A stretch of DNA of 64,000 bases, from the NCBI GenBank assembly GCA_034189385.1, contig JAXHVD010000003.1:128001-192000 (forward strand). The letters are read 5' to 3'. How positions within the stretch are numbered: position 1 is the stretch's first letter; every line of letters starts with the position of its first letter. Shown in pieces: positions 1 through 64,000 of the stretch. The notes beneath the pieces are model-generated. The model had not been told where the DNA came from. It was given only the letters and a program-made list of their open reading frames with translations, and did not search any database. The stretch is from Thermodesulfobacteriota bacterium. GTDB lineage: Bacteria > Desulfobacterota > Desulfobacteria > Desulfobacterales > C00003060. Made by a program: the position numbers and the translations under genes.

Positions 1-114
1 TTTTCAAAACTGGGCATCGTCTTGGGATCTCTTCTATCCGGGGCCTTGGGCCTGGCCGTGCTCTGCTTTGGTAGTTCCGCACAACGCCTGCGTATAAGCC
101 TTCAAACGCCATAG
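1..114 (+). CDS. nhaA: 3' end of probable Na+/H+ antiporter NhaA (partial)
   Basis: Frame 1 reads FSKLGIVLGSLLSGALGLAVL..., matching the last TM helix of NhaA (KLGIL.GS..S...G); stop TAG at 112-114. Confidence 0.65.
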   Translation, partial: FSKLGIVLGSLLSGALGLAVLCFGSSAQRLRISLQTP

Positions 115-378
115 GATCTGCCGAAGAGTGCCCCTGAGCCATCACCACTGAGGGCTTCTTGTCCTTTGATTTGTCAGCCCATCGTCGCGAATGTACCCTG
201 AAAAACACCAGGAGTGCAAAATAAGCCCCGCAAATGTAACACAAGATCCAGAAGGGGCAACAAAATACCTTGAATTTCCGCCCAAAGTGGTATATGGGGT
301 AGCCTTGCTGCAGTACGTGCGGCCCTCTAATGTTTAAGCCATTTATTTGGAAAATCATCGTTAAAGGAGGATGAAAGA

Positions 379-951
379 ATGGAAAAATTGGTCAAGGACA
401 TTATGAACCCCATTGAGGAGTACGATAAGATCGATATTGAAGCCCATCTGTGTGATGCTTTAGCTATATTGAAAAGGAATCACGAGAAGACGAAACAGGG
501 CGGCACTTATCACAAGACCATTTTTGTGACAGACGCATCCAAAAAGATCGTGGGCAAGCTTTCCATGTACGACCTCATTAGGGGACTCGTCCCTGAAGTA
601 GCAAAAACATCAGAGGCAATTGTCGCTCGGGCACTTTCTTCAAGGGTCCTGGAGGTCGCTGACCAGGTAGGAGAAATCCAAGAAAAATACAAGTGGCTAC
701 ACACTTCCTTTGAGGACTTGGTTAAAGAAGAAGCCCACAAGCGAGTGAAAGACCTCATGACCCCCGCAAAACCGGTATTAAGAGAAGACGATCCCATGAA
801 CCAGAGCATCTTTGTCCTGTTCAAGGACGGTGTACGCCAGCAGTTGGTGGAGCGTAGCGGCGAGATCGTCGGCGTCATCAACCTCATGGTGGTGCTCACG
901 GAGCTTCTTGAGACCGTTGGCCCGGAATGCCATGTGAATTGGGAAAGTTAA
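379..951 (+). CDS. CBS-domain protein
   Basis: VKDIM / VKDLMTP repeats, IVGKLS and IVGVI CBS motifs; RBS AAGGAGG upstream. Confidence 0.85.
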   Translation: MEKLVKDIMNPIEEYDKIDIEAHLCDALAILKRNHEKTKQGGTYHKTIFVTDASKKIVGKLSMYDLIRGLVPEVAKTSEAIVARALSSRVLEVADQVGEIQEKYKWLHTSFEDLVKEEAHKRVKDLMTPAKPVLREDDPMNQSIFVLFKDGVRQQLVERSGEIVGVINLMVVLTELLETVGPECHVNWES

Positions 952-1060
952 GCCTTCCTTGAGTGCCATGGCGGTTTCAAGGGCGGAATCCTGTGGAGGG
1001 AAGTTTTTGGCAAAGTTTTGACCCTTGGGTGCTGGCCCGCAGGGGAGAACTCGAAAAACC

Positions 1061-1097
1061 AGGGCTTGGGCCTGCTTGGCCCAAGCCCTTCTTGTTT
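1061..1097 (+). terminator. Perfect 12-bp hairpin, probable terminator
   Basis: AGGGCTTGGGCC-tgctt-GGCCCAAGCCCT followed by TCTTGTTT, downstream of the CBS gene and between convergent genes. Confidence 0.55.
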
Positions 1098-1452
1098 GGC
1101 GCCACAGATTCTTTGATCCTCTTGACTCAACGTTGATCCCCACAGCTAAAAAAGCGGAGCTACGGGCCGTGGTATCACCTGCCCACGGGTGGTAGAATTC
1201 TGCTCTCAGTGCGGTGGGCTGGTCCCGGTCCTCTTAGTGCTTCTGCTTCCAGCCTGATCATCTGCGCCCTCTCCTTTCCCTGCATCATCTTATGGTCCAA
1301 GTCACAGGGCGACACATAGGCTGAGCCGTCACCATCGGATCAGCCAGTGAGGGACCGCTGGTTTGATCCTCGAATGGGTGTCTAAGATAAGAACAGACGC
1401 ATGGCTCACCTGGTCCAGTCGCGAAGGCCGGAGAGCATGCCCCCAGAGAGGG

Positions 1453-2355
1453 TCAGGACTCAAGGAGCTCTAAAGTTCTGATGCTGTCATCAGCATGGGC
1501 AAGGTGACCAATGGGCCCGCCCGAAAGGTAGTCCAGGAAGGCCGTCAGCTCAAAAAAAAGTGGCTCACCCTTTCTCACAAAGCAGTTTCTCACAAGGTAT
1601 GAATGGTTGATGTCAATATACTTCGATGAAGAATACTCATTCATTGATTGATTGATCAGATCCGCTTCATAGTATCCCTCACTGGTGGACACCTCTATGA
1701 CCCTCTTCTTGAAAGGGGTCAACCAGTTCGTCGTAATATTGCCAACGACATCGTTTTCCAGCCTTACCGCAATGATGGCATTATCTTCATGGTGGTGCTG
1801 AATCTTCTGCGATTTAAATATCTTCGTCTCTGCTATTTCCCGCCCTGTAACAAACCTTATGAGATCAATGTCATGGACAGACAGGTCCGTTAGAACACCC
1901 ACATCAGAAATCCTGGGCGGAATGGGCCCAATGCGCGTAATATTGACACTATAGATTTCTTTGTCAACGATCTCATCCTTCAGGGCTATGACCACTGGAT
2001 TGTGCCTCTCAATGTGACCCACGACTAACTTGGTGCCATTTCTGTTGGCACAGTCCCGGAGTTCCCGCCCATCTTGGCTGTTTGAGGCTATCGGTTTTTC
2101 GATCAACAAGTCGACGCCTTTCTCCATGCACTTCAGGCCAATTTCTTTGTGCAAGAACGTAGGGGCAGCAAGTATCGCCGCGTCAATCGGTTCTTCTGAC
2201 AACATGGCATCGATGTCATGGTACAGCTTCACCGCCGGTATCTCATCAATGTTCGGGTCACAGACCGCCAGAACTTCCACGCGGTTCATGGTTCCCAGTA
2301 CCCTGAGATGGTTCTTCCCCATAACGCCAACACCGATAACTGCCATTTTGATCAT
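1453..2355 (-). CDS. Gfo/Idh/MocA-family oxidoreductase (WbpB/WlbA-like nucleotide-sugar dehydrogenase)
   Basis: GVGVMG Rossmann motif, EKP, GHIERHNP, DLSVHDID. Confidence 0.88.
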   Translation of the reverse strand: MIKMAVIGVGVMGKNHLRVLGTMNRVEVLAVCDPNIDEIPAVKLYHDIDAMLSEEPIDAAILAAPTFLHKEIGLKCMEKGVDLLIEKPIASNSQDGRELRDCANRNGTKLVVGHIERHNPVVIALKDEIVDKEIYSVNITRIGPIPPRISDVGVLTDLSVHDIDLIRFVTGREIAETKIFKSQKIQHHHEDNAIIAVRLENDVVGNITTNWLTPFKKRVIEVSTSEGYYEADLINQSMNEYSSSKYIDINHSYLVRNCFVRKGEPLFFELTAFLDYLSGGPIGHLAHADDSIRTLELLES

Positions 2356-2460
2356 ATGTGCCTATCCTCCTAAAGTGAACAGGGAGCCCTTAGGCCCTCC
2401 TTCCTTGCCTCCCTTTTCCCCGTGCCTTGCTCAATGGTTATGAGTATCCCATACCACCTC

Positions 2461-2895
2461 TCAGCTCCCTTTCGGGAAGCTTTCTTCTTCTAAGGTGTAA
2501 CCACACTCGGCGAGCTGCTTTTTAAGCATATCCTTGAGTCTGTTCCCCTTATATTCAAAAAACCTCTTTTCTACATCTGGATACTCTGCAAGGGCATCCT
2601 TGAAACTTCGAAACGGCTTTTTCCCCTCCAAGGCGCTAATCAAATGACCTCTTATCTCATCTGACTGCTCTAGTGCAGCAAAATCTTGCATGATGTCATA
2701 GCCCTGATCACTGGTGATCGGTTCAATGGGAAAGTACCTGTCGTCATCGTCCAGATCTTCATCGCTGATGGTATCATCAACGTCTGGCGATACCACTTCT
2801 CCTTTCAACAAATCAAGGTAGTGTTGGCTCGCAAAGCCGGAGCTATCTTCCATGAAATAGAGAATAGGATCTAAAAAGAGCTTGATCTTTTTCAT
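2461..2895 (-). CDS. UPF0158 family protein
   Basis: Acidic protein with Y.IM.DF and AL.GKKPFR.FKD.L motifs. Confidence 0.8.
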   Translation of the reverse strand: MKKIKLFLDPILYFMEDSSGFASQHYLDLLKGEVVSPDVDDTISDEDLDDDDRYFPIEPITSDQGYDIMQDFAALEQSDEIRGHLISALEGKKPFRSFKDALAEYPDVEKRFFEYKGNRLKDMLKKQLAECGYTLEEESFPKGS

Positions 2896-3330
2896 CTCTC
2901 ACTCTCCTTGCCTTCCCCTGTCGTCGTGGATGCACCGTCATGGCACCCCCGATGAAGTGCGTCAAGACAGGTCTCTCGCCGCGCTCATTGCTCCATTAGG
3001 CACGCCAAGGGAAGCTTCATCAGCGGGGATAGGTAACTGAAATAACAGGCGACAACCGTCCGTTGAAACGGCCCTCTCTGTCTGTTCTGATCAGGGCCCC
3101 ATTCTTGCGCCACAAGACAACTTCTTGACAATTGTACAATATGTCTCATCTGTCAACGGACAGATAATGGAGACCTCAGATGCTCCCCCCGCAAATCATG
3201 TTCCACCATGCCTGCCAGAAGCACAAACGGCTGTTTCTGGGCCGATTTGTCAGGGACGTCAAATGGATGGCCCGGACCCGAAGCCCACTCGGGGTCCAAT
3301 GGAAACCTGGCGTGAGCTAGTGCAAAAGGC

Positions 3331-3444
3331 TCAGAAGATCCCGACGATGGCCAGAATGACCTTAGCGATACCTGGAGAAAGTATCAACAAGACGATGGGC
3401 ACCATGATCTTTGGGTTGTTGACCCAGGGATATTGCTCTTCCAT
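3331..3444 (-). CDS. 37-aa small membrane protein (not in ORF track)
   Basis: Strong RBS GAGGAGG upstream of ATG; MEEQYPWVNNPKIMVPIVLLILSPGIAKVILAIVGIF*. Confidence 0.6.
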   Translation of the reverse strand: MEEQYPWVNNPKIMVPIVLLILSPGIAKVILAIVGIF

Positions 3445-3568
3445 GGCATTTACCTCCTCACATGTTGAAAAAGGTTACATAGGGAGAGGCCTTTCAGAAA
3501 TGCTGCGCACCAGAGCCTGATGAATGACTCTTTGACTTATGACAAATGCTGTGCCTGCCTTTTGGATC

Positions 3569-3871
3569 TCAAGGTCCTTTTGGGAAGCTGTACTGAAAGA
3601 CTGCATGTTCGGTCTTCCCGCCAAGCAGCGTGTCAATCCTGCCCTGCACTTCGTTTCTTTCTTGACTTGTTGCCCATCTGTTCCAGTCCTCAATCGATTC
3701 CCAGGTGCCGATCACCACATACTCATCAGGCTTATCGATTCTTTGCAGCGTTTCACCGGAGATATAGCCAGGCTGCACCGTAGCCCGAGTCCTGAGTTCT
3801 CTAAGCAATGGTTCCAAGTCTTGGGCTCTGCCTTCTGGGACGATGCGTCTGATGATCACCTTAACGGCCAT
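3569..3871 (-). CDS. Antibiotic biosynthesis monooxygenase (ABM) family protein
   Basis: QPGYISGETL and W.S.EDW..W pattern, about 100 aa. Confidence 0.85.
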   Translation of the reverse strand: MAVKVIIRRIVPEGRAQDLEPLLRELRTRATVQPGYISGETLQRIDKPDEYVVIGTWESIEDWNRWATSQERNEVQGRIDTLLGGKTEHAVFQYSFPKGP

Positions 3872-4109
3872 ATCGCTCTCTTTTCTGCTGAAATCGGTCG
3901 CCTTTGTGATGAGATCTCATTTTACTTGTAACCTAGCCATAGGAAAAGGAAAAAATAGAAAGGGGCTGCAACCATGAGGAGCCATCCGGAAAAGCCCTTC
4001 AGCTTCGTTTCATGTTCTTCCAAAGAGAAAACCCTCTATAGACAGCCAGAGGTGACTTTTAGGCATCTATTTCCCTGTGAAAGCGAAGACCATATAGTCT
4101 TCGGCACGT

Positions 4110-4844
4110 TTACGCCGGGGGCACCCACCTTCTCTTGGCAGCATCGTAGCACCAGCTGTTGGGAAGGGCTGTTCTGGAGTGAAACCTGGGGCTTTGTGCC
4201 CAGTTGAGAAGCTCTGCGTGGGCCTCGTTGATCTTAACGAACTTGTTGCTCCTGTCACCTGTGTCGGGGTGATGGAGCTTCGCCTTCTTTCTGTAGGCGG
4301 CTTTCAGGCATCTAAGGCCGTCTTCCGACAGGATTTGCTCCTTGGTGAGATCAAGCCGCTTTAGGGCATTCTTCTCCTTGTGGTTCAGGCACGGCGTTTT
4401 CTTGGCAATAGGAAGAATCGTGCTCGCCGGAATATCGGCTCGTGATGCCCTGTCCAGGAGATGCTGGGAGGCCCACCATCTGGAACCTGTCTCTTCTTCC
4501 ATCTCATACCACTGGCGGCCGGCCTGCTCGATCATGGCCAGCAGGTCATCTGCAACCTTCTTATTCTTATGGTTGCTTCTCTTCCATATGAATCTGGACA
4601 AGACATCTGATCCCATGGGAAGGATATCAAGGAGCAAGGTCTCTCTTGTGTAAGAAAAGGCGGCATAACGCGCCCGGAGAGCCTGCACCAAGCCGGTCGC
4701 GATATAAAGCGCAAAATCCAGCCGTTTCTTACACTTCTCGCTACAATACCTGCGCTTTCCTTTTGGAACAGGCCTTTCCCCGCAGGCAAGACACAAGGCC
4801 CTGCTCTTAGGTACACATTTGATGGCTCTGCTCTGATGCCTCAT
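4110..4844 (-). CDS. J-domain (DnaJ-type) protein with N-terminal Cys4 zinc-binding motif
   Basis: CLACG...YCSEKC at the N-terminus; LKAAYRKKAKLHHPD...F.KINEAH J domain near the C-terminus. Confidence 0.8.
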   Translation of the reverse strand: MRHQSRAIKCVPKSRALCLACGERPVPKGKRRYCSEKCKKRLDFALYIATGLVQALRARYAAFSYTRETLLLDILPMGSDVLSRFIWKRSNHKNKKVADDLLAMIEQAGRQWYEMEEETGSRWWASQHLLDRASRADIPASTILPIAKKTPCLNHKEKNALKRLDLTKEQILSEDGLRCLKAAYRKKAKLHHPDTGDRSNKFVKINEAHAELLNWAQSPRFHSRTALPNSWCYDAAKRRWVPPA

Positions 4845-5004
4845 GGCCTATGCACCCATTCTATCCATTTACGGGCCCCACAGAAAACTCTCCTCAATCC
4901 CCTGTTACAAAAGGGGCAAAGCGCTCTACTTCCTCCTTTGTCCCGCCAAAGGCGATCAACCTATAACAGGCCCATGCCTCTGCTGTCAAACCCCACAGGG
5001 ACCT

Positions 5005-5238
5005 TTAGAGGGAGTCCTTCACCGCAGCGTAATACCTTCGCTCGTAGTAGGATTCCGTCTTTCTGTCAAAGATCCCTTCATGCTTATGGATGTATTTGAA
5101 CCCTTCCCACTTGCCTCGGGCAAGGACCACCTCATCTCCAAGGCTGAATTTATGACCACAGGCCAAGCACCCCTCTGCATTAAGCCTGTTAAGCCTTTCG
5201 AGATCTATGAAGATCTTGTGCATCCTTTTCTCTTCCAC
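5005..5238 (-). CDS. Small hypothetical protein (CxxC)
   Basis: Directly downstream of the SBP gene; GCLACG motif; plausible composition. Confidence 0.6.
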   Translation of the reverse strand: MEEKRMHKIFIDLERLNRLNAEGCLACGHKFSLGDEVVLARGKWEGFKYIHKHEGIFDRKTESYYERRYYAAVKDSL

Positions 5239-5249
5239 AAAGTCACCTT

Positions 5250-6812
5250 TTACCCTTTCTCCCCTCCCTCATCCCAGAAGACCTTCCACATGGATCTAAA
5301 GTCCCCTGTGGGATAGGGCACAAATCCCTTGAGACCCTTTCTCATCAGTACAATGTTGTGGGGATGCCAAAGGCTCATATAGGCAAGGTCCTGGGCAAGC
5401 CTCTTCTGGATGCGGCCATACAGCTCCTTTCGCGTCCACCGATCGGCAGTCCGCCGGGCCGCCTCAATCCATTCGTCCACAGCTGGATCGCTATAATGCC
5501 CCCGGTTGGCACCTGTTGGAGGAAAACAATTAGAATGGAAAAGATAATAATACATGTCTGGATCATTGATCCCAACCCATTCCAGCGAATAGATTTGAAA
5601 ATTTCCTGTGCGGATGTCCGTATAGAAGGTAGCCCAGTCATAGGTACGGATATCGATCTCCACCCCTATCTTGTTTAGATATTCCTTGACGAGTTCTGCC
5701 TTCCGCCTGGCCAGGTCATCTTGCGAGGTCTTGTAAAGAAATGTCAAACCTCGGGCCCCCTTGTCGGTTTCTGTTACGGGAAACCCTGCCTGATCCAACA
5801 AGACCCTGGCCCTCTTTGGGTTGTAGGGATACTGGGCCACCTCTCCTTCATAGGCCCAGTGCTGTGGGGAGAGCATCCCGGTAGCCTGTATGGCATTTCC
5901 CCGCAGAAGGTAGGTGATCATGGCCTCAACGTCTATGGCCATGGCGATGGCTTGACGCACCTCCTTGTTCTTGAGGGCGGGGTCTCTTACGTTGAACCCC
6001 ATATAGGCATAATTCGTACCGGGCGTGATGAGGACTTCCACATCAGGCCCTTTGGACAGGGGAGCCACCATGTCAGGGGGAGTGGTATTCTGGGTGAACT
6101 GGATGGTTCCCCTCTTGAACTCAAGAAGCCTTGTCGTATCATCAGGGATAAACCTGAACACCAGAAGACTCAGCCCCGGTCTTCCCTCATGAAACCCCTC
6201 AAAGGGTTCAAAGGCAATCTCCTGGCCTGGAATCAAATGTTTGAATCGGAAGGGACCTGTGCCCACGGGATGACGGGCAAAGGCGTCGCCCATCTTTTCC
6301 GCCCCCTTGGGAACAATCCCGCCTGTCATGGAGGCCAAAAAAGGGGAAAAGGGTTCCTTGAGGGCGAATCGCACGGTATACTCATCTTCCGCCTCGATTT
6401 TATCAATGACCCGGTATGTTTCACGCCTGGGAGAGTTGTTCTCCGGGTCCATGATAGACTGATAGGTGTACGCCACATCTGCTGCTGTGAAGGGGGTGCC
6501 ATCATGAAAGGTCACCCCCTTTTTTAGATAAAAGACATAGGTGGTGCTGTCAGCTTTCTCCCACCTCTCTGCCAGGTCGGGCAGGAATTCGGCCTGTTCG
6601 TCAAAGCGAACCAGGCCGTTAAACATGACTTGGGCCGTGCGCAGGGACGTGGCATCAAGGCCATATCTGGGGTCCATGTTGTTTGGGGCAGACACCATGC
6701 CCACCACTAGGGCATCTTTGGGCCATTCTACATCCCGTGCGCAGTGGAAGTGAAACGCCCCTGCTAGCACCACAAAAACCCATACCAGGAAGTGCCGATG
6801 TGACTTCGTCAT
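5250..6812 (-). CDS. ABC transporter peptide/nickel-type substrate-binding lipoprotein (family 5)
   Basis: PDLAERWE, F.LKKGVTFHDG.PFTA.DV, PVGTGPF, VRQAIAMAID; start refined to ATG 6812. Confidence 0.92.
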   Translation of the reverse strand: MTKSHRHFLVWVFVVLAGAFHFHCARDVEWPKDALVVGMVSAPNNMDPRYGLDATSLRTAQVMFNGLVRFDEQAEFLPDLAERWEKADSTTYVFYLKKGVTFHDGTPFTAADVAYTYQSIMDPENNSPRRETYRVIDKIEAEDEYTVRFALKEPFSPFLASMTGGIVPKGAEKMGDAFARHPVGTGPFRFKHLIPGQEIAFEPFEGFHEGRPGLSLLVFRFIPDDTTRLLEFKRGTIQFTQNTTPPDMVAPLSKGPDVEVLITPGTNYAYMGFNVRDPALKNKEVRQAIAMAIDVEAMITYLLRGNAIQATGMLSPQHWAYEGEVAQYPYNPKRARVLLDQAGFPVTETDKGARGLTFLYKTSQDDLARRKAELVKEYLNKIGVEIDIRTYDWATFYTDIRTGNFQIYSLEWVGINDPDMYYYLFHSNCFPPTGANRGHYSDPAVDEWIEAARRTADRWTRKELYGRIQKRLAQDLAYMSLWHPHNIVLMRKGLKGFVPYPTGDFRSMWKVFWDEGGEKG

Positions 6813-7078
6813 CGCCTCATCCATTAACACGGGCCGGGCACGCTGGCAACTGCAACGAAGCTGTGGAGTACGCAGGCGGGCGATGGCTGAAGGTTGCAGG
6901 GCACAGGTGAGCCCCTTGTGCAGGGAGAAAGGATAGACCCTGGGCTGTGACGAGCTTGGAGGTGGTTCTCTCCCCATTTGTCCAGGCGCTGCCATTGGGG
7001 CGGCGCTGCAGGGTGTTCTGGTGAAGACGGGTAACGAGACAGTTCTGATTTCAGAAAAACGCTAAGATCAGGAGACCT

Positions 7079-7351
7079 CTAGCTGGCATGGGCAACAAAG
7101 CCAATAACGGCAAAAATAACCACGACTATTCCAAAGCCGACGTAGACGGAATTGAACATACTTGCCTTCTCAATGGAGTTGAAAAGATCTGCATTGAAGA
7201 CGTAGCCCCAATACAGAGCGAAAAGGTAGTTGATGCACAACGCCAGCCTAATCCTTCCGATAATGAGGATGATAGTGCTCAGTGATAAAAGCAGCATTAT
7301 CTGCATTAGCGGAACCGTCAACTCTGCCGTCTGTAAGAATTCCATGGGCAC
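7079..7351 (-). CDS. Small integral membrane protein (3 TM)
   Basis: Three hydrophobic segments; RBS AAGGAGG. Confidence 0.75.
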   Translation of the reverse strand: MPMEFLQTAELTVPLMQIMLLLSLSTIILIIGRIRLALCINYLFALYWGYVFNADLFNSIEKASMFNSVYVGFGIVVVIFAVIGFVAHAS

Positions 7352-7373
7352 CTCCTTTCGACATTACCTTTTT

Positions 7374-7388
7374 GCATAAACAATGCCA
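7374..7388 (-). promoter_or_regulatory. Sigma-54 (-24/-12) promoter
   Basis: TGGCAT-TGTTT-ATGC on the minus strand with exact GG-N10-GC spacing, just upstream of the 7079-7351 gene; AT-rich tract further upstream. Confidence 0.6.
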
Positions 7389-7926
7389 ATGCCTGCGAGG
7401 GGGCTGTTTTCTCTAAAAACGGTTCAAATACAGTATATTATATATGATTTGCCTGCGGCTGTTGACGTGCCTGTGGACACAAAATGAGTGAAAATCCCTA
7501 AGAAGAATAGCCCAACTCTATCAAATTGAAACCGCATCGCATCTGGCCTTGTCTTTTTTCACCCTGATCCTCTGGTTGCCCTACGAGACCGGTGGCCCTC
7601 CCTTGTTCTGAGACCTTTAACGCAGAACCCTTTCAAGCGTTCATCGTAGGCTTTTTGGGGTATCCATCCCGCTGAGGTGAGCGGCCCACAAGAGCGGGCA
7701 ACTCGTAAACTCTTTGGGGCTGTTGGGCAAGTCCTCTCAATTCAGGGACTAAAGTCGAAGAAGGGTAAAGAAGCTCATAGAAAGAAAAAGCGGTGCAAAG
7801 GGTTCTATGCAGATATGGCAGTCATCATAGATGAAGTCGGTCGCTGGGTTGCCTTCTAGGTGGCCCAATTTGAGGCACACATGTGGTGGGATGCTGGGAA
7901 GACAGCCAAAGGCCCTTTGGCTGTCT

Positions 7927-9789
7927 CTAGTCTACTCGAAAAATCTGTCCAGGATATATCTTTGACCTGGGAGTCAGGTCATTGAGGCTGAGAAATCGCT
8001 CCAGTTTCATCTGGTGTTCCATGGCTATCTGAAAGGGACTGTCACCGGTCTTGACCCGATAGGTCTTGGCCCCCTTCGGCGAGGCCGCTCCAGGGCTCCC
8101 CTTGGCAATGACCAGCTCTTGGCCAATGTGCAAGCGGGGGCTCTTAAGGTTGTTCAGGCGCATTATCTCTTTGATGTTCGTATGATAACGTCGCGCCAAT
8201 AACCACAGGGAGTCACCCCGCTTGACGCGGTATCGAATGTTCTTTGAAACGCCGTAACCGACGGTTCCGCCGGCCCTGGCATAGGCAAGGCCTCCGCCTC
8301 TCATCGGTATTCTCAACCGTTGTCCTACGGTGATGTAATCTTCTTTTCGCAGGTTGTTCGCCTTCATAAGGGCACCGACAGTGGTACGGTACCGAGAAGC
8401 CAGACTGGAGAGCGTGTCGCCCTGGCGCACCATGTGGTAGGCGTAGTATCTCCTGGGCGGCGTGTAGATAGGGATCTCCCCCAGCTTGGCCGCGAGAACC
8501 GTTTTTTGTCCCTTTGGAACCTTGAGCTCGTAAGTCCTAGGTGGGGTTACTTTATAGCGGAGCTCTGGGTTCAGGCGCTCAAGGGTTGTGTTAGGTATGT
8601 TTAAGGTATCGGCGATGTCCTTCAAACGCAACTGGACGGAAACAGGGACTAAATCATAGGCCATTGGGGCGTCTGAGGGTTTCAAATCAAAACCCAATGC
8701 CTTTGGATCATTGATGATATGCAGCGCTGCAAGATACCGGGGGACATAGCTAGCCGTTTCCCGGGGCAGCCTGTCATAAAGGTCCCAGAAGTTGTCAAGA
8801 TAGTTGATGTTCTGATTGCGGATCACCTTGAGGACCCTCGCCTCCCCACAGTTATAAGCCGCAAGGACCGTGCACCAGTCGCCAAATATCCTGTGAAGCT
8901 CTTGAAGATAGCTAACAGCGGCCTGAGTGGACTTTCGTACATCCATCCTCTCGTCTATCCACTGGTCCCGCTTGAGTCCGAACTTGTAGCCGGTAGACGG
9001 TATGAACTGCCATAGACCGAGTGCCCGAGCCCGGGACAGGGCCTTCACCTTAAACCCGCTTTCAATGAGAGGAAGCCAGGAAATCTCCGTTGGAAGTCCT
9101 GCCTCCTTCAGCGCCTCTACGATCTCGCTACGGTATCTTCCAGAGCGCCTAAAGGCGTCCTCAAAGAATCTCCTTTCCGGCCCCTTGAACCGCTTGATTT
9201 CTTTTTCGATATGCCGGTTCATGATCATGGGGATAGCATGGTGGTTGCCGTTGGCCACTGTGTGCTGAGACGTGTAGATCTCAAGCATCCGCTTGCAAAT
9301 CATGAACCGTATGTCTTCTTTCTGTTGCATCAACTTCGAGTCTTCGTTGGAGCGCACCTCCAGGATCAGGTGATAGGCCTCGTCCAGTGAGGCAATGGCG
9401 TTTTCAAAATTGCCCTGTCCCCAGTAGTCCTGTGACGCCCGACAAAACTCCAAGGCCTCGTCTAGGGTCTGCTGGGCCCCTTTGATCTGTCCTGTCTCCT
9501 GGGTATTCTGGGCACCGGGCGGCGCCGGCGCCTCCTCCCTGTTTAGATCTGCCCCATCCACCATGGGCTGCGCTTCTATGAGGTCGGGACACGGGGCAGG
9601 GCTGCTCACTTGCTCCACGTAGACTGCGGGCTGCACTGAAGCCGTGGATTGGAAATCTGCCCGTCGTAGCGGGGCCTTCTGCCAGGGTAAAGCACAGGCA
9701 GCCATGACACAGGCAACGGGCACAAGTATCATTTGCCTCAAATGGAACGTCATTCCCAGTCCCTTCATGTGGTCTGATGGTCCCTTCAC
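7927..9789 (-). CDS. mltD: Membrane-bound lytic murein transglycosylase D-like (SLT domain + 3 LysM)
   Basis: LPLIESGF, A.GLWQF, LAAYNCGE, ET..YVP; three LysM repeats; lipoprotein-like signal. Confidence 0.88.
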   Translation of the reverse strand: MKGPSDHMKGLGMTFHLRQMILVPVACVMAACALPWQKAPLRRADFQSTASVQPAVYVEQVSSPAPCPDLIEAQPMVDGADLNREEAPAPPGAQNTQETGQIKGAQQTLDEALEFCRASQDYWGQGNFENAIASLDEAYHLILEVRSNEDSKLMQQKEDIRFMICKRMLEIYTSQHTVANGNHHAIPMIMNRHIEKEIKRFKGPERRFFEDAFRRSGRYRSEIVEALKEAGLPTEISWLPLIESGFKVKALSRARALGLWQFIPSTGYKFGLKRDQWIDERMDVRKSTQAAVSYLQELHRIFGDWCTVLAAYNCGEARVLKVIRNQNINYLDNFWDLYDRLPRETASYVPRYLAALHIINDPKALGFDLKPSDAPMAYDLVPVSVQLRLKDIADTLNIPNTTLERLNPELRYKVTPPRTYELKVPKGQKTVLAAKLGEIPIYTPPRRYYAYHMVRQGDTLSSLASRYRTTVGALMKANNLRKEDYITVGQRLRIPMRGGGLAYARAGGTVGYGVSKNIRYRVKRGDSLWLLARRYHTNIKEIMRLNNLKSPRLHIGQELVIAKGSPGAASPKGAKTYRVKTGDSPFQIAMEHQMKLERFLSLNDLTPRSKIYPGQIFRVD

Positions 9790-9894
9790 GGAAAAACCCC
9801 TACAACGAGGTAAGGGTTCAAGTCATCTGAAAAATTTGTTAACAGTGGGCCCATTGGTTGTCAACCCTTTCTCCTTTCGGGCCAGGCCATCCTT

Positions 9895-11568
9895 CTAGGC
9901 TGTGACTGTAACAGCCTGTTGCGCACCATGACAGGTGACACCCCTTTTAAGACGTCTTACGTGCCACTCAATTCTATCCAGAAGAGGCCCAAGGGCCTTT
10001 TCGTCATGGGCTGAGATGGGAATGCCGTCCAACCTGCGGGTCCACTTCCTCACCGAGATGGGATCCACAAGGTCTTGTTTGTTGAGAACCCTTAAGACTC
10101 GAATCTCATCTAGATGCAGGTTTTCAAGGATCTGTTCCACAGATTTCACCTGATGCTCACATCTCGGGTTGCTGATGTCGATCACATGTATGAGAAGGTC
10201 TGCGTCTTCCAGTTCTTCAAGGGTGGCACGAAAGGCTGTGATGAGTTCCCGTGGCAGCTCTCGAATGAAACCGACCGTGTCTGTAATGATGACCTCGGCC
10301 TCCTTTGGAAGTCTTTTCTTCCGGCTCGTGGGATCCAGGGTGGCAAAGAGCCTGCTTTCAGCCAGCACGGAGCTGCGGGTAAGGGTGTTTAAAAGCGTTG
10401 ACTTGCCCGCATTCGTGTATCCGATGATCGACAAAATGGGCAGCCCCTTCTTGTTCCGCTTGGCCCGTCTCTGGGCCCGTTGTTTTTGGACAGAGGCAAG
10501 AGACTTCTCCAGATGGACGATGCGATCCCGAACACGGCGCCGATCAATCTCCAGCTTCGTCTCCCCTGGTCCCCGGCCGCCTATGCCACCGGTGAGACGA
10601 GACATGGCTGTGCCCTTTCCGGTGAGCCTGGGGAGGAGATACTTGAGCTGAGCCAATTCCACCTGAATCTTCCCTTCGCGACTCCTGGCCCGTCGGGCAA
10701 AGATATCCAAAATGAGCTGTGTTCGGTCTATCACCTTTAACGCCGTCAGGTCCGCAATGGATCGCACTTGTGAAGGGTTCAACTCTTGGTCAAAAATGAG
10801 AAGGTCGGCCCCTTTCTGGAGGGCCAGAATCACCAGTTCGCTCAGTTTACCTTGTCCCATGAGAAACCGAGGATCTGCCCGGCGCCGGTGTTGAATCACC
10901 GCGTCCACCACGGCGATCTGTGAAGATTCTGCCAGCTCCCTGAGCTCGGCCATGGAATCTTCGGCCACACGCCTTGGGGCTGTCGTCACGCCTATGAGGA
11001 CAGCCCGTTGCCAGGCCCCTTTCACCCTCTGGGCTGGCAGCTTCCGTGCAAACTCAGACTCTAGGGACCGGATCAGGCCGTAACAGTCCATGTCCAGTTG
11101 GCTCAGTCCCAGAGGGGGAAGGATTTCCCAATTGGCGCCATTGACCCCTTCGGGAAGGAGGTGAGCAGCATGAATGCTGTGGGGCCGGCCCTGTTTGTCC
11201 ACCGTGATAGCAGCCATGAGGTCCAGATTCAGAAGGGCCAGGTCCATCAGGTCATCCTGTGTCAGGGGTTCCTGTTGGAGATGGGTGTGGACACAACGAA
11301 GGCCCTTTAGGCGCCCTCCGCCCGAACGATACTTTTCCAGATTTGGGATCATGATCTGCTGGTAGGTGCCGACCAGGACAAAAGCGATCCAGCCCCGGCG
11401 ATCGATCAGCAGACCGATCTGGCGGCGGATCTCAAAAGAGAGCTGACAGACGGCCTTGGTGAGCTCTGGCGAGACAATGTAAGCCGGCAGAGTTCTTCGA
11501 CGATAAAGGTTGTTGAGGCGGCGGACCTGGCTTGCCTTAAGCCCGCCAACATTGCCATGAACTTTGAT
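9895..11568 (-). CDS. hflX: GTPase HflX, long N-terminal form
   Basis: GGIGGRGPGETKLE, GYTNAGKST, LFATLDPT, DTVGF, NKQD; start uncertain (see findings). Confidence 0.95.
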   Translation of the reverse strand: MKVHGNVGGLKASQVRRLNNLYRRRTLPAYIVSPELTKAVCQLSFEIRRQIGLLIDRRGWIAFVLVGTYQQIMIPNLEKYRSGGGRLKGLRCVHTHLQQEPLTQDDLMDLALLNLDLMAAITVDKQGRPHSIHAAHLLPEGVNGANWEILPPLGLSQLDMDCYGLIRSLESEFARKLPAQRVKGAWQRAVLIGVTTAPRRVAEDSMAELRELAESSQIAVVDAVIQHRRRADPRFLMGQGKLSELVILALQKGADLLIFDQELNPSQVRSIADLTALKVIDRTQLILDIFARRARSREGKIQVELAQLKYLLPRLTGKGTAMSRLTGGIGGRGPGETKLEIDRRRVRDRIVHLEKSLASVQKQRAQRRAKRNKKGLPILSIIGYTNAGKSTLLNTLTRSSVLAESRLFATLDPTSRKKRLPKEAEVIITDTVGFIRELPRELITAFRATLEELEDADLLIHVIDISNPRCEHQVKSVEQILENLHLDEIRVLRVLNKQDLVDPISVRKWTRRLDGIPISAHDEKALGPLLDRIEWHVRRLKRGVTCHGAQQAVTVTA

Positions 11569-11844
11569 TATTCGCCCCCGAATCAGAAGGGTTAGATACA
11601 ATGATCCATCGCAAAGGCCACAAATATTATTATATGTTACACCCTATAAGCGCAATGATGCAAGATCATTCCACAGCCTTTCAACAAGCCGAAACGGCCA
11701 CCATCTTCATGGGGTTGCCCTAAAAGCGTCCATGATACCGCCTGCCAAGGGCATAGGGGAGGTTAACTTCCTAATAGGAATCAATTGCGGTGAGTGGGCC
11801 AACAGGGTGGTGGCCCATCGCTAGGCGGTCTTGGGTTCGAGAGA

Positions 11845-13203
11845 CTATGCCAATGCGGACTCCACCTCTGGCGCCAGGTTCTCAAAACGGGTGTATTGCT
11901 CCAAAAAGGCGAGCCTTGCCGTGCCGATGGGGCCATTTCGCTGTTTGGCCAAGATGAGTTCTGCGATATCGTTACGGTTATCTTCGTCTTTGTTGTAGAC
12001 CTTGTCCCGGTAAATGAAGATGATCACATCTGCATCCTGCTCAATAGCGCCCGATTCCCTTAGATCAGAAAGTACGGGCCGCTTGTTGGTGCGCTCTTCC
12101 ACCTTGCGGTTGAGCTGCGACAGCGCCACCACCGGGATCTGAAGTTCCTTGGCCAAAGCCTTCAAAGACCTTGAGATCTCAGATATCTCCAACTCACGCC
12201 GCTCAGCCGAACGCCGCCCTCTCATAAGCTGAAGGTAGTCTATCACAATGAGACCGAGGGCCCTTTCCATCTTCATGCGGCGGGCCTTGGCCCGGATCTC
12301 CAAGGCAGAGATGGCCGGCGAGTCATCGATGTACAGGGGGATGTCATAAAGGGCACCGGCAGCCCGGTTGATCTTTGCCAGGTCTCCCTCACTCAAGAAC
12401 CCCCCCCTCATTCTTGACGAATCCACCCGGGCCTCTGCAGAAAGCATCCGAAGGGAGAGCTGTTCCTTTGACATTTCCAGGGAGAAGATGGCCGAAGGCT
12501 CTTCCGTTTCCAGGCTTGCATTGCGGGCAATGTTTAAGGCAAGGGCAGTCTTACCCATGCTTGGGCGGCCTGCAATGACAATGAAATCCCCTGCCTGAAA
12601 CCCCGAGGTCTTTTCGTCAAGTCCCCGAAATCCCGTGGGGACCCCCGTAACAAGGGCCTTGTTCTCGTAGGCATCCTCCACCGCCTTGTAAGTCTCTGTC
12701 AGGATGTCCCCCAAGGAATAGAAGGACGGTTTCACCTTGTTTTCCGAGATATCAAATATGCTGCGCTCGGCAAAGTCCAGGATCTCTTCCACGTCCCCTC
12801 TGTCATCAAAGCATCGGGTGGTAATGCCCGCAGCACGCTCGATAAGACGTCTTAAGGTGGCCTTCTCCTGCACTATTCTGGCATAATGGGAGGCATTGAC
12901 GGCCATAGGTACGGCATCCACCAACTCGGCAAGATAGGAAGCCCCCCCTAAGGGTTCCAGTTCGCCCCGCTCCTTTAAGAGATTGGTGACGGTTACCAGG
13001 TCCGCTGGCTCGTTTCTCTCAAAGAGCTCTATCATGGCCTTGAATATCTTGCGATGTGCCTCGCGGTAGAAGTCCTGGTCGGAAAGGATTTCCAACACTT
13101 CTGGCAGGGTATTGTTTTCGATCAATATGGCGCTCAGAATCGATTGCTCTGCCTCAACATTGTGAGGTGGCACCTTCTGGAGCCATGGATCGTCAGTAGT
13201 CAT
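11845..13203 (-). CDS. dnaB: Replicative DNA helicase
   Basis: PPHNVEAEQ, AGRPSMGKT, IDYLQL, SQLNR, DLRESGAIEQDAD, KQRNGP. Confidence 0.98.
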   Translation of the reverse strand: MTTDDPWLQKVPPHNVEAEQSILSAILIENNTLPEVLEILSDQDFYREAHRKIFKAMIELFERNEPADLVTVTNLLKERGELEPLGGASYLAELVDAVPMAVNASHYARIVQEKATLRRLIERAAGITTRCFDDRGDVEEILDFAERSIFDISENKVKPSFYSLGDILTETYKAVEDAYENKALVTGVPTGFRGLDEKTSGFQAGDFIVIAGRPSMGKTALALNIARNASLETEEPSAIFSLEMSKEQLSLRMLSAEARVDSSRMRGGFLSEGDLAKINRAAGALYDIPLYIDDSPAISALEIRAKARRMKMERALGLIVIDYLQLMRGRRSAERRELEISEISRSLKALAKELQIPVVALSQLNRKVEERTNKRPVLSDLRESGAIEQDADVIIFIYRDKVYNKDEDNRNDIAELILAKQRNGPIGTARLAFLEQYTRFENLAPEVESALA

Positions 13204-13208
13204 GGGGC

Positions 13209-13655
13209 TTACTCTTCTGCGACCACTTTCACCGTGATTTCCGGCTTGACATCAGGATGGAGCTGAACAGGCACAATATAGGATCCCAGGGTCTTAATCG
13301 GCTCTGATAGCATCACCATTCTCTTTTCCACCTCAAGGCCCTGGGCCAGCAACTGATCGGTCACATCCCGTGTCGTAACGGAACCATAGAGACGGTCCTC
13401 TTCGGAGACCTTCGCCGAAATCGTGCATACGGCCCCCTGGATCTTCTCAGCCAAGGCCTCGGCCATGCCCTTGTCCTTTACGGCCCTGAGCTCCAGTTTC
13501 TTCTTTTCCTGTTCCACCAGCTTCCGATTTCCCGGTGTGGCCAAGACAGCCTTGTTCTGGGGAACAAGGTAGTTCCTGGCATATCCGTCGGCAACGGTAA
13601 CCTCGTCTCCAACGGTGCCAAGGGAATCAATCGTCTCTCTCAGTATCACTTTCAT
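13209..13655 (-). CDS. rplI: 50S ribosomal protein L9
   Basis: MKVIL...LG..GD.V.VADGYARNYL.P, LYGSVT. Confidence 0.97.
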   Translation of the reverse strand: MKVILRETIDSLGTVGDEVTVADGYARNYLVPQNKAVLATPGNRKLVEQEKKKLELRAVKDKGMAEALAEKIQGAVCTISAKVSEEDRLYGSVTTRDVTDQLLAQGLEVEKRMVMLSEPIKTLGSYIVPVQLHPDVKPEITVKVVAEE

Positions 13656-14613
13656 TCTTGTTGTCCACTCCTTTTCTCGTTCGCCTAAAATCGATCCATA
13701 TATCAAAAAAGCCCGCTGCAATGACCAGTAGAAGGACCACCTGCTGAAGGGCGATGAGCCCGTATAGAATACCTCGCAGTATTCGGGGAAACTGTTTTTT
13801 CTCAAAATAGAAAGAGCAGATGGCAATACCCTGGAAAAAGTATATCATCATCATAACGAGCAAGCCATTGACGCCAAAGAGCTTCACGCCTTCATGGGGC
13901 ACAAGGAGCAAGACGCCTGCCCCAATGGCCACCCACACCAAAGGCTCTGGCGCCCGCCACTCGTTGAGCGTGCCAAAATCAGGACAGAAAAGCCGCCGGC
14001 TCTGCAACAGCGGCCGCGCCAGAAGCAGGTTACTCCAGACCACAAAAAGGGTAGAGACAATGACCACAGCAGGCATCAGGCGGAGCATCACATAGTGAAT
14101 TCCCTCCAAAGACTCGGCAGAGATCACGATGCCCTCGTCAGAGACATCCATGTCCCTGTACATGGCCAGGACCAGTTCAAGGTTTTCATGAAGATAATCC
14201 GATACAAGGCCCCACAGGCTCTTCGTAGAAACCAGCCCATAGACAGCCAACATGAGTGCCCCTGATGCAATGACCACACCTGTGGTCACGGCCACTGTTT
14301 TCTCCAAAGACAAGTTCATGGCAAACATCTCAGAGAGGACAAGCCCCACCAGGCCCAGTTCAAAAAAGAACACAGCCGAGGGTATGGAACGCCAGCCCAT
14401 CATGGAAGCAACGATGAGGGTGACAGCAATCAGGATCAATGCACCCCAAGAACGTCCCAGTTTCGACCGGTAAAAGAGAACAGGTAGGGGAAGAAACAAA
14501 CTTGCCACCACGCCAAAGACCGGTAGATATACTCCGGCCAGGGCAATCAAGCTGGTAATGGCAGTGGCCGCGAAAAACTCCTTGTGGGGTTCACTGTGGG
14601 TCATATGGCTCAC
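13627..14613 (-). CDS. DUF2232/YybS family membrane protein
   Basis: Multi-TM protein with YFFQG and G.FD.W.DFR motifs; typical position between rpsR and rplI. Confidence 0.88.
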   Translation of the reverse strand: MSHMTHSEPHKEFFAATAITSLIALAGVYLPVFGVVASLFLPLPVLFYRSKLGRSWGALILIAVTLIVASMMGWRSIPSAVFFFELGLVGLVLSEMFAMNLSLEKTVAVTTGVVIASGALMLAVYGLVSTKSLWGLVSDYLHENLELVLAMYRDMDVSDEGIVISAESLEGIHYVMLRLMPAVVIVSTLFVVWSNLLLARPLLQSRRLFCPDFGTLNEWRAPEPLVWVAIGAGVLLLVPHEGVKLFGVNGLLVMMMIYFFQGIAICSFYFEKKQFPRILRGILYGLIALQQVVLLLVIAAGFFDIWIDFRRTRKGVDNKNESDTERDD

Positions 14614-14764
14614 AAGGGACCATCCTTGTTATTGAACACAAAGCGTGCTTCCTATTAGGTGGCACCCCATACCCCTGCGCCAGCACATGGAAAGTCTCTT
14701 GAAAACCAATGGGAAGGGCGTCACCCTCCATGGTTTGCAGGGCCCTCACTGGCAACCCGAGCCA

Positions 14765-15016
14765 TCAGTAGTGGCTCAGGGTTGCAGCATATGGCATCAG
14801 TGCGATACTCCGTGCCCGCTTAATAGCAGTGGTGACCTGGCGCTGGTGCTTGGCACAATTGCCTGATATTCGCCTAGGTATAATCTTTCCGCGCTCCGTG
14901 GTAAAGAGCCTAAGCGTTCGTGGATTCTTATAATCGATGGCCAGGCTGCTGTCCGCACAGAAACGGCACACCTTTCTCCTGCCGAAGGTTCTTCTCCGTC
15001 TTTTAAACCTCGCCAT
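14765..15016 (-). CDS. rpsR: 30S ribosomal protein S18 (Zn-binding C+ form)
   Basis: [35 protein letters not shown]. Confidence 0.97.
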
Positions 15017-15488
15017 TAGCGGGCGCCTCCTCGTCGCCAGACTCTGGTGTATCTGTTGCTGCTTTCACATCATCCGCCGCGGGTTCTGTCTGTGCGCTCT
15101 GTTCCTCTTCTCCTCCAGATGGTGTTTCCTCCGGCGCTGCATCCGGCCTCGACGCCTCCCGGGCCGCTGCCATCTCAGCCTGCATGGCCGCCACATCCAC
15201 CTCTTCTGCTGTGCACACCGTCATGTATTTCAGGAATCGCTCATCGAGACTCATGTTTCGTTCAAGCTCTTTGACCAAGGCTCCGTCTCCGCAAAAATCT
15301 GTGAGGACATAGTATCCCCGCGTCTGCTTCTTGACCACATAAGCAAGACTCTTAAGGCCCCACTCATCAAACTTGACGAGAAGTCCTTGTCCGTCTGAGA
15401 TGATCTTCGTGAGTTTGTCGAAAAGGGGTTGGCGGTCTTCCTGGGAAAGGGAAGGGCTTGCTATAAAGACATTCTCATACCTTCTCAT
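15003..15488 (-). CDS. rpsF: 30S ribosomal protein S6 with acidic C-terminal extension
   Basis: MRRYE, EWG.K.LAY.VKK...GYY, ELER; RBS AAGGAGG. Confidence 0.96.
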
Positions 15489-15492
15489 AGGT

Positions 15493-15538
15493 CCTCCTTC
15501 TGGGTTTATTAGCCCCGGTCCAGCCCGGAGCAAGGAGA
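15493..15538 (-). promoter_or_regulatory. Probable S6:S18 ribosomal protein leader (RBS-sequestering stem)
   Basis: On the transcript CUCCUU can pair with the AAGGAG RBS, enclosing the hairpin GCUCCGG-loop-CCGGGGC and an ACCC tract; directly 5' of rpsF. Confidence 0.6.
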
Positions 15539-15770
15539 CAAACAATAAGACCTCAAAAATCTACATGGCCCTGTCCTTTCTTGTCAAGCGGTTTTTGCTC
15601 CCGTCCTTCCATGGCCCCACCATGGCAATTCGATCACAAGACCGGAAGCTGGAACAGCCAAGATCAAACAACCGCTGGCCAAACCACCTGGAAGCCCCCT
15701 TTAAAGCGTGCTATAAAAACATCCATCAGACATGCCCTTATGGGTCTTTTGGCAAAAGGGGGAGGATGGG

Positions 15771-16190
15771 GTGCCCCGCGAGTACGAATACATCGAACAT
15801 ACAGGCGATCTGGGGTTCAAGGCTTACGGGAAAACGCTCCAGGAACTCTTTATCAATGCTGCCAGGGCCCTCTTTCACGTCCTGGTCTCCCCTGAGACCA
15901 TCGAGGAAAAAGAAAAAAGGGGCGTCACCGTGGAAGCGGCGGCTCTGGACGAGCTCATGGTCAGCTGGCTCGGAGAGCTTCTCTATCTTTTTGACACCCA
16001 GGGCCTCTTGCTGAAGGGATTTGAGATAAAGACGTTGACGGAAAACCGCTTGGAGGCCACTGTTAGGGGCGAGACCATGGACCTTCGGCGCCATGAGATC
16101 AAGACAGGCATTAAGGCCATCACCTATCACCAGCTCTATGTGAGAGAAGAAAACGGTCTCTGGAAGGCCCAGGTAATCCTTGACCTGTGA
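15771..16190 (+). CDS. Archease
   Basis: YEYIEHTGDLG, GE..D..RH....IKAITYHQL, V.LDL; immediately upstream of rtcB; GTG start after GGAGG. Confidence 0.93.
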   Translation: MPREYEYIEHTGDLGFKAYGKTLQELFINAARALFHVLVSPETIEEKEKRGVTVEAAALDELMVSWLGELLYLFDTQGLLLKGFEIKTLTENRLEATVRGETMDLRRHEIKTGIKAITYHQLYVREENGLWKAQVILDL

Positions 16191-16218
16191 ACCGTCTCCA
16201 CCCGAGGAGGTGAACGCC

Positions 16219-17667
16219 ATGGCAGATGACATAAGGGTAGAAAAAATAGACGATTTTAGATGGCTCATTCCAAGAACCGGCAGGATGAGGACCGAAGGGC
16301 TGGTCTATGCAGATGAGACCATGCTGGCCGCCATCAAGAAGGATGCGAGCCTCCAACAGGTGGCCAATGTGGCCTGCCTTCCCGGCATCGTCGGTCGATC
16401 TATGGCCATGCCGGACATACACTGGGGGTACGGGTTTCCCATTGGTGGCGTGGCAGCCTTTGACATGGACGAGGGCATCATTTCCCCTGGAGGCGTCGGC
16501 TACGACATCAACTGTGGCGTTAGGCTCCTTCGCTCCAGTCTGGAGGCCAAGGAAATCAAGGACCACATCCCCACACTGGTAAACGCCTTGTTTAGAAATA
16601 TCCCTTCAGGCGTGGGGTCCCGGCGCAAGGACCTGAAACTCTCTGCTAAACAAATGGATGAGGTCCTTGCCAAAGGGGTCAAGTGGGCCCTTTCTCATGG
16701 ATATGGGACCGCAGCAGATCTTCAGCATATAGAAGAAGAGGGCTGCATTGCCGGCGCCCGCCCGGACTATGTCTCTGAAAGGGCCTGTAAACGGGGAAAA
16801 GAGCAACTCGGCACCCTGGGTTCAGGGAATCACTTTGTGGAAGTCGGTTTTGTGGAAGAGCTTTACGACGAGGCTGCTGCCACGGCCCTGTCTCTGTTCA
16901 GAGGCCAGATGACCGTGATCGTACACACCGGCTCCAGGGGGTTGGGACACCAAGTCTGCGACGACTATATCAAACGAATGCTCACAGCCTCTGGCAAGTA
17001 CAACATACATCTGCCCGACAAACAGCTCTGCTGCGCCCCTCTCACCTCCAAGGAAAGCCGGCAGTATCTTGCAGCCATGGCCTGTGCGGCGAATTTCGCC
17101 TTCTGCAACCGTCAGACCATTACCCACTGGGTCCGGGAGACCTTTCAACAGGTGTTGGCAATGGGACCCAACGACCTGGAGCTGGATCTTGTCTACGATG
17201 TCTGTCACAACATGGCCAAGATAGAGACCCATAAGGTGGACGGAAAAGAGCGGAAGCTATGCGTTCACCGCAAGGGGGCCACGAGGGCCTTTCCTCCCCA
17301 CTCTAGACTCATCCCAGAGGCCTATCAACAGGTGGGGCAACCTGTTTTGATCCCCGGAGACATGGGCCGGTACTCCTATGTGCTGGTGGGCACTGAAGGG
17401 GCCATGAAGGAAACTTTTGGCAGCACCTGCCACGGGGCCGGGCGAAGGCTCAGCAGACACCAGGCCAAAAAGGTCGCCAAAGGCCGGGCCATTGTGAGGG
17501 AACTTGAAGATCAGGGCATTTATGTCCGTGGGGCAGGCAAAGGAACCATCAGCGAGGAGATATCGGAGGCCTATAAGGATGTGAGCGACGTGGTAAACGT
17601 GGTCCATCATGCAGGAATAGGCAAGAAGGTGGCCAAGCTCAGACCCATGGGGGTAATTAAGGGATAA
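16219..17667 (+). CDS. rtcB: RNA-splicing/repair ligase RtcB
   Basis: MPDIHWGYGFPIGGV, GYDINCGVR, GSGNHF, HTGSRG, HRKGATRA, HGAGR, AYKD. Confidence 0.97.
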   Translation: MADDIRVEKIDDFRWLIPRTGRMRTEGLVYADETMLAAIKKDASLQQVANVACLPGIVGRSMAMPDIHWGYGFPIGGVAAFDMDEGIISPGGVGYDINCGVRLLRSSLEAKEIKDHIPTLVNALFRNIPSGVGSRRKDLKLSAKQMDEVLAKGVKWALSHGYGTAADLQHIEEEGCIAGARPDYVSERACKRGKEQLGTLGSGNHFVEVGFVEELYDEAAATALSLFRGQMTVIVHTGSRGLGHQVCDDYIKRMLTASGKYNIHLPDKQLCCAPLTSKESRQYLAAMACAANFAFCNRQTITHWVRETFQQVLAMGPNDLELDLVYDVCHNMAKIETHKVDGKERKLCVHRKGATRAFPPHSRLIPEAYQQVGQPVLIPGDMGRYSYVLVGTEGAMKETFGSTCHGAGRRLSRHQAKKVAKGRAIVRELEDQGIYVRGAGKGTISEEISEAYKDVSDVVNVVHHAGIGKKVAKLRPMGVIKG

Positions 17668-17682
17668 GAAGGGGGCGAGGAT

Positions 17683-17724
17683 TGCGGCTTTCGCCTTAAA
17701 AAACTGCGGCTTTCGCCTTAAAAA
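17683..17724 (+). repeat. Two tandem copies of TGCGGCTTTCGCCTTAAAA
   Basis: Direct 19-bp duplication just downstream of the rtcB stop. Confidence 0.8.
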
Positions 17725-17730
17725 GATGTG

Positions 17731-17881
17731 AGGGGTCAAGGGGCCGAGGGTTCAAGGGTGTTTGGAGGATGGTCTTTCCAAAAGAACTGATCTACAAACA
17801 CACGGCAGAGGACTTGCGCTAGCTCTTAGACTATATGAGACTATTCACCATTTCACTTGAACCCTGGACCCCTTGAATCCT
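17731..17881. repeat. About 150-bp element bounded by imperfect inverted octamer-repeat arms
   Basis: Left arm AGGGGTCAAGGGGCCGAGGGTTCAAG; right arm CTTGAACCCTGGACCCCTTGAATCCT; a related half-arm at about 24956-24983. Confidence 0.6.
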
Positions 17882-17896
17882 AGGAAAGGAACCATC

Positions 17897-19933
17897 TTGT
17901 CCCCCTTGCGTCGAAACATCACATACACTGTCCTACTGGCAGGGGCCGCCCTTTTTACCGGGGTCTGCGGGGGTCTCCTTTTCGCCCTCATGCACGATCT
18001 TCCGCAAATTCAGGGCCTTGACAGTTTCAAGCCCGCCGCGATCACACGGATCTATTCAGCCGACAGGCAACTGCTGGCCGAACTCTTTGTAGAAAAGCGT
18101 CAGCCTGTGCCCCTTGACGCAGTACCGGAGGATCTTAAGGCCGGGATCCTCGCCACGGAAGACGCCAAGTTCTATGACCACCCGGGAGTTGATCTGAAGG
18201 GCATTGCCCGTGCCGTCATCAGAAACATCAGGGCCGGTGAATATGTCGAAGGGGCCAGCACCATTAGCCAGCAGCTGGCCAAGACGCTTTTTCTCACACC
18301 CCGAAAGACTCTGATCCGCAAATTCAAAGAAGCCTTTCTGGCCTTTCAGATTGAGCGCCGCTATACAAAAAACGAGATACTGGGACTCTATCTGAATCAG
18401 GTCTATTTCGGAAGCGGGGCCTACGGCGTGGAAGCTGCCGCGCAGATCTTTTTCGGAAAACCTGTCCGTGAACTGACCCTGGCCGAGTGCGCATTGATCG
18501 CGGGTATGCCCAAGTCGCCTTCGCGGTACTCACCCCTGGTCAACCCAGCTTTGGCCCTAAAACGGCGCTCGGTGGTCCTGGGACAGATGGCTCGCCATGG
18601 CCTCATTAGTAAAGAAGAGTTGATGGCTGCCAATACCTCGCCTCTTCATCTAGCTCACAAGAAAGAAACATCCATAAAGGCCCCCTATTTTGTGGCCTCT
18701 GTGGCGAAGCTCCTGGAAAAGGAGTTGGGCCAGGAAGCCCTGTATCAAAAGGGACTGACCGTATACACGACGCTAGACTATTCCATGCAGAACGCTGCTG
18801 AAGAAGCGGTAGCACAGGGGCTTAAAGAGCTCTCCGCACGTATGAAGATGGCAGGTTTGGCCCAAGAGCATCTGCCCCAAGCCGCCTTGGTCTGTCTAGA
18901 TACCAAGCGCGGAAGCATTCTCGCCATGGTGGGGGGCCGCAGCTTTGAAGAAAGCCGGTTCAACCGAGCCACCATGGCCAAGAGACAGCCAGGGTCGGCA
19001 TTCAAACCCTTAGTCTATGCCCTAGCCTTGGAGAAGGGTTTTTGCCAAAACGACATGCTCTGGGACGGACCCGTGGTGTTTAAAGGCGCCCAAGAAGGCG
19101 AAGTCTGGATGCCACAGAATTTTTCAGAGGAATTCATGGGCGAGGTAACCCTTCGTCGGGCCCTGGCCCTGTCGCAGAACATCCCTGCTGTGAGACTCCT
19201 TAGCAAATTGGGACCTACGCGTGCTGTGGAGTTTGCATATAAGATGGGCATCACCTCACCCTTGGATCCGAACCTTTCCCTGGTTCTTGGAACCTCAGAG
19301 GTGACACTCCTCGAACTAACAACAGCCTATGCTGTGTTCCCCAATGGCGGCATACGGACAAGACCCTTTGGCGTGCTGGAGGTACTGGAAAGGGAACGGT
19401 CCGTCTGGAGGCACAAGTCCCAGGCGCGGCCTGTCATCAGTCCTGAAACTGCAGCAATCATGACCGATATGCTTGAAGCCGTCGTACTGGAAGGCACTGC
19501 AACGGCAGCACAGCCCATAGGTCGGCCATTGGCAGGAAAAACCGGGAGCACAGACAGCTACAAGGACGCCCTTTTTATCGGGTTTTCTCCAACCGTGGCC
19601 ACGGGGGTGTGGGTCGGCCTGGATGATCATGGGACACTGGGTGACAAAGAAACAGGTGCCAAGGCTGCCCTGCCCATATGGATCGATTTCATGGAAAAAG
19701 CCCTCAGTGACCGCCCCTATTGTGATTTTGATCTGCCCCAAGGGGTGGTCCGAGTGCATATGGATACTGAATCCGGGCTCCTTGCTTCAGAGGGCAGTCC
19801 CAACGCAGTTACTGCTTTGTTCAAGGAGGGCACGGAGCCGAAGCAGTACCACAGACGTGGTGCCAAGGGGCTCTTGGGAGGGCAGGGTAGGGGGACTTGG
19901 GAGCTTGGCAGCAGACTTACATCGCCGGAGTAG
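17897..19933 (+). CDS. Class A penicillin-binding protein (PBP1A family)
   Basis: EDAKFY.H.G, GASTISQQL, RKFKE, transpeptidase S.FK, SQN, KTG. Confidence 0.95.
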   Translation: MSPLRRNITYTVLLAGAALFTGVCGGLLFALMHDLPQIQGLDSFKPAAITRIYSADRQLLAELFVEKRQPVPLDAVPEDLKAGILATEDAKFYDHPGVDLKGIARAVIRNIRAGEYVEGASTISQQLAKTLFLTPRKTLIRKFKEAFLAFQIERRYTKNEILGLYLNQVYFGSGAYGVEAAAQIFFGKPVRELTLAECALIAGMPKSPSRYSPLVNPALALKRRSVVLGQMARHGLISKEELMAANTSPLHLAHKKETSIKAPYFVASVAKLLEKELGQEALYQKGLTVYTTLDYSMQNAAEEAVAQGLKELSARMKMAGLAQEHLPQAALVCLDTKRGSILAMVGGRSFEESRFNRATMAKRQPGSAFKPLVYALALEKGFCQNDMLWDGPVVFKGAQEGEVWMPQNFSEEFMGEVTLRRALALSQNIPAVRLLSKLGPTRAVEFAYKMGITSPLDPNLSLVLGTSEVTLLELTTAYAVFPNGGIRTRPFGVLEVLERERSVWRHKSQARPVISPETAAIMTDMLEAVVLEGTATAAQPIGRPLAGKTGSTDSYKDALFIGFSPTVATGVWVGLDDHGTLGDKETGAKAALPIWIDFMEKALSDRPYCDFDLPQGVVRVHMDTESGLLASEGSPNAVTALFKEGTEPKQYHRRGAKGLLGGQGRGTWELGSRLTSPE

Positions 19934-20025
19934 GGACTCTTTCAGTATTTCGTAAGAGTTCAGCGTTTTGAAACAACCCCCATTTTGCTCGCTCCCCTGA
20001 GTAATGCTGGAATTTTTTGAAGAGG

Positions 20026-20772
20026 CTAAACTGCTGCCATATTTCTTGGCTTGAGCAAATAGTCTGACTTGATGTGGCTCAGGGACCGGAAAATGTTTCC
20101 CTTGATCTTTTTGTTTGTCTCATAAAGACCGCTTAACATCTTCTTGATTTCACCGCGCTTCGATGTCCTGGCCGTAGGGCACGGGTTGGGAAAGAAGGGA
20201 AAGTCATGATCCTGTGCAAATCGATCAATGGCCTGTTCGTCAATATGGGCAAGGGGCCTAATGACGACCAGTTTTCCCTTAAAAAAGGGTTGGCACGGAA
20301 CCATGGTGCTGATCTCTCCACTATAGCACATGTTTAAGAAAAGCGTCTCGATAATGTCGTCCATGTTGTGCCCCAGGGCCAGCTTGTTGCAGCCCAGCTC
20401 GTCGGCCATTTCAAAGAGTCGCTTCCTTCGAAGGCGGGCGCACAGAAAGCAGGGGTTCTCCCGGTTTTCCTCGCTGTGGCTTCTTGTGCCGTAGTCCGTA
20501 TACTCCACTTTCAGACTGTAGCCCCTGTCCTTGCAGTATGCCTCGATGAGGGGTGCAGGGGCCCCTTTAAAGCCCAAGTCTATGTGAATGGCCTTGAGGG
20601 AGTAATGGATGGGAATGCGGGACAGGCGTTCATGGAGGATCCACATGAGGGTGAGGCTATCTTTTCCGCCAGACAACCCCACGGCGATCCGGTCCCCATC
20701 TGCTATCATGTCATAGTGGTGTATGGCCTGGCCAACCGAGCGCCGCACGGCCTTATCCCTAAAACGAGACAC
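20026..20772 (-). CDS. ttcA: tRNA 2-thiocytidine biosynthesis protein TtcA-like
   Basis: PP-loop SGGKDS, CFLCARLRR, LGHNMDD, VIRPL. Confidence 0.88.
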   Translation of the reverse strand: MSRFRDKAVRRSVGQAIHHYDMIADGDRIAVGLSGGKDSLTLMWILHERLSRIPIHYSLKAIHIDLGFKGAPAPLIEAYCKDRGYSLKVEYTDYGTRSHSEENRENPCFLCARLRRKRLFEMADELGCNKLALGHNMDDIIETLFLNMCYSGEISTMVPCQPFFKGKLVVIRPLAHIDEQAIDRFAQDHDFPFFPNPCPTARTSKRGEIKKMLSGLYETNKKIKGNIFRSLSHIKSDYLLKPRNMAAV

Positions 20773-20781
20773 GGAATCGTC

Positions 20782-20997
20782 TCATGCCTCCTCTTGTTCC
20801 TGGGATTCCTTCTTCTCGATAATAACCTTTCCTGCCGCGATTTCACGAAGAGCGATCACGATGTCTTCATTCTTGGGAGACTGAACCAGATACTGGGCAC
20901 CCTCCCGCGTTTGCCGAACCCGCTTGGCCGCTACATGAACCAGCATGAATCGGTTCTGGCAACGCCTCAGGCAGTCTTCTACAGTAACACGAGCCAT
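20782..20997 (-). CDS. rpoZ: RNA polymerase omega subunit
   Basis: [10 protein letters not shown]...[18 protein letters not shown]. Confidence 0.97.
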
Positions 20998-21070
20998 ATA
21001 TACCTCCTTAGACCGACAACATTACCCACTTCTGTCAAGTGGGGGTAAAAAAGGGCTTCATGGAAGGAGA

Positions 21071-21802
21071 CTAAAGGGAAAAACGAACCGCGTAAAGTTC
21101 CCCGGTTTCTACAACCCGGAGTTGCATTCTCAGTTCTCCTGTCCCCTTTGCCTCGCCAGGGAAAAAAATGAACCCGTGGGCAATAGAATGGGGCGATATG
21201 GCCTTGTTTTCCAGGGCCTTTGCCTGAAGGTCCTGAGAGATGGTAGCCCGCGCCTCTCCTTCTGTAGCGGCAGCCTCGGCTCCGCCCAATGTGGCCCCCA
21301 CAGCAGCGCCTACAGCAGCCCCTTTTCCTGCCGATTCTGCCACATTGTCACCAACTACGATGCCGATGGCAGCGCCCACCAAGGCCCCGGCAGCACCGCT
21401 GAGCAGTCCGGGCGTCACAGCCCCTTTTGCGATCCGGGACATCTCCATCTTCTCAGTGACCCGGTCATAGGCCAGACTGGAATCTAGGATCGACCACAGA
21501 TTGTTCTCTCCATCAATCAAGAAGGTCTGGGAGGGTTCAATCTCAAGGGACTGGTCCCCCAAATTGTCAAAAATCACCTGCACGGGATAAAGGCCCGCGC
21601 CCCGTATGTCCCACCCGAAGGCCTCTTTTGCTTCCTTGGCCTCCTCATAGGCCCTGGCAGCAATGGTGGCTCCGGCCACATTCATGGCGTTGCCATAGGC
21701 ATTAGGCATCTTAAAAGGGACCACCTGCGTCTTGTGGCCTGTGCAACCGGCCATAGCCAAGACAATCACCATAGAGCATACAAGAAGCCCGCGATTTCTC
21801 AT
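21071..21802 (-). CDS. Lipoprotein with glycine-zipper region
   Basis: Lipobox LAMAGC; GAAGALVGAAIG...GAAVGAAVGATLGG. Confidence 0.8.
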   Translation of the reverse strand: MRNRGLLVCSMVIVLAMAGCTGHKTQVVPFKMPNAYGNAMNVAGATIAARAYEEAKEAKEAFGWDIRGAGLYPVQVIFDNLGDQSLEIEPSQTFLIDGENNLWSILDSSLAYDRVTEKMEMSRIAKGAVTPGLLSGAAGALVGAAIGIVVGDNVAESAGKGAAVGAAVGATLGGAEAAATEGEARATISQDLQAKALENKAISPHSIAHGFIFFPGEAKGTGELRMQLRVVETGELYAVRFSL

Positions 21803-21851
21803 AACAGCCTTCCCCTTGTCCTCTGGAACCGGTGACAAAACAGCCAGGCTC

Positions 21852-22325
21852 TTAGGACGTTCGGATGTCAACTAGTTCATATTGGCGCGTGCCCCCAGGG
21901 GCCTGAACCACAATCTCCTCTCCCACCTTCTTCCCAATCATGGCCCGGCCAACAGGAGAGGAAACCGAGATGCGCCCCTGTTGCACGTCAGACTCGTCCG
22001 GTCCCACGAGTTGGTATTGCACTTCCTCTTCTGTGTCTAAGTTTTCCAGCACCACGGTGCAGCCGAACACGGCACAGTCCGTGGTCACGGTCTTCGGGTC
22101 TATCACATCGGCACAGGCGACCTTGTGCTCAAGTTCCCCGATTTGCCTCTCCAGAAATGCCTGGCGATCTTTGGCGGCTTCATATTCCGCGTTTTCTGTG
22201 AGGTCTCCATGGGCCCGGGCCTCTGCAATGGCCTTTACGACCTTTGGCCTTTCAATGGCCTTAAGGACCCTTACCTGTTCTTTCATGGCCTCAAAGCCCG
22301 CTTTTGTAATCGGTATGCGTTCCAA
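21852..22325 (-). CDS. greA: Transcription elongation factor GreA
   Basis: AR.HGDL.ENAEY.AAK, IS..SPVGRA..GK; TTG start. Confidence 0.97.
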   Translation of the reverse strand: MERIPITKAGFEAMKEQVRVLKAIERPKVVKAIAEARAHGDLTENAEYEAAKDRQAFLERQIGELEHKVACADVIDPKTVTTDCAVFGCTVVLENLDTEEEVQYQLVGPDESDVQQGRISVSSPVGRAMIGKKVGEEIVVQAPGGTRQYELVDIRTS

Positions 22326-22389
22326 CGACTTGCTCCTTATAACATTATCAACTTATCTGCTTATCTGCTACCAGCCAGTCCTCACACCA

Positions 22390-23415
22390 TCACCCGCTCA
22401 AATACTCTCGCGCCAGGATTTCTGCTATTTGCACCGCATTGGTGGCGGCCCCTTTGCGGATGTTGTCCGACACCACCCACAGATTGATTCCATTGTCAAT
22501 GGACTCATCGGCCCTTATGCGGCCCACAAAGGTTTCATCCTTGCCGGCGGCCTCAATGGCCATGGGATAAAGGCTCCGGGACGGGTTATCCATTACCTTT
22601 ACGCCCGGGGCGTTTTCCAGCAGGATTCGTACCCCTTTGGGGGTGATCGGCCGTCGCGTTTCAACATTCACAGACTCTGAGTGGCTAAAGAAGACGGGCA
22701 CCCGAACTGTCGTAGCCGTGATGCCAATGGTATCGTCTTCAAAGATCTTTCGTGTCTCGTGTACCATCTTCATCTCTTCTTTTGTGTAGCCATTGTCCAA
22801 AAAGACATCTATCTGAGGCAGGCAATTGAAGGCAATCCTATGGGGATAGACCTTCTTCTCCGGCTCCATGAAGTTGAGCATAGCCTTGGTCTGGTCGTAG
22901 AGTTCGTCAATGGCCTTCTTCCCTGTACCGGAAACGGCCTGGTAGGTGGAGACCACAATCCGCTTGATACCCGCATTTTTCTGAATGGGCGCCAAGGCCA
23001 CCACCATCTGAATAGTCGAGCAGTTAGGATTGGCAATGATACCCTTATTTGTATACCCGCCTACAGCATGGGGATTCACCTCTGGAACGACCAAGGGCAC
23101 CTCCGGGTCCATACGCCAGGCAGCAGAATTGTCCACCACTACGCAGCCGTCCGCCGCAGCCATAGGTGCAAACTTCTCACTGGTGGCCCCACCAGCAGAG
23201 AAAATGCCAATCTCTACCCCTTTAAAGGACTGGTCTGTCAACTCCTCCACAACGATCTCCTGGCCTTTGAACCGCATCTTCCGGCCCGCAGACCTGGCTG
23301 TTGCAAGCAGTCTCAGGTCCTTTACCGGAAAATTCCTCTCTTCCAGGCAAGCAATCATCTGGTTTCCCACAGCACCCGTTGCCCCAGCCACAGCCACGTT
23401 AAATAACTTGCCCAT
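22390..23415 (-). CDS. asd: Aspartate-semialdehyde dehydrogenase
   Basis: GATGAVG, DNSAAWRM, ANPNCSTIQ, STYQAVSG, DNIRKGAATNAVQIAE. Confidence 0.98.
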   Translation of the reverse strand: MGKLFNVAVAGATGAVGNQMIACLEERNFPVKDLRLLATARSAGRKMRFKGQEIVVEELTDQSFKGVEIGIFSAGGATSEKFAPMAAADGCVVVDNSAAWRMDPEVPLVVPEVNPHAVGGYTNKGIIANPNCSTIQMVVALAPIQKNAGIKRIVVSTYQAVSGTGKKAIDELYDQTKAMLNFMEPEKKVYPHRIAFNCLPQIDVFLDNGYTKEEMKMVHETRKIFEDDTIGITATTVRVPVFFSHSESVNVETRRPITPKGVRILLENAPGVKVMDNPSRSLYPMAIEAAGKDETFVGRIRADESIDNGINLWVVSDNIRKGAATNAVQIAEILAREYLSG

Positions 23416-23452
23416 CTTCTATGCCTCCCTTTTTCAGGTGCCCAGCCAACTG

Positions 23453-24520
23453 CTAAATATTGATGGCTTCTACGATCAAATCCCCGACCTCGGCTGTGGA
23501 ATGGCCCATCTGGCCTGCCCCCACGCCCTTCAGCTCGTCTCGCAACACCTTGGCTACGCCCCTTTCAACCATCTGGGCAGCATCGGGCTCTCCAAGGGTT
23601 TCGAGCATGAGTTTGGCAGCCAGAATGGCTCCAATAGGATTGATCACATTCTTTCCCGCATACTTGGGAGAAGACCCCCCTATGGGCTCGAACATGGAGA
23701 CCCCTTCGGGGTTGATGTTTCCGCCTGCGGCCACGCCCATGCCGCCCTGAAGCATGGCGCCAAGGTCCGTAATAATATCACCGAACATGTTTTCCGTAAC
23801 CACCACATCAAACGATTCAGGGTTTTTGATCATCCACATGCACAAGGCGTCCACGTGCATATAGTCGGTCTCAATATCAGGGTATTCCTCTGCCACCTCC
23901 TTGAAGGTGCGCTCCCAAAGGTCAAAGGTATAGGTCAAGACATTGGTCTTTCCACAGAGGGTGACCTTTTGGGCCCCATTACGCGCTTTGCATACCTCAA
24001 AGGCGTAGCGGATACACCGCTCCACCCCCATGCGTGTGCTGATAGACTCCTGAATGGCCACCTCGTTGGGGGTTCCCCGTCTCAAGATGCCCCCAGCGCC
24101 TGCATAGAGGCCCTCTGTATTCTCACGGACCACCACAAAGTCTATCTCCTCAGGCCCCTTGTCCTTAAGGGGGGTCTCCACACCCGGATAGAGCTTGATG
24201 GGTCTGAGATTGACGTACTGATCCAACTCAAAGCGAAGCCTAAGGAGCACCCCCTTTTCCAGTATGCCCGGGGGCACCCCTGGATCACCAATGGCGCCAA
24301 GATATATGGCGTCACATCCCCTCAATGCCTCCAGGACACCATCGGAAATGGTCTCGCCTGTCTTGTTGTAGTGTCTGGCACCCAGGTCAAAATCATGAAA
24401 GGCGAGTCTGAAACCGTTTCTTTTGGAAACCGCCTCAAGGACCTTCAGCCCCTCGGTGACCATCTCGGGACCCGTGCCATCTCCCGGTACCACAGCTATC
24501 TTATACGCTCTTTCAGTCAT
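23453..24520 (-). CDS. leuB: 3-isopropylmalate dehydrogenase
   Basis: [37 protein letters not shown]. Confidence 0.9.
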
Positions 24521-24774
24521 GGCCTCTCAATTCAGATCAAAATGGATGTGGATGAGAAGGATGATCTCCTCATCTGTTTGAGTGAAAATGATTAGGTTAT
24601 CCATTTATGACCTTTCTGTCAAGATAACCTGGCCCAAAACACACCTTAGCCTAGACGATTTTCACCCTCATTGAACCAAAGAGGGCATTTCCTACCTGAA
24701 ATCTCTTGGAGCTGTCACCAAAAGACCTTCCCTAACCCGTTTGATGCCTATCCTTTTGACACCCCCCAGTCCTT

Positions 24775-24803
24775 TTGACATCCTTTTGATAATCAGCCAT
24801 AAT
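24775..24803 (+). promoter_or_regulatory. Sigma-70 promoter for the ubiB-like gene
   Basis: TTGACA-N17-CATAAT. Confidence 0.7.
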
Positions 24804-25039
24804 AGACTATAAAGACTAACCATTTGGAATTGAAATAACTGTTTTCAGCCATATCACAGATGGCACTGGCACAGGAGCCTTCACAAGCACCACGACAGGA
24901 CTGAAGCCCACCGCCACCTACGATGGGAGGGCCTATCTCACGGATTAGGATTTACGGGGTCAAGGGGCCAAGGATGCGAGTGAGAAGGACGATCACTGGA
25001 TGCTGGATACTCCAGGCCATAGGAGGTTGCGAATAACGG

Positions 25040-26737
25040 ATGTTGAGTATTAGAAAGATAGGCGTCATACGCCGCGGCTATCGCCACCTCAACCGCTACC
25101 GCCAGATCGTTTCCGTATTGATCAAATACGGCTTTGACGATCTCATAGATACGCTGAATATCGAGCAGTACTTTGAGATGGGCCTGGGGATGATTTCCCG
25201 CAAAGAACGCCCCCCTGTGGAGCGCTTCACCCGGGCCGAGCGGGTCCGTATGGCCCTGGAAGAACTGGGCCCCACCTTTGTCAAACTGGGCCAAATCCTT
25301 GCCACGCGCCCCGACCTGGTCTCAGCAGAGTTTGTCCGGGAATTCGAAAAGCTCCAGGACCATGTCCCACCCTTTGCGTATGAAGAGGTAAGACAGATCA
25401 TTGAAAAAGAGCTTGGCCAGGATGTGGAGGGCCTGTTTGAGTCCTTTGACGAAGAGCCTCTGGCCGCCGCCTCCATAGGACAAGTCCATGGCGCACGCCT
25501 CAATGACGGTGAGGCAGTGGTGGTCAAGATCCAGCGGCCCGGCATCCGTAAGGTCGTTGAAGTGGATCTGGAAATCATGCTCCATTTGGCCTCCCTCATG
25601 GAGCGGCACCTTGAAGAAGTAGAAATGCACCGCCCCACGAGAATCGTGGCGGAATTTGCCCGCTCCATTGAAAAGGAGATCGACTACACCGTAGAGGCCT
25701 CCCACATGGAGCGCTTTGCCGCCCAGTTTCAGGGCGACATGACCATCTACGTGCCAAAAGTCTTTCGAGAATGGAGCACGGAGCGGGTCCTTACCGTAGA
25801 ATACATTGACGGGATCAAGGCCTCTGAAGTCGATCGCATAGACGAGGAAGGGTTGGACCGTAAGACTATTACGGCCAGGGGCGCGGACCTGATCCTTAAA
25901 CAGATCTTTGAGCACGGCTTTTTCCATGCAGACCCGCACCCCGGAAACATCTATGTGCTCCCGGACAATATGATCTGCTACCTGGACTGCGGTATGATGG
26001 GACGCATCGACCGGCAGACCAGGGAAGACGCTGCCGAACTCATACACGCCCTTTCCCGGGGAGATGAATCCAAGACCATCCAGGCCCTCCTCAAACTGGT
26101 GGACTATGATGAGCAGCCGGATCTGCGCACCCTGGAAAGGGATGTGGCCGATTTTGCCGGACATCACCTGTACAAGCCTTTAAGGGACATAGACATAGGA
26201 AAGCTCTTCCAAGATCTCCTGGAGCTGCTCTCCCAGCACCGCCTGGCCATTCCGCAGGTCCTTTTCCTCATGCTCAAGGCGCTCACGACATGGGAGGGCG
26301 TTGGCCGATCTCTGGACCCTGATTTTCACATCATGGAAAGGGCGGCACCCTTTATCAGGCGGGTGAGAACAGAGAGAATGCACCCTGAGCGGATTGCAGG
26401 AGACGTCTTTGATACCAGCATGGAGCTGTTGCGCCTGGCCCAAGAGATGCCAGGTGAGTTGCGTGAGCTTCTGCTCCGCCTTAAACAGGGCAAGCTGAAG
26501 GTAGAACTGGAACACCAGGGCCTGGAGGGGATGCTTGCAAGGCAGGATCAGGCCCGCAACCGTGTGGCCTTTTCCATCGTCATTGCTGCCCTTATCATCG
26601 GCTCGGCCCTCATCGTTCTCTCAAGGACCCCGCCCCTTGTCTTCGGCATCTCCGTCATTGGCATCATCGGCTTTGCGGCAGCCGCCTTCTTGGGGGCGTG
26701 GCTTTTTCTAGCGATCATGAGAAAAGGACGGCTTTAG
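25040..26737 (+). CDS. ABC1/UbiB/AarF family atypical kinase
   Basis: LGPTFVKLGQ, AAASIGQVH, VKIQRP, FFHADPHPGN; two C-terminal TM helices. Confidence 0.93.
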   Translation: MLSIRKIGVIRRGYRHLNRYRQIVSVLIKYGFDDLIDTLNIEQYFEMGLGMISRKERPPVERFTRAERVRMALEELGPTFVKLGQILATRPDLVSAEFVREFEKLQDHVPPFAYEEVRQIIEKELGQDVEGLFESFDEEPLAAASIGQVHGARLNDGEAVVVKIQRPGIRKVVEVDLEIMLHLASLMERHLEEVEMHRPTRIVAEFARSIEKEIDYTVEASHMERFAAQFQGDMTIYVPKVFREWSTERVLTVEYIDGIKASEVDRIDEEGLDRKTITARGADLILKQIFEHGFFHADPHPGNIYVLPDNMICYLDCGMMGRIDRQTREDAAELIHALSRGDESKTIQALLKLVDYDEQPDLRTLERDVADFAGHHLYKPLRDIDIGKLFQDLLELLSQHRLAIPQVLFLMLKALTTWEGVGRSLDPDFHIMERAAPFIRRVRTERMHPERIAGDVFDTSMELLRLAQEMPGELRELLLRLKQGKLKVELEHQGLEGMLARQDQARNRVAFSIVIAALIIGSALIVLSRTPPLVFGISVIGIIGFAAAAFLGAWLFLAIMRKGRL

Positions 26738-26840
26738 GGAAAATATCTGCCCCGCCGGTCAAAGACCCTAGTTGTCGATTGACCTTTGGACCTCTAGGCC
26801 TTATCTTCCGCAAGTCGACATTCTGTCCCTGGAGGTCCTG

Positions 26841-29327
26841 ATGAACGCATTTGTTCCCCGCAACTACACACTCTCTATCACGCCTGATCTGGCCCATTTC
26901 CGGTTTTCCGGCAGGGTTGAGATATCCGGTGAAGCAACAGCACTGATCGACGAAATCACCCTTCACGCCTTGGAGCTGGATATAATGGCTTGCAAGGCCT
27001 GGATTGACGGCCGCCTGGTGGACTGCCCGGTCACCCCGCAACCGGAAGACGAGCAGATACGGATCCGTTTGCCGCAGAAGATCACCGGACACATGCGGCT
27101 GGAAATCAGATACGGGGGCGTGATCAACGATCACATGGCCGGGTTTTACCGCAGTCGCTATCAGGTGGCCGGAGAGACCCGTCACGTGGCCGTTACCCAG
27201 TTTCAGGAAAGCGATGCCCGCCGGGCCTTTCCGTGCCAGGATCACCCGGCGAAAAAGGCCACTTTCAATATTGAATTGATCGTGGACGACCACCTTTGTG
27301 CATTCTCCAACACCACGGAAGAGGAGGTGGTTTCCCTGGGCGACGGAAAAAAGCGGGTCCGCTTCCGGCAGACGCCGCTTATGTCCACGTACCTGCTCTT
27401 TTTTGGGGTCGGCGCATTTGAAACGGTTCGCAGCCCTTCCGATGCTCGGGTGCGGGCGGTCACCATCCCGGGGATGGTCTCTTATGCCGACTACGGCCTG
27501 GCCTTTGGCGCTAATGCGCTTCGATTCTGTGAGGAGTACTTCCGGATTCCCTTCCCTTTGTCCAAGATGGACTTGATCGCTATTCCGGATTTCGCCTTCG
27601 GCGCCATGGAGAATTGGGGGGCCATCACCTTTCGGGAAAACCTGTTGCTCCACGACCCGGACATGACCTCCAGAGCAGGGGAAGAGCGGATCTGCGAAGT
27701 GATCGCCCACGAGATCGTTCATCAGTGGTTCGGCAACCTGGTAACGCCCTGTGATTGGAAATATCTCTGGCTAAATGAGAGCTTTGCCACCTTTTTCGGC
27801 TACGGCGTCGTGGATCACTATCATCCAGAGTGGGGAATCTGGGACCAGTTCCTAGGGGGGCAAACCGATACAGCCCTGGCAAGAGATGGCATCCACGAGA
27901 CCTTTGCCATCGAGATCCCCGGCAGAGATCATGTGGCCATCAACTCCAGCACCGCCCCCATCATCTACAGCAAAGGGGGGAGCATCCTTCGGCAGGTCAA
28001 GGGCTTCATCGGTGATGAGAGTTTCAGGGATGGACTCCATCACTATCTGAGCCAGCACGCATACAGCAACGCCGCCAGCCATCATCTGTGGGAAGCCCTT
28101 GAGAGGGTTTCTGAAAGGCCCGTTGCGCGCATGATGAAGAGCTGGGTCGAACAGCCCGGATATCCGGTCATCCGGGCACAAAGAGAAGGGCGGCGTCTCT
28201 TTCTGCAACAGGAGCGCTTTACCTATCTGCCGGGTGGGTTCGAGCAGGTGTGGGACGTTCCCGTCAACATTGAACTCTTTGGTCCTGACAGCGAGTCCAG
28301 GCTTGTGAGCACCCTGTTAACGGAATCACAGGGCGAAGTGGCCTTGCCTCAAGAGCCAGTGGCCTACAAGGTCAATGCCGGCCAAACCGGATTTTACCGC
28401 TGCTGGTATTCAAATCGAAGTGATTTGGAGGCCCTGGGAAACCTCATCTGCAAAAAACGCCTGCCGCCGGAAGATCGCTGGGGAGTGGAAAACGACTTCT
28501 TTGCCATGGTTCGCCGGGGCGAGCAGACCGTATTTGACTACATCGACTTCATGAAGCACTTTGAAAATGAGACAGACTATCTGCCCTTGGTCAGCATAGC
28601 AGACAACCTTTTCAGCGCCTACATGGTAGTAAAAGAGAACCAGCGCGACGCTATCGCTGCAGCAGGCCGGAGACTGTTTGACCGTGCACTGGCACAGATC
28701 GGTCTCGAGCCGCAGCCCGCTGAAAGATTTACTACATCACTCATGCGGGATCATGTTTTGCTACACGCCGTATTCTACGGATCAGAAGAAGCCCTTGCGT
28801 TTGGCCGCAACTGTTTCAAGACCCTGGCTTCCGGGGGAAGCGTTCATCCAGACATCATGAAAAGTGTCATGCAGATCGGTGCCTGGACGGAAAACGAGGC
28901 GGCCCTCCACTGGCTGCAGAACCGCTTTCGGTCCTCTGCCAGCGAGCATGAAAGGATGAACATCCTCGCCGCGCTGGCATGCTGCAATGGGCCGAAGCTG
29001 GTAGACCAGGCCCTGGCCTTTGTGCTGGCAGAGGTTCCAGATCGCAACAGATTCCTCCCGATCGTGGCAGCCTGTGCCAACCCTCAAGCCGTAGAACATA
29101 TGTGGCCTTGGTATTGTGACCACGTGCAGCAGTTGGAGCAGTTCCATCCGCTACTCTATGAACGGGTGATGGCGGCGGTCATCCCAACGGCTGGCATCTT
29201 TGCACCAGATGAGGTCCGGGGATTTTTTCAAGACTACATGGATCAGAGACCTCGAAGCCGTGACGCGATACTCCTGGCCCTGGAAAAGCTGGAGATCAAC
29301 CTAAGGTTCAAAGAGCGCAATGGCTGA
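26841..29327 (+). CDS. pepN: M1-family aminopeptidase (PepN/ERAP1-C type)
   Basis: GAMENWG, HEIVHQW...LWLNES (HExxH-x18-E), YSKG. Confidence 0.93.
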   Translation: MNAFVPRNYTLSITPDLAHFRFSGRVEISGEATALIDEITLHALELDIMACKAWIDGRLVDCPVTPQPEDEQIRIRLPQKITGHMRLEIRYGGVINDHMAGFYRSRYQVAGETRHVAVTQFQESDARRAFPCQDHPAKKATFNIELIVDDHLCAFSNTTEEEVVSLGDGKKRVRFRQTPLMSTYLLFFGVGAFETVRSPSDARVRAVTIPGMVSYADYGLAFGANALRFCEEYFRIPFPLSKMDLIAIPDFAFGAMENWGAITFRENLLLHDPDMTSRAGEERICEVIAHEIVHQWFGNLVTPCDWKYLWLNESFATFFGYGVVDHYHPEWGIWDQFLGGQTDTALARDGIHETFAIEIPGRDHVAINSSTAPIIYSKGGSILRQVKGFIGDESFRDGLHHYLSQHAYSNAASHHLWEALERVSERPVARMMKSWVEQPGYPVIRAQREGRRLFLQQERFTYLPGGFEQVWDVPVNIELFGPDSESRLVSTLLTESQGEVALPQEPVAYKVNAGQTGFYRCWYSNRSDLEALGNLICKKRLPPEDRWGVENDFFAMVRRGEQTVFDYIDFMKHFENETDYLPLVSIADNLFSAYMVVKENQRDAIAAAGRRLFDRALAQIGLEPQPAERFTTSLMRDHVLLHAVFYGSEEALAFGRNCFKTLASGGSVHPDIMKSVMQIGAWTENEAALHWLQNRFRSSASEHERMNILAALACCNGPKLVDQALAFVLAEVPDRNRFLPIVAACANPQAVEHMWPWYCDHVQQLEQFHPLLYERVMAAVIPTAGIFAPDEVRGFFQDYMDQRPRSRDAILLALEKLEINLRFKERNG

Positions 29328-29357
29328 GAAAGAATAAAACGCCTGCAATGAGAGGGC

Positions 29358-30452
29358 TTGCCGGTTCTGGGGTACCTTCTCTGGTGCGCCCTGGGTAAGA
29401 AGGCAGTGACACCCCTTAGAGACATTCACATCCCTTCATGGTGGAAACACGCGGCAGAGAGAATTCTGAAAAAGCGCTGGCGGAAGATTCTCGTCGTAGG
29501 AGCATCGAATCGCGGCAAGAGCACGTACTGCCTGTTTCTGTGCCGCACGCTGTGTGAAGCGGGCTTCCCGGTGGCCTTCGTGGATGCCGATGTGGGCCAG
29601 AAGAACGTGGGGCCTCCCGCCACCATTTCCCTTGCCGTCCTCGAAGGGAAGAGGGATCTCTCAACGTGGCAGCCTGAAAGGCTTTATTTCGTGGGCAATA
29701 CAAGTCCTGTGGGACGGATGCTTCCCATGATCGTGGGGACGAGAAAGATGGTCGATGCGGCAGACACACCCTTCGTGGTGGTAGATACCACCGGCCTTGT
29801 CCATGGCCCAGGAAGGATTCTCAAGGCATACCAAATCGATTCAATCCAGCCGGATGCCGTTGTTTGCATTGAGCACCACCAGGAGCTTGAACCTCTCGTA
29901 AGATCCCATCCCACAGTGAACATCATCAGGATTGGGGCATCCCGCCACGCCGTCTTGAAATCCCGTCAGGAGCGCGCGGCCGCGCGGGAACGGTCTTTCA
30001 GGGCCTATTTCAAGAGTGCAGGGGACGTGAACCTGAAGATACCCGATGTCGTGTTTCAGCCCTTTTCCATCCTTGATGCGATCCAGATGACGGTCGATGG
30101 ATCCCCATATGCTGAGGAATATCCAGACGGCATCATCGGTGTTTCAAAAAACAGGAAAGAGCTCTACCAATCCGACATGACGGGTCTACGGCCAGGTCTT
30201 GAGCAGAACCTCCTTTGCGGCGTTCTGGACGGCCGAGGCCATGTAAAGGGGCTGGCGCTTCTTAACAAAATGGATCTCAGTCACCAGACGGTCTCCCTTT
30301 GCACTCCGGTGCCGGCAGGCAAGATCAAGGTGCTTCAGCAGGGAGATCTTTATCTCAACAGGGACGGAAAAGAGCTGGGATATGTAGCCCACCATCGGCC
30401 CCTGTCTTCTTCCTCACAAATACCGCCTCAGGACTCCTCTTCACCCCGTTGA
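29358..30452 (+). CDS. Clp1/Nol9/Grc3-family polynucleotide 5'-OH kinase
   Basis: Walker A GASNRGKST, DADVGQ..VGPP.TI, FVG.TSP, VDTTG, Arg clasp R...RE; start may be GTG near 29406. Confidence 0.85.
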   Translation: MPVLGYLLWCALGKKAVTPLRDIHIPSWWKHAAERILKKRWRKILVVGASNRGKSTYCLFLCRTLCEAGFPVAFVDADVGQKNVGPPATISLAVLEGKRDLSTWQPERLYFVGNTSPVGRMLPMIVGTRKMVDAADTPFVVVDTTGLVHGPGRILKAYQIDSIQPDAVVCIEHHQELEPLVRSHPTVNIIRIGASRHAVLKSRQERAAARERSFRAYFKSAGDVNLKIPDVVFQPFSILDAIQMTVDGSPYAEEYPDGIIGVSKNRKELYQSDMTGLRPGLEQNLLCGVLDGRGHVKGLALLNKMDLSHQTVSLCTPVPAGKIKVLQQGDLYLNRDGKELGYVAHHRPLSSSSQIPPQDSSSPR

Positions 30453-30532
30453 CCATGACAGACAAACGACTCGGTATTCATTACCCAAGGCGCTCTCTGC
30501 ATCCACACCACGGGTAGGGTACAACACTTCTT

Positions 30533-30573
30533 ATTACTGTATTTCGGCACGAAAAATACAGTCTTCACCCCAT
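30533..30573 (+). promoter_or_regulatory. Island motif copy 1 (ATTAC-N16-AAATACA-N6-ACCCCAT)
   Basis: One of four aligned copies; upstream of the 30730 gene. Confidence 0.65.
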
Positions 30574-30729
30574 TTACATCTGACCCCACAAACCATAATT
30601 TTCAACCTGTACGGTGGTTCACAAAGATAGAAGGGAGGGATGGAAGTACCTGAGTTGGGCATCAACAAGAGGCTTTGATGAAGGTGAATGGACGAGACAA
30701 GCAGTCAACAAACAGAGGAGAAGGGAAAA

Positions 30730-31041
30730 ATGGACGTAAAAGACTATTGTGGTTCTATGAGCACGGAACTGATGGCTTGGAAGGCGAAAATGTACGACAT
30801 CACGCGCAGACTGGACAAATTGGGAAGCGCGGATAAAGAAAAGGTGCTTTCGCAAGTGGAGGACATGCATATCCTTGTGACGGAAATGGGTGACAGAATC
30901 GATAAGCTCAACCGGGAATGCCCTTCCGAATGGAGCCCGGACAAGAATGCCATCGATAATGCCCATACAGACATGCGTGCCAAATACGAGAGCACCATGG
31001 AGTTCATCGGAAAGGCTGCTCCCGTATCAGTCCCCGGCTAA
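30730..31041 (+). CDS. Conserved-looking helical hypothetical protein
   Basis: RBS-rich region before ATG; helical/coiled-coil pattern, YC...EL..WKAK.YD...ECP.EW. Confidence 0.75.
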   Translation: MDVKDYCGSMSTELMAWKAKMYDITRRLDKLGSADKEKVLSQVEDMHILVTEMGDRIDKLNRECPSEWSPDKNAIDNAHTDMRAKYESTMEFIGKAAPVSVPG

Positions 31042-31093
31042 AAGAAGGGTCCTGAAAGGGGCGGACAGAGAGACAAAGGAGGGAGATGCATAC

Positions 31094-31156
31094 ATGAAGA
31101 TCAAGAAGATAAGAAAGACTGCCAAAGGTCTGTGCAAGTGCAAGCGTTCCTGCTAG
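31094..31156 (+). CDS. Putative 20-aa basic Cys-rich peptide MKIKKIRKTAKGLCKCKRSC
   Basis: AAGGAGGGAG 8 nt upstream; lies between the 30730 gene and an intrinsic terminator. Confidence 0.5.
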   Translation: MKIKKIRKTAKGLCKCKRSC

Positions 31157-31254
31157 CATGTGTGGCTGTTGCCATAATACCTGTAAGTGCCTGAGATCGA
31201 CAATTCATTAGAAGACGAGGTGGAAAGATTCTCGGGCCTCGACAAATGAACAGG

Positions 31255-31282
31255 GCGGAGTCCACAGGACTCCGCTTTTTTT
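31255..31282 (+). terminator. Rho-independent terminator
   Basis: GCGGAGTCC-aca-GGACTCCGC followed by T7. Confidence 0.85.
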
Positions 31283-31431
31283 GTCCAATGCAACGACAGA
31301 GAAGGACTGACACCGTCTCGCTAACACGTCTATGTATCCCCTTTTCCGTTTCTGAAGGATAGGGCTTAAACCTGAGACCCATTAGCTGTCTAGACGTTGG
31401 GACATACCCACACAGACCGAAGAGGTGGACC

Positions 31432-31839
31432 ATGACCTTGTCCTTTTACCTGAAGTTGTATGTGCTCACGATACCGGTCTTCTTTGCCATCGACATCCTA
31501 TGGCTCGGCATAGCAGCCAAAGACTTCTACCAAAAACACCTGGGTTCCCTTTTTCGCCCCAAGGTGGACTGGACCGCCGCCATTGTTTTCTATCTTATCT
31601 TTATCGTTGGCATTCTGTTCTTCGCTGTTGTGCCGGCATTGGAAAGAGGCGCCTGGACGAGAGCGGTCATCTGGGGGGGGCTCTTTGGTTTCTTTACCTA
31701 CGCGACCTATGACCTGACAAACCTTGCCACCTTAAAAGACTGGCCCGTGAAGGTGGTCGTGGTGGACATGATCTGGGGCATCTTCCTCTGCAGTACTGTT
31801 TCGGCCATCAGCTTTCACATCGGCAAATGGCTCGGTTGA
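31432..31839 (+). CDS. DUF2177 family membrane protein
   Basis: ID.LWLG, G.FG..TYATYDLTN.ATLK.WP....VD..WG. Confidence 0.92.
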   Translation: MTLSFYLKLYVLTIPVFFAIDILWLGIAAKDFYQKHLGSLFRPKVDWTAAIVFYLIFIVGILFFAVVPALERGAWTRAVIWGGLFGFFTYATYDLTNLATLKDWPVKVVVVDMIWGIFLCSTVSAISFHIGKWLG

Positions 31840-32043
31840 CGACCCCTGTCTTTGGGGCAAGACGCATCCAGCCCTGCAGATGGTTGTGTGCCTATTCTTT
31901 ATGCTTGGGCTATGGATCGTACCCGCTCCTCATGACACATGGAGAGGATTGTCCAAGGGGCAGACGTCACAGCGGCCATGTTTGCCCTCGGGCTGGGTCA
32001 ACACCGCATCAATAATAACCTTGACTCTCCTACTGGGGAATGG

Positions 32044-33474
32044 ATGACGGCCCATTTGCAACAACGCGAAGCAAATCCCCAAGCCCTCGAACAGCCTGTT
32101 TCATGGCCCAAAAGGCTGGCTTACGCTGCGCCAGCGTTCGCGCTGGCCGTCGTGGGCATTCCTGTTTACGTCTACATGCCCAAATTCTACATCGATGTAG
32201 TGGGCGTGCACATCACCGTTTTGGGTTATTTGGTCCTGGGCATGCGGGTTTTTGACGCTTTAACGGATCCCGCCATTGGCTTTCTATCGGACCGCACGAA
32301 GACACCCTTTGGCAGACGACGCCCCTTTATGGCCTTGGGATCCATCGCCTTGGCCGGGGCCATCTATCTGCTTTTCAACCCTCCCCACGGCTCCCCAACC
32401 TTTGAAACCGTGTGGTTCGGGATTCTCATGTTCGCCCTCTTTCTTTTCTGGACACTAGTGGTGGTCCCCTATGAATCCCTCGGCCCAGAGATCACCTTTG
32501 ACTATCACGAAAGGACAACGCTCTTTAGTCTCAGAGACGGGGCCCTCATTGCTGGCACCCTGGTGGCTGCAAGCTCCCCGGCAGGCATCACCTATCTCTT
32601 TGATCTGCCAGGTGATGCCGCAGGAGAAAGGGCCAAGTTCTTCTGGATATCCCTTTGTTATGTGCCCCTTGTCATAGGGCTCTGCTGGTGGTGCGTTGTG
32701 GCCACTCAGGAGATGGAACAAGGGATTCCGAGCCCGTCGTTTCGCCTTGAAAAAGGCATGAAAACCATGGCTCGAAACCGTCCCTTCGTGATCCTCTTGG
32801 TATCTTACACGGTGAGTGCCTTTGGGAACAACCTGCCGGCCACCTTGATTCTCTTCTACGTGGAATATGTCCTCCAATCACAACAGGCCGATCTGTTTCT
32901 GCTTCTGTACTTTGTTGTTGGAATCCTGTTCCTTCCAGGGTGGATTCAGGTGTCTCACAAAATGGGCAAGAAGAGGGCCTGGATCCTCTCCATGGCCCTC
33001 AATACCGGGGCCTTTGTAGGGGTTTTCTTCCTGGGTCCCGGGGACGCTCACCTCTACGGTGTATTGGTGTGCCTCTCCGGTATTGGCTTTGGTGCGACCC
33101 TGGCGCTGCCGTCGGCCATGCAAGCAGACGTGATTGATTACGACGAACTGCTTTCCGGAAAAAGACGCGAGGGCCAGTATGTGGGATTCTGGTCTGTTTC
33201 CAAGAAGCTGGCCGCAGCGCTTGGCGTGGGCGCCGCTCTCGCCATCTTGGGCACGATGGGATATGAACCGGGAACGGAGCAATCGCCCAAAGTGATGCTG
33301 TCCCTTCGGGTACTGTATGCCTTGGTCCCCTCCCTGTGCAATCTGGCAGCCTTGCTCATTGCCTTGGCCTATCCTATCGATTTGCTTGCTCACGAAAAGA
33401 TCAAACAGGCGATCGCCGAGAGAAAGTCGGGCCGTCCGGTGATCGATCCTATCAGGGAGAAACAATTGCCATGA
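32044..33474 (+). CDS. MFS transporter, glycoside-pentoside-hexuronide (MelB-like) family
   Basis: R.FDA.TDP.IG.LSDRT.T.FGRRRPF, ADVIDYDE...G.RREG.Y; about 12 TM. Confidence 0.92.
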   Translation: MTAHLQQREANPQALEQPVSWPKRLAYAAPAFALAVVGIPVYVYMPKFYIDVVGVHITVLGYLVLGMRVFDALTDPAIGFLSDRTKTPFGRRRPFMALGSIALAGAIYLLFNPPHGSPTFETVWFGILMFALFLFWTLVVVPYESLGPEITFDYHERTTLFSLRDGALIAGTLVAASSPAGITYLFDLPGDAAGERAKFFWISLCYVPLVIGLCWWCVVATQEMEQGIPSPSFRLEKGMKTMARNRPFVILLVSYTVSAFGNNLPATLILFYVEYVLQSQQADLFLLLYFVVGILFLPGWIQVSHKMGKKRAWILSMALNTGAFVGVFFLGPGDAHLYGVLVCLSGIGFGATLALPSAMQADVIDYDELLSGKRREGQYVGFWSVSKKLAAALGVGAALAILGTMGYEPGTEQSPKVMLSLRVLYALVPSLCNLAALLIALAYPIDLLAHEKIKQAIAERKSGRPVIDPIREKQLP

Positions 33475-34262
33475 ATCTGACGACACTTCTCTTGATAACG
33501 AACCTGACAGCGGCACTGGCCTACATGGCCTGCCTCTGGCCCGTGAGTCTCCTAAAAAAGGATGCGAGTATTGCAGACATTTTCTGGGGCCTCGGATTTG
33601 TGATGATCGCCTGGCTGAGTTTTTTTCTGACGGATGGATATGTGGTGAGGAAAATGCTCATCGTCTCCCTTACGAGCATCTGGGGAATCCGCCTGTTTCT
33701 CCACATATTGCTGCGAAACAAGGGAAAAGGGGAAGACCCCCGTTATGTGGCCATGCGAAAAAGCCGCGGCAAGAAGTTCTGGTGGGTCAGCCTGTTCACC
33801 GTTTTTCTCTTGCAAGGTTTCCTACTCTGGGTCGTCTCCATGCCCCTTCAGCTCGGTCAGTTGGCCCCCCTTCCCGCGGCATTCACGTGGCTGGATGGGC
33901 TCGGCCTCTTCATTTGGACGGTGGGATTCACCTTCGAAGCGGTCGGCGACTGGCAACTCGCTCGGTTTCTAAAGAACCCTGAAAACCGGGGATCTGTGAT
34001 GAATAGAGGTCTTTGGGCTTACAGCAGACACCCCAACTATTTTGGCGAATCATTGATCTGGTGGGGTGTATACGTCATCGCCTTAGCTGCGCCTGGAACC
34101 TTTTGGGGCATCATTGGTCCGGCAACCATCACGTTCCTTTTGTTGAAAGTATCGGGCGTGCCCATGCTTGAGGAAACCCTTCGGGAGCAGCCTGAATACA
34201 GGGCCTACATAGAGAAAACGAGCGCCTTCTTCCCCTGGTTTCCACGCAAAGACAAACCATGA
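33471..34262 (+). CDS. DUF1295 / steroid 5-alpha-reductase-like membrane protein
   Basis: D..WG, GEDPRY, E..GD.QL..F, GLW.YSRHPNYFGE...WWG; ATGA overlap with the MFS stop. Confidence 0.92.
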   Translation: MNLTTLLLITNLTAALAYMACLWPVSLLKKDASIADIFWGLGFVMIAWLSFFLTDGYVVRKMLIVSLTSIWGIRLFLHILLRNKGKGEDPRYVAMRKSRGKKFWWVSLFTVFLLQGFLLWVVSMPLQLGQLAPLPAAFTWLDGLGLFIWTVGFTFEAVGDWQLARFLKNPENRGSVMNRGLWAYSRHPNYFGESLIWWGVYVIALAAPGTFWGIIGPATITFLLLKVSGVPMLEETLREQPEYRAYIEKTSAFFPWFPRKDKP

Positions 34263-34421
34263 AACATCTCATCGAATGGGCGGAGAAGGGGCTTCTGCCC
34301 GTTGGACACTGTGCCGTGGCCTCAACGGTGGCGCATCTTTTTCATGGCCTGCGCCGAGCCGTGGGGGTTTGAAAAGGGTCAGCCATGGCTGGTGTCCCAT
34401 TATCGGCTCCGCAAGGGATAG
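34259..34421 (+). pseudogene. Internally deleted SAM-dependent methyltransferase (Cfa/coclaurine-N-MT-like) remnant
   Basis: N-terminus [14 protein letters not shown] joined out of frame to the family C-terminus [33 protein letters not shown]-coupled to DUF1295. Confidence 0.75.
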
Positions 34422-34459
34422 ACAGGGCATCTAAAAGCGCCTCTGTAAAATCGGGAGGC

Positions 34460-35779
34460 TCATGTGCTTTTTCCGGAAGAAGGAGGCAGTTCGGGCAAAA
34501 TGGGCGTGCTGCGACAAAACGGCTTTGCCATAAGCATTTGCACATTGCCCAGATAGCGTTCTTCAAATCCCCCTTCGCAGTAACAAAGGTAATACTCCCA
34601 CAGCCGGATAAAGGTATCAGAGTAGCCCAAGGCACGGACCTGTTCGATATTTTCAAAGAAGCGCTGCCGCCATGCCCGCAGCGTTTTCGCATAGTGGGGG
34701 GTTAAATCCTCCAAGTGAACGACGCGCAGATCCGTGGAGCGCGCCACAGCCAGGCACATGGCGGTAAGGGACGGAATGCAGCTGCCAGGGAAGATATAGC
34801 GTTTGACGAAATCAACGGATCGCTTGTGCTGATCGTATACGGCATCTGCGATGGTGATGGCCTGAAGAAGCATCATGCCGTCTCTTTTCAAGAGCCTGCT
34901 GCAACACTGAAAAAAGGTCTCCAGAAATTGATGGCCAACCGCTTCGATCATCTCAATGGAAACCACTTTGTCATAGAGGCCCTCCAGATCGCGATAGTCT
35001 TTCAAAAGGAGGGTGACCCGGTCGCCCAATCCCTCGCCGTCAATGTATTCTTTGGCCCATTCGAATTGGGCGGGGGAAATGGTGGTGGTGGTGACCCGAC
35101 AGCCGTAATGCTGGGCCGCATGCATGGCAAACCCGCCCCATCCGGTGCCGATCTCCAGGACATGATCAGAGGATTGTAGATCCAGTTTCAGGCAAATGCG
35201 GTCATATTTGGCCACGGAGGCCTCTCTGAGGGTGGACGCCTCCGTTTCGAAAATCCCGCACGAATAGGTCATGGTATCATCCAAAAAGAGCTGGTAGAAA
35301 TCGTTTCCCAGGTCGTAGTGTGCCACGATATTGGCCCTGCTCCCTGCCCTTGTATTTTTGTTGAGCCAGTGAAACCACTGATGTATGGGCTCCATGAACC
35401 GTCCCCATCCGCTATCCATCTTCTCAAAGATGTGGCGGTTTAGAACCATGATCCGTATGACCATGGTCAAGTCATCGGCGGACCAGTCGCCAGCCATGTA
35501 AGCCTCAGCCGCTCCGATGCTGCCGCCCCATAGGGCCCTTCGGTAAAAACGGGGGTGGTGGATCGTCACGACCGCACGAAGGGGAAAATCTTCTGAAGCC
35601 TTTCCAAAGGCAAGGCGCTCGCCATTATCCTCCAGGAGAAGCTCACCAATGTCCACATCCTCCAATAGGGCCATCACCATCCTTTTGGCCAGGCGATTCA
35701 GAGGCCCCCGGACTAAGGCATGAGGTGGAGCCGTTCTGTCCGTCTCCGCGGGAATGATGGATGTTCTCATGATGTTCAT
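34460..35779 (-). CDS. cfa: Cyclopropane-fatty-acyl-phospholipid synthase family methyltransferase
   Basis: NI.AHYDLGNDFY, M.YSC, LEIGTGWGG, SIEMIEAVG, YIFPG, W.YYL.YCEGGF. Confidence 0.92.
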   Translation of the reverse strand: MNIMRTSIIPAETDRTAPPHALVRGPLNRLAKRMVMALLEDVDIGELLLEDNGERLAFGKASEDFPLRAVVTIHHPRFYRRALWGGSIGAAEAYMAGDWSADDLTMVIRIMVLNRHIFEKMDSGWGRFMEPIHQWFHWLNKNTRAGSRANIVAHYDLGNDFYQLFLDDTMTYSCGIFETEASTLREASVAKYDRICLKLDLQSSDHVLEIGTGWGGFAMHAAQHYGCRVTTTTISPAQFEWAKEYIDGEGLGDRVTLLLKDYRDLEGLYDKVVSIEMIEAVGHQFLETFFQCCSRLLKRDGMMLLQAITIADAVYDQHKRSVDFVKRYIFPGSCIPSLTAMCLAVARSTDLRVVHLEDLTPHYAKTLRAWRQRFFENIEQVRALGYSDTFIRLWEYYLCYCEGGFEERYLGNVQMLMAKPFCRSTPILPELPPSSGKST

Positions 35780-36549
35780 GCCTCCTTGCCAGACAGTCGC
35801 TTGGCAGGATGCGTGTAAACCGGGGCCCCTTTCCACTTGAGGCGAAGGGCCTGCCAGTATATCATGGCCACGACCTTCAATGTCATGGGGGGGTAGGACA
35901 GCAACACCCGTGCGAGGTTGTTGCTATTCAGCTCGCGCCGCTCCAAAGAGAGGGTGGCGTCAAAAAGCTTCTGCCTGACATCATGGAGGTTGAAATGAAC
36001 CCGAATCTTCTGGTCCGGCTCCCGAAACCGCCAGTCATAATGCATCGCCATATCCATGAAAGGCGAAACGTGGAAACTTTTCACAAACCGAAACTGCTTC
36101 CATCCCTTCAGGCCATGTTCATTCGCGGATTCTCCTAAGACATAGCAATGTTCCTCACCCCATGGGGTGTTATGGACTTCAGCGACAATCGTCTCCACCT
36201 TATTCCCGGACCCATCGTAACAGTAGTAAAAGCTCACAGGATTGAAGTTATGCCCAAAATACCTTAGGTGGGTCAGCAACCGAATGGGCCCGGAAGGACG
36301 CCCTCCGAGCTCCTCCTCCACAAGATCCCTTACCGCACGATCTAAGGGAAGGCGCGGGTCCCCCAAATGGTCCCTCCGACGGAAATAGGCTAGATTGGGT
36401 GTGCCCACAGACCAGAACAGACGGCCATCAAAAACCCCGTCCAGTTCCGAAAGGTCCAGGTACACCATGAACAGCCTGTACCAAAAGGCGTTGGTCACCG
36501 GCCGGAAACGACGGTGGCGAACATGACCCTCGTAGATGCAGCTCACCAT
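35776..36549 (-). CDS. DUF1365 family protein
   Basis: YEG.VRHRR, FNPVSFYYC, AEVHNTPWGE, K.FHVSPFM, IYWQAL.L. Confidence 0.93.
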   Translation of the reverse strand: MVSCIYEGHVRHRRFRPVTNAFWYRLFMVYLDLSELDGVFDGRLFWSVGTPNLAYFRRRDHLGDPRLPLDRAVRDLVEEELGGRPSGPIRLLTHLRYFGHNFNPVSFYYCYDGSGNKVETIVAEVHNTPWGEEHCYVLGESANEHGLKGWKQFRFVKSFHVSPFMDMAMHYDWRFREPDQKIRVHFNLHDVRQKLFDATLSLERRELNSNNLARVLLSYPPMTLKVVAMIYWQALRLKWKGAPVYTHPAKRLSGKEA

Positions 36550-36551
36550 GG

Positions 36552-37796
36552 CTAGAGCGTCTTTCCAAATGGCCGGCACACGGCAAGGGCGCTCTTCACA
36601 CCGTCCTCGTGGAAGCCAAAACCCCAATAGGCCCCGCAAAAAGAGGTGCGATTGACGCCGTTGATCTCCTCATGACCCTCCTGCGCCTTCAGGCTCTGAG
36701 GAGTGTACACCGGATGATGATAGACCATCTGGTCAATCACACGTGCGGGGTCGATTCCCCCTGGATAATTAAGCGATACACAAAACTCCACAGGGGCTTT
36801 CAGACTTTGCAGGATACTCATGTCGTAGGTGACCGCCACCCTGCCGGTGTGGGCCTTTGGCACATGGTAGTTCCAGCTCGCCCAGCACTCCCTCTTCTTG
36901 GGCAGTAACGTCTCATCGGTGTGAAGAACGGTCACGTTCTCCTGATAGGGCATGGCGCTGAGAATGCGGGCCTCTTCTTCTGAAGGGTCGGCCAGCAACG
37001 CCAGGGCCTGGTCACTGTGGGTGGCCATGACCACGTGATCAAAATGCTCGGGACCACCCCCCCCATGGACTACCTCCACGCGGTCTTCATGACGCGTTAC
37101 TCTTTTTACCGCACAGGAAAGGCGGATGCGGTCTCGAAACCCCCTGGTGAGCTCATGAACATAATTCCTGGACCCGCCCCTTATGACGAGCCACTGGGGT
37201 TGATCGGTCACGTTCAAAAACCCGTGGTTGTCAAAAAACCGGACAAAGAAACGGGCCGGAAAGTTCCAGAATTGATCAGGATCCGCAGACCAGATGGCCG
37301 CCCCCATGGGGATGATAAAGTCATGTATAAAGGCTTGGGAGTATCCCTCGGCCTTCAGATAGTCTCCCAAAGCCCTGTCATCTCCTCTCTCTCCAAGGAT
37401 TTTTTTAGACCGCCTTCTAAAGCGGAAAATGTCCAATACCATCCGGTAGAAGGCAGGCCGAAAGAGATTCTTCCTCTGGGCGAAAAGGCTATTCAATGAA
37501 CTGGGGCTATACTCCAAGCCACTTGTTTCCGACGTGACGCTGAAACTCATCTTAGACGGCTGCCAGGCAACAGCTAAGCGCTTCAAGAGTTTCAGGAAAT
37601 TTGGATAGGTCTTTTCATTGAAAACGATAAAACCGGTGTCCACGGCATAGGTTTTACCGGCCTTCTCCACATCCACGGTGTGCGTGTGGCCGCCCACATA
37701 GTCGTTGGCCTCAAAGACGGTGATCTCATGGTCCTCACAAAGAAGATAGGCGCACACCAATCCCGATATCCCTGAACCGATAATGGCAATCTTCAT
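36552..37796 (-). CDS. FAD-dependent oxidoreductase (amine-oxidase-like, COG2907 type)
   Basis: GSGISG, GGHTHT, DTGFIVFN, W.SWNY, GAYWG.GFHEDG. Confidence 0.92.
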   Translation of the reverse strand: MKIAIIGSGISGLVCAYLLCEDHEITVFEANDYVGGHTHTVDVEKAGKTYAVDTGFIVFNEKTYPNFLKLLKRLAVAWQPSKMSFSVTSETSGLEYSPSSLNSLFAQRKNLFRPAFYRMVLDIFRFRRRSKKILGERGDDRALGDYLKAEGYSQAFIHDFIIPMGAAIWSADPDQFWNFPARFFVRFFDNHGFLNVTDQPQWLVIRGGSRNYVHELTRGFRDRIRLSCAVKRVTRHEDRVEVVHGGGGPEHFDHVVMATHSDQALALLADPSEEEARILSAMPYQENVTVLHTDETLLPKKRECWASWNYHVPKAHTGRVAVTYDMSILQSLKAPVEFCVSLNYPGGIDPARVIDQMVYHHPVYTPQSLKAQEGHEEINGVNRTSFCGAYWGFGFHEDGVKSALAVCRPFGKTL

Positions 37797-37838
37797 CTCT
37801 GACTACCAAAAAGCGCTGTGGGTAGAACCATCCCTTTA

Positions 37839-38835
37839 TTATCCCGTCCCCTCTTTAACACCAGGGGCTAGGGCAGGCTTGTATATGTGGTCAGGCACCG
37901 GCCTCAGGTCCCAAACCATGCCAAGAAAGGCCATGAGCCGGAGCAGATAGTACGTGATGTCGATCTCCCACCCAAAAAAAACCCTGACGGGCCGAAATGG
38001 CATAATGGTGATGGTTGTTGTGCCATCCCTCGCCCAAGGTGATAAGTGCCAGAAGGGCGTTGTCGCGACTTGTGTCCGGGGTGTCGTATCGTCTGTTGCC
38101 GATCATATGATCCAGCGAGTTGATCGTAAAGGTTCCGTGGAACAGGGCCACAGTAGAAATCAGAAAACCCCAGACAAACATCTGCGCACCGTCTGTATTT
38201 AGCTGCGGTTGGGTCTCTGCCATCATCTCACCCAGCGCAAAGAGGGATAGGGCCAGAATAAACGGAATCACGGTGTCAAACCGGTTGATCCAGACCAGCT
38301 CTGGAAACTTGAACCAGTCTTTCACATAGCGTTTTCTCGTGGGAAAATTTCGCCTGGAGGTTATCCAGCCCACGTGGCTCCACCAAAAGCCGTGCAGAGA
38401 AGGGGAATGAATGTCTGCCTCTTGGTCGGCAAACCGGTGGTGGTGGCGATGATGGGCCGCCCACCAGAGCGGCTCCCGCTGAACAGAGGCGTTTCCGGCC
38501 ACCGCAAAGAGGAATTGCCAGAAGCGGTTGGTCTTAAAGGCACGATGGGAGAAATACCGGTGGTAGAATCCCGTGATGGCAAACATGCGTAACACATATA
38601 GCGCCAATGCCACCCCCACTGCAGTCCAGCTCCATCCCACCACAAATACCAAGAGGCAAGATAGGTGCAGAAGTGCGAATGGGGCCACCCGCAACCAGTC
38701 TATACCGGAAGCACGTTCATCCTCTGTGGCCCCTGCACCTGCTTCAGAGTCGAACCATCGGACAATCGAAAGTAGGGCATCTGAGTGACTCGTCTTCTCT
38801 CTTCGTTTTGCCTGCCTGTTCATTTTACATTTCAA
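37839..38835 (-). CDS. Delta-9-type acyl desaturase with +1 frameshift near the 3' end
   Basis: His boxes HRYFSH, HHRHHH, HNNHH; the conserved WEIDITY...LG.VWDL tail continues in another frame after a T8/G3 run at about 37971-37981. Confidence 0.85.
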
Positions 38836-38880
38836 TAGACATATTTCGCAATAAGCGTAGCACTTGAACGGAAAAAATGA

Positions 38881-38921
38881 ATAGGGTCTTATGTGTATTT
38901 AGGTGTCAAGAAGACCGTAAT
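38881..38921 (-). promoter_or_regulatory. Island motif copy 2 (ATTAC-N16-AAATACA-N6-ACCCTAT)
   Basis: Upstream of the desaturase operon, same orientation as the gene. Confidence 0.65.
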
Positions 38922-39041
38922 TTTTTTGCTTGGAATGGCCGAAAAAATGGCATATTGATAGCTGAAGCGGCTGCCTTTGTTAAATAAGGGAGGACCCGAA
39001 GGCTGAAACAGTCCGGTAATCGAAAACGCTTCATTTGCTGG

Positions 39042-39470
39042 ATGATAGGGATCTCTTTTATCCTGACGTTAGTGCAGTGTTCGGGAATCAGAAGTGACAT
39101 GATAGGTATCCTTGACGGAAGGTTTAGCCCCTGTCCTGAATCGCCCAATTGCGTTTCTTCTCAAAGCGACGATCCATCACACTTCATTGAGCCCCTGGAC
39201 TATGAAGGTTCATTGATGGCGTCTCGACAACATCTTCTAGACATCTTGAAGTCCATGCGTGGCGCAGAAGTGATCACTGAGACAGAAACCTACATCCACG
39301 CCACCTTTACGTCCCGCATCTTCCGGTTTGTAGACGATGTGGAATTCTATTTTGTTCAGGATGTCCCCGTCATCCATGTGCGATCGGCTTCTCGGGTGGG
39401 CTATTCCGATCTGGGGGTGAATCGGAAAAGGGTTGAGAAAATCCGCAAAGCTTTTAGATCGTTAACGTGA
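39042..39470 (+). CDS. DUF1499 family protein
   Basis: PCP.SPNCVSSQ, F.S..F.FVDDVEF, RSASRVG.SDLGVNR.R.E. Confidence 0.92.
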   Translation: MIGISFILTLVQCSGIRSDMIGILDGRFSPCPESPNCVSSQSDDPSHFIEPLDYEGSLMASRQHLLDILKSMRGAEVITETETYIHATFTSRIFRFVDDVEFYFVQDVPVIHVRSASRVGYSDLGVNRKRVEKIRKAFRSLT

Positions 39471-39511
39471 CCTTTCCCCGTTCTCTCATCGCCATCCCAC
39501 CTGCCTGTTTG

Positions 39512-40780
39512 TCAGACGCCCAAATCATGTATGACGGCCTCGGCGGCCTTCCCTCCGGAATAGAGCGCCCATTGAATGGACGGGACATTCTGGTATTCTC
39601 CACACACGTAGACACCCTTCCTGACACGAGGATCGACTCCCAGCGGATCAGGTGTGGGGGGGCTTTGTAGGGGCAGGCCGTGGGCGATGTAAAAGGTCTT
39701 CAACAGCCGCCAGATACGGGTTCTCTCTCCATACCAACGGGCCAGCTCTTCTCTTACATCTCTTTCAAGGGACTCTGCGTCTTCCACCGAGGCGTGGAGC
39801 ACCGTCACCACGATCAAAGACTGCCCGCGCGGCGCATAGGAGGGGGCCACATTGCTCACAACGCTCAAGTTGTTGATAAGACCGTCCCCGTCTCCATTGA
39901 TCACCAGGAGCTTATCCCGAAGGGGAGGTTCTGAAGCGGCAAAATAGAGACAATGGACCCCGCATGACGGCCCTAAGACACCTGTCTGGAGCAGTCTGCT
40001 GGCCTGCGGGCCATTCGTAGCCACGACAACACCCCGACAGGGGATGCTTGGCCCCCCCTCAAGCTTGACCCAGCCTTCGCCCACGGCATCAACGACGGTG
40101 CCAACGCGAATAGACCCTTCAGGGATGTCTGCTGCCAACTGGGACGGAATGGCGGCCATGCCTTTTGCAGGCAGTGCTGCATCTCCGAGGGCCAGTATCT
40201 TGAAGACGAATTCAAAAACCCGGCTCGATGCGGAAATGTTCGGGTCCAGGCATACGCCGCTGAAAAAAGGCCTGAAAAAGGTCTCTATCATTCTATCCGA
40301 AAAACCCTCTTTTCTAAGATAGTCCAGGGTCGGCATCTCGGCACGGCAAAAAAGGACCCGCTCGTCCAGCCGCCGTATGCGGTTGACCAGCCGAACAAGG
40401 CGCCATTTGTCTCCCGGGGTTCCCACAGGCGATAGGAGCGTGTCCAAGGCGTACCGCGGGCATCTGAGAGGGTCTGCCACACGATAGAACCTTTTTCTGA
40501 AACGGATCACTGCTCCCGAGTCAAAGGCCCGGAGCCTCAACAGGGGGTAGTTGAGGGTCTTTTTGGCTTCCGAGTAGGCCCTCTGCAACACCTGAAAACC
40601 GTGGTCCAGGACAAAACCGTCTACCCGGTCTGTCTTCAGTCGCCCCCCAATTCTGTCACAAGCTTCCAGCACGGTAACCGAAAACCCTTCTTTGGAAAGC
40701 CTCCTGGCGCAGGCCAATCCCGCGAGCCCCGCACCGACCACAATCACATCATTGGCCAGTCTGGATTTCCTTGCCTCCAT
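39512..40780 (-). CDS. FAD-dependent oxidoreductase (amine oxidase/phytoene dehydrogenase-like)
   Basis: GAGLAGL, GGR..TD..DGF.LD.GFQVL, SI..AL.SG. Confidence 0.88.
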   Translation of the reverse strand: MEARKSRLANDVIVVGAGLAGLACARRLSKEGFSVTVLEACDRIGGRLKTDRVDGFVLDHGFQVLQRAYSEAKKTLNYPLLRLRAFDSGAVIRFRKRFYRVADPLRCPRYALDTLLSPVGTPGDKWRLVRLVNRIRRLDERVLFCRAEMPTLDYLRKEGFSDRMIETFFRPFFSGVCLDPNISASSRVFEFVFKILALGDAALPAKGMAAIPSQLAADIPEGSIRVGTVVDAVGEGWVKLEGGPSIPCRGVVVATNGPQASRLLQTGVLGPSCGVHCLYFAASEPPLRDKLLVINGDGDGLINNLSVVSNVAPSYAPRGQSLIVVTVLHASVEDAESLERDVREELARWYGERTRIWRLLKTFYIAHGLPLQSPPTPDPLGVDPRVRKGVYVCGEYQNVPSIQWALYSGGKAAEAVIHDLGV

Positions 40781-40816
40781 GTCTGCCTACCTTTCCTGTT
40801 TGAATGCAGTTCATAA

Positions 40817-40857
40817 AATACCCTATTGATCATAAACAAATACACACTTTACCCCAT
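40817..40857 (+). promoter_or_regulatory. Island motif copy 3 (AATAC-N16-AAATACA-N6-ACCCCAT)
   Basis: Upstream of the peroxiredoxin-rhodanese pair. Confidence 0.65.
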
Positions 40858-40940
40858 TGTGGCCACACAAATTCCATGATTTGAAGGAGAGGGAAATCTC
40901 GCATGGCCGGTGACCTTCCGGTGATAGAGAGGGGGGTGAG

Positions 40941-41459
40941 ATGAACAGATTCATACCGTTTATCAGCATACTACTCATGGCAATCACACCGTCTTTGGCA
41001 TTGGGCCTCCATATCGGTGACACGGCCCCTGTATTCCAAGCCAGCTCTACAGAGGGAACAATCCGTCTCGTCGACTACCTGGGCAAGAAAAACGTCGTCC
41101 TGGCACTCTATTTTGCGGCTTTTACGTCTGTCTGAACGGACGAGCTGATCGCTTTCCAGCGGGATCTGGAAAAATTCGAGCACGAAGATGCTATCATTTT
41201 GGGCGTAAGCAAAGATAGTATGAAAACAAGCAAACGGTTTGCCAAGGAATACGGGATCGGTTTTCCTTTGATATCAGATAGCGACAAGAAAATCAGACGA
41301 CTCTATGGAGGAGGGCGCGTTACCTATCTCATCGACAAGAACGGCGTGATCAGATTCATTCAAAAGGGGGTCCCTGACAACAACCTGTTCCTGAAGGAAT
41401 TGAAGAGACTACGTGACGCCAACATGGCCATTCAAGAAGGGGGCAGCACAACAGATTGA
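40941..41459 (+). CDS. Selenocysteine-containing peroxiredoxin (BCP/PrxQ-like) with signal peptide
   Basis: ORFs 40941-41135 and 41199-41459 are in one frame; TGA 41133-41135 is at the peroxidatic position (FTSV-U-TDEL); hairpin TTTCCAG-cgggat-CTGGAAA at 41153-41172. Confidence 0.88.
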
Positions 41460-41537
41460 AGCGCCCTGCAGCAAGCTGTTATGCAACGGGCTCTGTTGCG
41501 GTTCAACGGAAGCATACAAAGGGAGGTGACAAGCGAC

Positions 41538-41864
41538 ATGGAAGACGCCACTATCATACGCGTTTCTGCGCAAGAGGCAAAAGAGATGGTTGAGGCAGAA
41601 TCAGGTCTGCTGGTCTGTGCCTATGATGACGAAGACAAATTCAAGCGAAATCATCTATCAGGCGCGATATCGCTTGCCGAATTCAGATCAAGACTCACAT
41701 CCATCCCCCGAGACCGAGAAATCGTCTTCTACTGTGCCTGACCCAAAGAAGCGAGTGCTGCCGGGCGCGCAGTGGAATACTTGAAGATGGGCTACGACAA
41801 TGTGAAGGTCTTGGGTGGCGGTGTCACGGGCTGGAAAGAGGCGGGATATCCCATTGAGGATTAA
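41538..41864 (+). CDS. Selenocysteine-containing rhodanese-domain protein
   Basis: IVFYCA-U(TGA 41739-41741)-PKEASA; the frame continues through the rhodanese C-terminal signature V.VL.GG..GW..AGYP to TAA; RBS GGAGG. Confidence 0.87.
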
Positions 41865-41902
41865 CGAGACTTGGGAGCCACTAGAAGGCGAGATCACGCA
41901 TC

Positions 41903-42337
41903 TTATTCGCCTTCTCCCGTAGCCGAAACGGCAGAAGGGATCTCATCCTCTAGCATGGCTGCAATGCGAACAATGGCCTGCCTGCAGACCACGACGTAAG
42001 GGGCACCGAATATTGGCACTTCAAATGTGAGGCGGCAGAGGCCTTGAGTGACCTCTTCAACCCGATGGCCCGTGGCACGAATGCCGAAGACTTCCCATGA
42101 CCAGTACCTCTCATCTTTGAAATCCGTAATGACAAAGGGGACCCACAGACCCAAGGCGGTCTTCACAAGGCCCCGAGATCCCTTTCGAATCGGACGATCT
42201 GAACAACGTACCTGAACAACAGAAGGGCCCCATGCTGGCCAATGGGTCGTGTCCGTGAGGACGTCCCAAATGGCCCTGCGTGAAGCCCTCACGCAATGGC
42301 TAATCTCAATGTGGGGAAAGTTTATTTTCGTCTTCAT
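41903..42337 (-). CDS. SRPBCC/polyketide cyclase-like (START) protein
   Basis: A....IW.VLTD...WP.WGPSV, W.W.V.G..ATGHRVE. Confidence 0.8.
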   Translation of the reverse strand: MKTKINFPHIEISHCVRASRRAIWDVLTDTTHWPAWGPSVVQVRCSDRPIRKGSRGLVKTALGLWVPFVITDFKDERYWSWEVFGIRATGHRVEEVTQGLCRLTFEVPIFGAPYVVVCRQAIVRIAAMLEDEIPSAVSATGEGE

Positions 42338-42513
42338 GTCCGCTCAAAGGGGTGCTATCTACTGTGGTGTCTGAAAAGTGCCTGCAAGAAGCAGGGCGTC
42401 GCCATCAAGGCATCTTCCCGGCTTCATGAGCATCTCCGGGACATGACCGGAGCTTGTAGCCTGGGAACACGCATGCGTTTGAATGAGCCTACCAAAGGAG
42501 ACAGCAGAATCCT

Positions 42514-43047
42514 ATGAAATACTGCAGCAACTGTGGCGCTCGGGTGACTGCTCGCATTCCCTCCGGGGATGATCGGCCCCGTTTTGTCTGTGACACCTGC
42601 CAGGTCATCCATTATGAAAACCCCAACATCGTCGTCGGGTCCATACCGGAACTTGACGACCGAATCCTTTTTTGTCGCCGTGCCATCAGACCACGTCTCG
42701 GAAAATGGACGATCCCTGCGGGCTATCTTGAAAACGGGGAGACCCTTGTGGAGGCTGCTAAACGGGAGGCCTTTGAAGAGGCCAGAGCCAAGCTCACAGA
42801 CCTGATGCCTTATGCATTACTCAACCTCACCTTTGTGAATCAGGTCTATGTCATCTTCCGCGGCCGTTTGACCGATCATGACTACCGGCCCGGCGCCGAG
42901 AGCTCAGAGGTTAAGTTGTTGGCAGAGCATGAGATTCCTTGGGACGATCTGGCCTTTTCTTCCATACGGGAGGCCCTAAAACGGTACTTCATAGACCGCA
43001 GAAAGGGGACTTTTCCTCTCCATATGGCAGACATCCAGCCTGATTAA
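42514..43047 (+). CDS. NUDIX hydrolase with N-terminal zinc ribbon
   Basis: MKYCSNCG...C..C..IHYENP; Nudix box G..E.GET..EAA.REA.EEA. Confidence 0.93.
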   Translation: MKYCSNCGARVTARIPSGDDRPRFVCDTCQVIHYENPNIVVGSIPELDDRILFCRRAIRPRLGKWTIPAGYLENGETLVEAAKREAFEEARAKLTDLMPYALLNLTFVNQVYVIFRGRLTDHDYRPGAESSEVKLLAEHEIPWDDLAFSSIREALKRYFIDRRKGTFPLHMADIQPD

Positions 43048-43058
43048 TCAAAGGCCAA

Positions 43059-43099
43059 ATTACTCCCTTTTTCAGTGCAAAATACAGTTTTTACCCCAT
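43059..43099 (+). promoter_or_regulatory. Island motif copy 4 (ATTAC-N16-AAATACA-N6-ACCCCAT)
   Basis: Upstream of the PNPOx-DUF1499-PAS-dioxygenase run. Confidence 0.65.
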
Positions 43100-43195
43100 A
43101 TGCCACCCCGGAGGTTCGTGCCATGCTCTCCCATGAGACGAAGTCTTAGATAGCAGGAAAAAAATTCCATACGATTGCCATGAGGAGGTGCTAAG

Positions 43196-43576
43196 ATGAA
43201 TCTGAAAGACTACTTTGAACAGGCTAAAGGACTCGGGGCGCTTGCTACGGCAGATTCAGAGGGAAAGGTGGATGTGGCTGTCTATTCCCGGCCCCACGTG
43301 ATGGATTCTGAGACCGTGGCCTTTGTTATGCGAGATCGCCTGACCCATCATAACCTCCAGTCCAACCCCCATGCCGCTTATCTCTTCAAGGAAGCGGGGG
43401 AAAAATACGTTGGAAAGCGGCTTTTCTTAACCAAGATTCGCGAAGAGCAGGATACTGATTTGGCTTACGAACTCAGGAGAAGAAAATACCCCGACGACAA
43501 AAAAGAACCGCTCTTCCTGGTCTTTTTTCGTATTGACCAGATCCTGCCGCTTGTGGGTCCCGGAGACGGTGAGTAG
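43196..43576 (+). CDS. Pyridoxamine 5'-phosphate oxidase-like FMN-binding protein
   Basis: LATAD.EG.V.VAVYSRP, T..NL..NP.A; RBS GAGGAGG. Confidence 0.85.
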   Translation: MNLKDYFEQAKGLGALATADSEGKVDVAVYSRPHVMDSETVAFVMRDRLTHHNLQSNPHAAYLFKEAGEKYVGKRLFLTKIREEQDTDLAYELRRRKYPDDKKEPLFLVFFRIDQILPLVGPGDGE

Positions 43577-44048
43577 GAGGCCATCATTGGGGCAGCGTTT
43601 CAGAGTCTTCTTTCACTTCCTGGCGTTGTCCCTCATGTTGTCAAACTGCTCAGCAACTAAACCAGATGATTTGGGATGTACTGACGGCAGGCTATCTCCT
43701 TGTCCAGATTCACCGAATTGCGTCTCTTCGCAGAGTTCAGACAAGGCCCACTATATAGAGCCTCTTACCTATAGGGGAACGTTGACAGAGGCCAGGAAGG
43801 CCCTAGTGTCGGTGATTGCTCGATGGCCTCACAGTGAGATAGTCCAGGCGACGGATGACTATGTCCGTGCGGAGTTCACCTCCAGGTTCTTTGGTTTTGT
43901 CGATGACGTTGAGTTTTGCATGGATGATGATCTGAACATGATTCATGTCCGATCGTCATCACGCGTGGGCTATTTTGATTTTGGGGTAAACAGAAAAAGG
44001 ATTGAGCGCCTTCGAGCCAAGTTTGCGGCACCGAGAACAGAGGATTGA
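43569..44048 (+). CDS. DUF1499 family lipoprotein (second paralogue)
   Basis: PCPDSPNCVSSQ, FVDDVEF, RS.SRVG..D.GVNR.R.E. Confidence 0.9.
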   Translation: MSRRPSLGQRFRVFFHFLALSLMLSNCSATKPDDLGCTDGRLSPCPDSPNCVSSQSSDKAHYIEPLTYRGTLTEARKALVSVIARWPHSEIVQATDDYVRAEFTSRFFGFVDDVEFCMDDDLNMIHVRSSSRVGYFDFGVNRKRIERLRAKFAAPRTED

Positions 44049-44051
44049 GAC

Positions 44052-44768
44052 ATGGCCAGAAAACCAAGTTACGAAGCGCTGCAACAGCGTGTCAAGGAAT
44101 TGGAAAAGGAAGCCGGTGAGCGCCTTCGCATGGAGCGGGAGTTGCTCAAGCTCTCCCACGCGGTGAATCATAGTCCCAGTGCCATCATGATCACAGATGC
44201 TCATGGGATCATCGAATATGTGAATCCGAAATTCGTGGACATGACCGGTTTTACCGCCCAAGAAGTCCTGGGAAAGAATGCCGGGGATTTGGGTGAACAA
44301 TCGGCTGAAGAAGAGGAGAAGATGTGGCAGGTCCTTAAGTCGGGCGGCGAGTGGCGAGGTGAATTTCTGAACAAAAAGAAAGATGGCAAACGTTACTGGG
44401 AACGGGCGTCCATTTCATCCATGAAGGACCCCGACGGTGGGATTACCCATTACGTAAAGGTGGCTGAAGACATCACGGACCTCAAACGCGCACAACAGGA
44501 GTTAAGAGAGAGCCAGGAGGCGTTATATGAACATCAAAAGCGTCTAGGGATATTGAAATTCGCCAATGACATGGCCCTCCGGCTCATGCATGAGTTGCGA
44601 AATCCACTGGTATCGATTGGTGGCTTTTCTAAAAGGATTGCCGATGGTCACTATGGGGAAGATAACTTGACCAAATACACGAAAATCATATTCGAAGAGG
44701 CCAAGAAACTCGACCAGGCCGTCAGTGAGTTGCTTGTGCAACTAGAGACTACTGCCCACAAGGCATAG
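44052..44768 (+). CDS. PAS/PAC + HisKA protein lacking an HATPase domain
   Basis: ITD..G.IEYVNP.F..MTG, W.GEF.N.KKDG, DIT; HELRNPL..IGGF; ends after the dimerisation helices. Confidence 0.8.
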   Translation: MARKPSYEALQQRVKELEKEAGERLRMERELLKLSHAVNHSPSAIMITDAHGIIEYVNPKFVDMTGFTAQEVLGKNAGDLGEQSAEEEEKMWQVLKSGGEWRGEFLNKKKDGKRYWERASISSMKDPDGGITHYVKVAEDITDLKRAQQELRESQEALYEHQKRLGILKFANDMALRLMHELRNPLVSIGGFSKRIADGHYGEDNLTKYTKIIFEEAKKLDQAVSELLVQLETTAHKA

Positions 44769-44804
44769 GATCTCTTTACCTCCTTGCTGAAGGGACAATG
44801 CCCC

Positions 44805-45581
44805 ATGACTCCAGCTGTTTTTGTCTCCCATGGCATGCCAGCCATTGCTGTCCAGCCAGAACCGACGCACTATTTTTTTCGGGAGCTTGGACAGACATTG
44901 GGTCGCCCTAAGGCTGTAGTCTGCGTTTCTGCCCATTGGGAAGCAGTCCGCCCCCTTGTGACAGGCACAAGCGCGCCGCAGACGATACACGATTTCTCCG
45001 GGCCCCCCATTCTTTTCGAAAAAGACTATCCAGCGCCTGGCAACCCGGACCTCGCCCAGGATGCAGTGGCCTTGTTGACCCAGGCGGGCATTGATGCCGC
45101 CACCGATCCTTCCCGAGGCCTTGATCATGGCGTGTGGGTGCCACTCATACTCATGTATCCGGAAGCAGATATCCCCGTGGTGCAGATTTCCGTTCAGACA
45201 GAGCTCGATCCACAGCATCATCTGAAGCTGGGAAGGGCCCTGCAACCCCTCAGAGAAGGCGGGGTATTGGTTCTGGGAAGTGGTGGTGCCACCCACAACC
45301 TGCCGGAGATACACCAATACAGAGTTCACTCCCGCCCGGCAGAGTATGCTCTAGACTTCGACACCTGGCTGGAAGAGGCCATCCTCGGGGGCCGGGAGGA
45401 TGCCCTGCTCAACTACAAAGAAGAGGGCCCTTCAGCCGCAAGGAACCATCCCTATCCTGCCGAGCACTTTTTGCCGCTCTTTGTCCCTCTCGGGGCTGCA
45501 GGGCAGGGGGCAACGGGCCGCTTACTCCACAAGGGATTCATGTATGGCGTCCTATCCATGGCCGCCTATGCCTGGGATTGA
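44805..45581 (+). CDS. Class III extradiol dioxygenase (DODA/LigB/YgiD-like)
   Basis: FVSHG.P, SAHWE, RGLDHGVWVPL, GSG..THNL, HP..EH.LPL. Confidence 0.92.
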   Translation: MTPAVFVSHGMPAIAVQPEPTHYFFRELGQTLGRPKAVVCVSAHWEAVRPLVTGTSAPQTIHDFSGPPILFEKDYPAPGNPDLAQDAVALLTQAGIDAATDPSRGLDHGVWVPLILMYPEADIPVVQISVQTELDPQHHLKLGRALQPLREGGVLVLGSGGATHNLPEIHQYRVHSRPAEYALDFDTWLEEAILGGREDALLNYKEEGPSAARNHPYPAEHFLPLFVPLGAAGQGATGRLLHKGFMYGVLSMAAYAWD

Positions 45582-45675
45582 CAGTGGGGCCATTGCGGGT
45601 TTTTCAGAATGCGTGTGATTCGATGAAGGCCAGGCGGCACACCATAGCGTAACGCATTGTGGACATGATGATTCC

Positions 45676-47058
45676 CTACGCACGAGGGCCGATGTCCCCC
45701 TCAGAAAGAGACCCAATCCGGCGCACGTACGTCTCAATGTCAAACTTGCGCCGAAGCCCTGCGGCGTTCATATACCTGACCTTGCCGAAGACGGGGCGCT
45801 CAGACCAGGCCCGATCGTGTTTGCCCAAACACCACGCCACGCCGGCAAATCCGTTGGGGTCTCTTCCATCCAACTCGTACTTATTGTTCAAGTAGAGCGC
45901 CGTGCGAAAGGCTTCTTCCGGGGTTTTGCTCCACTCCAAGATCTTCTTTCCCCAGTACATCCGCATGTAGTTGTGCATCTTGCCCGTTATCACCATTTCC
46001 TGTTGCGCTGCGTTCCAGTATGGGTCGTGGGTGCGGGCCTGCTCCCACGCCTCCACATCGTATATGTACTCACGGTTGTCCTTTTCATGGGCCCTCAGGG
46101 TTTCTCTGGCCCAGCCCGGCAGTGCCTGGTACGCATCATAGTGCGGGTTGTAGTAAACAAAGTTCATGCTCAATTCTCGCCGCACGATCAGCTCTTCAAG
46201 GTACGCCTCTTTTGCTCCTTTTGGCTTGCCTCTTGCCCGGCGCACCTCGAGGCCAATCTCAACGGGAGAGATCTGCCCGAAATGGAGATACGGACTCATG
46301 TGTGAGCCATAGTCTGTACTGGGGTCGTTCCTGCGGTCCGCGTAGTATTTCAGCTTTTCCTTGATGAAGAGGTGGAGCAGCCCCATGGCCTCCTTTCTCC
46401 CGCCAGAGAAGGTCTCCACCGGAGAGACGCTTCGGTCCAGAGTGAGTCCACGGAGCGCCCCTTTCACGTCTTCCACATCCAGGCCCTCGTATGAAAGACC
46501 CAGGGAGTCTTTCTCCACAGGGGTTGATTTTAGGGAAACCAGATAGCGTTTCAGGTGCTTCTGAATCCGCGGCCGCAAGATGGCTGCAGTATAGGCCTCC
46601 TTTTCAGAAGCCACGGCAACAGGAACAACCACGTCGCTTTCCACTTGGACCACCAGACACGGGGCGTGGTCAGCCACGTGACGGCGCCACCCCTTCTGAA
46701 TCCTAAGATACCCCCTGTCGGTCACCACCATGGAGGCGTCTTTGGAAAACTGGACGGCTGCAAGCTCGGGCGAGTCACGAAGGGCTACAAACTGAATGCC
46801 CCGCTGGTAGAGTCCTTCATGAACCTCCCGGAGCCCCTGAAGCATAAAGGCGTAGTGTCTCTCATTGGCCTCAGGAAAACGGTCGGTGATGCCGAAAAGA
46901 ACGACGACCGGCCGCCTCAGTCCATTGGCTTGTCCGATGGCATACTCTAAGGCGTGGTTGAAGACCACTCTTTGAGAGGCCTGCATCCAGTAGAGGACAT
47001 AGCGCCCCTTTTGGATGGGGCGATCATTCAATGGTTCCACCCGTTCCCGTTGAATCAT
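45676..47058 (-). CDS. phr: Class II CPD DNA photolyase
   Basis: VLYWM...QR, SPYLHFGQIS, EEL.VRRELS.NF, GKMHNYMRMYWGKKILEW, DGRDPNG. Confidence 0.95.
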   Translation of the reverse strand: MIQRERVEPLNDRPIQKGRYVLYWMQASQRVVFNHALEYAIGQANGLRRPVVVLFGITDRFPEANERHYAFMLQGLREVHEGLYQRGIQFVALRDSPELAAVQFSKDASMVVTDRGYLRIQKGWRRHVADHAPCLVVQVESDVVVPVAVASEKEAYTAAILRPRIQKHLKRYLVSLKSTPVEKDSLGLSYEGLDVEDVKGALRGLTLDRSVSPVETFSGGRKEAMGLLHLFIKEKLKYYADRRNDPSTDYGSHMSPYLHFGQISPVEIGLEVRRARGKPKGAKEAYLEELIVRRELSMNFVYYNPHYDAYQALPGWARETLRAHEKDNREYIYDVEAWEQARTHDPYWNAAQQEMVITGKMHNYMRMYWGKKILEWSKTPEEAFRTALYLNNKYELDGRDPNGFAGVAWCLGKHDRAWSERPVFGKVRYMNAAGLRRKFDIETYVRRIGSLSEGDIGPRA

Positions 47059-47076
47059 GAGGCCCCCTGTCACGGA

Positions 47077-48630
47077 TCAGGACATCTTCTCTTGCAGACC
47101 TTTCGCCTGAGCGCGAATGGCCTGCTGCCTTTCTCTTGACAACCTGTCAAGGTTCCTAAACTGCAACCCCATTCGTGGGTTCTTTCTCAGGAACGTCTGG
47201 TGACGCATCAGGAAATCCCAATACAACGTGGTAAAGGGACAGGCAGCCTTAGACACCGCCTGCGATGGATCATAGGGACAAGCCGTGCAGTAATTGCTCA
47301 TGCGCTGAATGTATTTTCCCGTGGCCACGTAAGGCTTTGAAGCCATGATACCGCCGTCTGCAAACTGTGACATCCCCAGGGTGTTGGGCAGCTCCACCCA
47401 TTCCACGGCATCCACGTAGACCGCTAGATACCACTTGTGCACCTCTTGCGGCTTCACGCCCAAAAGGAGGGCAAAGAGGCCTGTCACCATCAATCTCTGG
47501 ATGTGATGGGCGTAACCGTACGAGAGGGTCTGCCCGATGGTCTCTCGAAGACAAAGCATGTCCGTCTCCCCAGTCCAATAAAACCGAGGCAACGGCGCCT
47601 GTGCATCTAACCGGTTCAGGTCTCCGTATTCCGGCATGAAGTGCCAGTATATCCCCCGAACGTATTCTCGCCATCCCAGAATCTGTCTGACGAAACCCTC
47701 TGCGGCATTCAACGGGGCGCGGCCCTCCTCATGGGCCCTTTCCGCTGCAGCCAAGACTTTTCTGGGATCGATCAGTTTCAGATTCAAGGAGGAAGACAGC
47801 CGCGAATGGAAGAGATAGGGACTGCCGGCCCACATGGCGTCCTGGTACAGCCCAAATGCGGGCAGGCGGTTTTCCACAAAGTCTGAAAGGGCTTGAGACG
47901 CCTGGCGTGGTGTCACGGGCCAGTCAAAATGTGCCAGACTCCCCGGGTGCCCCGAAAACCGTTTCTCTACAAGCTTCTTGACTTCTCGGGTGGTCTTGTC
48001 CGGCCGGAAGGATCTAGGTGGAGAGACTCTTCCCGGGCCTTCTTTACCGAATGGCTGCCGATTCTCTGCGTCGTAGTTCCATTTGCCTCCCAGGGGCCCA
48101 TCGCCGTCCATGAGGATGCCGGTTTTACGACGCATCTTTCGGTAAAAAAACTCCATTCTCAATTGCTTGCGCTCACCTGCATACTCAGAAAACGTCTGGC
48201 CTGTAGAAAAGAAGTGTCGATCCGACCGCATCTCTATGGGTAACCCTTTAGTCTTTGCCGCTTCCACCAGGGCCTGTTTCACCCTCCATTCCCCAGGCTC
48301 TGCCAGAATCAGCCTCTGGGGGTTGAGGCTTGCGATGGCGGCTTTCAGTGCCAACGAAAAGGTTTCGCGGTTCTCTGGACCGTCTAGCTGGCTGTAGTGG
48401 ACCGTCATACCCTTTCGCCGAAGGGCATCCCGAAAGTGCCTCATGGCGCTCAAAAATAGGGTGATGCGGGCCTTGTGTGACCATACATAGATGGATTCCT
48501 CTGGGATCTCCGCCATCCACACGGCATCATCAGCGGCATTGAATCCGTCAAAGGCCGAGGAGTCCGAATTGAGTTGATCGCCCAGCACCAAGATGAGATG
48601 GCGGGGCTTTTTGCGAGGATCGTAGGACAT
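47077..48630 (-). CDS. FeS-type bacterial cryptochrome/(6-4) photolyase (PhrB/CryB-like)
   Basis: LVLGDQL, GG.WNYD..NR, EGF.RQI.GWREY, GYAHHIQRLM, C-terminal YC..C...CPF cluster cysteines. Confidence 0.93.
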   Translation of the reverse strand: MSYDPRKKPRHLILVLGDQLNSDSSAFDGFNAADDAVWMAEIPEESIYVWSHKARITLFLSAMRHFRDALRRKGMTVHYSQLDGPENRETFSLALKAAIASLNPQRLILAEPGEWRVKQALVEAAKTKGLPIEMRSDRHFFSTGQTFSEYAGERKQLRMEFFYRKMRRKTGILMDGDGPLGGKWNYDAENRQPFGKEGPGRVSPPRSFRPDKTTREVKKLVEKRFSGHPGSLAHFDWPVTPRQASQALSDFVENRLPAFGLYQDAMWAGSPYLFHSRLSSSLNLKLIDPRKVLAAAERAHEEGRAPLNAAEGFVRQILGWREYVRGIYWHFMPEYGDLNRLDAQAPLPRFYWTGETDMLCLRETIGQTLSYGYAHHIQRLMVTGLFALLLGVKPQEVHKWYLAVYVDAVEWVELPNTLGMSQFADGGIMASKPYVATGKYIQRMSNYCTACPYDPSQAVSKAACPFTTLYWDFLMRHQTFLRKNPRMGLQFRNLDRLSRERQQAIRAQAKGLQEKMS

Positions 48631-49084
48631 GAAACCCGATCATTCTCTCAATCGTTGGTAACGTTCAAAACTTGCGGAAAAGGCCTTAAGCAGGCAGTTA
48701 GAGGGATAGGGATGATCGCTTAACGCAGGCATACAGCCATTGCCATCTGCACCAATGGCATAGGCTACCTAAAGGCATTGGATGCCGAAGAGACGTGATT
48801 ATCCCTATCCCGAAGTCGGTTGTCCAGAAATCCACTAAGTCAACACTTTTGAACGTTACTCAATCGTTGCTAAACAATGGTGCCCCAAGGGGCGGGGCCT
48901 ATCCTCTGTCCCACATACAAAGGCCCGTCTTTCAGGCACAGAATCAGCCCCTTCGTTTCCTTCTCCTAGTCGGTTGACACTGCAAACCAACTTATAGCAG
49001 AATATGACCAAGACAAACAGGGATGATGCCGCAAACGCGGGCGTGATTGGAAAGGCCAGGACCGGGATCTGGGGGTTTTTCGCC

Positions 49085-49570
49085 ATGAATACAGAATCGG
49101 ACGCTCAGACAGACCAATACGACAAGGAGCAAGGGCTGAAAGCGCGCCTTAAGGCCCTCTTTTCGTCTCAGAGATTTGCCGTTCTTGCCACGCAAAAAGA
49201 CGGTCAGCCATCTACCAACCTGGTGGCCTTTGCCGCCACAGATGATCTCAGGCAATTGCTCTTTGTTACCCCCCGGGCCACCCGCAAATTTGCCAACCTT
49301 GCCAGTGACGCCCACGTTGCTATCATGATAGACAACCGGCAAAACCTGGTTTCAGACCTCCGTGACGCCATGGCCGTCACGGCCACAGGGGCGGCTGAGG
49401 TGGTGGTGGGCCCTGAAAAAGAGGCCCTATTGGGGTTGTACCTCTCCAAACACCCGTTTTTGGAAACATTTGCAAGGGCCCCCTCTTGCGCTCTCTTGAA
49501 GATCTCCGTTAAGACCTACGACATTGCAGGAGCATTCCAAAACGTGATGGAGCTGAAGATGATGCCATGA
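49085..49570 (+). CDS. Pyridoxamine 5'-phosphate oxidase-like protein
   Basis: AVLAT..DGQP...LVAF, T.R.TRK..NL. Confidence 0.82.
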   Translation: MNTESDAQTDQYDKEQGLKARLKALFSSQRFAVLATQKDGQPSTNLVAFAATDDLRQLLFVTPRATRKFANLASDAHVAIMIDNRQNLVSDLRDAMAVTATGAAEVVVGPEKEALLGLYLSKHPFLETFARAPSCALLKISVKTYDIAGAFQNVMELKMMP

Positions 49571-51747
49571 GTCTCGTCCTCGCCCTTCATGAAATCCGTA
49601 ACGAGCACAGGCCTCTTGTAGGCGGAAAAGGCTTTGCCCTGGCTGCCCTGGTTCAAAGAACCATGGCAGTCCCGGAAGCCCTCTGTGTCACCACCCAAGC
49701 CTACCACCAGTACCTTTCCAGCGGAGGGCTTCGTGACCGGATCGGCATGGAATTGAACCGGAAACCCTTCCAGGAGATGAGGTGGGAAGAACTATGGGAT
49801 GCCGCTTTACGCGTCCAGAACCTCTTCCTGCAGACGCCTTTTTCCAAAGAGCTCTACGAGGCCATTTGTATGCCTATTGCCGAGATCTTTGGGGACAAAG
49901 CAGTAGTAGTGAGATCATCTGCCCTGGGAGAAGATACGGCCCAGAGTTCTTTTGCGGGTCTGCACGAATCGTACGTCAACGTCAGAGGCACAGAGGCTAT
50001 TTTGGACCACATACGGCTCGTTTGGGCCTCCCTCTGGTCGGACCGCGCCCTGCTGTATCGACAGGAATTGAACCTACAGGTTGAAAAGAGCGCCATGGCC
50101 GTGGTGATTCAGGAAATTCTAGTGGGAGAACGATCAGGTGTCGTCTTTGGCAAGGACCCCAACGATCCGTCACAGACGGTCATCGAGGCCGTGTATGGAT
50201 TGAATCAAGGGCTGGTCGATGGGACCGTCGAGCCTGACAGGTGGATTCTGGATCGCCAGAGCGGGCGGCTCATCTCTCATGTGCCTGCCAGCAGAAAAAA
50301 GGCTATGGTCCCTGTCCCCGGGGGCCTTCTCCTTGATGCATTGCAGCCTGACAAGGCCGATTGCCCACCCCTTGACCAGGAGGAGATGGCCAGGGTCTTT
50401 GAACTCTCACGGAAGACAGAAGAGGTCTTTGACGCTCCCCAAGACGTGGAGTGGACCTTTGGCAAAGATGTACTCTATGTCCTTCAGTCACGTCCTGTCG
50501 CGTCGCCCCTGTCAACGGCTCATGACGACAAGAGGCCATGGTATCTCAGCTTGAAGAAGAGCTTTGAAACCTTAAAGGGCCTTCGCAAGACGATCGAGGC
50601 CGAGTTGATACCGCAGATGCACCAAGAAGGGCGAACCCTTGCCGCGTCCGATCTGGATCAGCTATCAGACGTTGAGCTCGCAAAGGAAATCGAGCTCAGA
50701 AGAAGCATCTACCAGAAGTGGGCACGAATCTACGAAGAGGCGTTCATCCCCATGGCCCACGGCATTCGGCTCTTTGGGCAGGTTTATAACAACACGGTCC
50801 GCCCGTCAGATCCCTATGAATTCATGACCCTTCTGGGAGCCACGGAGATGGTCAGCCTCAGACGCAATGGCATGCTTGATGACCTGGCAGCAATGATCCG
50901 ATCGAACCCCAAGCTGGCGGAGCGCTTAAGAAACGGCGATCTCTCTGTTGATGATGACGCCTTCCATGCTGGCCTTCGAGATTTCGCAGACGAATTCACC
51001 GATCTGTCGTGCGGTACCGATCAATGCGTCAGTGGCCAACACGCCATCGCGAAGCTTCTCCTTGAAATGGCCGGTCGTCCCTCTCTGAGACAGGCTGTTC
51101 CAAAGAAGGACTTCCAGGGCCTTAAGGATGCGTTCTTGTCTCGTTTTCAGGCCAATCAACGCTCCTATGCTGAAGAGCTTCTTGATCTTGGACGGGCCAG
51201 CTACCGCTTGAGAGATGATGACAATATCTACTTAGGCCAGGTCAGAGCTCAAATGGACCGAGCAGTGAGCGAGGGACGGAATCGGGTAAAAAGCACAAAC
51301 AAGACAGAGGGTCGTGCGTCCGCCGCCCACAGCCTTGCAAAGGCCTTAAAGACCCACGACCTTCTCTTTCAGACCCACCTCTCACCTGTTTCTGAAAAAG
51401 CAGGGCTTCAAACCACGGTCAGGCAAATCGTGGGACAACCGGCAGGACCTGGAATTGGAAAAGGCCCGGCGCGGGTGATTGCTGACCCGTCTGATTTGAT
51501 GGATTTTCAAGCCGGAGAGATCCTGGTATGCGATGCACTGGATCCAACCATGACCTTTGTCGTCCCTCTGTCAGAAGGAATCGTGGAACGCCGGGGCGGC
51601 ATGTTGATCCACGGCGCCATTATTGCCAGAGAATACGGGCTCCCATGCGTTACCGGGATCCCTGAAGCGGCCTCGGTCATCAAGAACGGTGAGCAACTTA
51701 CTGTCGATGGCTATCTGGGCATTGTCACCATCCATCGTGAAGCATAA
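49567..51747 (+). CDS. PEP-synthase/PPDK-type phosphotransferase (N-terminal ATP-grasp + C-terminal His swivel; rifampin-phosphotransferase-like architecture)
   Basis: VGGKG, VRSSA..ED....SFAG, QDVEW, LQSRP; GG...HGAIIAREYG.P.V. Confidence 0.88.
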   Translation: MSLVLALHEIRNEHRPLVGGKGFALAALVQRTMAVPEALCVTTQAYHQYLSSGGLRDRIGMELNRKPFQEMRWEELWDAALRVQNLFLQTPFSKELYEAICMPIAEIFGDKAVVVRSSALGEDTAQSSFAGLHESYVNVRGTEAILDHIRLVWASLWSDRALLYRQELNLQVEKSAMAVVIQEILVGERSGVVFGKDPNDPSQTVIEAVYGLNQGLVDGTVEPDRWILDRQSGRLISHVPASRKKAMVPVPGGLLLDALQPDKADCPPLDQEEMARVFELSRKTEEVFDAPQDVEWTFGKDVLYVLQSRPVASPLSTAHDDKRPWYLSLKKSFETLKGLRKTIEAELIPQMHQEGRTLAASDLDQLSDVELAKEIELRRSIYQKWARIYEEAFIPMAHGIRLFGQVYNNTVRPSDPYEFMTLLGATEMVSLRRNGMLDDLAAMIRSNPKLAERLRNGDLSVDDDAFHAGLRDFADEFTDLSCGTDQCVSGQHAIAKLLLEMAGRPSLRQAVPKKDFQGLKDAFLSRFQANQRSYAEELLDLGRASYRLRDDDNIYLGQVRAQMDRAVSEGRNRVKSTNKTEGRASAAHSLAKALKTHDLLFQTHLSPVSEKAGLQTTVRQIVGQPAGPGIGKGPARVIADPSDLMDFQAGEILVCDALDPTMTFVVPLSEGIVERRGGMLIHGAIIAREYGLPCVTGIPEAASVIKNGEQLTVDGYLGIVTIHREA

Positions 51748-51887
51748 ACGCACCTGTCTTTGCCGGTTGCCATTGGGGACCAATATCGTTGACGTCTTCT
51801 TTTCACCATACTCTTTTTCTTGCAGACCATCCCGTGGCCCGACCTAGGAGCCAGCCCTTATTGGCGGCCTGTAAAAAGAAAGGAAGA

Positions 51888-52313
51888 GTGACAGAAGGTA
51901 GACTGTTTTTTCTTGTCGTCGTCTTGGCCCTGGCCTTCGCAGGATATGCAATGACGGTCTGCTCCTCTGAAAAAGAACCTGTCGCCGCGTCTGTTCTCCC
52001 CGAAGAAGGGTCGCCCGCGGGCGCCGAGACGGGGAGAGAGTATATGAAGATGGACGTTGAAGAGATGGATCTACTGGACTTCATTAAGGCCATAAGCGAC
52101 ATCACCGGAAAAGACTTCCTTGTGAGTCCAAGAGTCACAGGCAAGGTGCGCGGGGAGGCTCTCAGGAAGATTCCTGTAGATGAAGCATACCAGGTCTTTC
52201 AAGCAGTGTTAGAGGTCCACGGCTTTACCACGGTGCCGGCAGGGAGCATTGTCAAGATCGTGCCCGCCTCAGAGGCTCGGGGAAAAGCAGTCGACACACA
52301 ACAGGCCCGCTGA
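51888..52313 (+). CDS. Stand-alone secretin GspD N0-like domain protein with N-terminal anchor
   Basis: D..DFIK.IS..TGK.F.V.PRV.GKV...EAY..F..VL.V.GF..V..G...KIVP. Confidence 0.7.
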   Translation: MTEGRLFFLVVVLALAFAGYAMTVCSSEKEPVAASVLPEEGSPAGAETGREYMKMDVEEMDLLDFIKAISDITGKDFLVSPRVTGKVRGEALRKIPVDEAYQVFQAVLEVHGFTTVPAGSIVKIVPASEARGKAVDTQQAR

Positions 52314-52710
52314 CATCCAGAAGATCGTCGTTAGGGCATCCTTTTCAGGGCCACCCAAATAGGACCACGGGCACTTGCGCTGACATGGACTGATGGGTCA
52401 CTGCCTTAAGGGGACACTGCGAAGTAGTCATTCAATCAAGCGCTTCTTCGTTGAGGAGAACAATCCCCATCGTGTCGATGGAGTCCCATATGGACCGGCT
52501 GTTGCCCAAAGGGATATGTCTTCGACGGGTTCATGGAGTCCCTTGTCGCCCCCTTTCCGTCCCTTGTTAGGCCATCACCGCTTCGTTGGATCATTTCACA
52601 CGGTCGTGCTCTTGACAAACCCCAGGCCGGTACATAGCTTCCATTAGATAATTGAGAAACAGTTTCAATAATCGGCCCCCAGGCCAGTCTCATGGAAGGG
52701 GGTGAAGAGC

Positions 52711-53199
52711 ATGACAGAACAAACAACAACTGCAACAGGAACCCTTGAAGAAGGGATGTCTGCATTCACAAAGGGGAAGTTCAACGAGAGTATATGTGAC
52801 CTTTCAAAAGCCATCAGGCTCGACCCCAACAAAGAAGTCGCCTACCTCACCCGTGGGGTTGCATATATGAAGACGGACAGACCAAACCTGGCCATAGATG
52901 ATTTTGACAAGGCCATCGAACTCAACCCGGGCCATCGGCGGGCGTATCACCTTAGAGGCCATGCGCACTACGTCATGGGAAACAGGAAAAGAGCTTTACA
53001 AGATTTTGGCAAGGCGATCGAACTAGATCCCGAATATGGAGCCGCCTATTTGAGCAGGGCAAATCTCCACACCGAGCTGGGACACGGCGAAAAGGCCGGG
53101 CAAGATATGGAGATGGCCCTTCTCCTTACAGAAAAGAATATGGGAACCTTTGCAAACGAAAACAACGTCTTGAGATGCAAGCACCGGGCTGGAGGCTGA
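52711..53199 (+). CDS. TPR-repeat protein
   Basis: Repeated D..KAI.LDP / AY..RG patterns. Confidence 0.88.
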   Translation: MTEQTTTATGTLEEGMSAFTKGKFNESICDLSKAIRLDPNKEVAYLTRGVAYMKTDRPNLAIDDFDKAIELNPGHRRAYHLRGHAHYVMGNRKRALQDFGKAIELDPEYGAAYLSRANLHTELGHGEKAGQDMEMALLLTEKNMGTFANENNVLRCKHRAGG

Positions 53200-53250
53200 A
53201 GGCATCGTGGGAAAAACTGAGAGGCGAGAAATAAAATAGGAAAGAGACGA

Positions 53251-53697
53251 TTATCTCTGATCTGCCACTTCCATGATGTGTCTGAAGACATCGGCCAGGG
53301 TGACGACGCCCACGAGTCTGTCATCCTTCATCACAGGCATCTGCTTGATTTTTCTAAGGGTCAAGATCGAACCAGCCTTTAAAATGCTGGTCTCCTGATC
53401 CAGTGTCATGGCAGGAGCGCCCATCACTTCTCTGACCTTTATCTTCTTTACCTTTTCGATTCTATTCTGAATATAACCAAGATCCGACAAGTGCTTCTCG
53501 TCCTTATATATGTCAGGATACCTGGGGAGGACAGACCTGAATATATCCGCTCTGGTAATCACCCCGACGACACGATGATCATGGACCACAGGGGCCCCAT
53601 TGATGTCGTGCTCCTGTAATAAGCGTCCACATTCTTCTATGGTTAAATCTTCCTCCACCGTAATCACAGGAGACTTCATAATCTCGTCTATTTTCAT
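53251..53697 (-). CDS. CBS-domain protein
   Basis: IM.SPVITV, G.PVV....VG.IT..D; second CBS repeat. Confidence 0.9.
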   Translation of the reverse strand: MKIDEIMKSPVITVEEDLTIEECGRLLQEHDINGAPVVHDHRVVGVITRADIFRSVLPRYPDIYKDEKHLSDLGYIQNRIEKVKKIKVREVMGAPAMTLDQETSILKAGSILTLRKIKQMPVMKDDRLVGVVTLADVFRHIMEVADQR

Positions 53698-53818
53698 TGT
53701 CCCTTTCCTTCCCAATCGCTGTCAGTGACTGGAGACGCTCCAAAAACCCAGAACCTATTCTCACAAAGACACGGTTGCTTTTCAAAGGCACGGTATGTGC
53801 ACTTGGTGGCAGCCTGGG

Positions 53819-55051
53819 TCAACGAGAGGCCGCATCGCTTTTAAAGGCATCGACGTTCTCTATGTGCGCTTCTTCCTCGGTGATGGTCGTAAGGGGCGGA
53901 TCATCAGCGATATCCATCCCCGGCACGTAATCAAAGACTCCCGTAAGCTCCCTGTTTACCATCTGGTAGAGCCTGGTCAGGGGAATTTCCATAGGACACA
54001 CATCTTGACACTGCCCGCAATTGACACAGGAGTCTGCCACATGAGCCAATCTGATTAAAGGAAACATGATATGGGGCGGCGTTTCTCCAGCTTGCACAAG
54101 ATCTCTTGATGGCTCCAGGTAACAGTCCTGACAGTAACAGATGGGACACACATCCCTGCAACCAAAGCACTTGATGCACCTGTCAAGATATCTTAGCCAG
54201 TATTGCAATCGATCCTCGTAGGGAAGCCATCTTAGGACATCCAGGTCCTTTTCTTGCCAGGTCTGGGCCAATTCAACGGCCTCTTGGTCTTCTTGTTCCC
54301 TTTCCTTTAAGGCTTCCTGATCAGGCGGCTCCGCGTGAAGGGCACCCGCTTCCAAGGCCTCTTCCATCAGGTTGGAGCCTTTCTCCGAGCATACTTCTAT
54401 GAACGTAGCCTGTTGGCCCTTTGTGCCCCACTTGCCACAAGCCAGATCAGCCATCCGAGGAATATTGAAGGCGCACCGCCTACAATTTTCTCTTCTGCCA
54501 TATCCCTGTTCCTCTAGCTCCTTTAGATCCCTTTCTTTTTTGCTCCCATCTGCGAGCGTGATGACAAGTTTTTTTGAATCAAGCTCCTCGCCCACCACGT
54601 CCTCAGGGTTGACCTGATATGCCTCTGAAATCATTCTTCTGGCAACGCCTGGCATCAATGTGCCCGTGCAGTTCAGGCCTATTAAGAGGAGATTCTCGGT
54701 ATTGATTTGTCTCCTTTTCGCTAGCTCTATGATGGCACGGCAGTCACAGGGCTTGCAGGTCACTGCCACCTTCAGGTCTTGGGCACCGTTTAGATACTCC
54801 CTTATCTCTTTGGCTACATTCACTGGAGCAACGTGCAGGGTCCCAGCACAGGTGATGACTTCGTCGGGATTCGATATGAGAGACACCACTCCATCATATC
54901 TGTTTCCATCTCTTTTTCGGACCGCCAATACGGCATCTACAATCTTACGCTCAAGGGCAAACTTCAGCAACGCAGTGACTGCACCACCTGATGCGCCCTT
55001 AGACCGAATTTGCTCGTCAGTGGACCAAGCAAGATACATGTCGCCTTTCAT
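53819..55051 (-). CDS. fdhB: Formate dehydrogenase beta subunit, F420-reducing FrhB/FdhB family with C-terminal 2[4Fe-4S]
   Basis: GASGGAVTALL, KPCD.RAI.EL, IGLNC.G, RR.NCRRC, AD.ACG.WG, CIKCFGC...CP.CYC, CVNCGQC.DVCP. Confidence 0.88.
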   Translation of the reverse strand: MKGDMYLAWSTDEQIRSKGASGGAVTALLKFALERKIVDAVLAVRKRDGNRYDGVVSLISNPDEVITCAGTLHVAPVNVAKEIREYLNGAQDLKVAVTCKPCDCRAIIELAKRRQINTENLLLIGLNCTGTLMPGVARRMISEAYQVNPEDVVGEELDSKKLVITLADGSKKERDLKELEEQGYGRRENCRRCAFNIPRMADLACGKWGTKGQQATFIEVCSEKGSNLMEEALEAGALHAEPPDQEALKEREQEDQEAVELAQTWQEKDLDVLRWLPYEDRLQYWLRYLDRCIKCFGCRDVCPICYCQDCYLEPSRDLVQAGETPPHIMFPLIRLAHVADSCVNCGQCQDVCPMEIPLTRLYQMVNRELTGVFDYVPGMDIADDPPLTTITEEEAHIENVDAFKSDAASR

Positions 55052-57081
55052 TATGATACCTTCTCTACCTTCACTGCACAGAACTTGAACTCCGGCATCT
55101 TAGACGGAGGGCCTGCACAGGGTCCTGTCAAGACGTTTGGTGCGCATTCTGAAAAATGCCAAGGCACAAATATCAGGCCTTTCCTAATGTCTTCTGTTAC
55201 CCTAGCCACTGTCTCTATCGTGCCTCTTCTGGATGTTAATCTCACCTGGTCTCCGTCTTGTATGGAGAGGGCCTGGGCATCTTCAGGGTTTATCTCTGCA
55301 AATCCATGGGGCAGCTCATTGTTCAGGCGCCCAGTTCGTCTGGTCATGGTGCCTGAATGAAAATGGAATATCACCCTGCCATTTGTGAATATGTAAGGAT
55401 ACTCCTCATCTGGCACCTCCAAAGGGGGAGTGTATTCTGCAACCTGGAATTGTGCAAGACCGTCTGCGGTGGGGAATTTGCCAACAAACATGACCTCCGT
55501 CCCAGGATGATCCTCTGTGGGGCATGGCCATTGAATGCCGCTGGGATTTTTGAGCCTTTCATAGGTAATCCCCTTGTATTGAGGCACACATTTCCTGATT
55601 TCCTCAAAAATATCAGCCGGGCTCTGAAAACCAAAGGCCGCCTCAAAACCCATCCTCTTTCCCAATTCACAGAAAATGTCCCAATCCGGTCTTGCATCAC
55701 CCGGCGGCGCCACGGCCTTGTAGAGCCTCTGAACCCTTCTATCTACCCCGGTCATGGTCCCGTCCTTTTCCACGGACGTCGCTGCAGGGAGCACAATGTC
55801 AGCCATTTTTGCCGTTTCTGTCATAAAGATATCCTGGACGACCAAGAAATCTTTGCTTTTCAGGGCCTGCCTGACGCTTGTCGTATCTGGCGCAGCCGAC
55901 ATGGGATTCGCCCCCACGATGTATAAGACTCTGCATTTTCCCACCATGTCCATGTAAGTCATTCCAGGGGTTGAAGGCAGATCCTTGACTCCCCAGAGGT
56001 CTTCAAAACGCCTGGCTGTTTCCTCATTCACCTTTTGAAATCCAGGGTAGAAAACTGGCAAGGGCCCCATGTCCCCAAAGCCCTCACCATTGGCATGACC
56101 CCTCAGGGGGTTTACGCCAGTACCCGGCCTTCCATAGTTTCCCGTCATGAGTGCCAAGTCCACCAAAGCCCTGATGTTCTCTATGCCTGCACCATGCTGG
56201 GCAATGCCTGCATTGTATAAGATACAGGCTTTTTCGGCCTTCCCGTACATGAGTGCCGCCTCTTTGATCACATCAAGGGGGATCTCCGTGATGCGCTCTA
56301 TTTCACGCAGATCCAGACTCTGCAAATAGCTCTTCAGGTCCTCAAATCCTTTTGTCCTCTCTTCTATGAACCCTTTATCCTCTAGCCCCTCATCCAAGAT
56401 GAGCTTCATCATGCCGTTGACCAGGGCATTGTCCGTCGCAGGGTAGATCTGCAAGTACAGGTCTGCAAGGTTTCGAGCCGTGATCGTCCTTCGGGGATCT
56501 GCAACGATCACCTTGGCCCCTTTACGCTTTGCCCGTATGATCCTGCGGGCAATGATGGGATAGGTTTCCTGGAGGTTGGGACCGGCCACAAAGATGCAAT
56601 CCGCCTGCTCAATACTGATAGTGGACGTTGGCATCACGCCTGAGCCCACTGTGGAAAGCAAGGCGGGCACTGAGGTAGAATGGCAGAACCTGGAGGCATT
56701 ATCCATGTTGTTTGTCTTCTTAACGACCCTGACAAACTTCTGAATGACATAGAGATCTTCGTTTGTACACTTTGCAGAATTGATGAAGCCCACCTCATCG
56801 GAAGCCGTGCTGCCCAATTTGTCTGCGATCACCGAAAGGGCAGCATCCCAGGAGGTCTCCGCAAAGACACCGTCTCGTTTTACTAACGGCCTTACCAGCC
56901 TTTGATCACTCGTTGAACAGGCATGGGCGTTTCTTCCTTTCTGGCAGTTTTTGCCCTCACATACGGGATGCCCCTTCCACGGCTCCATGCCCACCAACTC
57001 GCCGTCTTTTACTACCAAGTAGATGCCACATCCGCAGCCGCAGTAAGGGCAAATAGTCGGTACGTGTTCAATGGATGTCAT
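55051..57081 (-). CDS. fdhA: Mo/W-bisPGD formate dehydrogenase alpha subunit (Cys form, cytoplasmic, no Tat signal)
   Basis: TICPYCGCGC...C.KG, DNASRF-C-H, PLRG, VVQDIF.TETA..AD..LP, PEFK.CAV. Confidence 0.85.
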   Translation of the reverse strand: MTSIEHVPTICPYCGCGCGIYLVVKDGELVGMEPWKGHPVCEGKNCQKGRNAHACSTSDQRLVRPLVKRDGVFAETSWDAALSVIADKLGSTASDEVGFINSAKCTNEDLYVIQKFVRVVKKTNNMDNASRFCHSTSVPALLSTVGSGVMPTSTISIEQADCIFVAGPNLQETYPIIARRIIRAKRKGAKVIVADPRRTITARNLADLYLQIYPATDNALVNGMMKLILDEGLEDKGFIEERTKGFEDLKSYLQSLDLREIERITEIPLDVIKEAALMYGKAEKACILYNAGIAQHGAGIENIRALVDLALMTGNYGRPGTGVNPLRGHANGEGFGDMGPLPVFYPGFQKVNEETARRFEDLWGVKDLPSTPGMTYMDMVGKCRVLYIVGANPMSAAPDTTSVRQALKSKDFLVVQDIFMTETAKMADIVLPAATSVEKDGTMTGVDRRVQRLYKAVAPPGDARPDWDIFCELGKRMGFEAAFGFQSPADIFEEIRKCVPQYKGITYERLKNPSGIQWPCPTEDHPGTEVMFVGKFPTADGLAQFQVAEYTPPLEVPDEEYPYIFTNGRVIFHFHSGTMTRRTGRLNNELPHGFAEINPEDAQALSIQDGDQVRLTSRRGTIETVARVTEDIRKGLIFVPWHFSECAPNVLTGPCAGPPSKMPEFKFCAVKVEKVS

Positions 57082-57514
57082 GAGCGCCTTCTCTCTCTAT
57101 CCTTTGTGACAGAGGGTTTGGTCCAATGCCTCTTGCCTCTTCTACAAAGTCCCTGACCAATTGCGCAAATTGCGGACCCTCCGATGCGGATACCCAGGCC
57201 AGGCGCAATCTGGCCGGATCGATACCCACACATTCCAGCAATTTCTTCGTCATCAAGACCCGTCTTCTTACGTGCAGATTACCTTCCAGGTAATGACATT
57301 CACCCGGATGTCATCCCCCCACAAGCACGGCATCTATGCCCTGAGTCAGTGCCTCCAAAATCATGACAGGATCAATTCTCCCAGTACACATGACCCGGAT
57401 CACCCGGATGTTGGGGGGATATTGGAACCTGGAAACGCCAGCCAGATCGGCTCCGGCGTAAGAACACCAGTTGCACAGAAAGGCTATTAATTTGGGTTCA
57501 AATGAACTTGACAT
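57068..57514 (-). CDS. mvhD: Selenocysteine-containing MvhD ([2Fe-2S] Hdr adaptor)
   Basis: [25 protein letters not shown](TGA 57311-57313)-HPGECHY..GN, W.SASEG; hairpin ATTACCT-gga-AGGTAAT at 57278-57294. Confidence 0.92.
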
Positions 57515-57619
57515 TGTCAGAAACCCCCGTCTTTCTCCTAAGGCCATGTAGAATAGGCTGAAAGGTGGACCTTGAAGAAGGGAACGTTTTTTCTGCTGCT
57601 TTTGGATTTCAGCTTTTCT

Positions 57620-60600
57620 CTAAACAACAGCATGAATTTGTGCCCTGATTTGATGTTGACTAAAATGACACATATCAACGGCTTTTGACGGACAGCTCGC
57701 AGCACAAAGGCCGCAACCCTTACAGGATGCAGTAATGTTTTCAGCCTTCATTTCACCATGAAGCTCCACTAGGTGGATGGCATCGAAGGGACACACCCTT
57801 TCACAGATGCCGCATCCATTGCACATATCCGTATTCACCACAGATACAATGGGCTCGATCTCCACTGCATCTTTCATTAAGATATTTGCAGCCCGGGCAG
57901 CAGCGGCTTTGGCCTGGGCAATAGACTCCTCAATCGGTTTAGGATATTGACAAAGCCCTGCCAAGAACAGGCCTTGAGTGGCAAAATCAACGGGCCTGAG
58001 CTTCATATGGGCCTCCAAGAAGAAGCCTTCTTCGGTGGTGGACACTTTATAGAGTTTGGAAAGGGCCATGTTGTCATTTGGTAAAATGGCAGTGGCAAGG
58101 CAGATCATGTCTGGAAGGATTTCAAGGGGTCTTTGCAACACGTGGTCCGTAATCCTCAGCTTGAGTCTGCCATTTTTCCTCTCAACCGTAGGTTCATTTC
58201 CCAGGTTGTAGCGAATGAACAGCACGCCTTTGGCTCTGGCCTCTGTGTACAACTCCTCCCTGTCCCCAAAGGTCCTGATATCCCGATAGAGGATATATAT
58301 ACGCATATGGGGATTGAGCCGTTTCAGGGCCAACGCACTGACCATAGAATGGGTGCAGCAAACCTTACTACAATAGGGTCTTTCAGGTATTCTGGATCCT
58401 ACGCACTGGATGAAGACAACGCTCTTGGCGTTGCTGATCCGTTTACTACGGCCCACGATCTCTTGATCAAGTTCCAGGGGCAGCAATACATCTGGGTCTC
58501 TTCCATATAGATATTCCCTGGGCTTATAGGGTTTGCCGCCAGTCGTCATGATGACTGCCCCGTGCTGCAATTCTGTCTCTTTGCCCTCCTCGTCAAGGAG
58601 CGTGGAGGAAAACCCTCCCACAAAACCAGAGGCGTCCTTGATGGTTGTCCGAAGCCAAAGAGTGATCAATGGATGCTCACGGACCTTTTTGATGAGGTCT
58701 TCTACATAAGCCCTTATATCTTCGCCTTTATAGGTGGTGTCAAGATGGAGGGCCTGACCGCCCAGTCTATTCTCTTTTTCGACGAGATCGGTCTTGAACC
58801 CTTGCTCAGCCAGACTTAAAGCGCTCACCATGCCTGCCACGCCCCCACCGATCACCAACCCCTGGTGGTTGACCGGTACAGATATGTCCGCCAGCGGCCT
58901 GATGAGCCTTGCCTTGGCCACAGCCATTCTGACGAGGTCTTTGGCCTTTTTGGTAGCTGCATCCGGCTGTTCCATGTGGACCCAGGAGCATTGATCACGG
59001 ATATTTGCCATCTCAAAGGTGTATTTATTCAAACCGGCCTCGCGGAGTGTTTCTCTAAACAGGGGCTCATGGGTCCTTGGCGTGCAGGAGGCAACGACCA
59101 CCCGGTTAAGGTCATATTCTTTGATGTGTTCCCTTATCCTGTTTTGGGTATCCTGGGAGCAGGTGAAAAGATTTCTATCTGCTACGACGACATTGGGAAG
59201 GGTCCGCGCATATTCAGTGACTTCAGGGACGTTGACCACGCCCCCAATATTGATCCCTCAATGGCAAACAAAGACGCCTATGCGCGGTTCCTGACCAAGG
59301 ATCTCTTTTTCAACAGGATACTCCTTTTTCTTCACCAGCGTATTTCTTGCCGGCGCCAGGAGGCCCATGGCAGAATCGGCTGCAGCACTCGCCTCCATGA
59401 CCGTACCTGGGATGTCCTTTGGTCCTTGAAATGCTCCGCACACATAGACCCCTGGCCTTGAAGTCTCTACAGGAGAAAGGCACTGCGTCTTTGCAAAAAG
59501 GTGGTTATCCAGCTCTATATGGAGCCGCTCAGCCAAAGCTTCAGCCTTGGCAGGAGGCATGAGGCCAATGGAAAGGACCACCATGTCAAATACTTCCTCT
59601 TTCCTCTCGCCTGTTTCACTGGCATAGACCAGCTTGAGGTCCCCACTGTCTGCCACGGGCTCTATGGAGTGTATCCTTGACCTGATAAACCGGACACCAA
59701 ATTCATCCTTGGCCCGGTTATAGTACTTCTCAAAATCTTTGCCGTAGGTCCGCATATCCATGAAGAAGATGGCTGTATCTAATGGCAACGAGCTGTGTTC
59801 CTTGGAAATGACGGCCTCTTTGATGGCGTACATGCAGCACACAGCAGAGCAGTACCCTTGGTCACATTGGTTTATATTCCTTGAACCCACACATTGAAGC
59901 CAAGCGATCTTTTTCGGTTCTTTTTCGTCAGACGGGCGCACAAGGTGGGCCTTGTAAGGACCGGAGGCACTCAGAATACGCTCGAATTCCATGCTCGTGA
60001 CCACGTTGGGAAAGCGGCCATGCTGATAGAGATCATCGCCTGAAGGATCGTATGGCTCAAAACCTGGGGCCAGGATGATGGACCCAACATTTAGTTCGAC
60101 TGTTTCATCTTCTTGAGAGTGATCGATGGCATCAGCAGCGCAAAACGCAGTACATATCTTGCATCCACCGGTCTTGAAGTGCATGCAGTATTCACGGTCG
60201 ATTGCCGGCGCCTTTGGCACGGCCTGAGGATAGGGGATGTACACCGGTTTTCGTCCGATAAGCCCCATGTCATACTCAGAGGGAATAGGTTCAACGGTAT
60301 GTTTGGTAATATCTTTTAGCTTGATGTGGCCAGTGGGACAAACCGACGCGCAAGCTCCGCAGGCCATACACAGTTCGGTCTGAATATGGAAAGGGGTATC
60401 CACTCTCATATCCACACCCCTGCCGGTCAGGGTGATGGCACTGTTTCCCATCCTCTCGCAAACACGGACACAAAGACCGCAGAGGATGCAATCATCGTCC
60501 CTCTTCTTAAACCGCGGTTCCTTGATCCCATATCGCGCTGCCAGCTCCTTGACCGTAGGCACGTTCGGACAACGAGCAAGGAGGAGTTCCACGATCAGTT

Positions 60601-60856
60601 TTCGCCCCTCATGGACTGCATCGGTCTCCGTGCGAACCTCCATCCCTTCCTTGATGGGGTAGTTACATGCCGTGACGAAATTGGTCTTACGGCCATCAAA
60701 AACCTCCACCGTACAAAGACGACACATCCCCGCAGGCCCAAGGGCCTTATGGTAGCATAAGGTGGGAATCTCGACCCCGTATCGTTCGGCCACCTGAAGG
60801 ATGTATTCTCCTTCTTCTCCCTGGACGTCTTTTCCATTCAGCTTAAAATGTACCAT
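57620..60856 (-). CDS. hdrA: Fusion of NuoG/HydA N-terminal FeS domains to a tandem HdrA-like flavoprotein; contains Sec
   Basis: IPTLCY..CRLC.VE..ACN [2Fe-2S], CILCGLCVRVC, then HdrA body (EFERILSA, QCVGSR, YCS.VCCMYAIK); IGVFVCH-U(TGA 59258-59260)-GINIGG in frame with 57620-59239 (C.PRTHE, NIRDQC.W.H, GGG.AG, EAH.KLRPVD, C-terminal ferredoxin); hairpin at 59226-59244. Confidence 0.88.
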
Positions 60857-60976
60857 GGATTACTCCCTGTTAACGCGCTGTTGCCCAAATCGCTTTTCGC
60901 TTTGGCTAAAACCTTTTTTGACAAATCTAAAGCTCACTCCAGGCGATGTCAAAACTCGCCCTTTTGGCTCTGCAAC

Positions 60977-62878
60977 TCATTCTATACAGATGGCGTTGAA
61001 CTTACAGGCATTGTAACAGATGCCGCACTTGATGCATTTCTCCTGGTCTATGTGATGGCATTTCTTCTTTTCACCGGTGATGGCCTCCTGCGGACATTTG
61101 AGTGCGCAGAGATGACAGCCGTTACACAGAGCTTCATCAACTTCGTAATGAAAAAGGGCCTTGCAGACACCTGCGGGGCACTTCTGATCCTTGATGTGGG
61201 CCTCGTACTCATCTCGGAAATAGAGGAGCGTCGTTAACACCGGATTGGGGGCTGTTTTGCCTAGTCCGCACAGGGAAAACCTCTTGATCATGGCAGCCAG
61301 CTCCTGAAGGAGTCTGATGTCGCCCTCCCGGCCCTTTCCCTCGCAGATATCACCCAGGATTTCTGCCATCTGGGTAATCCCTTCACGGCAGGGCGTGCAT
61401 TGACCACATGATTCGTTCTTGAGAAAATCCAGGAAGTATTTTGCAATGTTGACCATGCAGGTGTCCTGGTCCATGACGATCATACCGCCCGAGCCCATGA
61501 TCGAGCCAAGCTCGCTGAGCTTCTGGTAGTCTACCGGGGTATCGAGGTACTGTTCAGGGATGCAGCCACCGGAAGGCCCCCCTGTCTGAACAGCCTTGAA
61601 TGCCTTTTTCTTCGGAATGCCGCCGCCTATATCAAAGACGATCTCTCGCAAGGAAATGCCCATGGGGACTTCTACCAAGCCGGTATTTTTCACCTTCCCC
61701 ACGAGGCTAAAGACCTTCGTCCCTTTGCTGTGCTCCGTGCCGATGTTGCCGTACCACTGGGCACCCTTTAAGAGGATCACCGGGACATTGGCATAGGTCT
61801 CAACGTTATTCAGGTTGGTTGGTTTTTCCCTGAACCCTTTTTCCACAGTATGCACATATTTGGCCCTGGGTCTTCCCACTTGACCTTCCAACGAAGCCAT
61901 CAAGGCCGTTGATTCACCACAAATAAAGGCCCCTGCCCCAGTGGAGATCTTGATGCGGAAACCAAAATCAGTCCCCCCTATATGGTCACCAAGCAACCCA
62001 TAGGCCTCTGCCTGCTTGATGGCTGTGACCAGGCGCTTAACCGCCAACGGGTATTCATGCCGCACATAAATGAAGCCTTGATGGGAGCCAATGGCCCGTG
62101 CTGCAATCAACATCCCTTCCAGGACACTGTGGGGGTCGCCTTCCAGAATACTCCTATCCATGTAGGCGCCCGGGTCGCCTTCATCGGCATTGCAGATGAT
62201 ATATCTCTCACCCTTCAGTCTTGCACAACTTTCCCATTTTATTCCTGTTGGAAAGCCAGCACCACCGCGACCCCTTAACCCCGATTCCTTGATGGTCTTA
62301 ATAATCTCAGGGGGGTCGCCTTCCAACAGGCATCGCATAAAGGCTAGGTACCCGCCTTTGGCGATGTACTCTTCGATGCTATCGGGGTCAATATAGCCAC
62401 AATTGCGCAAGGCGATTTTTGTCTGTTTACTGTAAAAGGGGACATCCTCCAAGAAGGGGATCCCCTCGATGGGTGCTGTCTCGGCAAGGGGGTTTTCCAT
62501 GTCTTCTTCTAATAGGGAACGAGGATCGCGCATTTGGGCTAGGATCCACTTTTTATTGAAATCGCCTTGGATGTAGCCTTCAATGGCGTCTAGGATCTTC
62601 TCCTTGGAAAGGTGCCTGTAAACCACTCTCGGCCGCCCCTTTCCGAAGATTTCGACCAAGGGTTCTTCCTGACAGAAACCCAGACAACCGGTCTTGTGGA
62701 TCTCAATGCCAGGGTCCTCTGGAAATGCCTCTAAGGCCTTTTCAAAGGAGGCCTTTGCACCGGCTGCGATGCCACAGGAGGCCATTCCTATGTTCACCGC
62801 GATGCCTTCTGGGTGGTATAGCCTGTTGCTGTAGTCCTGCCTGATCTCTTCCAGGTCTTTAATAGACCCCACTTGCAT
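60977..62878 (-). CDS. nuoF: NuoF/HydB-like flavin (FMN)/NAD(P)H-binding subunit, long form
   Basis: N-terminal thioredoxin-like [2Fe-2S] region, GLRGRGGAGFPTG, CNADEGDPGA, ESCGQC.PCR, C-terminal 2x CxxCxxCxxxC; start refined to ATG 62878. Confidence 0.92.
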   Translation of the reverse strand: MQVGSIKDLEEIRQDYSNRLYHPEGIAVNIGMASCGIAAGAKASFEKALEAFPEDPGIEIHKTGCLGFCQEEPLVEIFGKGRPRVVYRHLSKEKILDAIEGYIQGDFNKKWILAQMRDPRSLLEEDMENPLAETAPIEGIPFLEDVPFYSKQTKIALRNCGYIDPDSIEEYIAKGGYLAFMRCLLEGDPPEIIKTIKESGLRGRGGAGFPTGIKWESCARLKGERYIICNADEGDPGAYMDRSILEGDPHSVLEGMLIAARAIGSHQGFIYVRHEYPLAVKRLVTAIKQAEAYGLLGDHIGGTDFGFRIKISTGAGAFICGESTALMASLEGQVGRPRAKYVHTVEKGFREKPTNLNNVETYANVPVILLKGAQWYGNIGTEHSKGTKVFSLVGKVKNTGLVEVPMGISLREIVFDIGGGIPKKKAFKAVQTGGPSGGCIPEQYLDTPVDYQKLSELGSIMGSGGMIVMDQDTCMVNIAKYFLDFLKNESCGQCTPCREGITQMAEILGDICEGKGREGDIRLLQELAAMIKRFSLCGLGKTAPNPVLTTLLYFRDEYEAHIKDQKCPAGVCKALFHYEVDEALCNGCHLCALKCPQEAITGEKKKCHHIDQEKCIKCGICYNACKFNAICIE

Positions 62879-62891
62879 CGCCTGAAACCCC

Positions 62892-63389
62892 TTAGTGATA
62901 TTCATCCAACACCTTTTGTATGTTTTCCTGGCTGACCCGGCTATAGACGTCTTCATTGATCTTGACGACTGGTCCAAGACTACAGCATCCAATGCAGCGC
63001 ACAGGCTCGAGAGTGAAGCGCATATCTTCCGTTGTTTCTCTGGCGCCCACATGGAGAATCTCCTGGATCCTTTCCCACAGCCTTGCCCCGCCCCTTACAT
63101 GGCAGGCCGTCCCCAGACAGACAGAGATGATGTTTCTGCCTTTGGGGACCAGACTGAAGCTGCTGTAGAACGTACCGACAGCATAGATGAGACTGATCGG
63201 CACCCCTATCTTCTCAGAAAGATAGGTCAAAGATGCCTGGGGCAAGTGGTTATACTGACGCTGAATGGCCTGGAGAATCATGATAAGATTCTCTTTGTCG
63301 TCGTGGAATTCCTCATCTATGATCCGATCAAGTTCCATGTAATCGATCTCAACGGTTTGCTCCATCGTAGATAGCGCTATGTCAGTCAT
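62892..63389 (-). CDS. nuoE: NuoE/HydC-like [2Fe-2S] subunit
   Basis: TFY..F, VCLGTACHV.G, V.C.GCCSLGP. Confidence 0.92.
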   Translation of the reverse strand: MTDIALSTMEQTVEIDYMELDRIIDEEFHDDKENLIMILQAIQRQYNHLPQASLTYLSEKIGVPISLIYAVGTFYSSFSLVPKGRNIISVCLGTACHVRGGARLWERIQEILHVGARETTEDMRFTLEPVRCIGCCSLGPVVKINEDVYSRVSQENIQKVLDEYH

Positions 63390-63620
63390 ATAGGTGTCTC
63401 CCTCACAGGAAAAAGGTCTATTCCCTAGGTGTTGAGAATAATTAGAAATGGCGTACTCGAGGGTGGACTGCAGGTTATTGAAAACTCACCCCTGGCTCCA
63501 TGGATAACGAGCAACAGGAAGGCCTATTTGTTTTCCGTGCACTTCTCTTTCCAAGACTCCGATACGCCATACGCGACGTTTGCCCGTTGGCGAGTCCTTG
63601 TGGACTCGCAACACCAAGAC

Positions 63621-64000
63621 TTATCCATCCATAACCGCTTGATTGGTCACCGGGCAGTTCTCCACACAAAGGCCGCACCCAATACAACGGCTCAAGTCGA
63701 TACTCCGGGCGCGCTTCTTCACCTTTACTCTGAAATTGCCAGCAGAGCCATCCACCGATTCGATGTCGGCATAGGTGATGATTTCGATATTCAGGTGGCG
63801 ACCGCATTCCACCAACTTTGGCGACATGATACACATGGAACAGTCATTGGTGGGGTATGTCTTATCTAGTTGGGACATCTTGCCGCCAATGGCTGGCGTA
63901 TCTTCAAGTAGATAGACATAAAAGCCAGCATCGGCGAGATCAAGGGCAGCTTGGATGCCACCGATGCCACCACCTACCACCAACACGGCACCGACTTTGT
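63621..64000 (-). CDS. hdrA: Stand-alone N-terminal segment of HdrA (FAD Rossmann motif + one ferredoxin motif); 5' end outside the window
   Basis: KVGAVLVVGGGIGG.QAALDLA, IGG.M.QLDKT.PTNDCSMCI..PKL, CIGCGLCVENCP, then a stop after 9 further residues. Confidence 0.88.
   Translation of the reverse strand, partial: KVGAVLVVGGGIGGIQAALDLADAGFYVYLLEDTPAIGGKMSQLDKTYPTNDCSMCIMSPKLVECGRHLNIEIITYADIESVDGSAGNFRVKVKKRARSIDLSRCIGCGLCVENCPVTNQAVMDG

Follow-up and report, generated by a model that had tools for sequence, protein, structure and literature searches.

The window, that is, the whole stretch of 64,000 nucleotides that was analysed, contains four copies of a conserved element. The pattern given for them in the preliminary description, A[AT]TAC-N16-AAATACA-N6-ACCC[CT]AT, was recovered exactly at 30533 (+), 38921 (-), 40817 (+) and 43059 (+), with no fifth match within the window, and all four copies are indeed intergenic and oriented with the downstream gene. 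Copy 1 (30532..30575, + strand, 45.7 bits) is composed of a distal half-site (30532-30540, +) and the palindrome ATACAGT-CTTC-ACCCCAT (30556-30573, +), whose end is overlapped by a -35-like TTTACA; the -10 candidates CATAAT/TAATTT lie at 30594-30601 (+). The first gene behind this copy (30730..31041, +) encodes a 103-aa protein with a weak match to the sll1863 stress-protein family (NF052504, E 3e-6, below the cut-off), and its homologues are preceded by the box at 4 of 7 congener loci. A terminator-like hairpin (31252..31288, +) likely closes this unit, and the DUF2177-MFS-DUF1295 genes beyond it have no box of their own.

Copy 2 (38879..38922, - strand, 29.7 bits; -10 TACGCT with a TG extension at 38859-38854) faces an operon encoding a fatty-acid desaturase, an FAD oxidoreductase, DUF1365 and cyclopropane fatty acid synthase (34460..38835, -). 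This operon has the box only in this genome, and the box is absent at 18 of 18 other Desulfobacterales loci. Copy 3 (40816..40859, + strand, 35.4 bits; CATGAT at 40875-40880) precedes genes for an AhpC/TSA peroxiredoxin-like protein (40941..41459, +; in-frame UGA at 41133-41135) and a rhodanese-like protein (41481..41864, +; in-frame UGA at 41739-41741, FYCAU motif; NF041203, E 2e-17, below the cut-off). Both UGAs likely encode selenocysteine: read-through restores full AhpC/TSA (E 1.9e-28) and rhodanese (E 1e-11) domains. SECIS-like 3' hairpins of the two genes were not more stable than shuffled sequences. Copy 4 (43058..43101, + strand, 41.0 bits; -10 CATGCT with a TG extension at 43122-43127) stands before a run of PNPOx-like, DUF1499, PAS-HisKA and LigB dioxygenase genes (43196..45581, +), whose PAS-HisKA protein shows neither a LOV signature nor an ATPase domain. 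In three congeners, the gene for the 103-aa protein is followed by the PNPOx-like gene, with one box for both. No Rfam family was found in the window.

The box measures 44 bp in all and comprises a 7-4-7 palindrome, ATACAGT-N4-ACCCYAT, and a distal half-site, AAATACRGT, placed exactly 22 bp upstream. The 22-bp period first noticed in the window is general, since 136 of 143 distal-half matches were found at this spacing when spacings of 14-38 bp were examined. The proximal unit is an inverted repeat with an AT core that is self-complementary at 96-100% of sites; its right half varies to CCTAT, CTTAT and CTGTAT, mirroring the left half, and conservation within the box is highest in the inverted third half-site. 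The exact pattern has 6 matches in the 4.13-Mb genome. Using the best score on the reversed genome as control, we found that a matrix built from the four window copies only detects 11 more genome sites of at least 23 bits (reversed best, 20.0), and the final matrix detects 20 sites of at least 26 bits (reversed best, 20.9). About 20 copies are thus present genome-wide, and the box also occurs in congeners and in other genomes of the phylum, so that the four-unit regulon of the preliminary description was too narrow in scope: the regulon is genome-wide and patchy across the phylum. A preference for noncoding DNA was evident, with 19 of the 20 sites intergenic versus 16% of 44-mers, and the box lies on the strand of the first downstream gene in 53 of 59 loci.

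The box sits before about twenty operons, which include the main oxygen-defence genes of the genome. Targets here include katG, a rubrerythrin-SOR-rubredoxin-flavodiiron cluster (rbr-dfx-rubredoxin-flavodiiron-Prx-NiSOD), Usp and single-domain receivers; those in relatives include NiSOD, Fe-SOD, catalase, Tpx, cytochrome bd, YflT, YceI, DUF883, Hsp20 and Fur/PerR. Judged by these predicted identities, the proposal of a stress regulon appears sound. For many predicted targets (NADH dehydrogenase, efflux, porins) a role in stress is not obvious, and the box precedes only one of the seven Usp homologues of this genome and none of its ten Hsp20 homologues. A specific link to light is weak: the photolyase/DPRP operon in the window lacks the box, as do the other desaturase-cfa loci, and a light regulon was rejected. 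Membership in a ChrR-sigmaE/LitR regulon for light and singlet oxygen would go together with a ChrR or B12-binding regulator and a box before photolyase; TIGR02451 gave no match over the cut-off, PF02607 was not found, and this candidate was rejected as well.

A genus-specific structured RNA of about 100 nt is also associated with the box. It is present in multiple copies and has no Rfam match; some copies start at a box, 28-35 nt behind it, and copies without a box often have a strong TTGAC -35. A GacA/UvrY-RsmY/Z (CsrB) relay involves a csrA gene and many GGA loops, whereas PF02599 (csrA) was not found in this genome and the element has one invariant GGA; such a relay was therefore discarded.

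Most probably, the box is the binding site of a NarL/FixJ-family regulator (G000:C11:47437-48132) that would switch on this oxygen/general-stress regulon. As had been remarked, no cognate regulator is visible in the window; the candidate is located on another contig (C11). It combines PF00072 and PF00196 and is adjoined by a convergent gene for a PAS/GAF-HisKA_3 kinase. Gene calls outside the window were made with a dicodon script, with approximate start codons. At 19 of 21 orthologue loci (at least 61% identity) a divergently oriented box precedes the regulator gene, the two misses having less than 300 nt of flank. In an overlapping set of 74 orthologous loci from Desulfobacterales, Syntrophaceae, Desulfomonilaceae and others, the divergent promoter of the regulator carries the box at 62, versus 0 of 1,480 shuffles. 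With a proximal-unit matrix whose training set left out the regulator-locus site, 82 of 103 loci with a KTVEKHR-type helix in the regulator exceeded the 99th percentile of shuffles. Phylogenetic analysis placed all 67 box-bearing regulators and the C11 protein in one clade, outside of which fall the six other NarL-type proteins of the genome. The C11 regulator remains below the NCBIfam equivalog cut-offs of the named orthologue families (NarL, SsrB, UvrY/GacA, ErdR/CrbR, MctR, FixJ); its best score is 197 of 242 bits (PRK15369), none of the 25 families listed being over its cut-off. At two homologues of about 55% identity (L084, L085), which share the recognition helix, the proximal palindrome and the -10 are both retained and only the distal half at 22 bp is missing; for this reason they were dropped as box-free paralogue controls. 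A plasmid search returned homologues of about 47% only.

We also analyzed the distribution of box and regulator. Of 36 congeners, 25 have the box. Among 400 phylum genomes taken in a single draw, 34 contain the strict pattern and 72 the regulator. Both occur together in 29 of the 34 pattern-bearing genomes, and the regulator is present in 17 of 17 genomes with at least three boxes, although this co-occurrence is not an independent statistic because the genomes are kin. No strict pattern match was found in 43 of the 72 regulator-bearing genomes; among 18 regulator loci without such a match that were scored, six reach 20 bits (none of five in family f92). An orthologue was not found in five pattern-bearing phylum genomes and four order or genus genomes (G016, G017, G022, G049), all draft assemblies. 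The HisKA_3 kinase subfamily was detected in 23 of 40 genomes and in none of 12 box-free ones. Related HisKA_3 kinases accompany the regulator in numbers from one to seven per genome (two here), and none matched known heme or Fe-S sensor families above the cut-off.

It is unlikely that the box is instead read by another factor, either a paralogous NarL-type regulator or an unrelated activator, with the C11 locus being just one conserved member of the regulon. Such a factor would accommodate the orientation of the box, which points away from the regulator gene and toward a single-domain receiver gene, as well as the genomes with boxes and no detected orthologue. Furthermore, contig C12 encodes four paralogous NarL-type regulators in the midst of a related class of 44-bp sites that end in CAATTG, and one site belongs by score to both classes; cross-talk is thus possible. 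On the other hand, box and regulator are kept together over several orders and classes, and the loci of the C12-type and other NarL clades lack a class-A box. Nor was a full-length CRP/FNR, LytTR or B12-binding regulator gene found in the genome, where HTH_Crp_2 gave short partial matches only and the LitR/CarH type was not found.

The position of the box suits an activator. It lies directly against a sigma70-type -35/-10, as expected of a NarL/FixJ operator, with the palindrome dyad at about -43 relative to predicted starts; window copy 3 deviates. A weak -35 overlaps the box end, the palindrome covering the first bases of the hexamer, and a TAnnnT -10 peaks 20 nt behind the box and 17 nt behind the weak -35 (47 of 159 sites; next best offset 12). 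The earlier idea of an activator-type site abutting the -35 is supported by this arrangement, if the predicted promoters are correct. All of the -10-like hexamers reported for the window are present; those of copies 1, 2 and 4 fit the family-wide -10 (box positions 64/65-70), whereas CATGAT of copy 3 lies 5 nt nearer and does not. None of the four window promoters was picked up by a generic sigma70 scan.

This promoter anatomy leaves little room for the other suggestion of the preliminary description, an alternative-sigma promoter in which CCCCATNT would serve as an RpoH-type -10, or else an ECF sigma promoter; we regard both as very improbable. CCCCAT does resemble the RpoH -10, congeners encode RpoD and a 329-aa sigma factor with an RpoH-box-like QRKLFF stretch, and group-1/2 sigma genes are absent from this assembly. 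RpoH promoters have a CTTGAA-like -35 located 13-17 nt before CCCCAT, yet this was observed at only 2 of 63 CCCCAT sites, and an RpoH promoter was rejected. The mirror-like variation of the right half, the separate -10 downstream of the box and the start of the RNA element behind it also argue against a sigma promoter, and a sigma factor of similar size is encoded in a box-free genome (G010). We give just as little credence to the possibility that the C11 regulator mainly represses, covering the -35 until stress removes it: the palindrome does overlap the first -35 bases, but the -35 matches are poor, the box has a fixed position just upstream, as for the activator CrbR in the accessible text of PMC5715377, and the strong -35 is a frequent feature of RNA element copies without a box. 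The LytTR-type direct-repeat binder first proposed, which two AAATACRGT repeats with a fixed 22-bp period might recall, is negligible, as no LytTR domain (PF04397) was found in the 90.4% complete genome and the proximal unit is an inverted repeat with an extra half-site.

Under the preferred reading, in which the C11 regulator binds and activates, cytoplasmic PAS/GAF HisKA_3 kinases would phosphorylate the regulator, and the signal is likely oxygen or redox. A regulator dimer on the palindrome would recruit sigma70 polymerase to the poor -35, and the response might be sharpened by another protomer or dimer bound to the same face two helical turns upstream. Feedback is likely provided by the single-domain receiver that is encoded next to the regulator and itself driven by the box, acting as a phosphate drain or relay.

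The closest solved structures of the DNA-binding domain of the C11 regulator are EsrB and SsrB, the top PDB matches of its C-terminal domain. According to the accessible parts of the sources, EsrB of Edwardsiella binds a 7-4-7 palindrome, ATCAGGT-gatt-ACCCGAT (PMC6592360), and SsrB of Salmonella a 7-4-7 palindrome with the right half ACmTTA and no strict spacing reported there (PMC2837388). The inverted repeat described here shares this 18-bp tail-to-tail geometry and has an almost identical right half, ACCCYAT or ACCTTAT, and the EsrB 18-mer scored higher on the box matrix than 99.98% of random 18-mers. All are NarL-family HTH proteins, with KTVETHR in EsrB/SsrB and KTVEKHR here. In contrast, the left half is ATACAGT here, a third half-site lies strictly 22 bp upstream, the -10 lies at a fixed distance, the kinases are of the HisKA_3 PAS/GAF type and the targets are stress genes rather than secretion systems; the C11 regulator is not an orthologue.

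CrbR of the CrbS/CrbR system in Pseudomonas fluorescens is likewise a LuxR/NarL-type activator on an imperfect inverted repeat (ACTU motif, -52 to -36) abutting an RpoD promoter, but the available text of PMC5715377 gives another sequence (e.g., TACTACCATCGTCGAAT), an acetate regulon and an SLC5-fused kinase. The C11 regulator scored 60 bits against ErdR (cut-off 390). NreB/NreC of staphylococci also pair a cytoplasmic sensor kinase with an oxygen-related NarL-type regulator on a palindrome; NreC, however, turns on nitrate respiration under anoxia via a GC-rich palindrome, as stated in the accessible portion of PMC8139620, and the kinases here matched no known Fe-S sensor family above the cut-off.

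What is known of how the strictly anaerobic Desulfobacterota turn on oxygen defence comes largely from predicted PerR regulation in Desulfovibrio and Geobacter (accessible text of PMC545781). The PerR, HcpR, CooA and Fur boxes of delta-proteobacteria in that text share the targets rbr, ahpC, katG, roo and perR, but no consensus listed there resembles the box, and PerR is a one-component repressor. A PerR regulon was rejected, the box being unlike the PerR-type palindromes of its Table 7 when compared by eye. For the Rbo/Rub/Roo operon of Desulfovibrio, that part of Rodionov 2004 (PMC545781) gives no conserved element.

A description of the motif or regulon was not found in the literature searched, most subscription journals, RegPrecise and supplements lying outside that search. 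It is likely that this NarL-type regulon of sulfate reducers is undescribed, although of a known kind, as is its predicted binding mode. For uncultured Desulfobacterales, Syntrophaceae and Desulfomonilaceae, our analysis names a candidate regulator, kinases and a 44-bp predicted operator and lists targets, foremost katG and the rubrerythrin-SOR-rubredoxin-flavodiiron cluster. Numerous unknown genes, together with a new RNA family, would be placed under stress control by the box. If correct, one two-component regulator is an undescribed stress switch in these anaerobes. More tentatively, and with considerable doubt, we suggest that in sulfate reducers and syntrophs, patchily within the phylum, oxygen/general stress is run by one NarL-type regulator rather than by RpoS, sigmaB or EcfG, fed by cytoplasmic PAS kinases and damped by single-domain receivers, with a multi-copy small RNA output in this genus. 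The EcfG-NepR-PhyR response is similar in its multiple PAS kinases and its single-domain receivers and in the breadth of its protective regulon, which includes catalase-peroxidase and possibly a small RNA. That system carries the general stress response of alphaproteobacteria (accessible text of PMC6599016), whereas here the final step would fall to a response regulator that binds DNA at sigma70 promoters, rather than to an ECF sigma factor set free through partner switching.

The preliminary description claimed four copies of a regulatory motif in the window, which lies on contig C23 of the source genome, and its exact pattern matches at those four places (boxes at 30532(+), 38922(-), 40816(+), and 43058(+)) and nowhere else in the window; six matches occur across the source genome (4.13 Mb, 90.4% complete). 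A matrix built solely from the four copies detected 11 further genome sites at a minimum of 23 bits (reversed-genome best, 20.0), and the final matrix of the 44-bp element (the box) gave 20 sites at at least 26 bits versus a reversed-genome best of 20.9. The intergenic location noted for the four copies holds genome-wide: 19 of the 20 sites are intergenic, compared with 16% of all 44-mers, and the remaining one overlaps a short, doubtful ORF call. A strict box pattern yielded 159 matches in 61 genomes (three in the reversed control), and was present in 25 of 36 same-genus genomes (congeners; up to 32 copies each), in 5 of 24 other families of the same order, and in 34 of 400 phylum genomes (one draw).

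Box anatomy was derived from 159 distinct sites, many of which are orthologous regulator-locus promoters. The distal half-site, AAATACRGT, spans positions 1-9; a T-rich stretch and then a spacer without conservation lead to positions 23-44, whose sequence, AAATACAGT-N4-ACCCYATTT, is an imperfect palindrome with a 7-4-7 core. The distal unit lacks a right half, and its spacing is 22 bp in 136 of 143 matches (spacings of 14-38 bp searched).

Nine LuxR-type helix-turn-helix matches were found in the genome, one of which (C11:47437-48132) adjoins a box back to back. It encodes a NarL/FixJ-family response regulator with REC and GerE domains, and the box beside it faces a single-domain receiver gene. 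This C11 regulator reached no named family cut-off; its closest records are from Desulfobacterota, mostly Desulfobacterales. The box is found in the same place at 19 of 21 orthologue loci. Among the best 80 genome-collection matches, 74 loci had at least 300 nt of flank (six short-flank loci were excluded), of which 62 carry the box, compared with 0 of 1,480 shuffles at threshold. A tree of 105 proteins places the 67 box-bearing regulators, without exception, in one clade with the C11 protein (support 0.90) and leaves the six other NarL-type proteins of the source genome outside it. C11-type regulators occur in 72 of 400 phylum genomes (same draw; only seven candidates scored per genome). Pattern and regulator are found together in 29 of the 34 pattern-bearing genomes, including all 17 with three or more matches, although these genomes are kin and the counts hence not independent. 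These sequence relationships suggest that the C11 regulator is quite probably the protein that reads the box.

That another factor reads it would fit five pattern-bearing phylum genomes, as well as G016, G017, G022, and G049, in which re-search found no regulator orthologue (G009 has one, at a contig end). Another point against the C11 assignment is a set of 43 regulator-positive, pattern-negative phylum genomes: 20 loci were fetched and 18 scored, and a box of 20 bits or more was present at 6 of these but at none of the five from family f92. Weighed with the locus linkage and the single clade, a different reader of the box appears rather unlikely.

A TAnnnT peak lies at box positions 65-70 (47 of 159 sites; next best offset, 12). 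In the 91 sites without the regulator-locus GTAAA, TAnnnT is at the peak offset in 29 and one base earlier in 14. A weak -35 (TTTACC/TTGATT) occupies positions 42-47 with TAnnnT 17 nt behind it; the palindrome would thus be centred near -43, and the distal half-site would lie near -72, relative to predicted starts. The -10-like hexamers proposed behind window copies 1, 2, and 4 fit this family-wide layout; that behind copy 3 does not. An alternative proposal, that the box is itself a sigma promoter, is very improbable. Repression by the regulator deserves equally little credence. The LytTR-type binder proposed earlier can be practically dismissed, no LytTR regulator being found in the 90.4% complete genome, which also yielded no B12-binding or ChrR regulator. 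Neither an RpoD nor an RpoH gene is present in the source assembly; congeners encode RpoD and an RpoH-like sigma, and the four checked show no obvious RpoS.

A 961-aa PAS/GAF-HisKA_3 kinase gene lies convergent, 3' of the C11 regulator gene. A second kinase, on contig C3, shares 61% of the core with it, and behind its gene are a box and then a receiver gene. Members of the kinase subfamily were found in 23 of 40 genomes, at 1-7 copies each; none was found in 12 genomes without the box, or in G022, G029, G049, G114, and G402. From the observed box anatomy, regulator linkage, and target genes, we propose that the kinase phosphorylates the C11 regulator, a dimer of which may bind the palindrome at about -43, make a second contact two helical turns upstream, and recruit sigma70 polymerase; the single-domain receiver might provide feedback, and the signal may be oxygen or redox.

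At 53 of 59 loci, the box and the first gene share a strand. Box genes of the source genome include katG, one Usp (1 of 7 homologues; Hsp20, 0 of 10), a small rubredoxin-like protein, an RND pump, two single-domain receivers, the four window units, and an SbtA-family thio(seleno)oxazole RiPP precursor (C25:13202-13438; TIGR04081, above cut-off). A box also heads a cluster (C19:26323-31676) of rubrerythrin, desulfoferrodoxin, rubredoxin, flavodiiron-like, peroxiredoxin, Ni-SOD, and flavodoxin-like genes. This peroxiredoxin is in two ORFs, a possible UGA read-through. In relatives, for which the domain scan covered 75 of the 99 proteins listed, boxes precede NiSOD, Fe-SOD, catalase, KatG, Tpx, FMN reductase, cytochrome bd with Rrf2, YflT, YceI, DUF883, a DegP-like protease, glycogen phosphorylase, further kinases and receivers, and NADH dehydrogenase and porin genes. 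At the regulator locus, Fur/PerR, desulfoferrodoxin, Usp, or Hsp20 is often 3' of the receiver gene.

The 103-aa gene behind window copy 1 also carries a box at 4 of 7 congener loci, in three of which a PNPOx-like gene follows under one shared box, supporting coregulation of units 1 and 4. Between the 103-aa gene and a terminator-like hairpin lie two very short reading frames rich in Cys (20 and 17 aa; window 31093-31212). The desaturase operon is box-free at 18 of 18 other Desulfobacterales loci, and its recruitment therefore looks local. A PAS-HisKA protein (44052-44768) without ATPase domain or LOV cysteine motif is possibly a phosphatase or kinase modulator within the regulon. The photolyase operon has no box; photolyase and photolyase-related (DPRP) genes (45676-48630) are present here in an apparent anaerobe.

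A structured non-coding element of ~100 nt, without Rfam match, has 12 copies in the source genome (C29:530-641, locus L003; C41:3565-3676 and 5074-5186; C22:37255-37366; C3:100072-100179; seven more) and 3-19 in five congeners. It is genus-specific (31 of 36 congeners, 0 of 44 other genomes); 97.5% of alignment cells are paired, and 5 of 23 pairs are compensatory, a modest covariation. It begins 28-35 nt behind a box in 16 of 35 copies (5 of 12 in the source genome), matching the predicted +1. Several other copies lie behind a TTGAC..TA promoter, and genomes without the box also have the element. A small RNA is the likely identity, a repeat element a possible one. No csrA was found in the source genome.

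A second box class of the same 44-bp layout (AAATCAGGT...CACAATTG; about 14 sites at C12:165000-248000 and on C14, C16, C1, and C2) sits among four paralogous NarL-type regulators, before hydrogenase, multiheme cytochrome, sulfatase-like, and exopolysaccharide genes, and is likely a sister regulon. A possible third class (AAGTAC..AAAATACCTAATTATAGAAATTG) is at C62:67898(+), C10:91944(-), C22:5661(-), and C6:7347(+).

No published description of the box or regulon was found in the part of the literature covered. The box matched none of the motifs printed in the available part of a delta-proteobacterial survey (PMC545781), and no NarL-family motif is given in the accessible text of a map of D. 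vulgaris regulators (PMC3333781). The closest solved structures to the DNA-binding domain of the C11 regulator are EsrB and SsrB. The SsrB site is given as an 18-bp 7-4-7 palindrome (PMC2837388) and the EsrB site as ATCAGGT-gatt-ACCCGAT (PMC6592360); on the box matrix, this EsrB sequence ranks higher than 99.98% of random 18-mers. CrbR is described as activating from -52 to -36 (PMC5715377). Within this partial coverage, the regulon and its operator appear real and undescribed, and the operator would belong to an already known type of NarL-family activator site.

Follow-up and report, generated by a model that had tools for sequence, protein, structure and literature searches.

What kind of electron-bifurcating complex is encoded by an operon in which parts of HdrA, a NuoEFG-like module, MvhD and a formate dehydrogenase are interleaved? 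Seven such genes lie at one end of the 64,000-nucleotide stretch of DNA analysed here (the window), and an initial annotation had proposed that in their products a pyridine-nucleotide module replaces the heterodisulfide arm of an Hdr complex. The host is a marine sulfate-reducing bacterium. All seven open reading frames were found on the minus strand in the order originally described, hdrA-N, nuoE, nuoF, nuoG-N::hdrA (with Sec533), mvhD (with Sec68), fdhA and fdhB (Table 1). For nuoF, the longer frame in the ORF list starts too early and the 633-aa version is preferred. The 5' neighbours of the operon are a radical SAM gene, a tRNA-Thr editing domain, a zinc-ribbon protein and an ion channel, and a downstream CBS gene was rejected as a member of the complex given its absence after fdhB in the related locus L078. 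Promoter and terminator scans gave hits at chance level (11 vs 10.1 and 13 vs 12.7, respectively).

Table 1 Features of the seven-gene operon, in window coordinates.
Feature	Position	Strand	Characteristics
hdrA head	63621..64000 in window (gene 63621-64022)	-	133 aa; start codon 22 bases beyond the window end, at 64022
nuoE-like / BfuC	62892..63389	-	165 aa; [2Fe-2S] C1; PF01257
nuoF-like / BfuB (HydB-type)	60977..62878	-	633 aa
nuoG-N::hdrA	57620-60856	-	1078 aa; in-frame TGA at codon 533
BfuA/NuoG-N domain (aa 1-185 of 1078)	60302..60856	-	one [2Fe-2S] and two [4Fe-4S] motifs
Remainder of HdrA unit 1 (aa 186-515)	59312..60301	-	second ferredoxin motif, E292, K346, HdrC-facing [4Fe-4S] motif
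HdrA unit 2	57620..59311	-	Sec533-bearing N-terminal domain, second FAD domain, C-terminal 2x[4Fe-4S]
Sec533 TGA in CHUG	59258..59260	-	in-frame; aligned with Cys of 5ODC; TGA also in L078
mvhD	57068..57514	-	148 aa; PF02662; Sec68 (TGA 57311-57313) in GGUHPGEC
fdhA	55051..57081	-	676 aa; TIGR01591 771 bits (cut-off 666)
fdhB	53819..55051	-	410 aa; FrhB_FdhB domains; methanogen (FrhB) type with polyferredoxin part

The split HdrA and its inserted Bfu cassette

Alignment to HdrA of known structure indicates that the hdrA gene is cut inside its inserted ferredoxin domain, the insertion being a bfuCBA cassette. The head aligns to residues 146-259 of 5ODC and the body from about residue 260 onward, with no gap between the halves. 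The head carries the FAD-binding GxGxxG, the first CxxCxxCxxxC motif of the inserted ferredoxin domain, and C61/C64, which match C194/C197 of 5ODC (the Cys being invariant in 30 alignment rows) and, by inference, C59/C62 of BamE. In the body, E292 and K346 of unit 1 correspond to E356 and K409 of 5ODC, and the [4Fe-4S] motif directed towards HdrC (C322/C336/C340/C341) is intact, so that unit 1 has both the Lys near FAD N5 and the adjacent [4Fe-4S] motif of a bifurcating HdrA. E356 of 5ODC, E292 here, is presumably a second marker of this type. While the annotated fusion of nuoG-N to the remainder of hdrA held up, the second HdrA domain that follows is not a full one: unit 2 has neither the inserted ferredoxin domain nor the Cys197 motif, and V839 stands in place of the bifurcating Lys. 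The two chains share the FAD domain, the pair of ferredoxin clusters (each chain supplying one motif) and the Cys197-type ligand, and the 133-aa head and 1078-aa body must therefore, as judged from their sequences, reassemble. An AlphaFold prediction for residues 1-515 of the nuoG-N::hdrA product placed residues 191-215 below pLDDT 50, and the predicted model of a naturally fused chain was of low confidence over the BfuA insert, owing to misplacement of these columns in the mixed alignment.

The distribution of the split gene bears on whether it is functional. A GTDB scan with the single sequence gave no match, and an alignment was used instead; all counts of GTDB loci refer to the best 80 of 451 and describe that sample. 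An in-frame BfuA::HdrA fusion was present in 55 of these 80 loci (best 80 of 451), in both bacteria and archaea, and the layout was detected in at least 8 of 301 genomes in a phylum sample for which seven candidates were scored per genome. The head was fused to NuoE in 25 of 47 loci, and two genomes (L044, L045) encode a natural re-fusion of head, BfuA and body in one 1228-aa chain. The 231-base gap after the head, together with three loci (L051, L052, L054) in which nuoG::hdrA lies about 10 kb from nuoF or is frameshifted, could be read as a broken or mis-assembled hdrA beside an unrelated nuoEFG operon. We regard the probability of this as negligible, and a pseudogene or assembly artefact was rejected: dN/dS for hdrA-N is about 0.04 with purifying selection on every gene tested, the break point is the same across phyla (all 42 heads in which the motif was found, from the 55 fusion loci among the best 80 of 451, end after it), fused forms exist, 2295 database proteins align with the junction region (E<=1e-60), and the head's stop and the gap are also spanned by a contig from another study.

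By its ligands and domains, the NuoEFG part classifies as a bifurcating module of the BfuCBA (HydCBA) type. BfuB combines an N-terminal thioredoxin-like domain, an FMN/NAD site, B1 and a C-terminal 2x[4Fe-4S] region, with 7T2R_B, 9BOV_B and 8OH5_B as best solved matches. For BfuABC, Schut 2022 described a B2 site with ligands C438, C476, H525, C531 and C536, in addition to the B3/B4 clusters; BfuB here has all five B2/Zn ligands (C439, C474, H561, C567, C572) and two CxxCxxCxxxC motifs. The domain set of that study was likewise recovered, with FMN-binding, SLBB (a weak match, E 1.3e-4, below its cut-off), NADH_4Fe-4S and ferredoxin domains in BfuB, [2Fe-2S] in BfuC, and 2Fe-2S plus 4Fe-4S in BfuA. 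Three Cys of the thioredoxin-like domain (C35, C65, C69), as in the 9BOV_B alignment, form a candidate B5 site at which [2Fe-2S] and Zn are indistinguishable. The BfuA/NuoG-N domain is without the His-ligated A3 motif, i.e., Type 2-like, and its predicted model superposes on 9MQX_A with an rmsd of 1.6 A over 180 columns.

HdrBC and the proposed path of electrons

As initially annotated, neither hdrB nor hdrC lies in the window, and the 6 kb upstream of the operon, past the window end, contain neither; the nearest CCG-domain gene on the same contig is about 145 kb away. The HdrB and HdrC of an HdrABC heterodisulfide reductase are thus missing from the operon, and hdrB/hdrC are encoded elsewhere in the genome. 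Among informative GTDB loci (best 80 of 451), hdrC and/or hdrB directly precede the split gene in 26 of 36 and no hdrBC was found in 10 of 36, six of the latter being Desulfobacterota; the nearest relatives of the operon, including L078, also lack them. Other loci, such as L104, L117 and L118, have the order hdrCB-head-nuoEF-nuoG::hdrA-mvhDGA and are thus self-contained. The host's own paralog of the split gene, on contig C62, is preceded by hdrC and/or hdrB. Candidates for the trans partner are this HdrCB (C62) and, on contig C23, a membrane pair of NarI::HdrC and HdrB; homologs of the latter pair (46-58% identity) lie upstream of the split gene in L043 and L090. DsrC and Rnf are also encoded. 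The bifurcating Lys of unit 1 is present in all 53 loci reaching its position (best 80 of 451), and both this Lys and the HdrC-facing cluster motif are kept with or without hdrBC.

These observations do not support replacement of the heterodisulfide arm. The available portion of PMC9012536 identifies the inserted ferredoxin domain of HdrA as the low-potential exit, so that the cassette would occupy the low-potential arm, with the motif feeding HdrC left intact; the upstream hdrC and/or hdrB of the 26 of 36 informative loci (best 80 of 451) and of the C62 paralog also speak against it. The broader proposal of a multi-flavin complex of HdrA, MvhD, a HydABC/Bfu-type NAD/ferredoxin module and methanogen-type FdhAB was supported. 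Our analysis points, with a probability of roughly 55%, to a soluble complex in which two bifurcation modules act one after the other and HdrBC is supplied in trans, because the HdrA halves are exactly complementary, natural re-fusions exist, the Lys is kept, hdrC/hdrB occur upstream, and the Bfu ligands are complete.

The wiring was modelled on the solved HdrABC-MvhD-FdhAB and BCRII complexes, with ports assigned from the available parts of PMC9012536 and the BCRII preprint. Electrons from formate, or another FdhA substrate, would pass from FdhA through FdhB, the C-terminal HdrA ferredoxin and MvhD to the FAD of unit 1. One electron of each pair would then leave via the high-potential cluster to HdrC/HdrB encoded elsewhere, and on to DsrC, a disulfide or menaquinone, while the other would take the inserted ferredoxin to BfuA, with BfuBC splitting again between NAD+ and ferredoxin. 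Per eight electrons, four would reach the high-potential acceptor, two NADH and two ferredoxin. Averaging acceptor potentials drawn from the consulted portion of PMC9304861, the mean acceptor would be at about -265 mV, higher than that of plain HdrABC (-320 mV) or of Bfu on its own (-390 mV), and a dilute donor could therefore still give reduced ferredoxin.

Alternatively, the operon product might be self-sufficient without HdrBC, HdrA conducting or gating electrons between Fdh and Bfu, and only Bfu bifurcating as formate reduces NAD+ and ferredoxin. The lack of hdrBC in the operon, in L078 and in 10 of 36 informative loci (best 80 of 451) fits this arrangement, formate is a standard third substrate of Bfu, and HdrA loci without hdrBC are common in Desulfobacterium autotrophicum. 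We nevertheless find it unlikely, since the Lys and HdrC-facing motif persist irrespective of hdrBC, a crossed-potential FAD should stall without a high-potential sink, and an ordinary Sec-Fdh-Bfu operon is already present on C23. Reverse flow, in which NADH and reduced ferredoxin enter via Bfu and merge at HdrA with thiol/DsrC electrons to convert CO2 into formate, either as supply for the Wood-Ljungdahl pathway or to vent electrons, appears less likely still. In its favour, CODH/ACS and formate-THF ligase genes are present in the host, HdrL-FdhAB of Desulfurivibrio has been proposed to work in a comparable way, and Bfu is the input in BCRII according to the sections available; however, the merged electrons would be at about -265 mV, far above CO2/formate (-420 mV standard), so that formate would have to be held extremely low, and the genome already offers the simpler Fdh-Bfu.

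The divergent FdhA and the selenocysteine residues

The two Sec residues previously reported stand as Sec533 of HdrA and Sec68 of MvhD; FdhA is a Cys enzyme, so both lie in the other two proteins. The mvhD TGA occupies the same position in relatives and the host has a tRNA-Sec gene, while a SECIS check did not discriminate, as the hairpins following the Sec codons (-21.7, -18.8) are no stronger than those behind two true TGA stops (-18.3, -21.4). FdhA keeps Cys133-His134, Arg327 and the N-terminal [4Fe-4S] motif of Mo/W formate dehydrogenases, and its best solved matches are the methanogen FdhA 9T1S_L and 7BKB_D. It reads RGHANGEG rather than the RGQNNVQG of solved methanogen FdhA and canonical homologs, xNGE(G) replaces QNNVQG after the Arg in 116 of 120 close homologs, and these RGHxNGEG proteins, including ANME-1 and Asgard members, form a clade apart from 19 canonical sequences (FastTree, mis-framed row L159 left out; SH-like support 100). 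Given this divergent clade, formate as the substrate is only likely. That the core works as modelled with an FdhA-like subunit that uses another substrate, or none, would accord with the separate clade and with published Hdr-linked FdhA homologs of unknown or lost function, yet seems improbable to us given the conserved catalytic residues, the TIGR01591 score above cut-off, and the fact that the published non-catalytic clade lacks the Cys present here; membership of that ANME-2/Methanolobus Molybdop clade was rejected for the same reason.

FdhB best matches 7BKB_E (E 2e-117). Its F420 site has no known substrate because the F420 genes CofE and CofD (PF01996, PF01933) were not found in the host genome, which is 90% complete. 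This FdhA type occurs in 4 of 37 genomes of the host genus, and the complete Fdh version of the module is rare. Among the matches listed, a metagenome scan for FdhA returned mostly canonical FdhA and short contigs.

Relation to known complexes and significance

The expected co-occurrence of the genes was confirmed, with all seven in L078 and six in L042, whose contig ends in nuoE; a 70%-identical protein comes from the cultured Desulfatirhabdium butyrativorans (database name). Across fusion loci the partner is a hydrogenase, Flx, MetVF or Fdh. The split-HdrA/Bfu core is thus both the new element and a general module, Fdh being a minority choice among at least four interchangeable partners, and genome searches indicate that the layout is common in anaerobes. 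All parts belong to known families; it is their arrangement that, as compared by sequence, is new, and a literature search found no published description of a split-HdrA/Bfu complex.

Resemblance to the Bam complex was borne out (tandem BamE-type HdrA, HydBC-type module). As described in the accessible part of the BCRII preprint (bioRxiv 10.64898/2026.04.10.717634), which also assigns the Lys its role in HdrA bifurcation, BamDEFGHI of Geobacter metallireducens shares with this operon a tandem HdrA whose unit 1 holds a bifurcating FAD (with the Lys) and whose unit 2 holds a non-bifurcating one, CxxC beside the flavin, a Sec-containing MvhD-like adaptor and a HydBC-type module. There, however, BamGHI are encoded separately and deliver electrons to the mid-potential input (C-terminal ferredoxin, BamF), the inserted ferredoxin being the route to BamBC, whereas in the present operon HdrA is split, with BfuA built into its inserted ferredoxin, Fdh takes the MvhD port and no BamD/HdrBC or BamB is encoded. 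Membership in class II benzoyl-CoA reductases was rejected on this insertion and on the absence of AOR-family or HdrD-like genes in or next to the operon. Methanogen FdhAB-MvhD-HdrABC (7BKB, 9T1S; Elp-Hdr 8RVU) provides the best solved matches for FdhA, the FrhB-type FdhB, MvhD and HdrA. It has an intact HdrA homodimer with HdrBC and reduces free ferredoxin or Fwd, whereas HdrA here is tandem and split and carries Bfu, in an operon without HdrBC and a host in which no F420 genes were found. According to the consulted parts of PMC2702500, PMC9012536 and PMC12054007, this ferredoxin domain accommodates an NAD(P)H module in HdrL/type III HdrA, too, hdrA/hdrL-mvhD-fdhB-fdhA loci occur in Desulfobacterium autotrophicum, and two bifurcation sites were suggested for HdrA-NfnB. 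That insert is a single GltD- or NfnB-like domain within one chain, whereas here NuoG-N/BfuA occupies the site, as part of a three-gene cassette that interrupts the gene and contributes a ferredoxin site of its own (B3/B4). Type 2 Bfu (Wor-Bfu 9MQX, Fdh-Bfu) shares the BfuBC core and a BfuA with A1, A2 and A4 and no A3; no Bfu type in the available text of PMC9304861 has BfuA fused into HdrA, the sole HdrA-linked type there being Bam-Bfu.

Two distinct bifurcation modules in one complex were previously unreported, according to the part of the BCRII preprint available, and the split-HdrA/Bfu layout would then be a second, much commoner way of joining the same two modules, with opposite wiring. 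More tentatively, at somewhat below even odds, the HdrA ferredoxin loop may be a plug-in socket and the core a widespread two-stage cascade, HdrA first and Bfu second, with which anaerobes of many bacterial phyla and archaea could generate reduced ferredoxin from donors as weak as about -265 mV, the Fdh version combining a new FdhA clade with borrowed membrane HdrCB leading to quinone or DsrC; weak donors could include trace H2, micromolar formate, NADH via Flx and perhaps methyl-THF via MetVF. Because the gene is naturally split, the two halves of HdrA could also be handled separately to probe its mechanism (CxxC/Sec relay, low-potential exit). A possible benefit of the layout is that cells could make strong reductants from weak fuels, and if the two-module model holds, it would offer a testable answer to how energy-starved sulfate reducers and other anaerobes are supplied with low-potential ferredoxin at very low H2 or formate.

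Anatomy of a split HdrA

The seven co-oriented genes of the operon (hdrA head, nuoE, nuoF, nuoG-N::hdrA, mvhD, fdhA, fdhB) carry the labels proposed in the initial annotation, which Pfam and NCBIfam assignments confirmed.

Coding features of the split-HdrA operon (window positions)
Gene	Position	Strand	Remark
hdrA head	63621-64022	minus	133 aa; start codon just beyond window end
nuoE	62892-63389	minus	
nuoF	60977-62878	minus	
nuoG-N::hdrA	57620-60856	minus	1078 aa; one TGA read through
mvhD	57068-57514	minus	one TGA read through
fdhA	55051-57081	minus	
fdhB	53819-55051	minus	

The head aligns with residues 146-259 of the HdrA structure 5ODC and stops shortly after the inserted ferredoxin domain's first CxxCxxCxxxC motif; the long chain consists of 185 NuoG-N residues followed by 5ODC from about residue 260 on, including the second ferredoxin motif. 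Since the fold is 2[4Fe-4S] and each chain carries one motif, both chains would have to supply cysteines to the two inserted-ferredoxin clusters. C64 of the head is equivalent to Cys197, which in HdrA ligates the N-terminal cluster of the partner unit (available text of PMC9012536). Of the two tandem HdrA units, unit 2 includes that N-terminal domain, with Sec533, and lacks the Cys197 motif; unit 1 carries K346 (K409 of 5ODC), replaced by Val at the matching place in unit 2. This arrangement is BamE-like, with a Lys-bearing bifurcating FAD in unit 1 and a non-bifurcating FAD in unit 2, as in the available text on class II benzoyl-CoA reductase (BCRII; bioRxiv 10.64898/2026.04.10.717634). By sequence criteria, nuoE, nuoF, and nuoG-N correspond to BfuC, BfuB, and a Type 2-like BfuA of the NAD/ferredoxin bifurcating module (Bfu), and the predicted BfuA model fits its Wor-Bfu counterpart (9MQX_A) with an rmsd of 1.6 A. 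In many Desulfobacterales heads (L047-L052, L060, L080-L090), an in-frame TGA (DCAMU) stands at the position of Cys197; the window's Sec is instead on the long chain (CHUG), and alignment places head and body Sec as ligands of one cluster.

Six operon genes (all but mvhD) had pairwise dN/dS of 0.04-0.14. The nuoF to nuoG::hdrA gap (60860-60975) holds the region's best sigma-70-like match (TTGACA-17-TAGATT, 10/12), with the overall promoter-match count at chance level, and also matches other contigs with loose ends; the gap may contain a repeat or an internal promoter. Downstream of the operon (45676-51747) are photolyase-like and DPRP genes, together with a gene resembling PEP synthase whose neighbour has a pyridoxamine-oxidase fold. 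The host genome (90% complete; window at G000:C23:128001-192000) also encodes DsrC, Rnf, CODH, formate-THF ligase, and tRNA-Sec.

Distribution and precedents of the split-HdrA/Bfu module

The split-HdrA/Bfu module is real and conserved. Matches spanned the BfuA/HdrA junction in 18 of 41 related genomes (twice in the host) and in 26 of the top 150 representatives of 50% identity clusters, and 2295 of 8000 scored database proteins matched the junction region at E<=1e-60. Among the best 80 of 451 GTDB matches, 55 loci encoded an in-frame BfuA::HdrA fusion, the other 25 having free BfuA or different arrangements; the closest named relative of the locus was Desulfobacteraceae MAG Eth-SRB2 (87%). 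Taxa among the GTDB matches listed included Desulfobacterota, Planctomycetota, Spirochaetota, Acidobacteriota, Chloroflexota, Ignavibacteria, Fibrobacterota, Bacillota, Thermoplasmata, and Altiarchaeales. Of these 55 fusion loci, 47 had a head preceding nuoE, and in 25 of the 47 the two were fused; the remaining 8 had no nuoE match in the locus; in two genomes of the genus, head, BfuA, and body form one 1228-aa chain. In L053 and L087, nuoF and nuoG::hdrA occur with no match to head or nuoE upstream within the locus, and the head may have been lost or lie outside it. A gene-order search, as the initial annotation had proposed, recovered the complete seven-gene order in L078, nuoE to fdhB in L042, and the operon over two contig ends in a related genome (G008).

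The insert was found in both tandem and single HdrA, and intact HdrAs nested among split ones (FastTree), which suggests that the insert was gained, lost or exchanged repeatedly at a single site. An HdrA in L178:1-6011 has its ferredoxin site occupied by an Fdh cassette (FdhB halves flanking a Sec-FdhA) and nests inside the Bfu-split Desulfobacterales clade. A second host locus, on contig C62 (L009:9312-13001 and L002:38-19608), reads hdrC, hdrB, head, nuoE, and nuoF fused to a GltD/NfnB-like domain. After about 10 kb occupied by regulators and other genes come nuoG::hdrA, metVF-like genes, and additional pieces of HdrA/MvhD.

Both the component modules and the insertion site are known: HdrL/type III HdrA carries a GltD/NfnB insert where the window HdrA has Bfu, and hdrA/hdrL-mvhD-fdhB-fdhA loci published in that literature are without Bfu (available text of PMC2702500, PMC9012536, PMC12054007). 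BCRII joins the same two modules, a coexistence its authors call unreported before, yet BamGHI feeds the input side via BamF (bioRxiv 10.64898/2026.04.10.717634, available text), whereas the window Bfu would sit on the low-potential exit. The available text of the Bfu survey PMC9304861 names no HdrA-fused type, nor does its supplement text match Hdr. Literature searches and the available text of PMC12142623, PMC6085437, PMC5736913, PMC6295475, PMC11201294, PMC10553843, PMC11829005, PMC11237513, PMC13343851 (with supplement) and bioRxiv 2024.09.26.615249 gave no account of hdrA being split by a Bfu cassette. The split-HdrA/Bfu module is thus apparently undescribed in the literature searched.

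Formate dehydrogenase and other partners

The closest solved structures to FdhA and FdhB are methanogen enzymes. FdhA retains Cys133-His134 and Arg327 and has the motif RGHANGEG; xNGE(G) is common to 116 of 120 close homologs, and in a FastTree phylogeny 16 sequences of this kind group apart from 19 canonical ones (support 100). Among the named members are proteins from ANME-1, Freyrarchaeum, and Syntrophobacteria; of 37 genomes in the genus, 4 encode the window type. Among the matches listed, mvhD precedes fdhA in 8 of 10 further loci of this type (L158-L165, L236, L237); L163 and L164 have no hdrA or bfu gene upstream of mvhD-fdhA, so the mvhD-fdhA-fdhB unit looks mobile. Neither F420 ligase nor CofD was found in the 90% complete host genome, so FdhB probably acts as an electron wire.

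Downstream of mvhD, the 55 fusion loci (best 80 of 451) carry NiFe-hydrogenase-like genes (16, one without detected mvhD), Flx-like genes (10), MetV(F)-like genes (3) or FdhA (3: L078, L123, L129), the remainder being contig-cut or followed by other genes. What we take to be Flx, MetVF, and MvhGA were named from sequence pattern, with a Pfam check for the FlxA-like domain set alone. In L099, L110, and L131, metV(F)-like genes adjoin a lone hdrC-like gene and the hdrA head, with no hdrB detected there; in these loci, methylene-THF reductase may be connected to the high-potential arm through HdrC.

HdrBC and the proposed electron cascade

The initial annotation had singled out the right complex, without hdrB or hdrC in the operon (genes upstream of the head are unrelated by domain search), and had assigned its arm wrongly, proposing that a pyridine-nucleotide module replaces HdrBC. 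Of the 55 fusion loci (best 80 of 451), 19 were set aside, 11 for lying close to a contig edge and 8 for want of a head. The other 36 were scored over the 3.5 kb preceding the head: 18 had both hdrC and hdrB, 6 hdrC alone, 2 hdrB alone, and 10 neither. Replacement is not borne out given these 26 of 36 loci and the unit-1 Lys, kept in all 53 fusion loci reaching that residue; the unit-2 Lys occurs in 20 of 28 tandem loci. In the C62 paralog, hdrC-hdrB stands immediately ahead of the head, and hdrC-hdrB-head-nuoE-nuoF-nuoG::hdrA-mvhD-mvhG-mvhA layouts are full Hdr-hydrogenases whose ferredoxin exit carries Bfu. The window operon falls within the hdrBC-less minority, mostly Desulfobacterota in the same set, and its complex either recruits HdrCB in trans or has a different working mode. 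A NarI::HdrC and HdrB pair on C23, with homologs preceding the split gene in L043 and L090, is a candidate partner. On the same contig, an ordinary Sec-Fdh-Bfu operon (L010:4139-13164) adjoins FBPase, an HdrB, and a NarI::HdrC membrane fusion, with CODH/ACS genes beside.

By homology, electrons would enter at mid potential through FdhAB and MvhD and leave either at high potential by the C322 cluster or at low potential by the inserted ferredoxin, so that Bfu would take low-potential electrons and share them between NAD+ and ferredoxin. We give this cascade slightly better than even odds (roughly 0.55): gene anatomy and residues are observed, and assembly, direction, acceptor, and stoichiometry are what we infer. 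Potentials were set at -280 mV for NAD, -500 mV for ferredoxin, and -140 mV for the high-potential acceptor (PMC9304861, available text). The computed mean acceptor potential was -265 mV for the cascade; HdrABC by itself gave -320 mV and Bfu by itself -390 mV. Computed donor potentials were -266 mV for H2 at 1 Pa and about -321 mV for 10 uM formate with 10 mM bicarbonate, from a standard value of -410 mV. With its mean acceptor at -265 mV, the cascade would pay for ferredoxin reduction from dilute donors.

Follow-up and report, generated by a model that had tools for sequence, protein, structure and literature searches.

The sulfate-reducer operon analyzed here (Thermodesulfobacteriota bacterium GCA_034189385.1, JAXHVD010000003.1 positions 128,001-192,000, a stretch of 64,000 nucleotides referred to as the window, within which all gene positions are counted) is, judging from its sequence, intact and encodes a tandem BamE-type HdrA in two pieces, with Bfu genes filling the gap between them (Table 1). 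We lean towards a reading in which this two-chain tandem HdrA carries the Bfu module at its low-potential exit and would split the electrons of formate twice in series. The initial annotation of 59261..64000 had recognized the split and its inserted cassette, both of which are real, but had missed the second HdrA half, mvhD, fdhAB and the selenocysteine (Sec) codons.

Table 1. Features of the split HdrA-Bfu operon.
Feature	Position in window	Strand	Content	Basis
Small HdrA N-chain gene, 133 aa	63621..64000 (full ORF 64022-63621)	(-)	GxGxxG FAD-binding fold; C61/C64 (= C194/C197 of 5ODC); first CxxCxxCxxxCP of inserted ferredoxin	HdrA alignment
nuoE-like (BfuC), 165 aa	62892..63389	(-)	Thioredoxin-like [2Fe-2S]	PF01257, E 2e-45
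nuoF-like (BfuB), 633 aa	60977..62878	(-)		Top PDB match 7T2R_B, E 2e-214
BfuA (NuoG-N-like) domain, large-chain residues 1-180	60317..60856	(-)		9MQX_A (Wor-Bfu), E 4.5e-42
Linker and HdrA continuation of large chain	59261..60316	(-)	C224, C232, C235, C239 (second half of inserted ferredoxin); start of N-terminal-type Fe-S domain; TrxR1 core with E292, K346 and cluster C322/C336/C340/C341	Alignments to HdrA
In-frame TGA, inferred Sec (VCH-U-GINIGG)	59258..59260	(-)		Cys in relatives; tRNA-Sec; selB
Second HdrA unit, same 1078-aa chain	57620..59257	(-)	N-terminal-type Fe-S domain, TrxR2, C-terminal 2x[4Fe-4S]
mvhD, ~148 aa	57068..57514	(-)	In-frame TGA at 57311-57313 (GG-U-HPG)
fdhA, 676 aa, Cys-type	55051..57081	(-)	Fe-S motif at very start	TIGR01591, 771 bits (cut-off 666)
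fdhB, methanogen FrhB/FdhB type, 410 aa	53819..55051	(-)		PF04422, PF04432

The small ORF, whose ATG lies 22 nt outside the window edge, carries GGGIGG, LDKTYPTNDCSMC and CIGCGLCVENCP, followed by nine residues and a TAA. It aligns with residues 146-259 of 5ODC HdrA (E 1e-44), confirming that it is an HdrA piece with the GxGxxG and ferredoxin motifs that stops soon after the latter, while the large chain corresponds to residues 260-565. The HdrA continuation EYDMGLIGRKPVYIPYPQAVP appears ~3.4 kb downstream in the ORF starting at 60856, with intact nuoE and nuoF in between, such that the inserted 2x[4Fe-4S] ferredoxin has its two motifs in separate ORFs 3.4 kb apart instead of in a single polypeptide. 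HdrA thus resumes downstream of the NuoG-type motif CMACGACASVCP as initially described, but not directly after it, as 20 residues separate the last Cys from EYD (20-25 among the fusions) compared to 5-6 in intact HdrA. Recombination between CxxCxxCxxxCP-coding segments had been proposed as the origin of this layout. A crossover inside the motif is unsupported because the break falls just past it, and was rejected in view of the distinct downstream flanks that the two motifs retain (CPVT for the small chain; in 39/40 fusions CPTGHI or CPTDHI) and of the 14-19 additional residues found between the NuoG-like motif and HdrA in the fusions. Read-through of the small gene into nuoE was likewise rejected, given the TAA, the 231-nt gap and a frame relation that is not conserved in relatives. 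Scanning this gap for promoters and terminators returned nothing on the coding strand, with counts at chance level.

The TrxR-fold FAD domain with its GxGxxG motif is complete only across the two chains: the C194/C197 pair is supplied by the small chain and the CH-U-G domain by the large one, which lacks a dinucleotide-binding fold for TrxR1. The fusion ORF ends at 59258 on an in-frame TGA (VCH-TGA-GINIGG) that, decoded as Sec, gives a 1078-aa protein ending at 57620, and the fusion protein very likely runs on through this UGA into the second HdrA unit. In the matched rows of relatives, the site is a Cys codon in 35/39 and TGA in 4/39 (two of the four being the same contig). tRNA-Sec and selB are both present in the genome; hairpin folds of the SECIS type downstream of the UGAs did not rise above shuffled sequences (z -0.08 and -1.66). 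TrxR2 of the second unit is devoid of C194/C197, of the inserted ferredoxin and of the Lys signature, with Val at the Lys position here and Lys in only 1/37 matched rows. The only C194/C197 pair within the operon is therefore that of the small chain. Conversely, E292 and K346 are invariant in TrxR1 of 37/37 fusions, as are the four ligands of the cluster leading to HdrC. K346 aligns with K409 of 5ODC and with the bifurcating Lys280 of BamE, the Lys at N5 of the FAD; E356 and K409 of 5ODC are numbered here from alignments.

We examined the best 79 loci of relatives, 39 of which contain a BfuA::HdrA fusion. The small gene precedes nuoE in 32 of these 39 and ends 6-19 residues past the motif. It is also kept where the genes are 11-26 kb apart. 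The small gene is not nearby in the other seven of the 39: three lie at a contig edge, one (L017) is interrupted by a scaffold gap, and three also lack nuoE and would need both genes from another locus. No stand-alone small gene was found in the L017 genome. For the small chain, dN/dS had a median of 0.055 and a maximum of 0.12 across the 177 unsaturated pairs among the 351 formed by 27 sequences, after removal of 6 of 33 because of a frameshift, truncation or an uncertain start; the fusion gave 0.12. Furthermore, Sec occupies C197 in 30 of the 32 small chains in which the site is visible. Frameshifts in several loci (L018, L020, L023, L026, L031, L066 and L107) are assumed to be sequencing errors.

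Misassembly, a concern raised with the initial annotation, was rejected on the basis of this recurrence and of contigs from two other studies that bridge two junctions, one spanning the gap between the small gene and nuoE (window 63334-63795) and a second the BfuA-HdrA junction (59618-60578); among the contig pieces listed, none spans the whole stretch or bridges the nuoF-fusion gap. We consider it very improbable that the small ORF is an insertion relic or the layout an assembly artifact, with a large chain that acts alone or decays. Loci without a nearby small gene or with frameshifts, and the incomplete contig coverage, could be read this way, but the low dN/dS, the retained Sec, a gene order repeated in 32 loci, the two bridged junctions and the missing dinucleotide-binding fold of the large chain all argue against it.

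Three natural single-chain proteins unite both HdrA halves. Those of L097 and L103, two genomes of the same genus, are 1228 aa long and consist of the small chain (79% identical to that of the window), a 28-aa linker, BfuA and HdrA, whereas P0130 is a 660-aa form with a different linker; further single-chain forms at E 1e-60 amounted to one cluster. In AlphaFold2 models comparing the fusion alone with a natural single-chain homologue, the former was weak (pLDDT 61); segments 251-270 and 461-520, at pLDDT 26-52 in the fusion alone, reached 58-82 in the homologue. The TM score increased from 0.55 to 0.84 against the HdrA-like core 6TJR and from 0.46 to 0.78 against 8RWN_A, a gain to be expected anyway given the resemblance to HdrA structures already solved. 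In both models, pLDDT stayed below 50 over the ferredoxin and the linker. Judged from the single-chain homologue, these models support an FAD domain that would be completed only with the small piece. Together with the recurrence, selection and retention at a distance, the single-chain forms and models bear out the initial view that the pieces are not decayed and that the halves must work in trans: the small and large chains likely reassemble.

Split forms cluster in the tree, with 3 changes vs 30.6 upon shuffling, in an unrooted sample biased to the best hits of the query. A single origin of the split was not rejected (AU p 0.52; 31 rows, unrooted). Identities of the small chain and the core are correlated (rho 0.80; 0.64 in intact proteins), to which shared ancestry contributes.

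By best match and motif content, the genes first taken for 'Nuo' make up a module of the Bfu (HydABC-type) family and not complex I NuoEFG. The 633-aa nuoF-like protein matches BfuB at 2e-214 vs 1e-99 for E. coli NuoF, NuoG homology is confined to the N-terminal 180 aa of the fusion, and no membrane nuo genes occur in the operon. BfuB comprises an N-terminal Trx domain with a Cys pattern like that of 9BOV_B (B5 domain), the FMN/NAD site (ADEGDPGAYM), B1 and, as B3/B4, a C-terminal 2x[4Fe-4S]. Its B2-site ligands are complete, C474/C512/H561/C567/C572 aligning with C438, C476, H525, C531 and C536 of A. mobile; the residues defining BfuB were taken from PMC9304861. BfuA carries a [2Fe-2S] and 2x[4Fe-4S] (A1, A2, A4) without a His-ligated cluster motif, and has invariant C34/45/48/64 and two four-Cys motifs. 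The module is predicted to couple NAD and ferredoxin turnover. The proposal that a diaphorase would be tethered to the ferredoxin arm of HdrA is supported as a prediction, but 'diaphorase' understates a BfuB whose ligands are of the bifurcating type.

The closest known system is BamDEFGHI of the class II benzoyl-CoA reductase (BCRII) of Geobacter metallireducens (bioRxiv 10.64898/2026.04.10.717634), also named 'Bam-Bfu' in PMC9304861, which likewise combines HdrA- and Bfu-type modules: a fused HdrA dimer with a Lys-bearing TrxR1 and a non-bifurcating TrxR2, a Sec-MvhD adaptor, a three-cluster BfuA, BfuB and BfuC. However, BamE is a single chain and BamI a separate protein feeding the C-terminal ferredoxin (input), whereas here HdrA is cut and BfuA is fused at the exit. 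Inspection of the window operon revealed no BamB (W-AOR), BamC or BamD but FdhAB instead, and its MvhD is short. We weighed an arrangement like that of BCRII, in which a flexible linker would let BfuA dock at the C-terminal ferredoxin/MvhD input. Electrons of NADH and reduced ferredoxin would first be confurcated, bifurcation at the FAD would follow, and very low-potential electrons would be exported to another acceptor through the two-chain ferredoxin. This is the sole structurally shown HdrA-Bfu coupling (BamI I3 to E1/E2 to BamF to FAD), the three-cluster set of BfuA is that of the Bam/Wor clade, and the linker varies in length. Yet BCRII requires a BamF adaptor more than 100 aa longer than MvhD, FdhAB or Flx would contend for the same input side, and the fusion point is constant at the ferredoxin loop, near where HdrL inserts its NfnB module, which makes this arrangement improbable.

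In the double-bifurcation reading that we favor, steps inferred from the Hdr and BCRII structures would bring electrons from FdhAB to the FAD of TrxR1 via the C-terminal ferredoxin and MvhD. The high-potential electron would pass to a disulfide acceptor of the HdrBC/DsrC type whose genes lie elsewhere, assumed because hdrBC and hdrD are absent among the inspected operon genes; the genome carries dsrA, dsrC and two hdrBC pairs outside the operon. The low-potential electron would travel along the C194/C197 relay to the N-terminal-type cluster, cross the two-chain ferredoxin and enter BfuA (A4-A2-A1); reduction of NAD+ and ferredoxin would then take place in BfuBC. In 2x[4Fe-4S] ferredoxins each cluster draws ligands from both motifs, and each cluster of the inserted ferredoxin would here take ligands from both chains. 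In HdrA and BamE, low-potential electrons leave through the inserted ferredoxin (bioRxiv 10.64898/2026.04.10.717634; PMC9012536), and the complementary loss pattern of C194/C197 and the N-terminal domain of the partner unit has been described (PMC9012536). The covalent BfuA-HdrA link fixes proximity, not electron path. The net reaction would be 4 formate + 2 RSSR + NAD+ + 2 Fd(ox) to 4 CO2 + 4 RSH + NADH + 2 Fd(red), with a mean acceptor potential of ~-265 mV vs -320 mV for Hdr alone, that is, a lower gear for weak donors; these values use -140 mV for the disulfide, which is the methanogen heterodisulfide value and not a measured DsrC one. With formate as a standard-state donor, the cascade would waste energy relative to Hdr alone.

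The MvhD-side partners vary over the 39 loci (Flx-like in 14, DsrC in 8, HdrB in 7 and FdhAB in 2), as would fit donors being exchanged around a constant core; mvhD and Flx-like genes come after the split HdrA in 14/39 loci, with dsrC as well in 8. An alternative keeps the same assembly and wiring but makes HdrA mainly a wire within a Bfu-type formate dehydrogenase, interconverting formate with NADH and ferredoxin without a disulfide branch, possibly in the direction of CO2 reduction to serve the Wood-Ljungdahl pathway. The operon does lack hdrBC, the flanks retrieved for the two loci with FdhAB show no hdrBC in either case, the formate couple (about -420 mV) lies near the Bfu mid-potential (-365 to -390 mV), and genes for CO dehydrogenase and FolD-like and Fhs-like proteins, named from sequence, are on the same contig. 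Such a role is nevertheless somewhat unlikely, as E292, K346 and the ligands of the HdrC-leading cluster are invariant in 37/37 fusions, the genome already has a simpler nuoE-nuoF-nuoG::fdhA operon (C23:30138-35469), and HdrB or DsrC follows the fusion in 7 and 8 loci, respectively.

Other systems share parts of this architecture. HdrL of Desulfobacterium autotrophicum (PMC2702500) and HdrA9-11 of ANME-1 (PMC9012536) also place an NAD(P)H module in the inserted ferredoxin of a large HdrA adjoining mvhD, often near fdh genes. In HdrL, however, the insert is GltD/NfnB within one chain, and HdrA of L072 and L076 resumes at the second motif, whereas the window has a BfuA insert, a break after the first motif, a split gene, and BfuB and BfuC as separate subunits. 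The methanogen complexes FdhAB-MvhD-HdrABC (7BKB) and MvhAGD-HdrABC (5ODC) share FdhA, FrhB-type FdhB, MvhD and the equivalents of HdrA C194/C197, E356 and K409, but their HdrA is a homodimer of single chains that reduces ferredoxin or Fmd, and their complexes include HdrBC and no Bfu. FlxABCD-HdrABC of Desulfovibrio, as cited in PMC10553843, has an unsplit HdrA with HdrBC and without Bfu, and Flx where the window has FdhAB. Finally, the Bfu family (PMC9304861; Wor-Bfu 9MQX, PMC12318220; Fdh-Bfu) shares the BfuBC core and the A1/A2/A4 third-substrate entry of BfuA, but here BfuA has half an HdrA as its fused third-substrate domain. No HdrA-fused type is listed among the Bfu types in the accessible text of PMC9304861 (FeFe, NiFe, Por, Codh, F420, Wor, Bam, Rub, Fdh, Mbh, Nuo, Nfn), and the one supplement file available contains no Hdr term. 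No description of the split HdrA/Bfu layout was found in a literature search that had the main HdrA survey (Appel 2021) outside its scope.

A broader joint reading, which we hold to be possible rather than probable, is that outward double bifurcation forms the first class of its kind, built on an exchangeable socket and a stand-alone, re-fused 14-kDa subunit. One weak donor (dilute formate, or NADH via Flx in relatives) would reduce a disulfide, NAD+ and ferredoxin, since Bfu would be hard-wired to the low-potential exit of HdrA. The loop past the first ferredoxin motif would act as a socket that took up Bfu and, in an independent event, a cassette for formate dehydrogenase. In most cases a selenoprotein, the 14-kDa chain would complete the bifurcating FAD site as a separate subunit that can be encoded more than 20 kb away, may be common to several operons, and would have been re-fused at least twice.

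The small gene resembles a pseudogene fragment (a 59-aa ORF if UGA is taken as a stop) and Bfu is labelled nuoEFG, so the system is easily missed. The natural cut allows the C194/C(U)197 relay chain to be omitted, swapped or mutated alone, which opens questions on HdrA to tests, and the natural single-chain versions provide a simpler construct. According to the BCRII preprint, no complex with two different bifurcation modules had previously been reported (bioRxiv 10.64898/2026.04.10.717634). If our favored reading is true, the split HdrA-Bfu system would be a second and commoner case, wired opposite to BCRII, and would give sulfate reducers a way to obtain reduced ferredoxin even when their donors are too weak for an ordinary Hdr.

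The minus-strand operon comprises a 133-aa ORF, nuoE, nuoF, an ORF starting at 60856, mvhD, fdhA and fdhB. Alignment to HdrA of PDB 5ODC matched the small ORF to residues 146-259 and the HdrA part of the large-chain ORF to residue 260 onward; the two ORFs carry exactly complementary pieces of this electron-splitting flavoprotein. All sequence motifs named in the initial annotation were found in these ORFs. However, HdrA does not resume directly after CMACGACASVC, as was held, but 20 residues past its last Cys. The fusion ORF very probably does not end at 59258, where the stop is a TGA within VCH-x-GINIGG; reading it as selenocysteine (Sec) extends the frame to 57620, giving 1078 aa that include a second HdrA unit. 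The matching position is Cys in 35 of 39 matched rows from relatives and TGA in 4, two of which are one contig. mvhD has an in-frame TGA as well, and the genome encodes both tRNA-Sec and selB; we looked for a SECIS element and none could be shown.

Features of the split HdrA operon, of related loci (L0xx, L1xx) and of other genes in the source genome (G000; the window spans 128001-192000 of its contig C23)
Feature	Coordinates	Strand	Description
Small HdrA ORF	window 64022-63621	minus	133 aa; ATG 22 nt outside window
Large-chain ORF	window, starts 60856	minus	NuoG-like N-terminus (residues 1-180), then HdrA
CBS-pair protein	window 53251-53715	minus	directly 3' of fdhB; possibly operon member
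517-aa ORF	window 47077-48630	minus	presumably cryptochrome/photolyase family
Overlapping ORFs	window 49004-51747	plus	presumably pyridoxamine-oxidase-like, and PEP-utilising/PPDK-like (726 aa)
Single-chain gene	L097:3930-7613	plus	
Single-chain gene	L103:3456-7139	minus	
Alternative split	L071:938-7094		Sec small chain::FdhB-like polyferredoxin, fdhA, FlxC-like domain::HdrA core
Alternative split	L094:47-1398		Sec small chain::FdhB-like polyferredoxin, then fdhA
L080, second split system of this genome	G000:C62:93311-117292		hdrCB upstream, mvhD(Sec)-metV-metF downstream
Ordinary Bfu-type Sec formate dehydrogenase set	G000:C23:30138-36557		outside window; fructose-bisphosphatase-like gene, nuoE, nuoF, nuoG::fdhA with in-frame TGA (ARL-U-H); adjoins hdrC/hdrB
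Intact tandem HdrA (1023 aa)	G000:C23:52942-60981		outside window; amid Fhs-like, FolD-like and CO dehydrogenase genes; more on C16 and C28 (Sec)

The cassette belongs to the HydABC-type (Bfu) modules. Among solved structures, NuoF best matches the BfuB subunit of the bifurcating hydrogenase from A. mobile (E 2e-214), and 5/5 B2-site ligands and the C-terminal ferredoxin are present. Wor-BfuA (9MQX) is the nearest match to the fused NuoG-like domain, which carries three clusters and lacks the His-ligated one. The motif adjoining the BfuA-HdrA junction presumably forms A4, by HydA numbering. Such a three-cluster BfuA set takes electrons in via A4, according to PMC12318220. Furthermore, TrxR1, the bifurcation-type FAD domain, has E292 and K346 in 37/37 fusions, and TrxR2 of the second unit mostly lacks the Lys; likewise, BamE combines a Lys-containing TrxR1 with a TrxR2-type unit without it (BCRII preprint on class II benzoyl-CoA reductase).

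Scanning one genome per species yielded at least 596 relatives, from which 79 loci were kept, 39 with the full BfuA::HdrA fusion. The breakpoint recurs in other genomes, as we observed the small gene ahead of nuoE in 32 of the 39 fusion loci, its stop lying 6-19 residues past the CxxCxxCxxxCP motif of HdrA's inserted ferredoxin. The other seven lack a nearby small gene: three run into a contig edge, in one (L017) a scaffold gap occupies the expected place and no stand-alone copy was found, and three also lack nuoE, each of these genomes carrying a Sec-containing stand-alone small gene beside nuoE elsewhere. In a sample of 300 other genomes of the phylum, at least 8 had the junction (11 candidates scored per genome), and 1468 protein clusters matched the junction region at E 1e-40, the best 120 of which were looked at. 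Public contigs covered 30/30 bins in three of four sequencing runs, among which X1 may be the source sample. Run X2, from another study, spans the small gene-nuoE gap, and X4, from a third study, spans the BfuA-HdrA junction and nuoF-nuoE; for the nuoF-to-fusion stretch, no bridging piece was found among the contig pieces listed. The layout is no artefact. The BfuA::HdrA design also occurs outside the tandem type, in the distant fusions P0140 and P0153, one of which has just one HdrA unit and carries MvhD fused at its C-terminus.

Selection acts on the small chain. As anticipated for a functional fragment, its dN/dS was below 1 (median 0.055, maximum 0.12; 177 unsaturated of 351 pairs, 27/33 sequences used), compared with 0.12 for the fusion, and 59/114 columns are invariant. 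The pieces are also retained when dispersed: gaps of 11 to 26 kb separate them in three other genomes (G013, G015, G034). The paralogous system on C62 runs hdrC-hdrB-small gene-nuoE-nuoF::gltD, ~10 kb of two-component genes, fusion, mvhD, metV and metF (names read from sequence), with two two-component systems between HdrA halves 13.6 kb apart; its 1037-aa NuoF has a GltD/NfnB-like domain where the C-terminal ferredoxin would be.

The insertion had been attributed to recombination between CxxCxxCxxxCP-coding segments. The flank after the motif is CPVT-like in small chains and CPTGHI or CPTDHI in 39/40 fusions, and the distance to EYD is 20-25 residues in fusions versus 5-6 in intact proteins (31 parsed of 51). 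Separate flanks for each motif and this longer spacing are not what a crossover within the motif would produce, and this origin was rejected; the sequences place the break in the loop that immediately follows the motif. In L071 and L094 the same loop is cut by another cassette, and the L071 split is likely independent of the Bfu split because its core groups with intact HdrAs in the tree. In HdrL-type inserts (GltD/NfnB; L072, L076), HdrA resumes at the second motif. A single origin of the Bfu split is compatible with the tree (AU p 0.52).

Two same-genus genomes (L097, L103) encode a single chain of 1228 aa ordered small chain, 28-aa linker, BfuA, HdrA core and second unit, with nuoE and nuoF not adjacent. 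In the tree, the core of this chain groups as sister to a split form (98% SH-aLRT), and the chain retains the CPVTNQ tail typical of split chains, suggesting a re-fusion product. P0121 is also a natural single-chain form (small chain joined through a linker to BfuA and the HdrA core), and P0130 (660 aa) is a second form with a different linker; neither lies beside nuoE/nuoF, and the two linkers suggest two re-fusion events. In AlphaFold2 models, residues 251-270 and 461-520 of the fusion alone had pLDDT 26-52, versus 58-82 for the same segments of the single-chain homologue. Against the HdrA-like core 6TJR, the TM-score rose from 0.55 to 0.84, a gain favoured by likeness to solved HdrA; overall pLDDT was modest (61 and 63, respectively), with ferredoxin parts below 50 in both. 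Small and large chains are very probably assembled into a two-chain HdrA.

An in-frame TGA occupies the C197 position in 30/32 small chains in which this site can be seen; members of the window's clade carry Cys instead, with a TGA in the large-chain CH-x-G motif. The second HdrA unit lacks C194/C197. Since C197 completes the cluster of the N-terminal-type Fe-S domain that holds the CH-x-G motif (PMC9012536), selenium appears to have changed chain but stayed at the same site, in a single clade and hence a single event.

In the literature full text covered (including the BCRII preprint, PMC9304861, PMC9012536, PMC2702500, PMC4046663, PMC13343851, PMC5109826, PMC10553843, PMC5736913 and PMC12318220, each in part; the Appel et al. 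2021 survey and some figures and tables lay outside this scope), a HdrA split around a Bfu module is not described, and PMC4046663 lists Desulfotignum nuoEFG-hdrA-mvhD clusters without any split. BamEFGHI and HdrL are the nearest known systems. The gene split is real, conserved and selected, and assembled from known modules.

In HdrA and BamE, the C-terminal ferredoxin and MvhD are the entry for electrons; the high-potential electron then passes to HdrC/BamD, whereas the inserted ferredoxin is the exit for its low-potential counterpart (BCRII preprint and PMC9012536). BfuA is fused at this low-potential exit, and the Bfu module is probably wired there, opposite to the wiring of BCRII. MvhD-side partners are FdhAB at the window's locus and in 2/39 relatives, Flx-like proteins in 14, HdrB in 7 and DsrC in 8. 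A YjbQ/Lrp-like/nitrilase-family trio recurs 3' of flxA-like and dsrC genes (L008, L021, L023, L033 and others). The genome carries dsrA, dsrC and two hdrBC pairs, none within the window's operon. Two bifurcations would then run in series, HdrA first and the Bfu module second, a full cascade that we favour by a narrow measure. If the disulfide is set at -140 mV, NAD at -280 mV and ferredoxin at -500 mV (values from PMC9304861), the calculated mean acceptor potential would be -265 mV for the cascade versus -320 for Hdr alone, or ~70-fold in donor concentration. If true, this lower-gear cascade would be suited to dilute formate, and NADH-driven ferredoxin reduction would become feasible in Flx loci.
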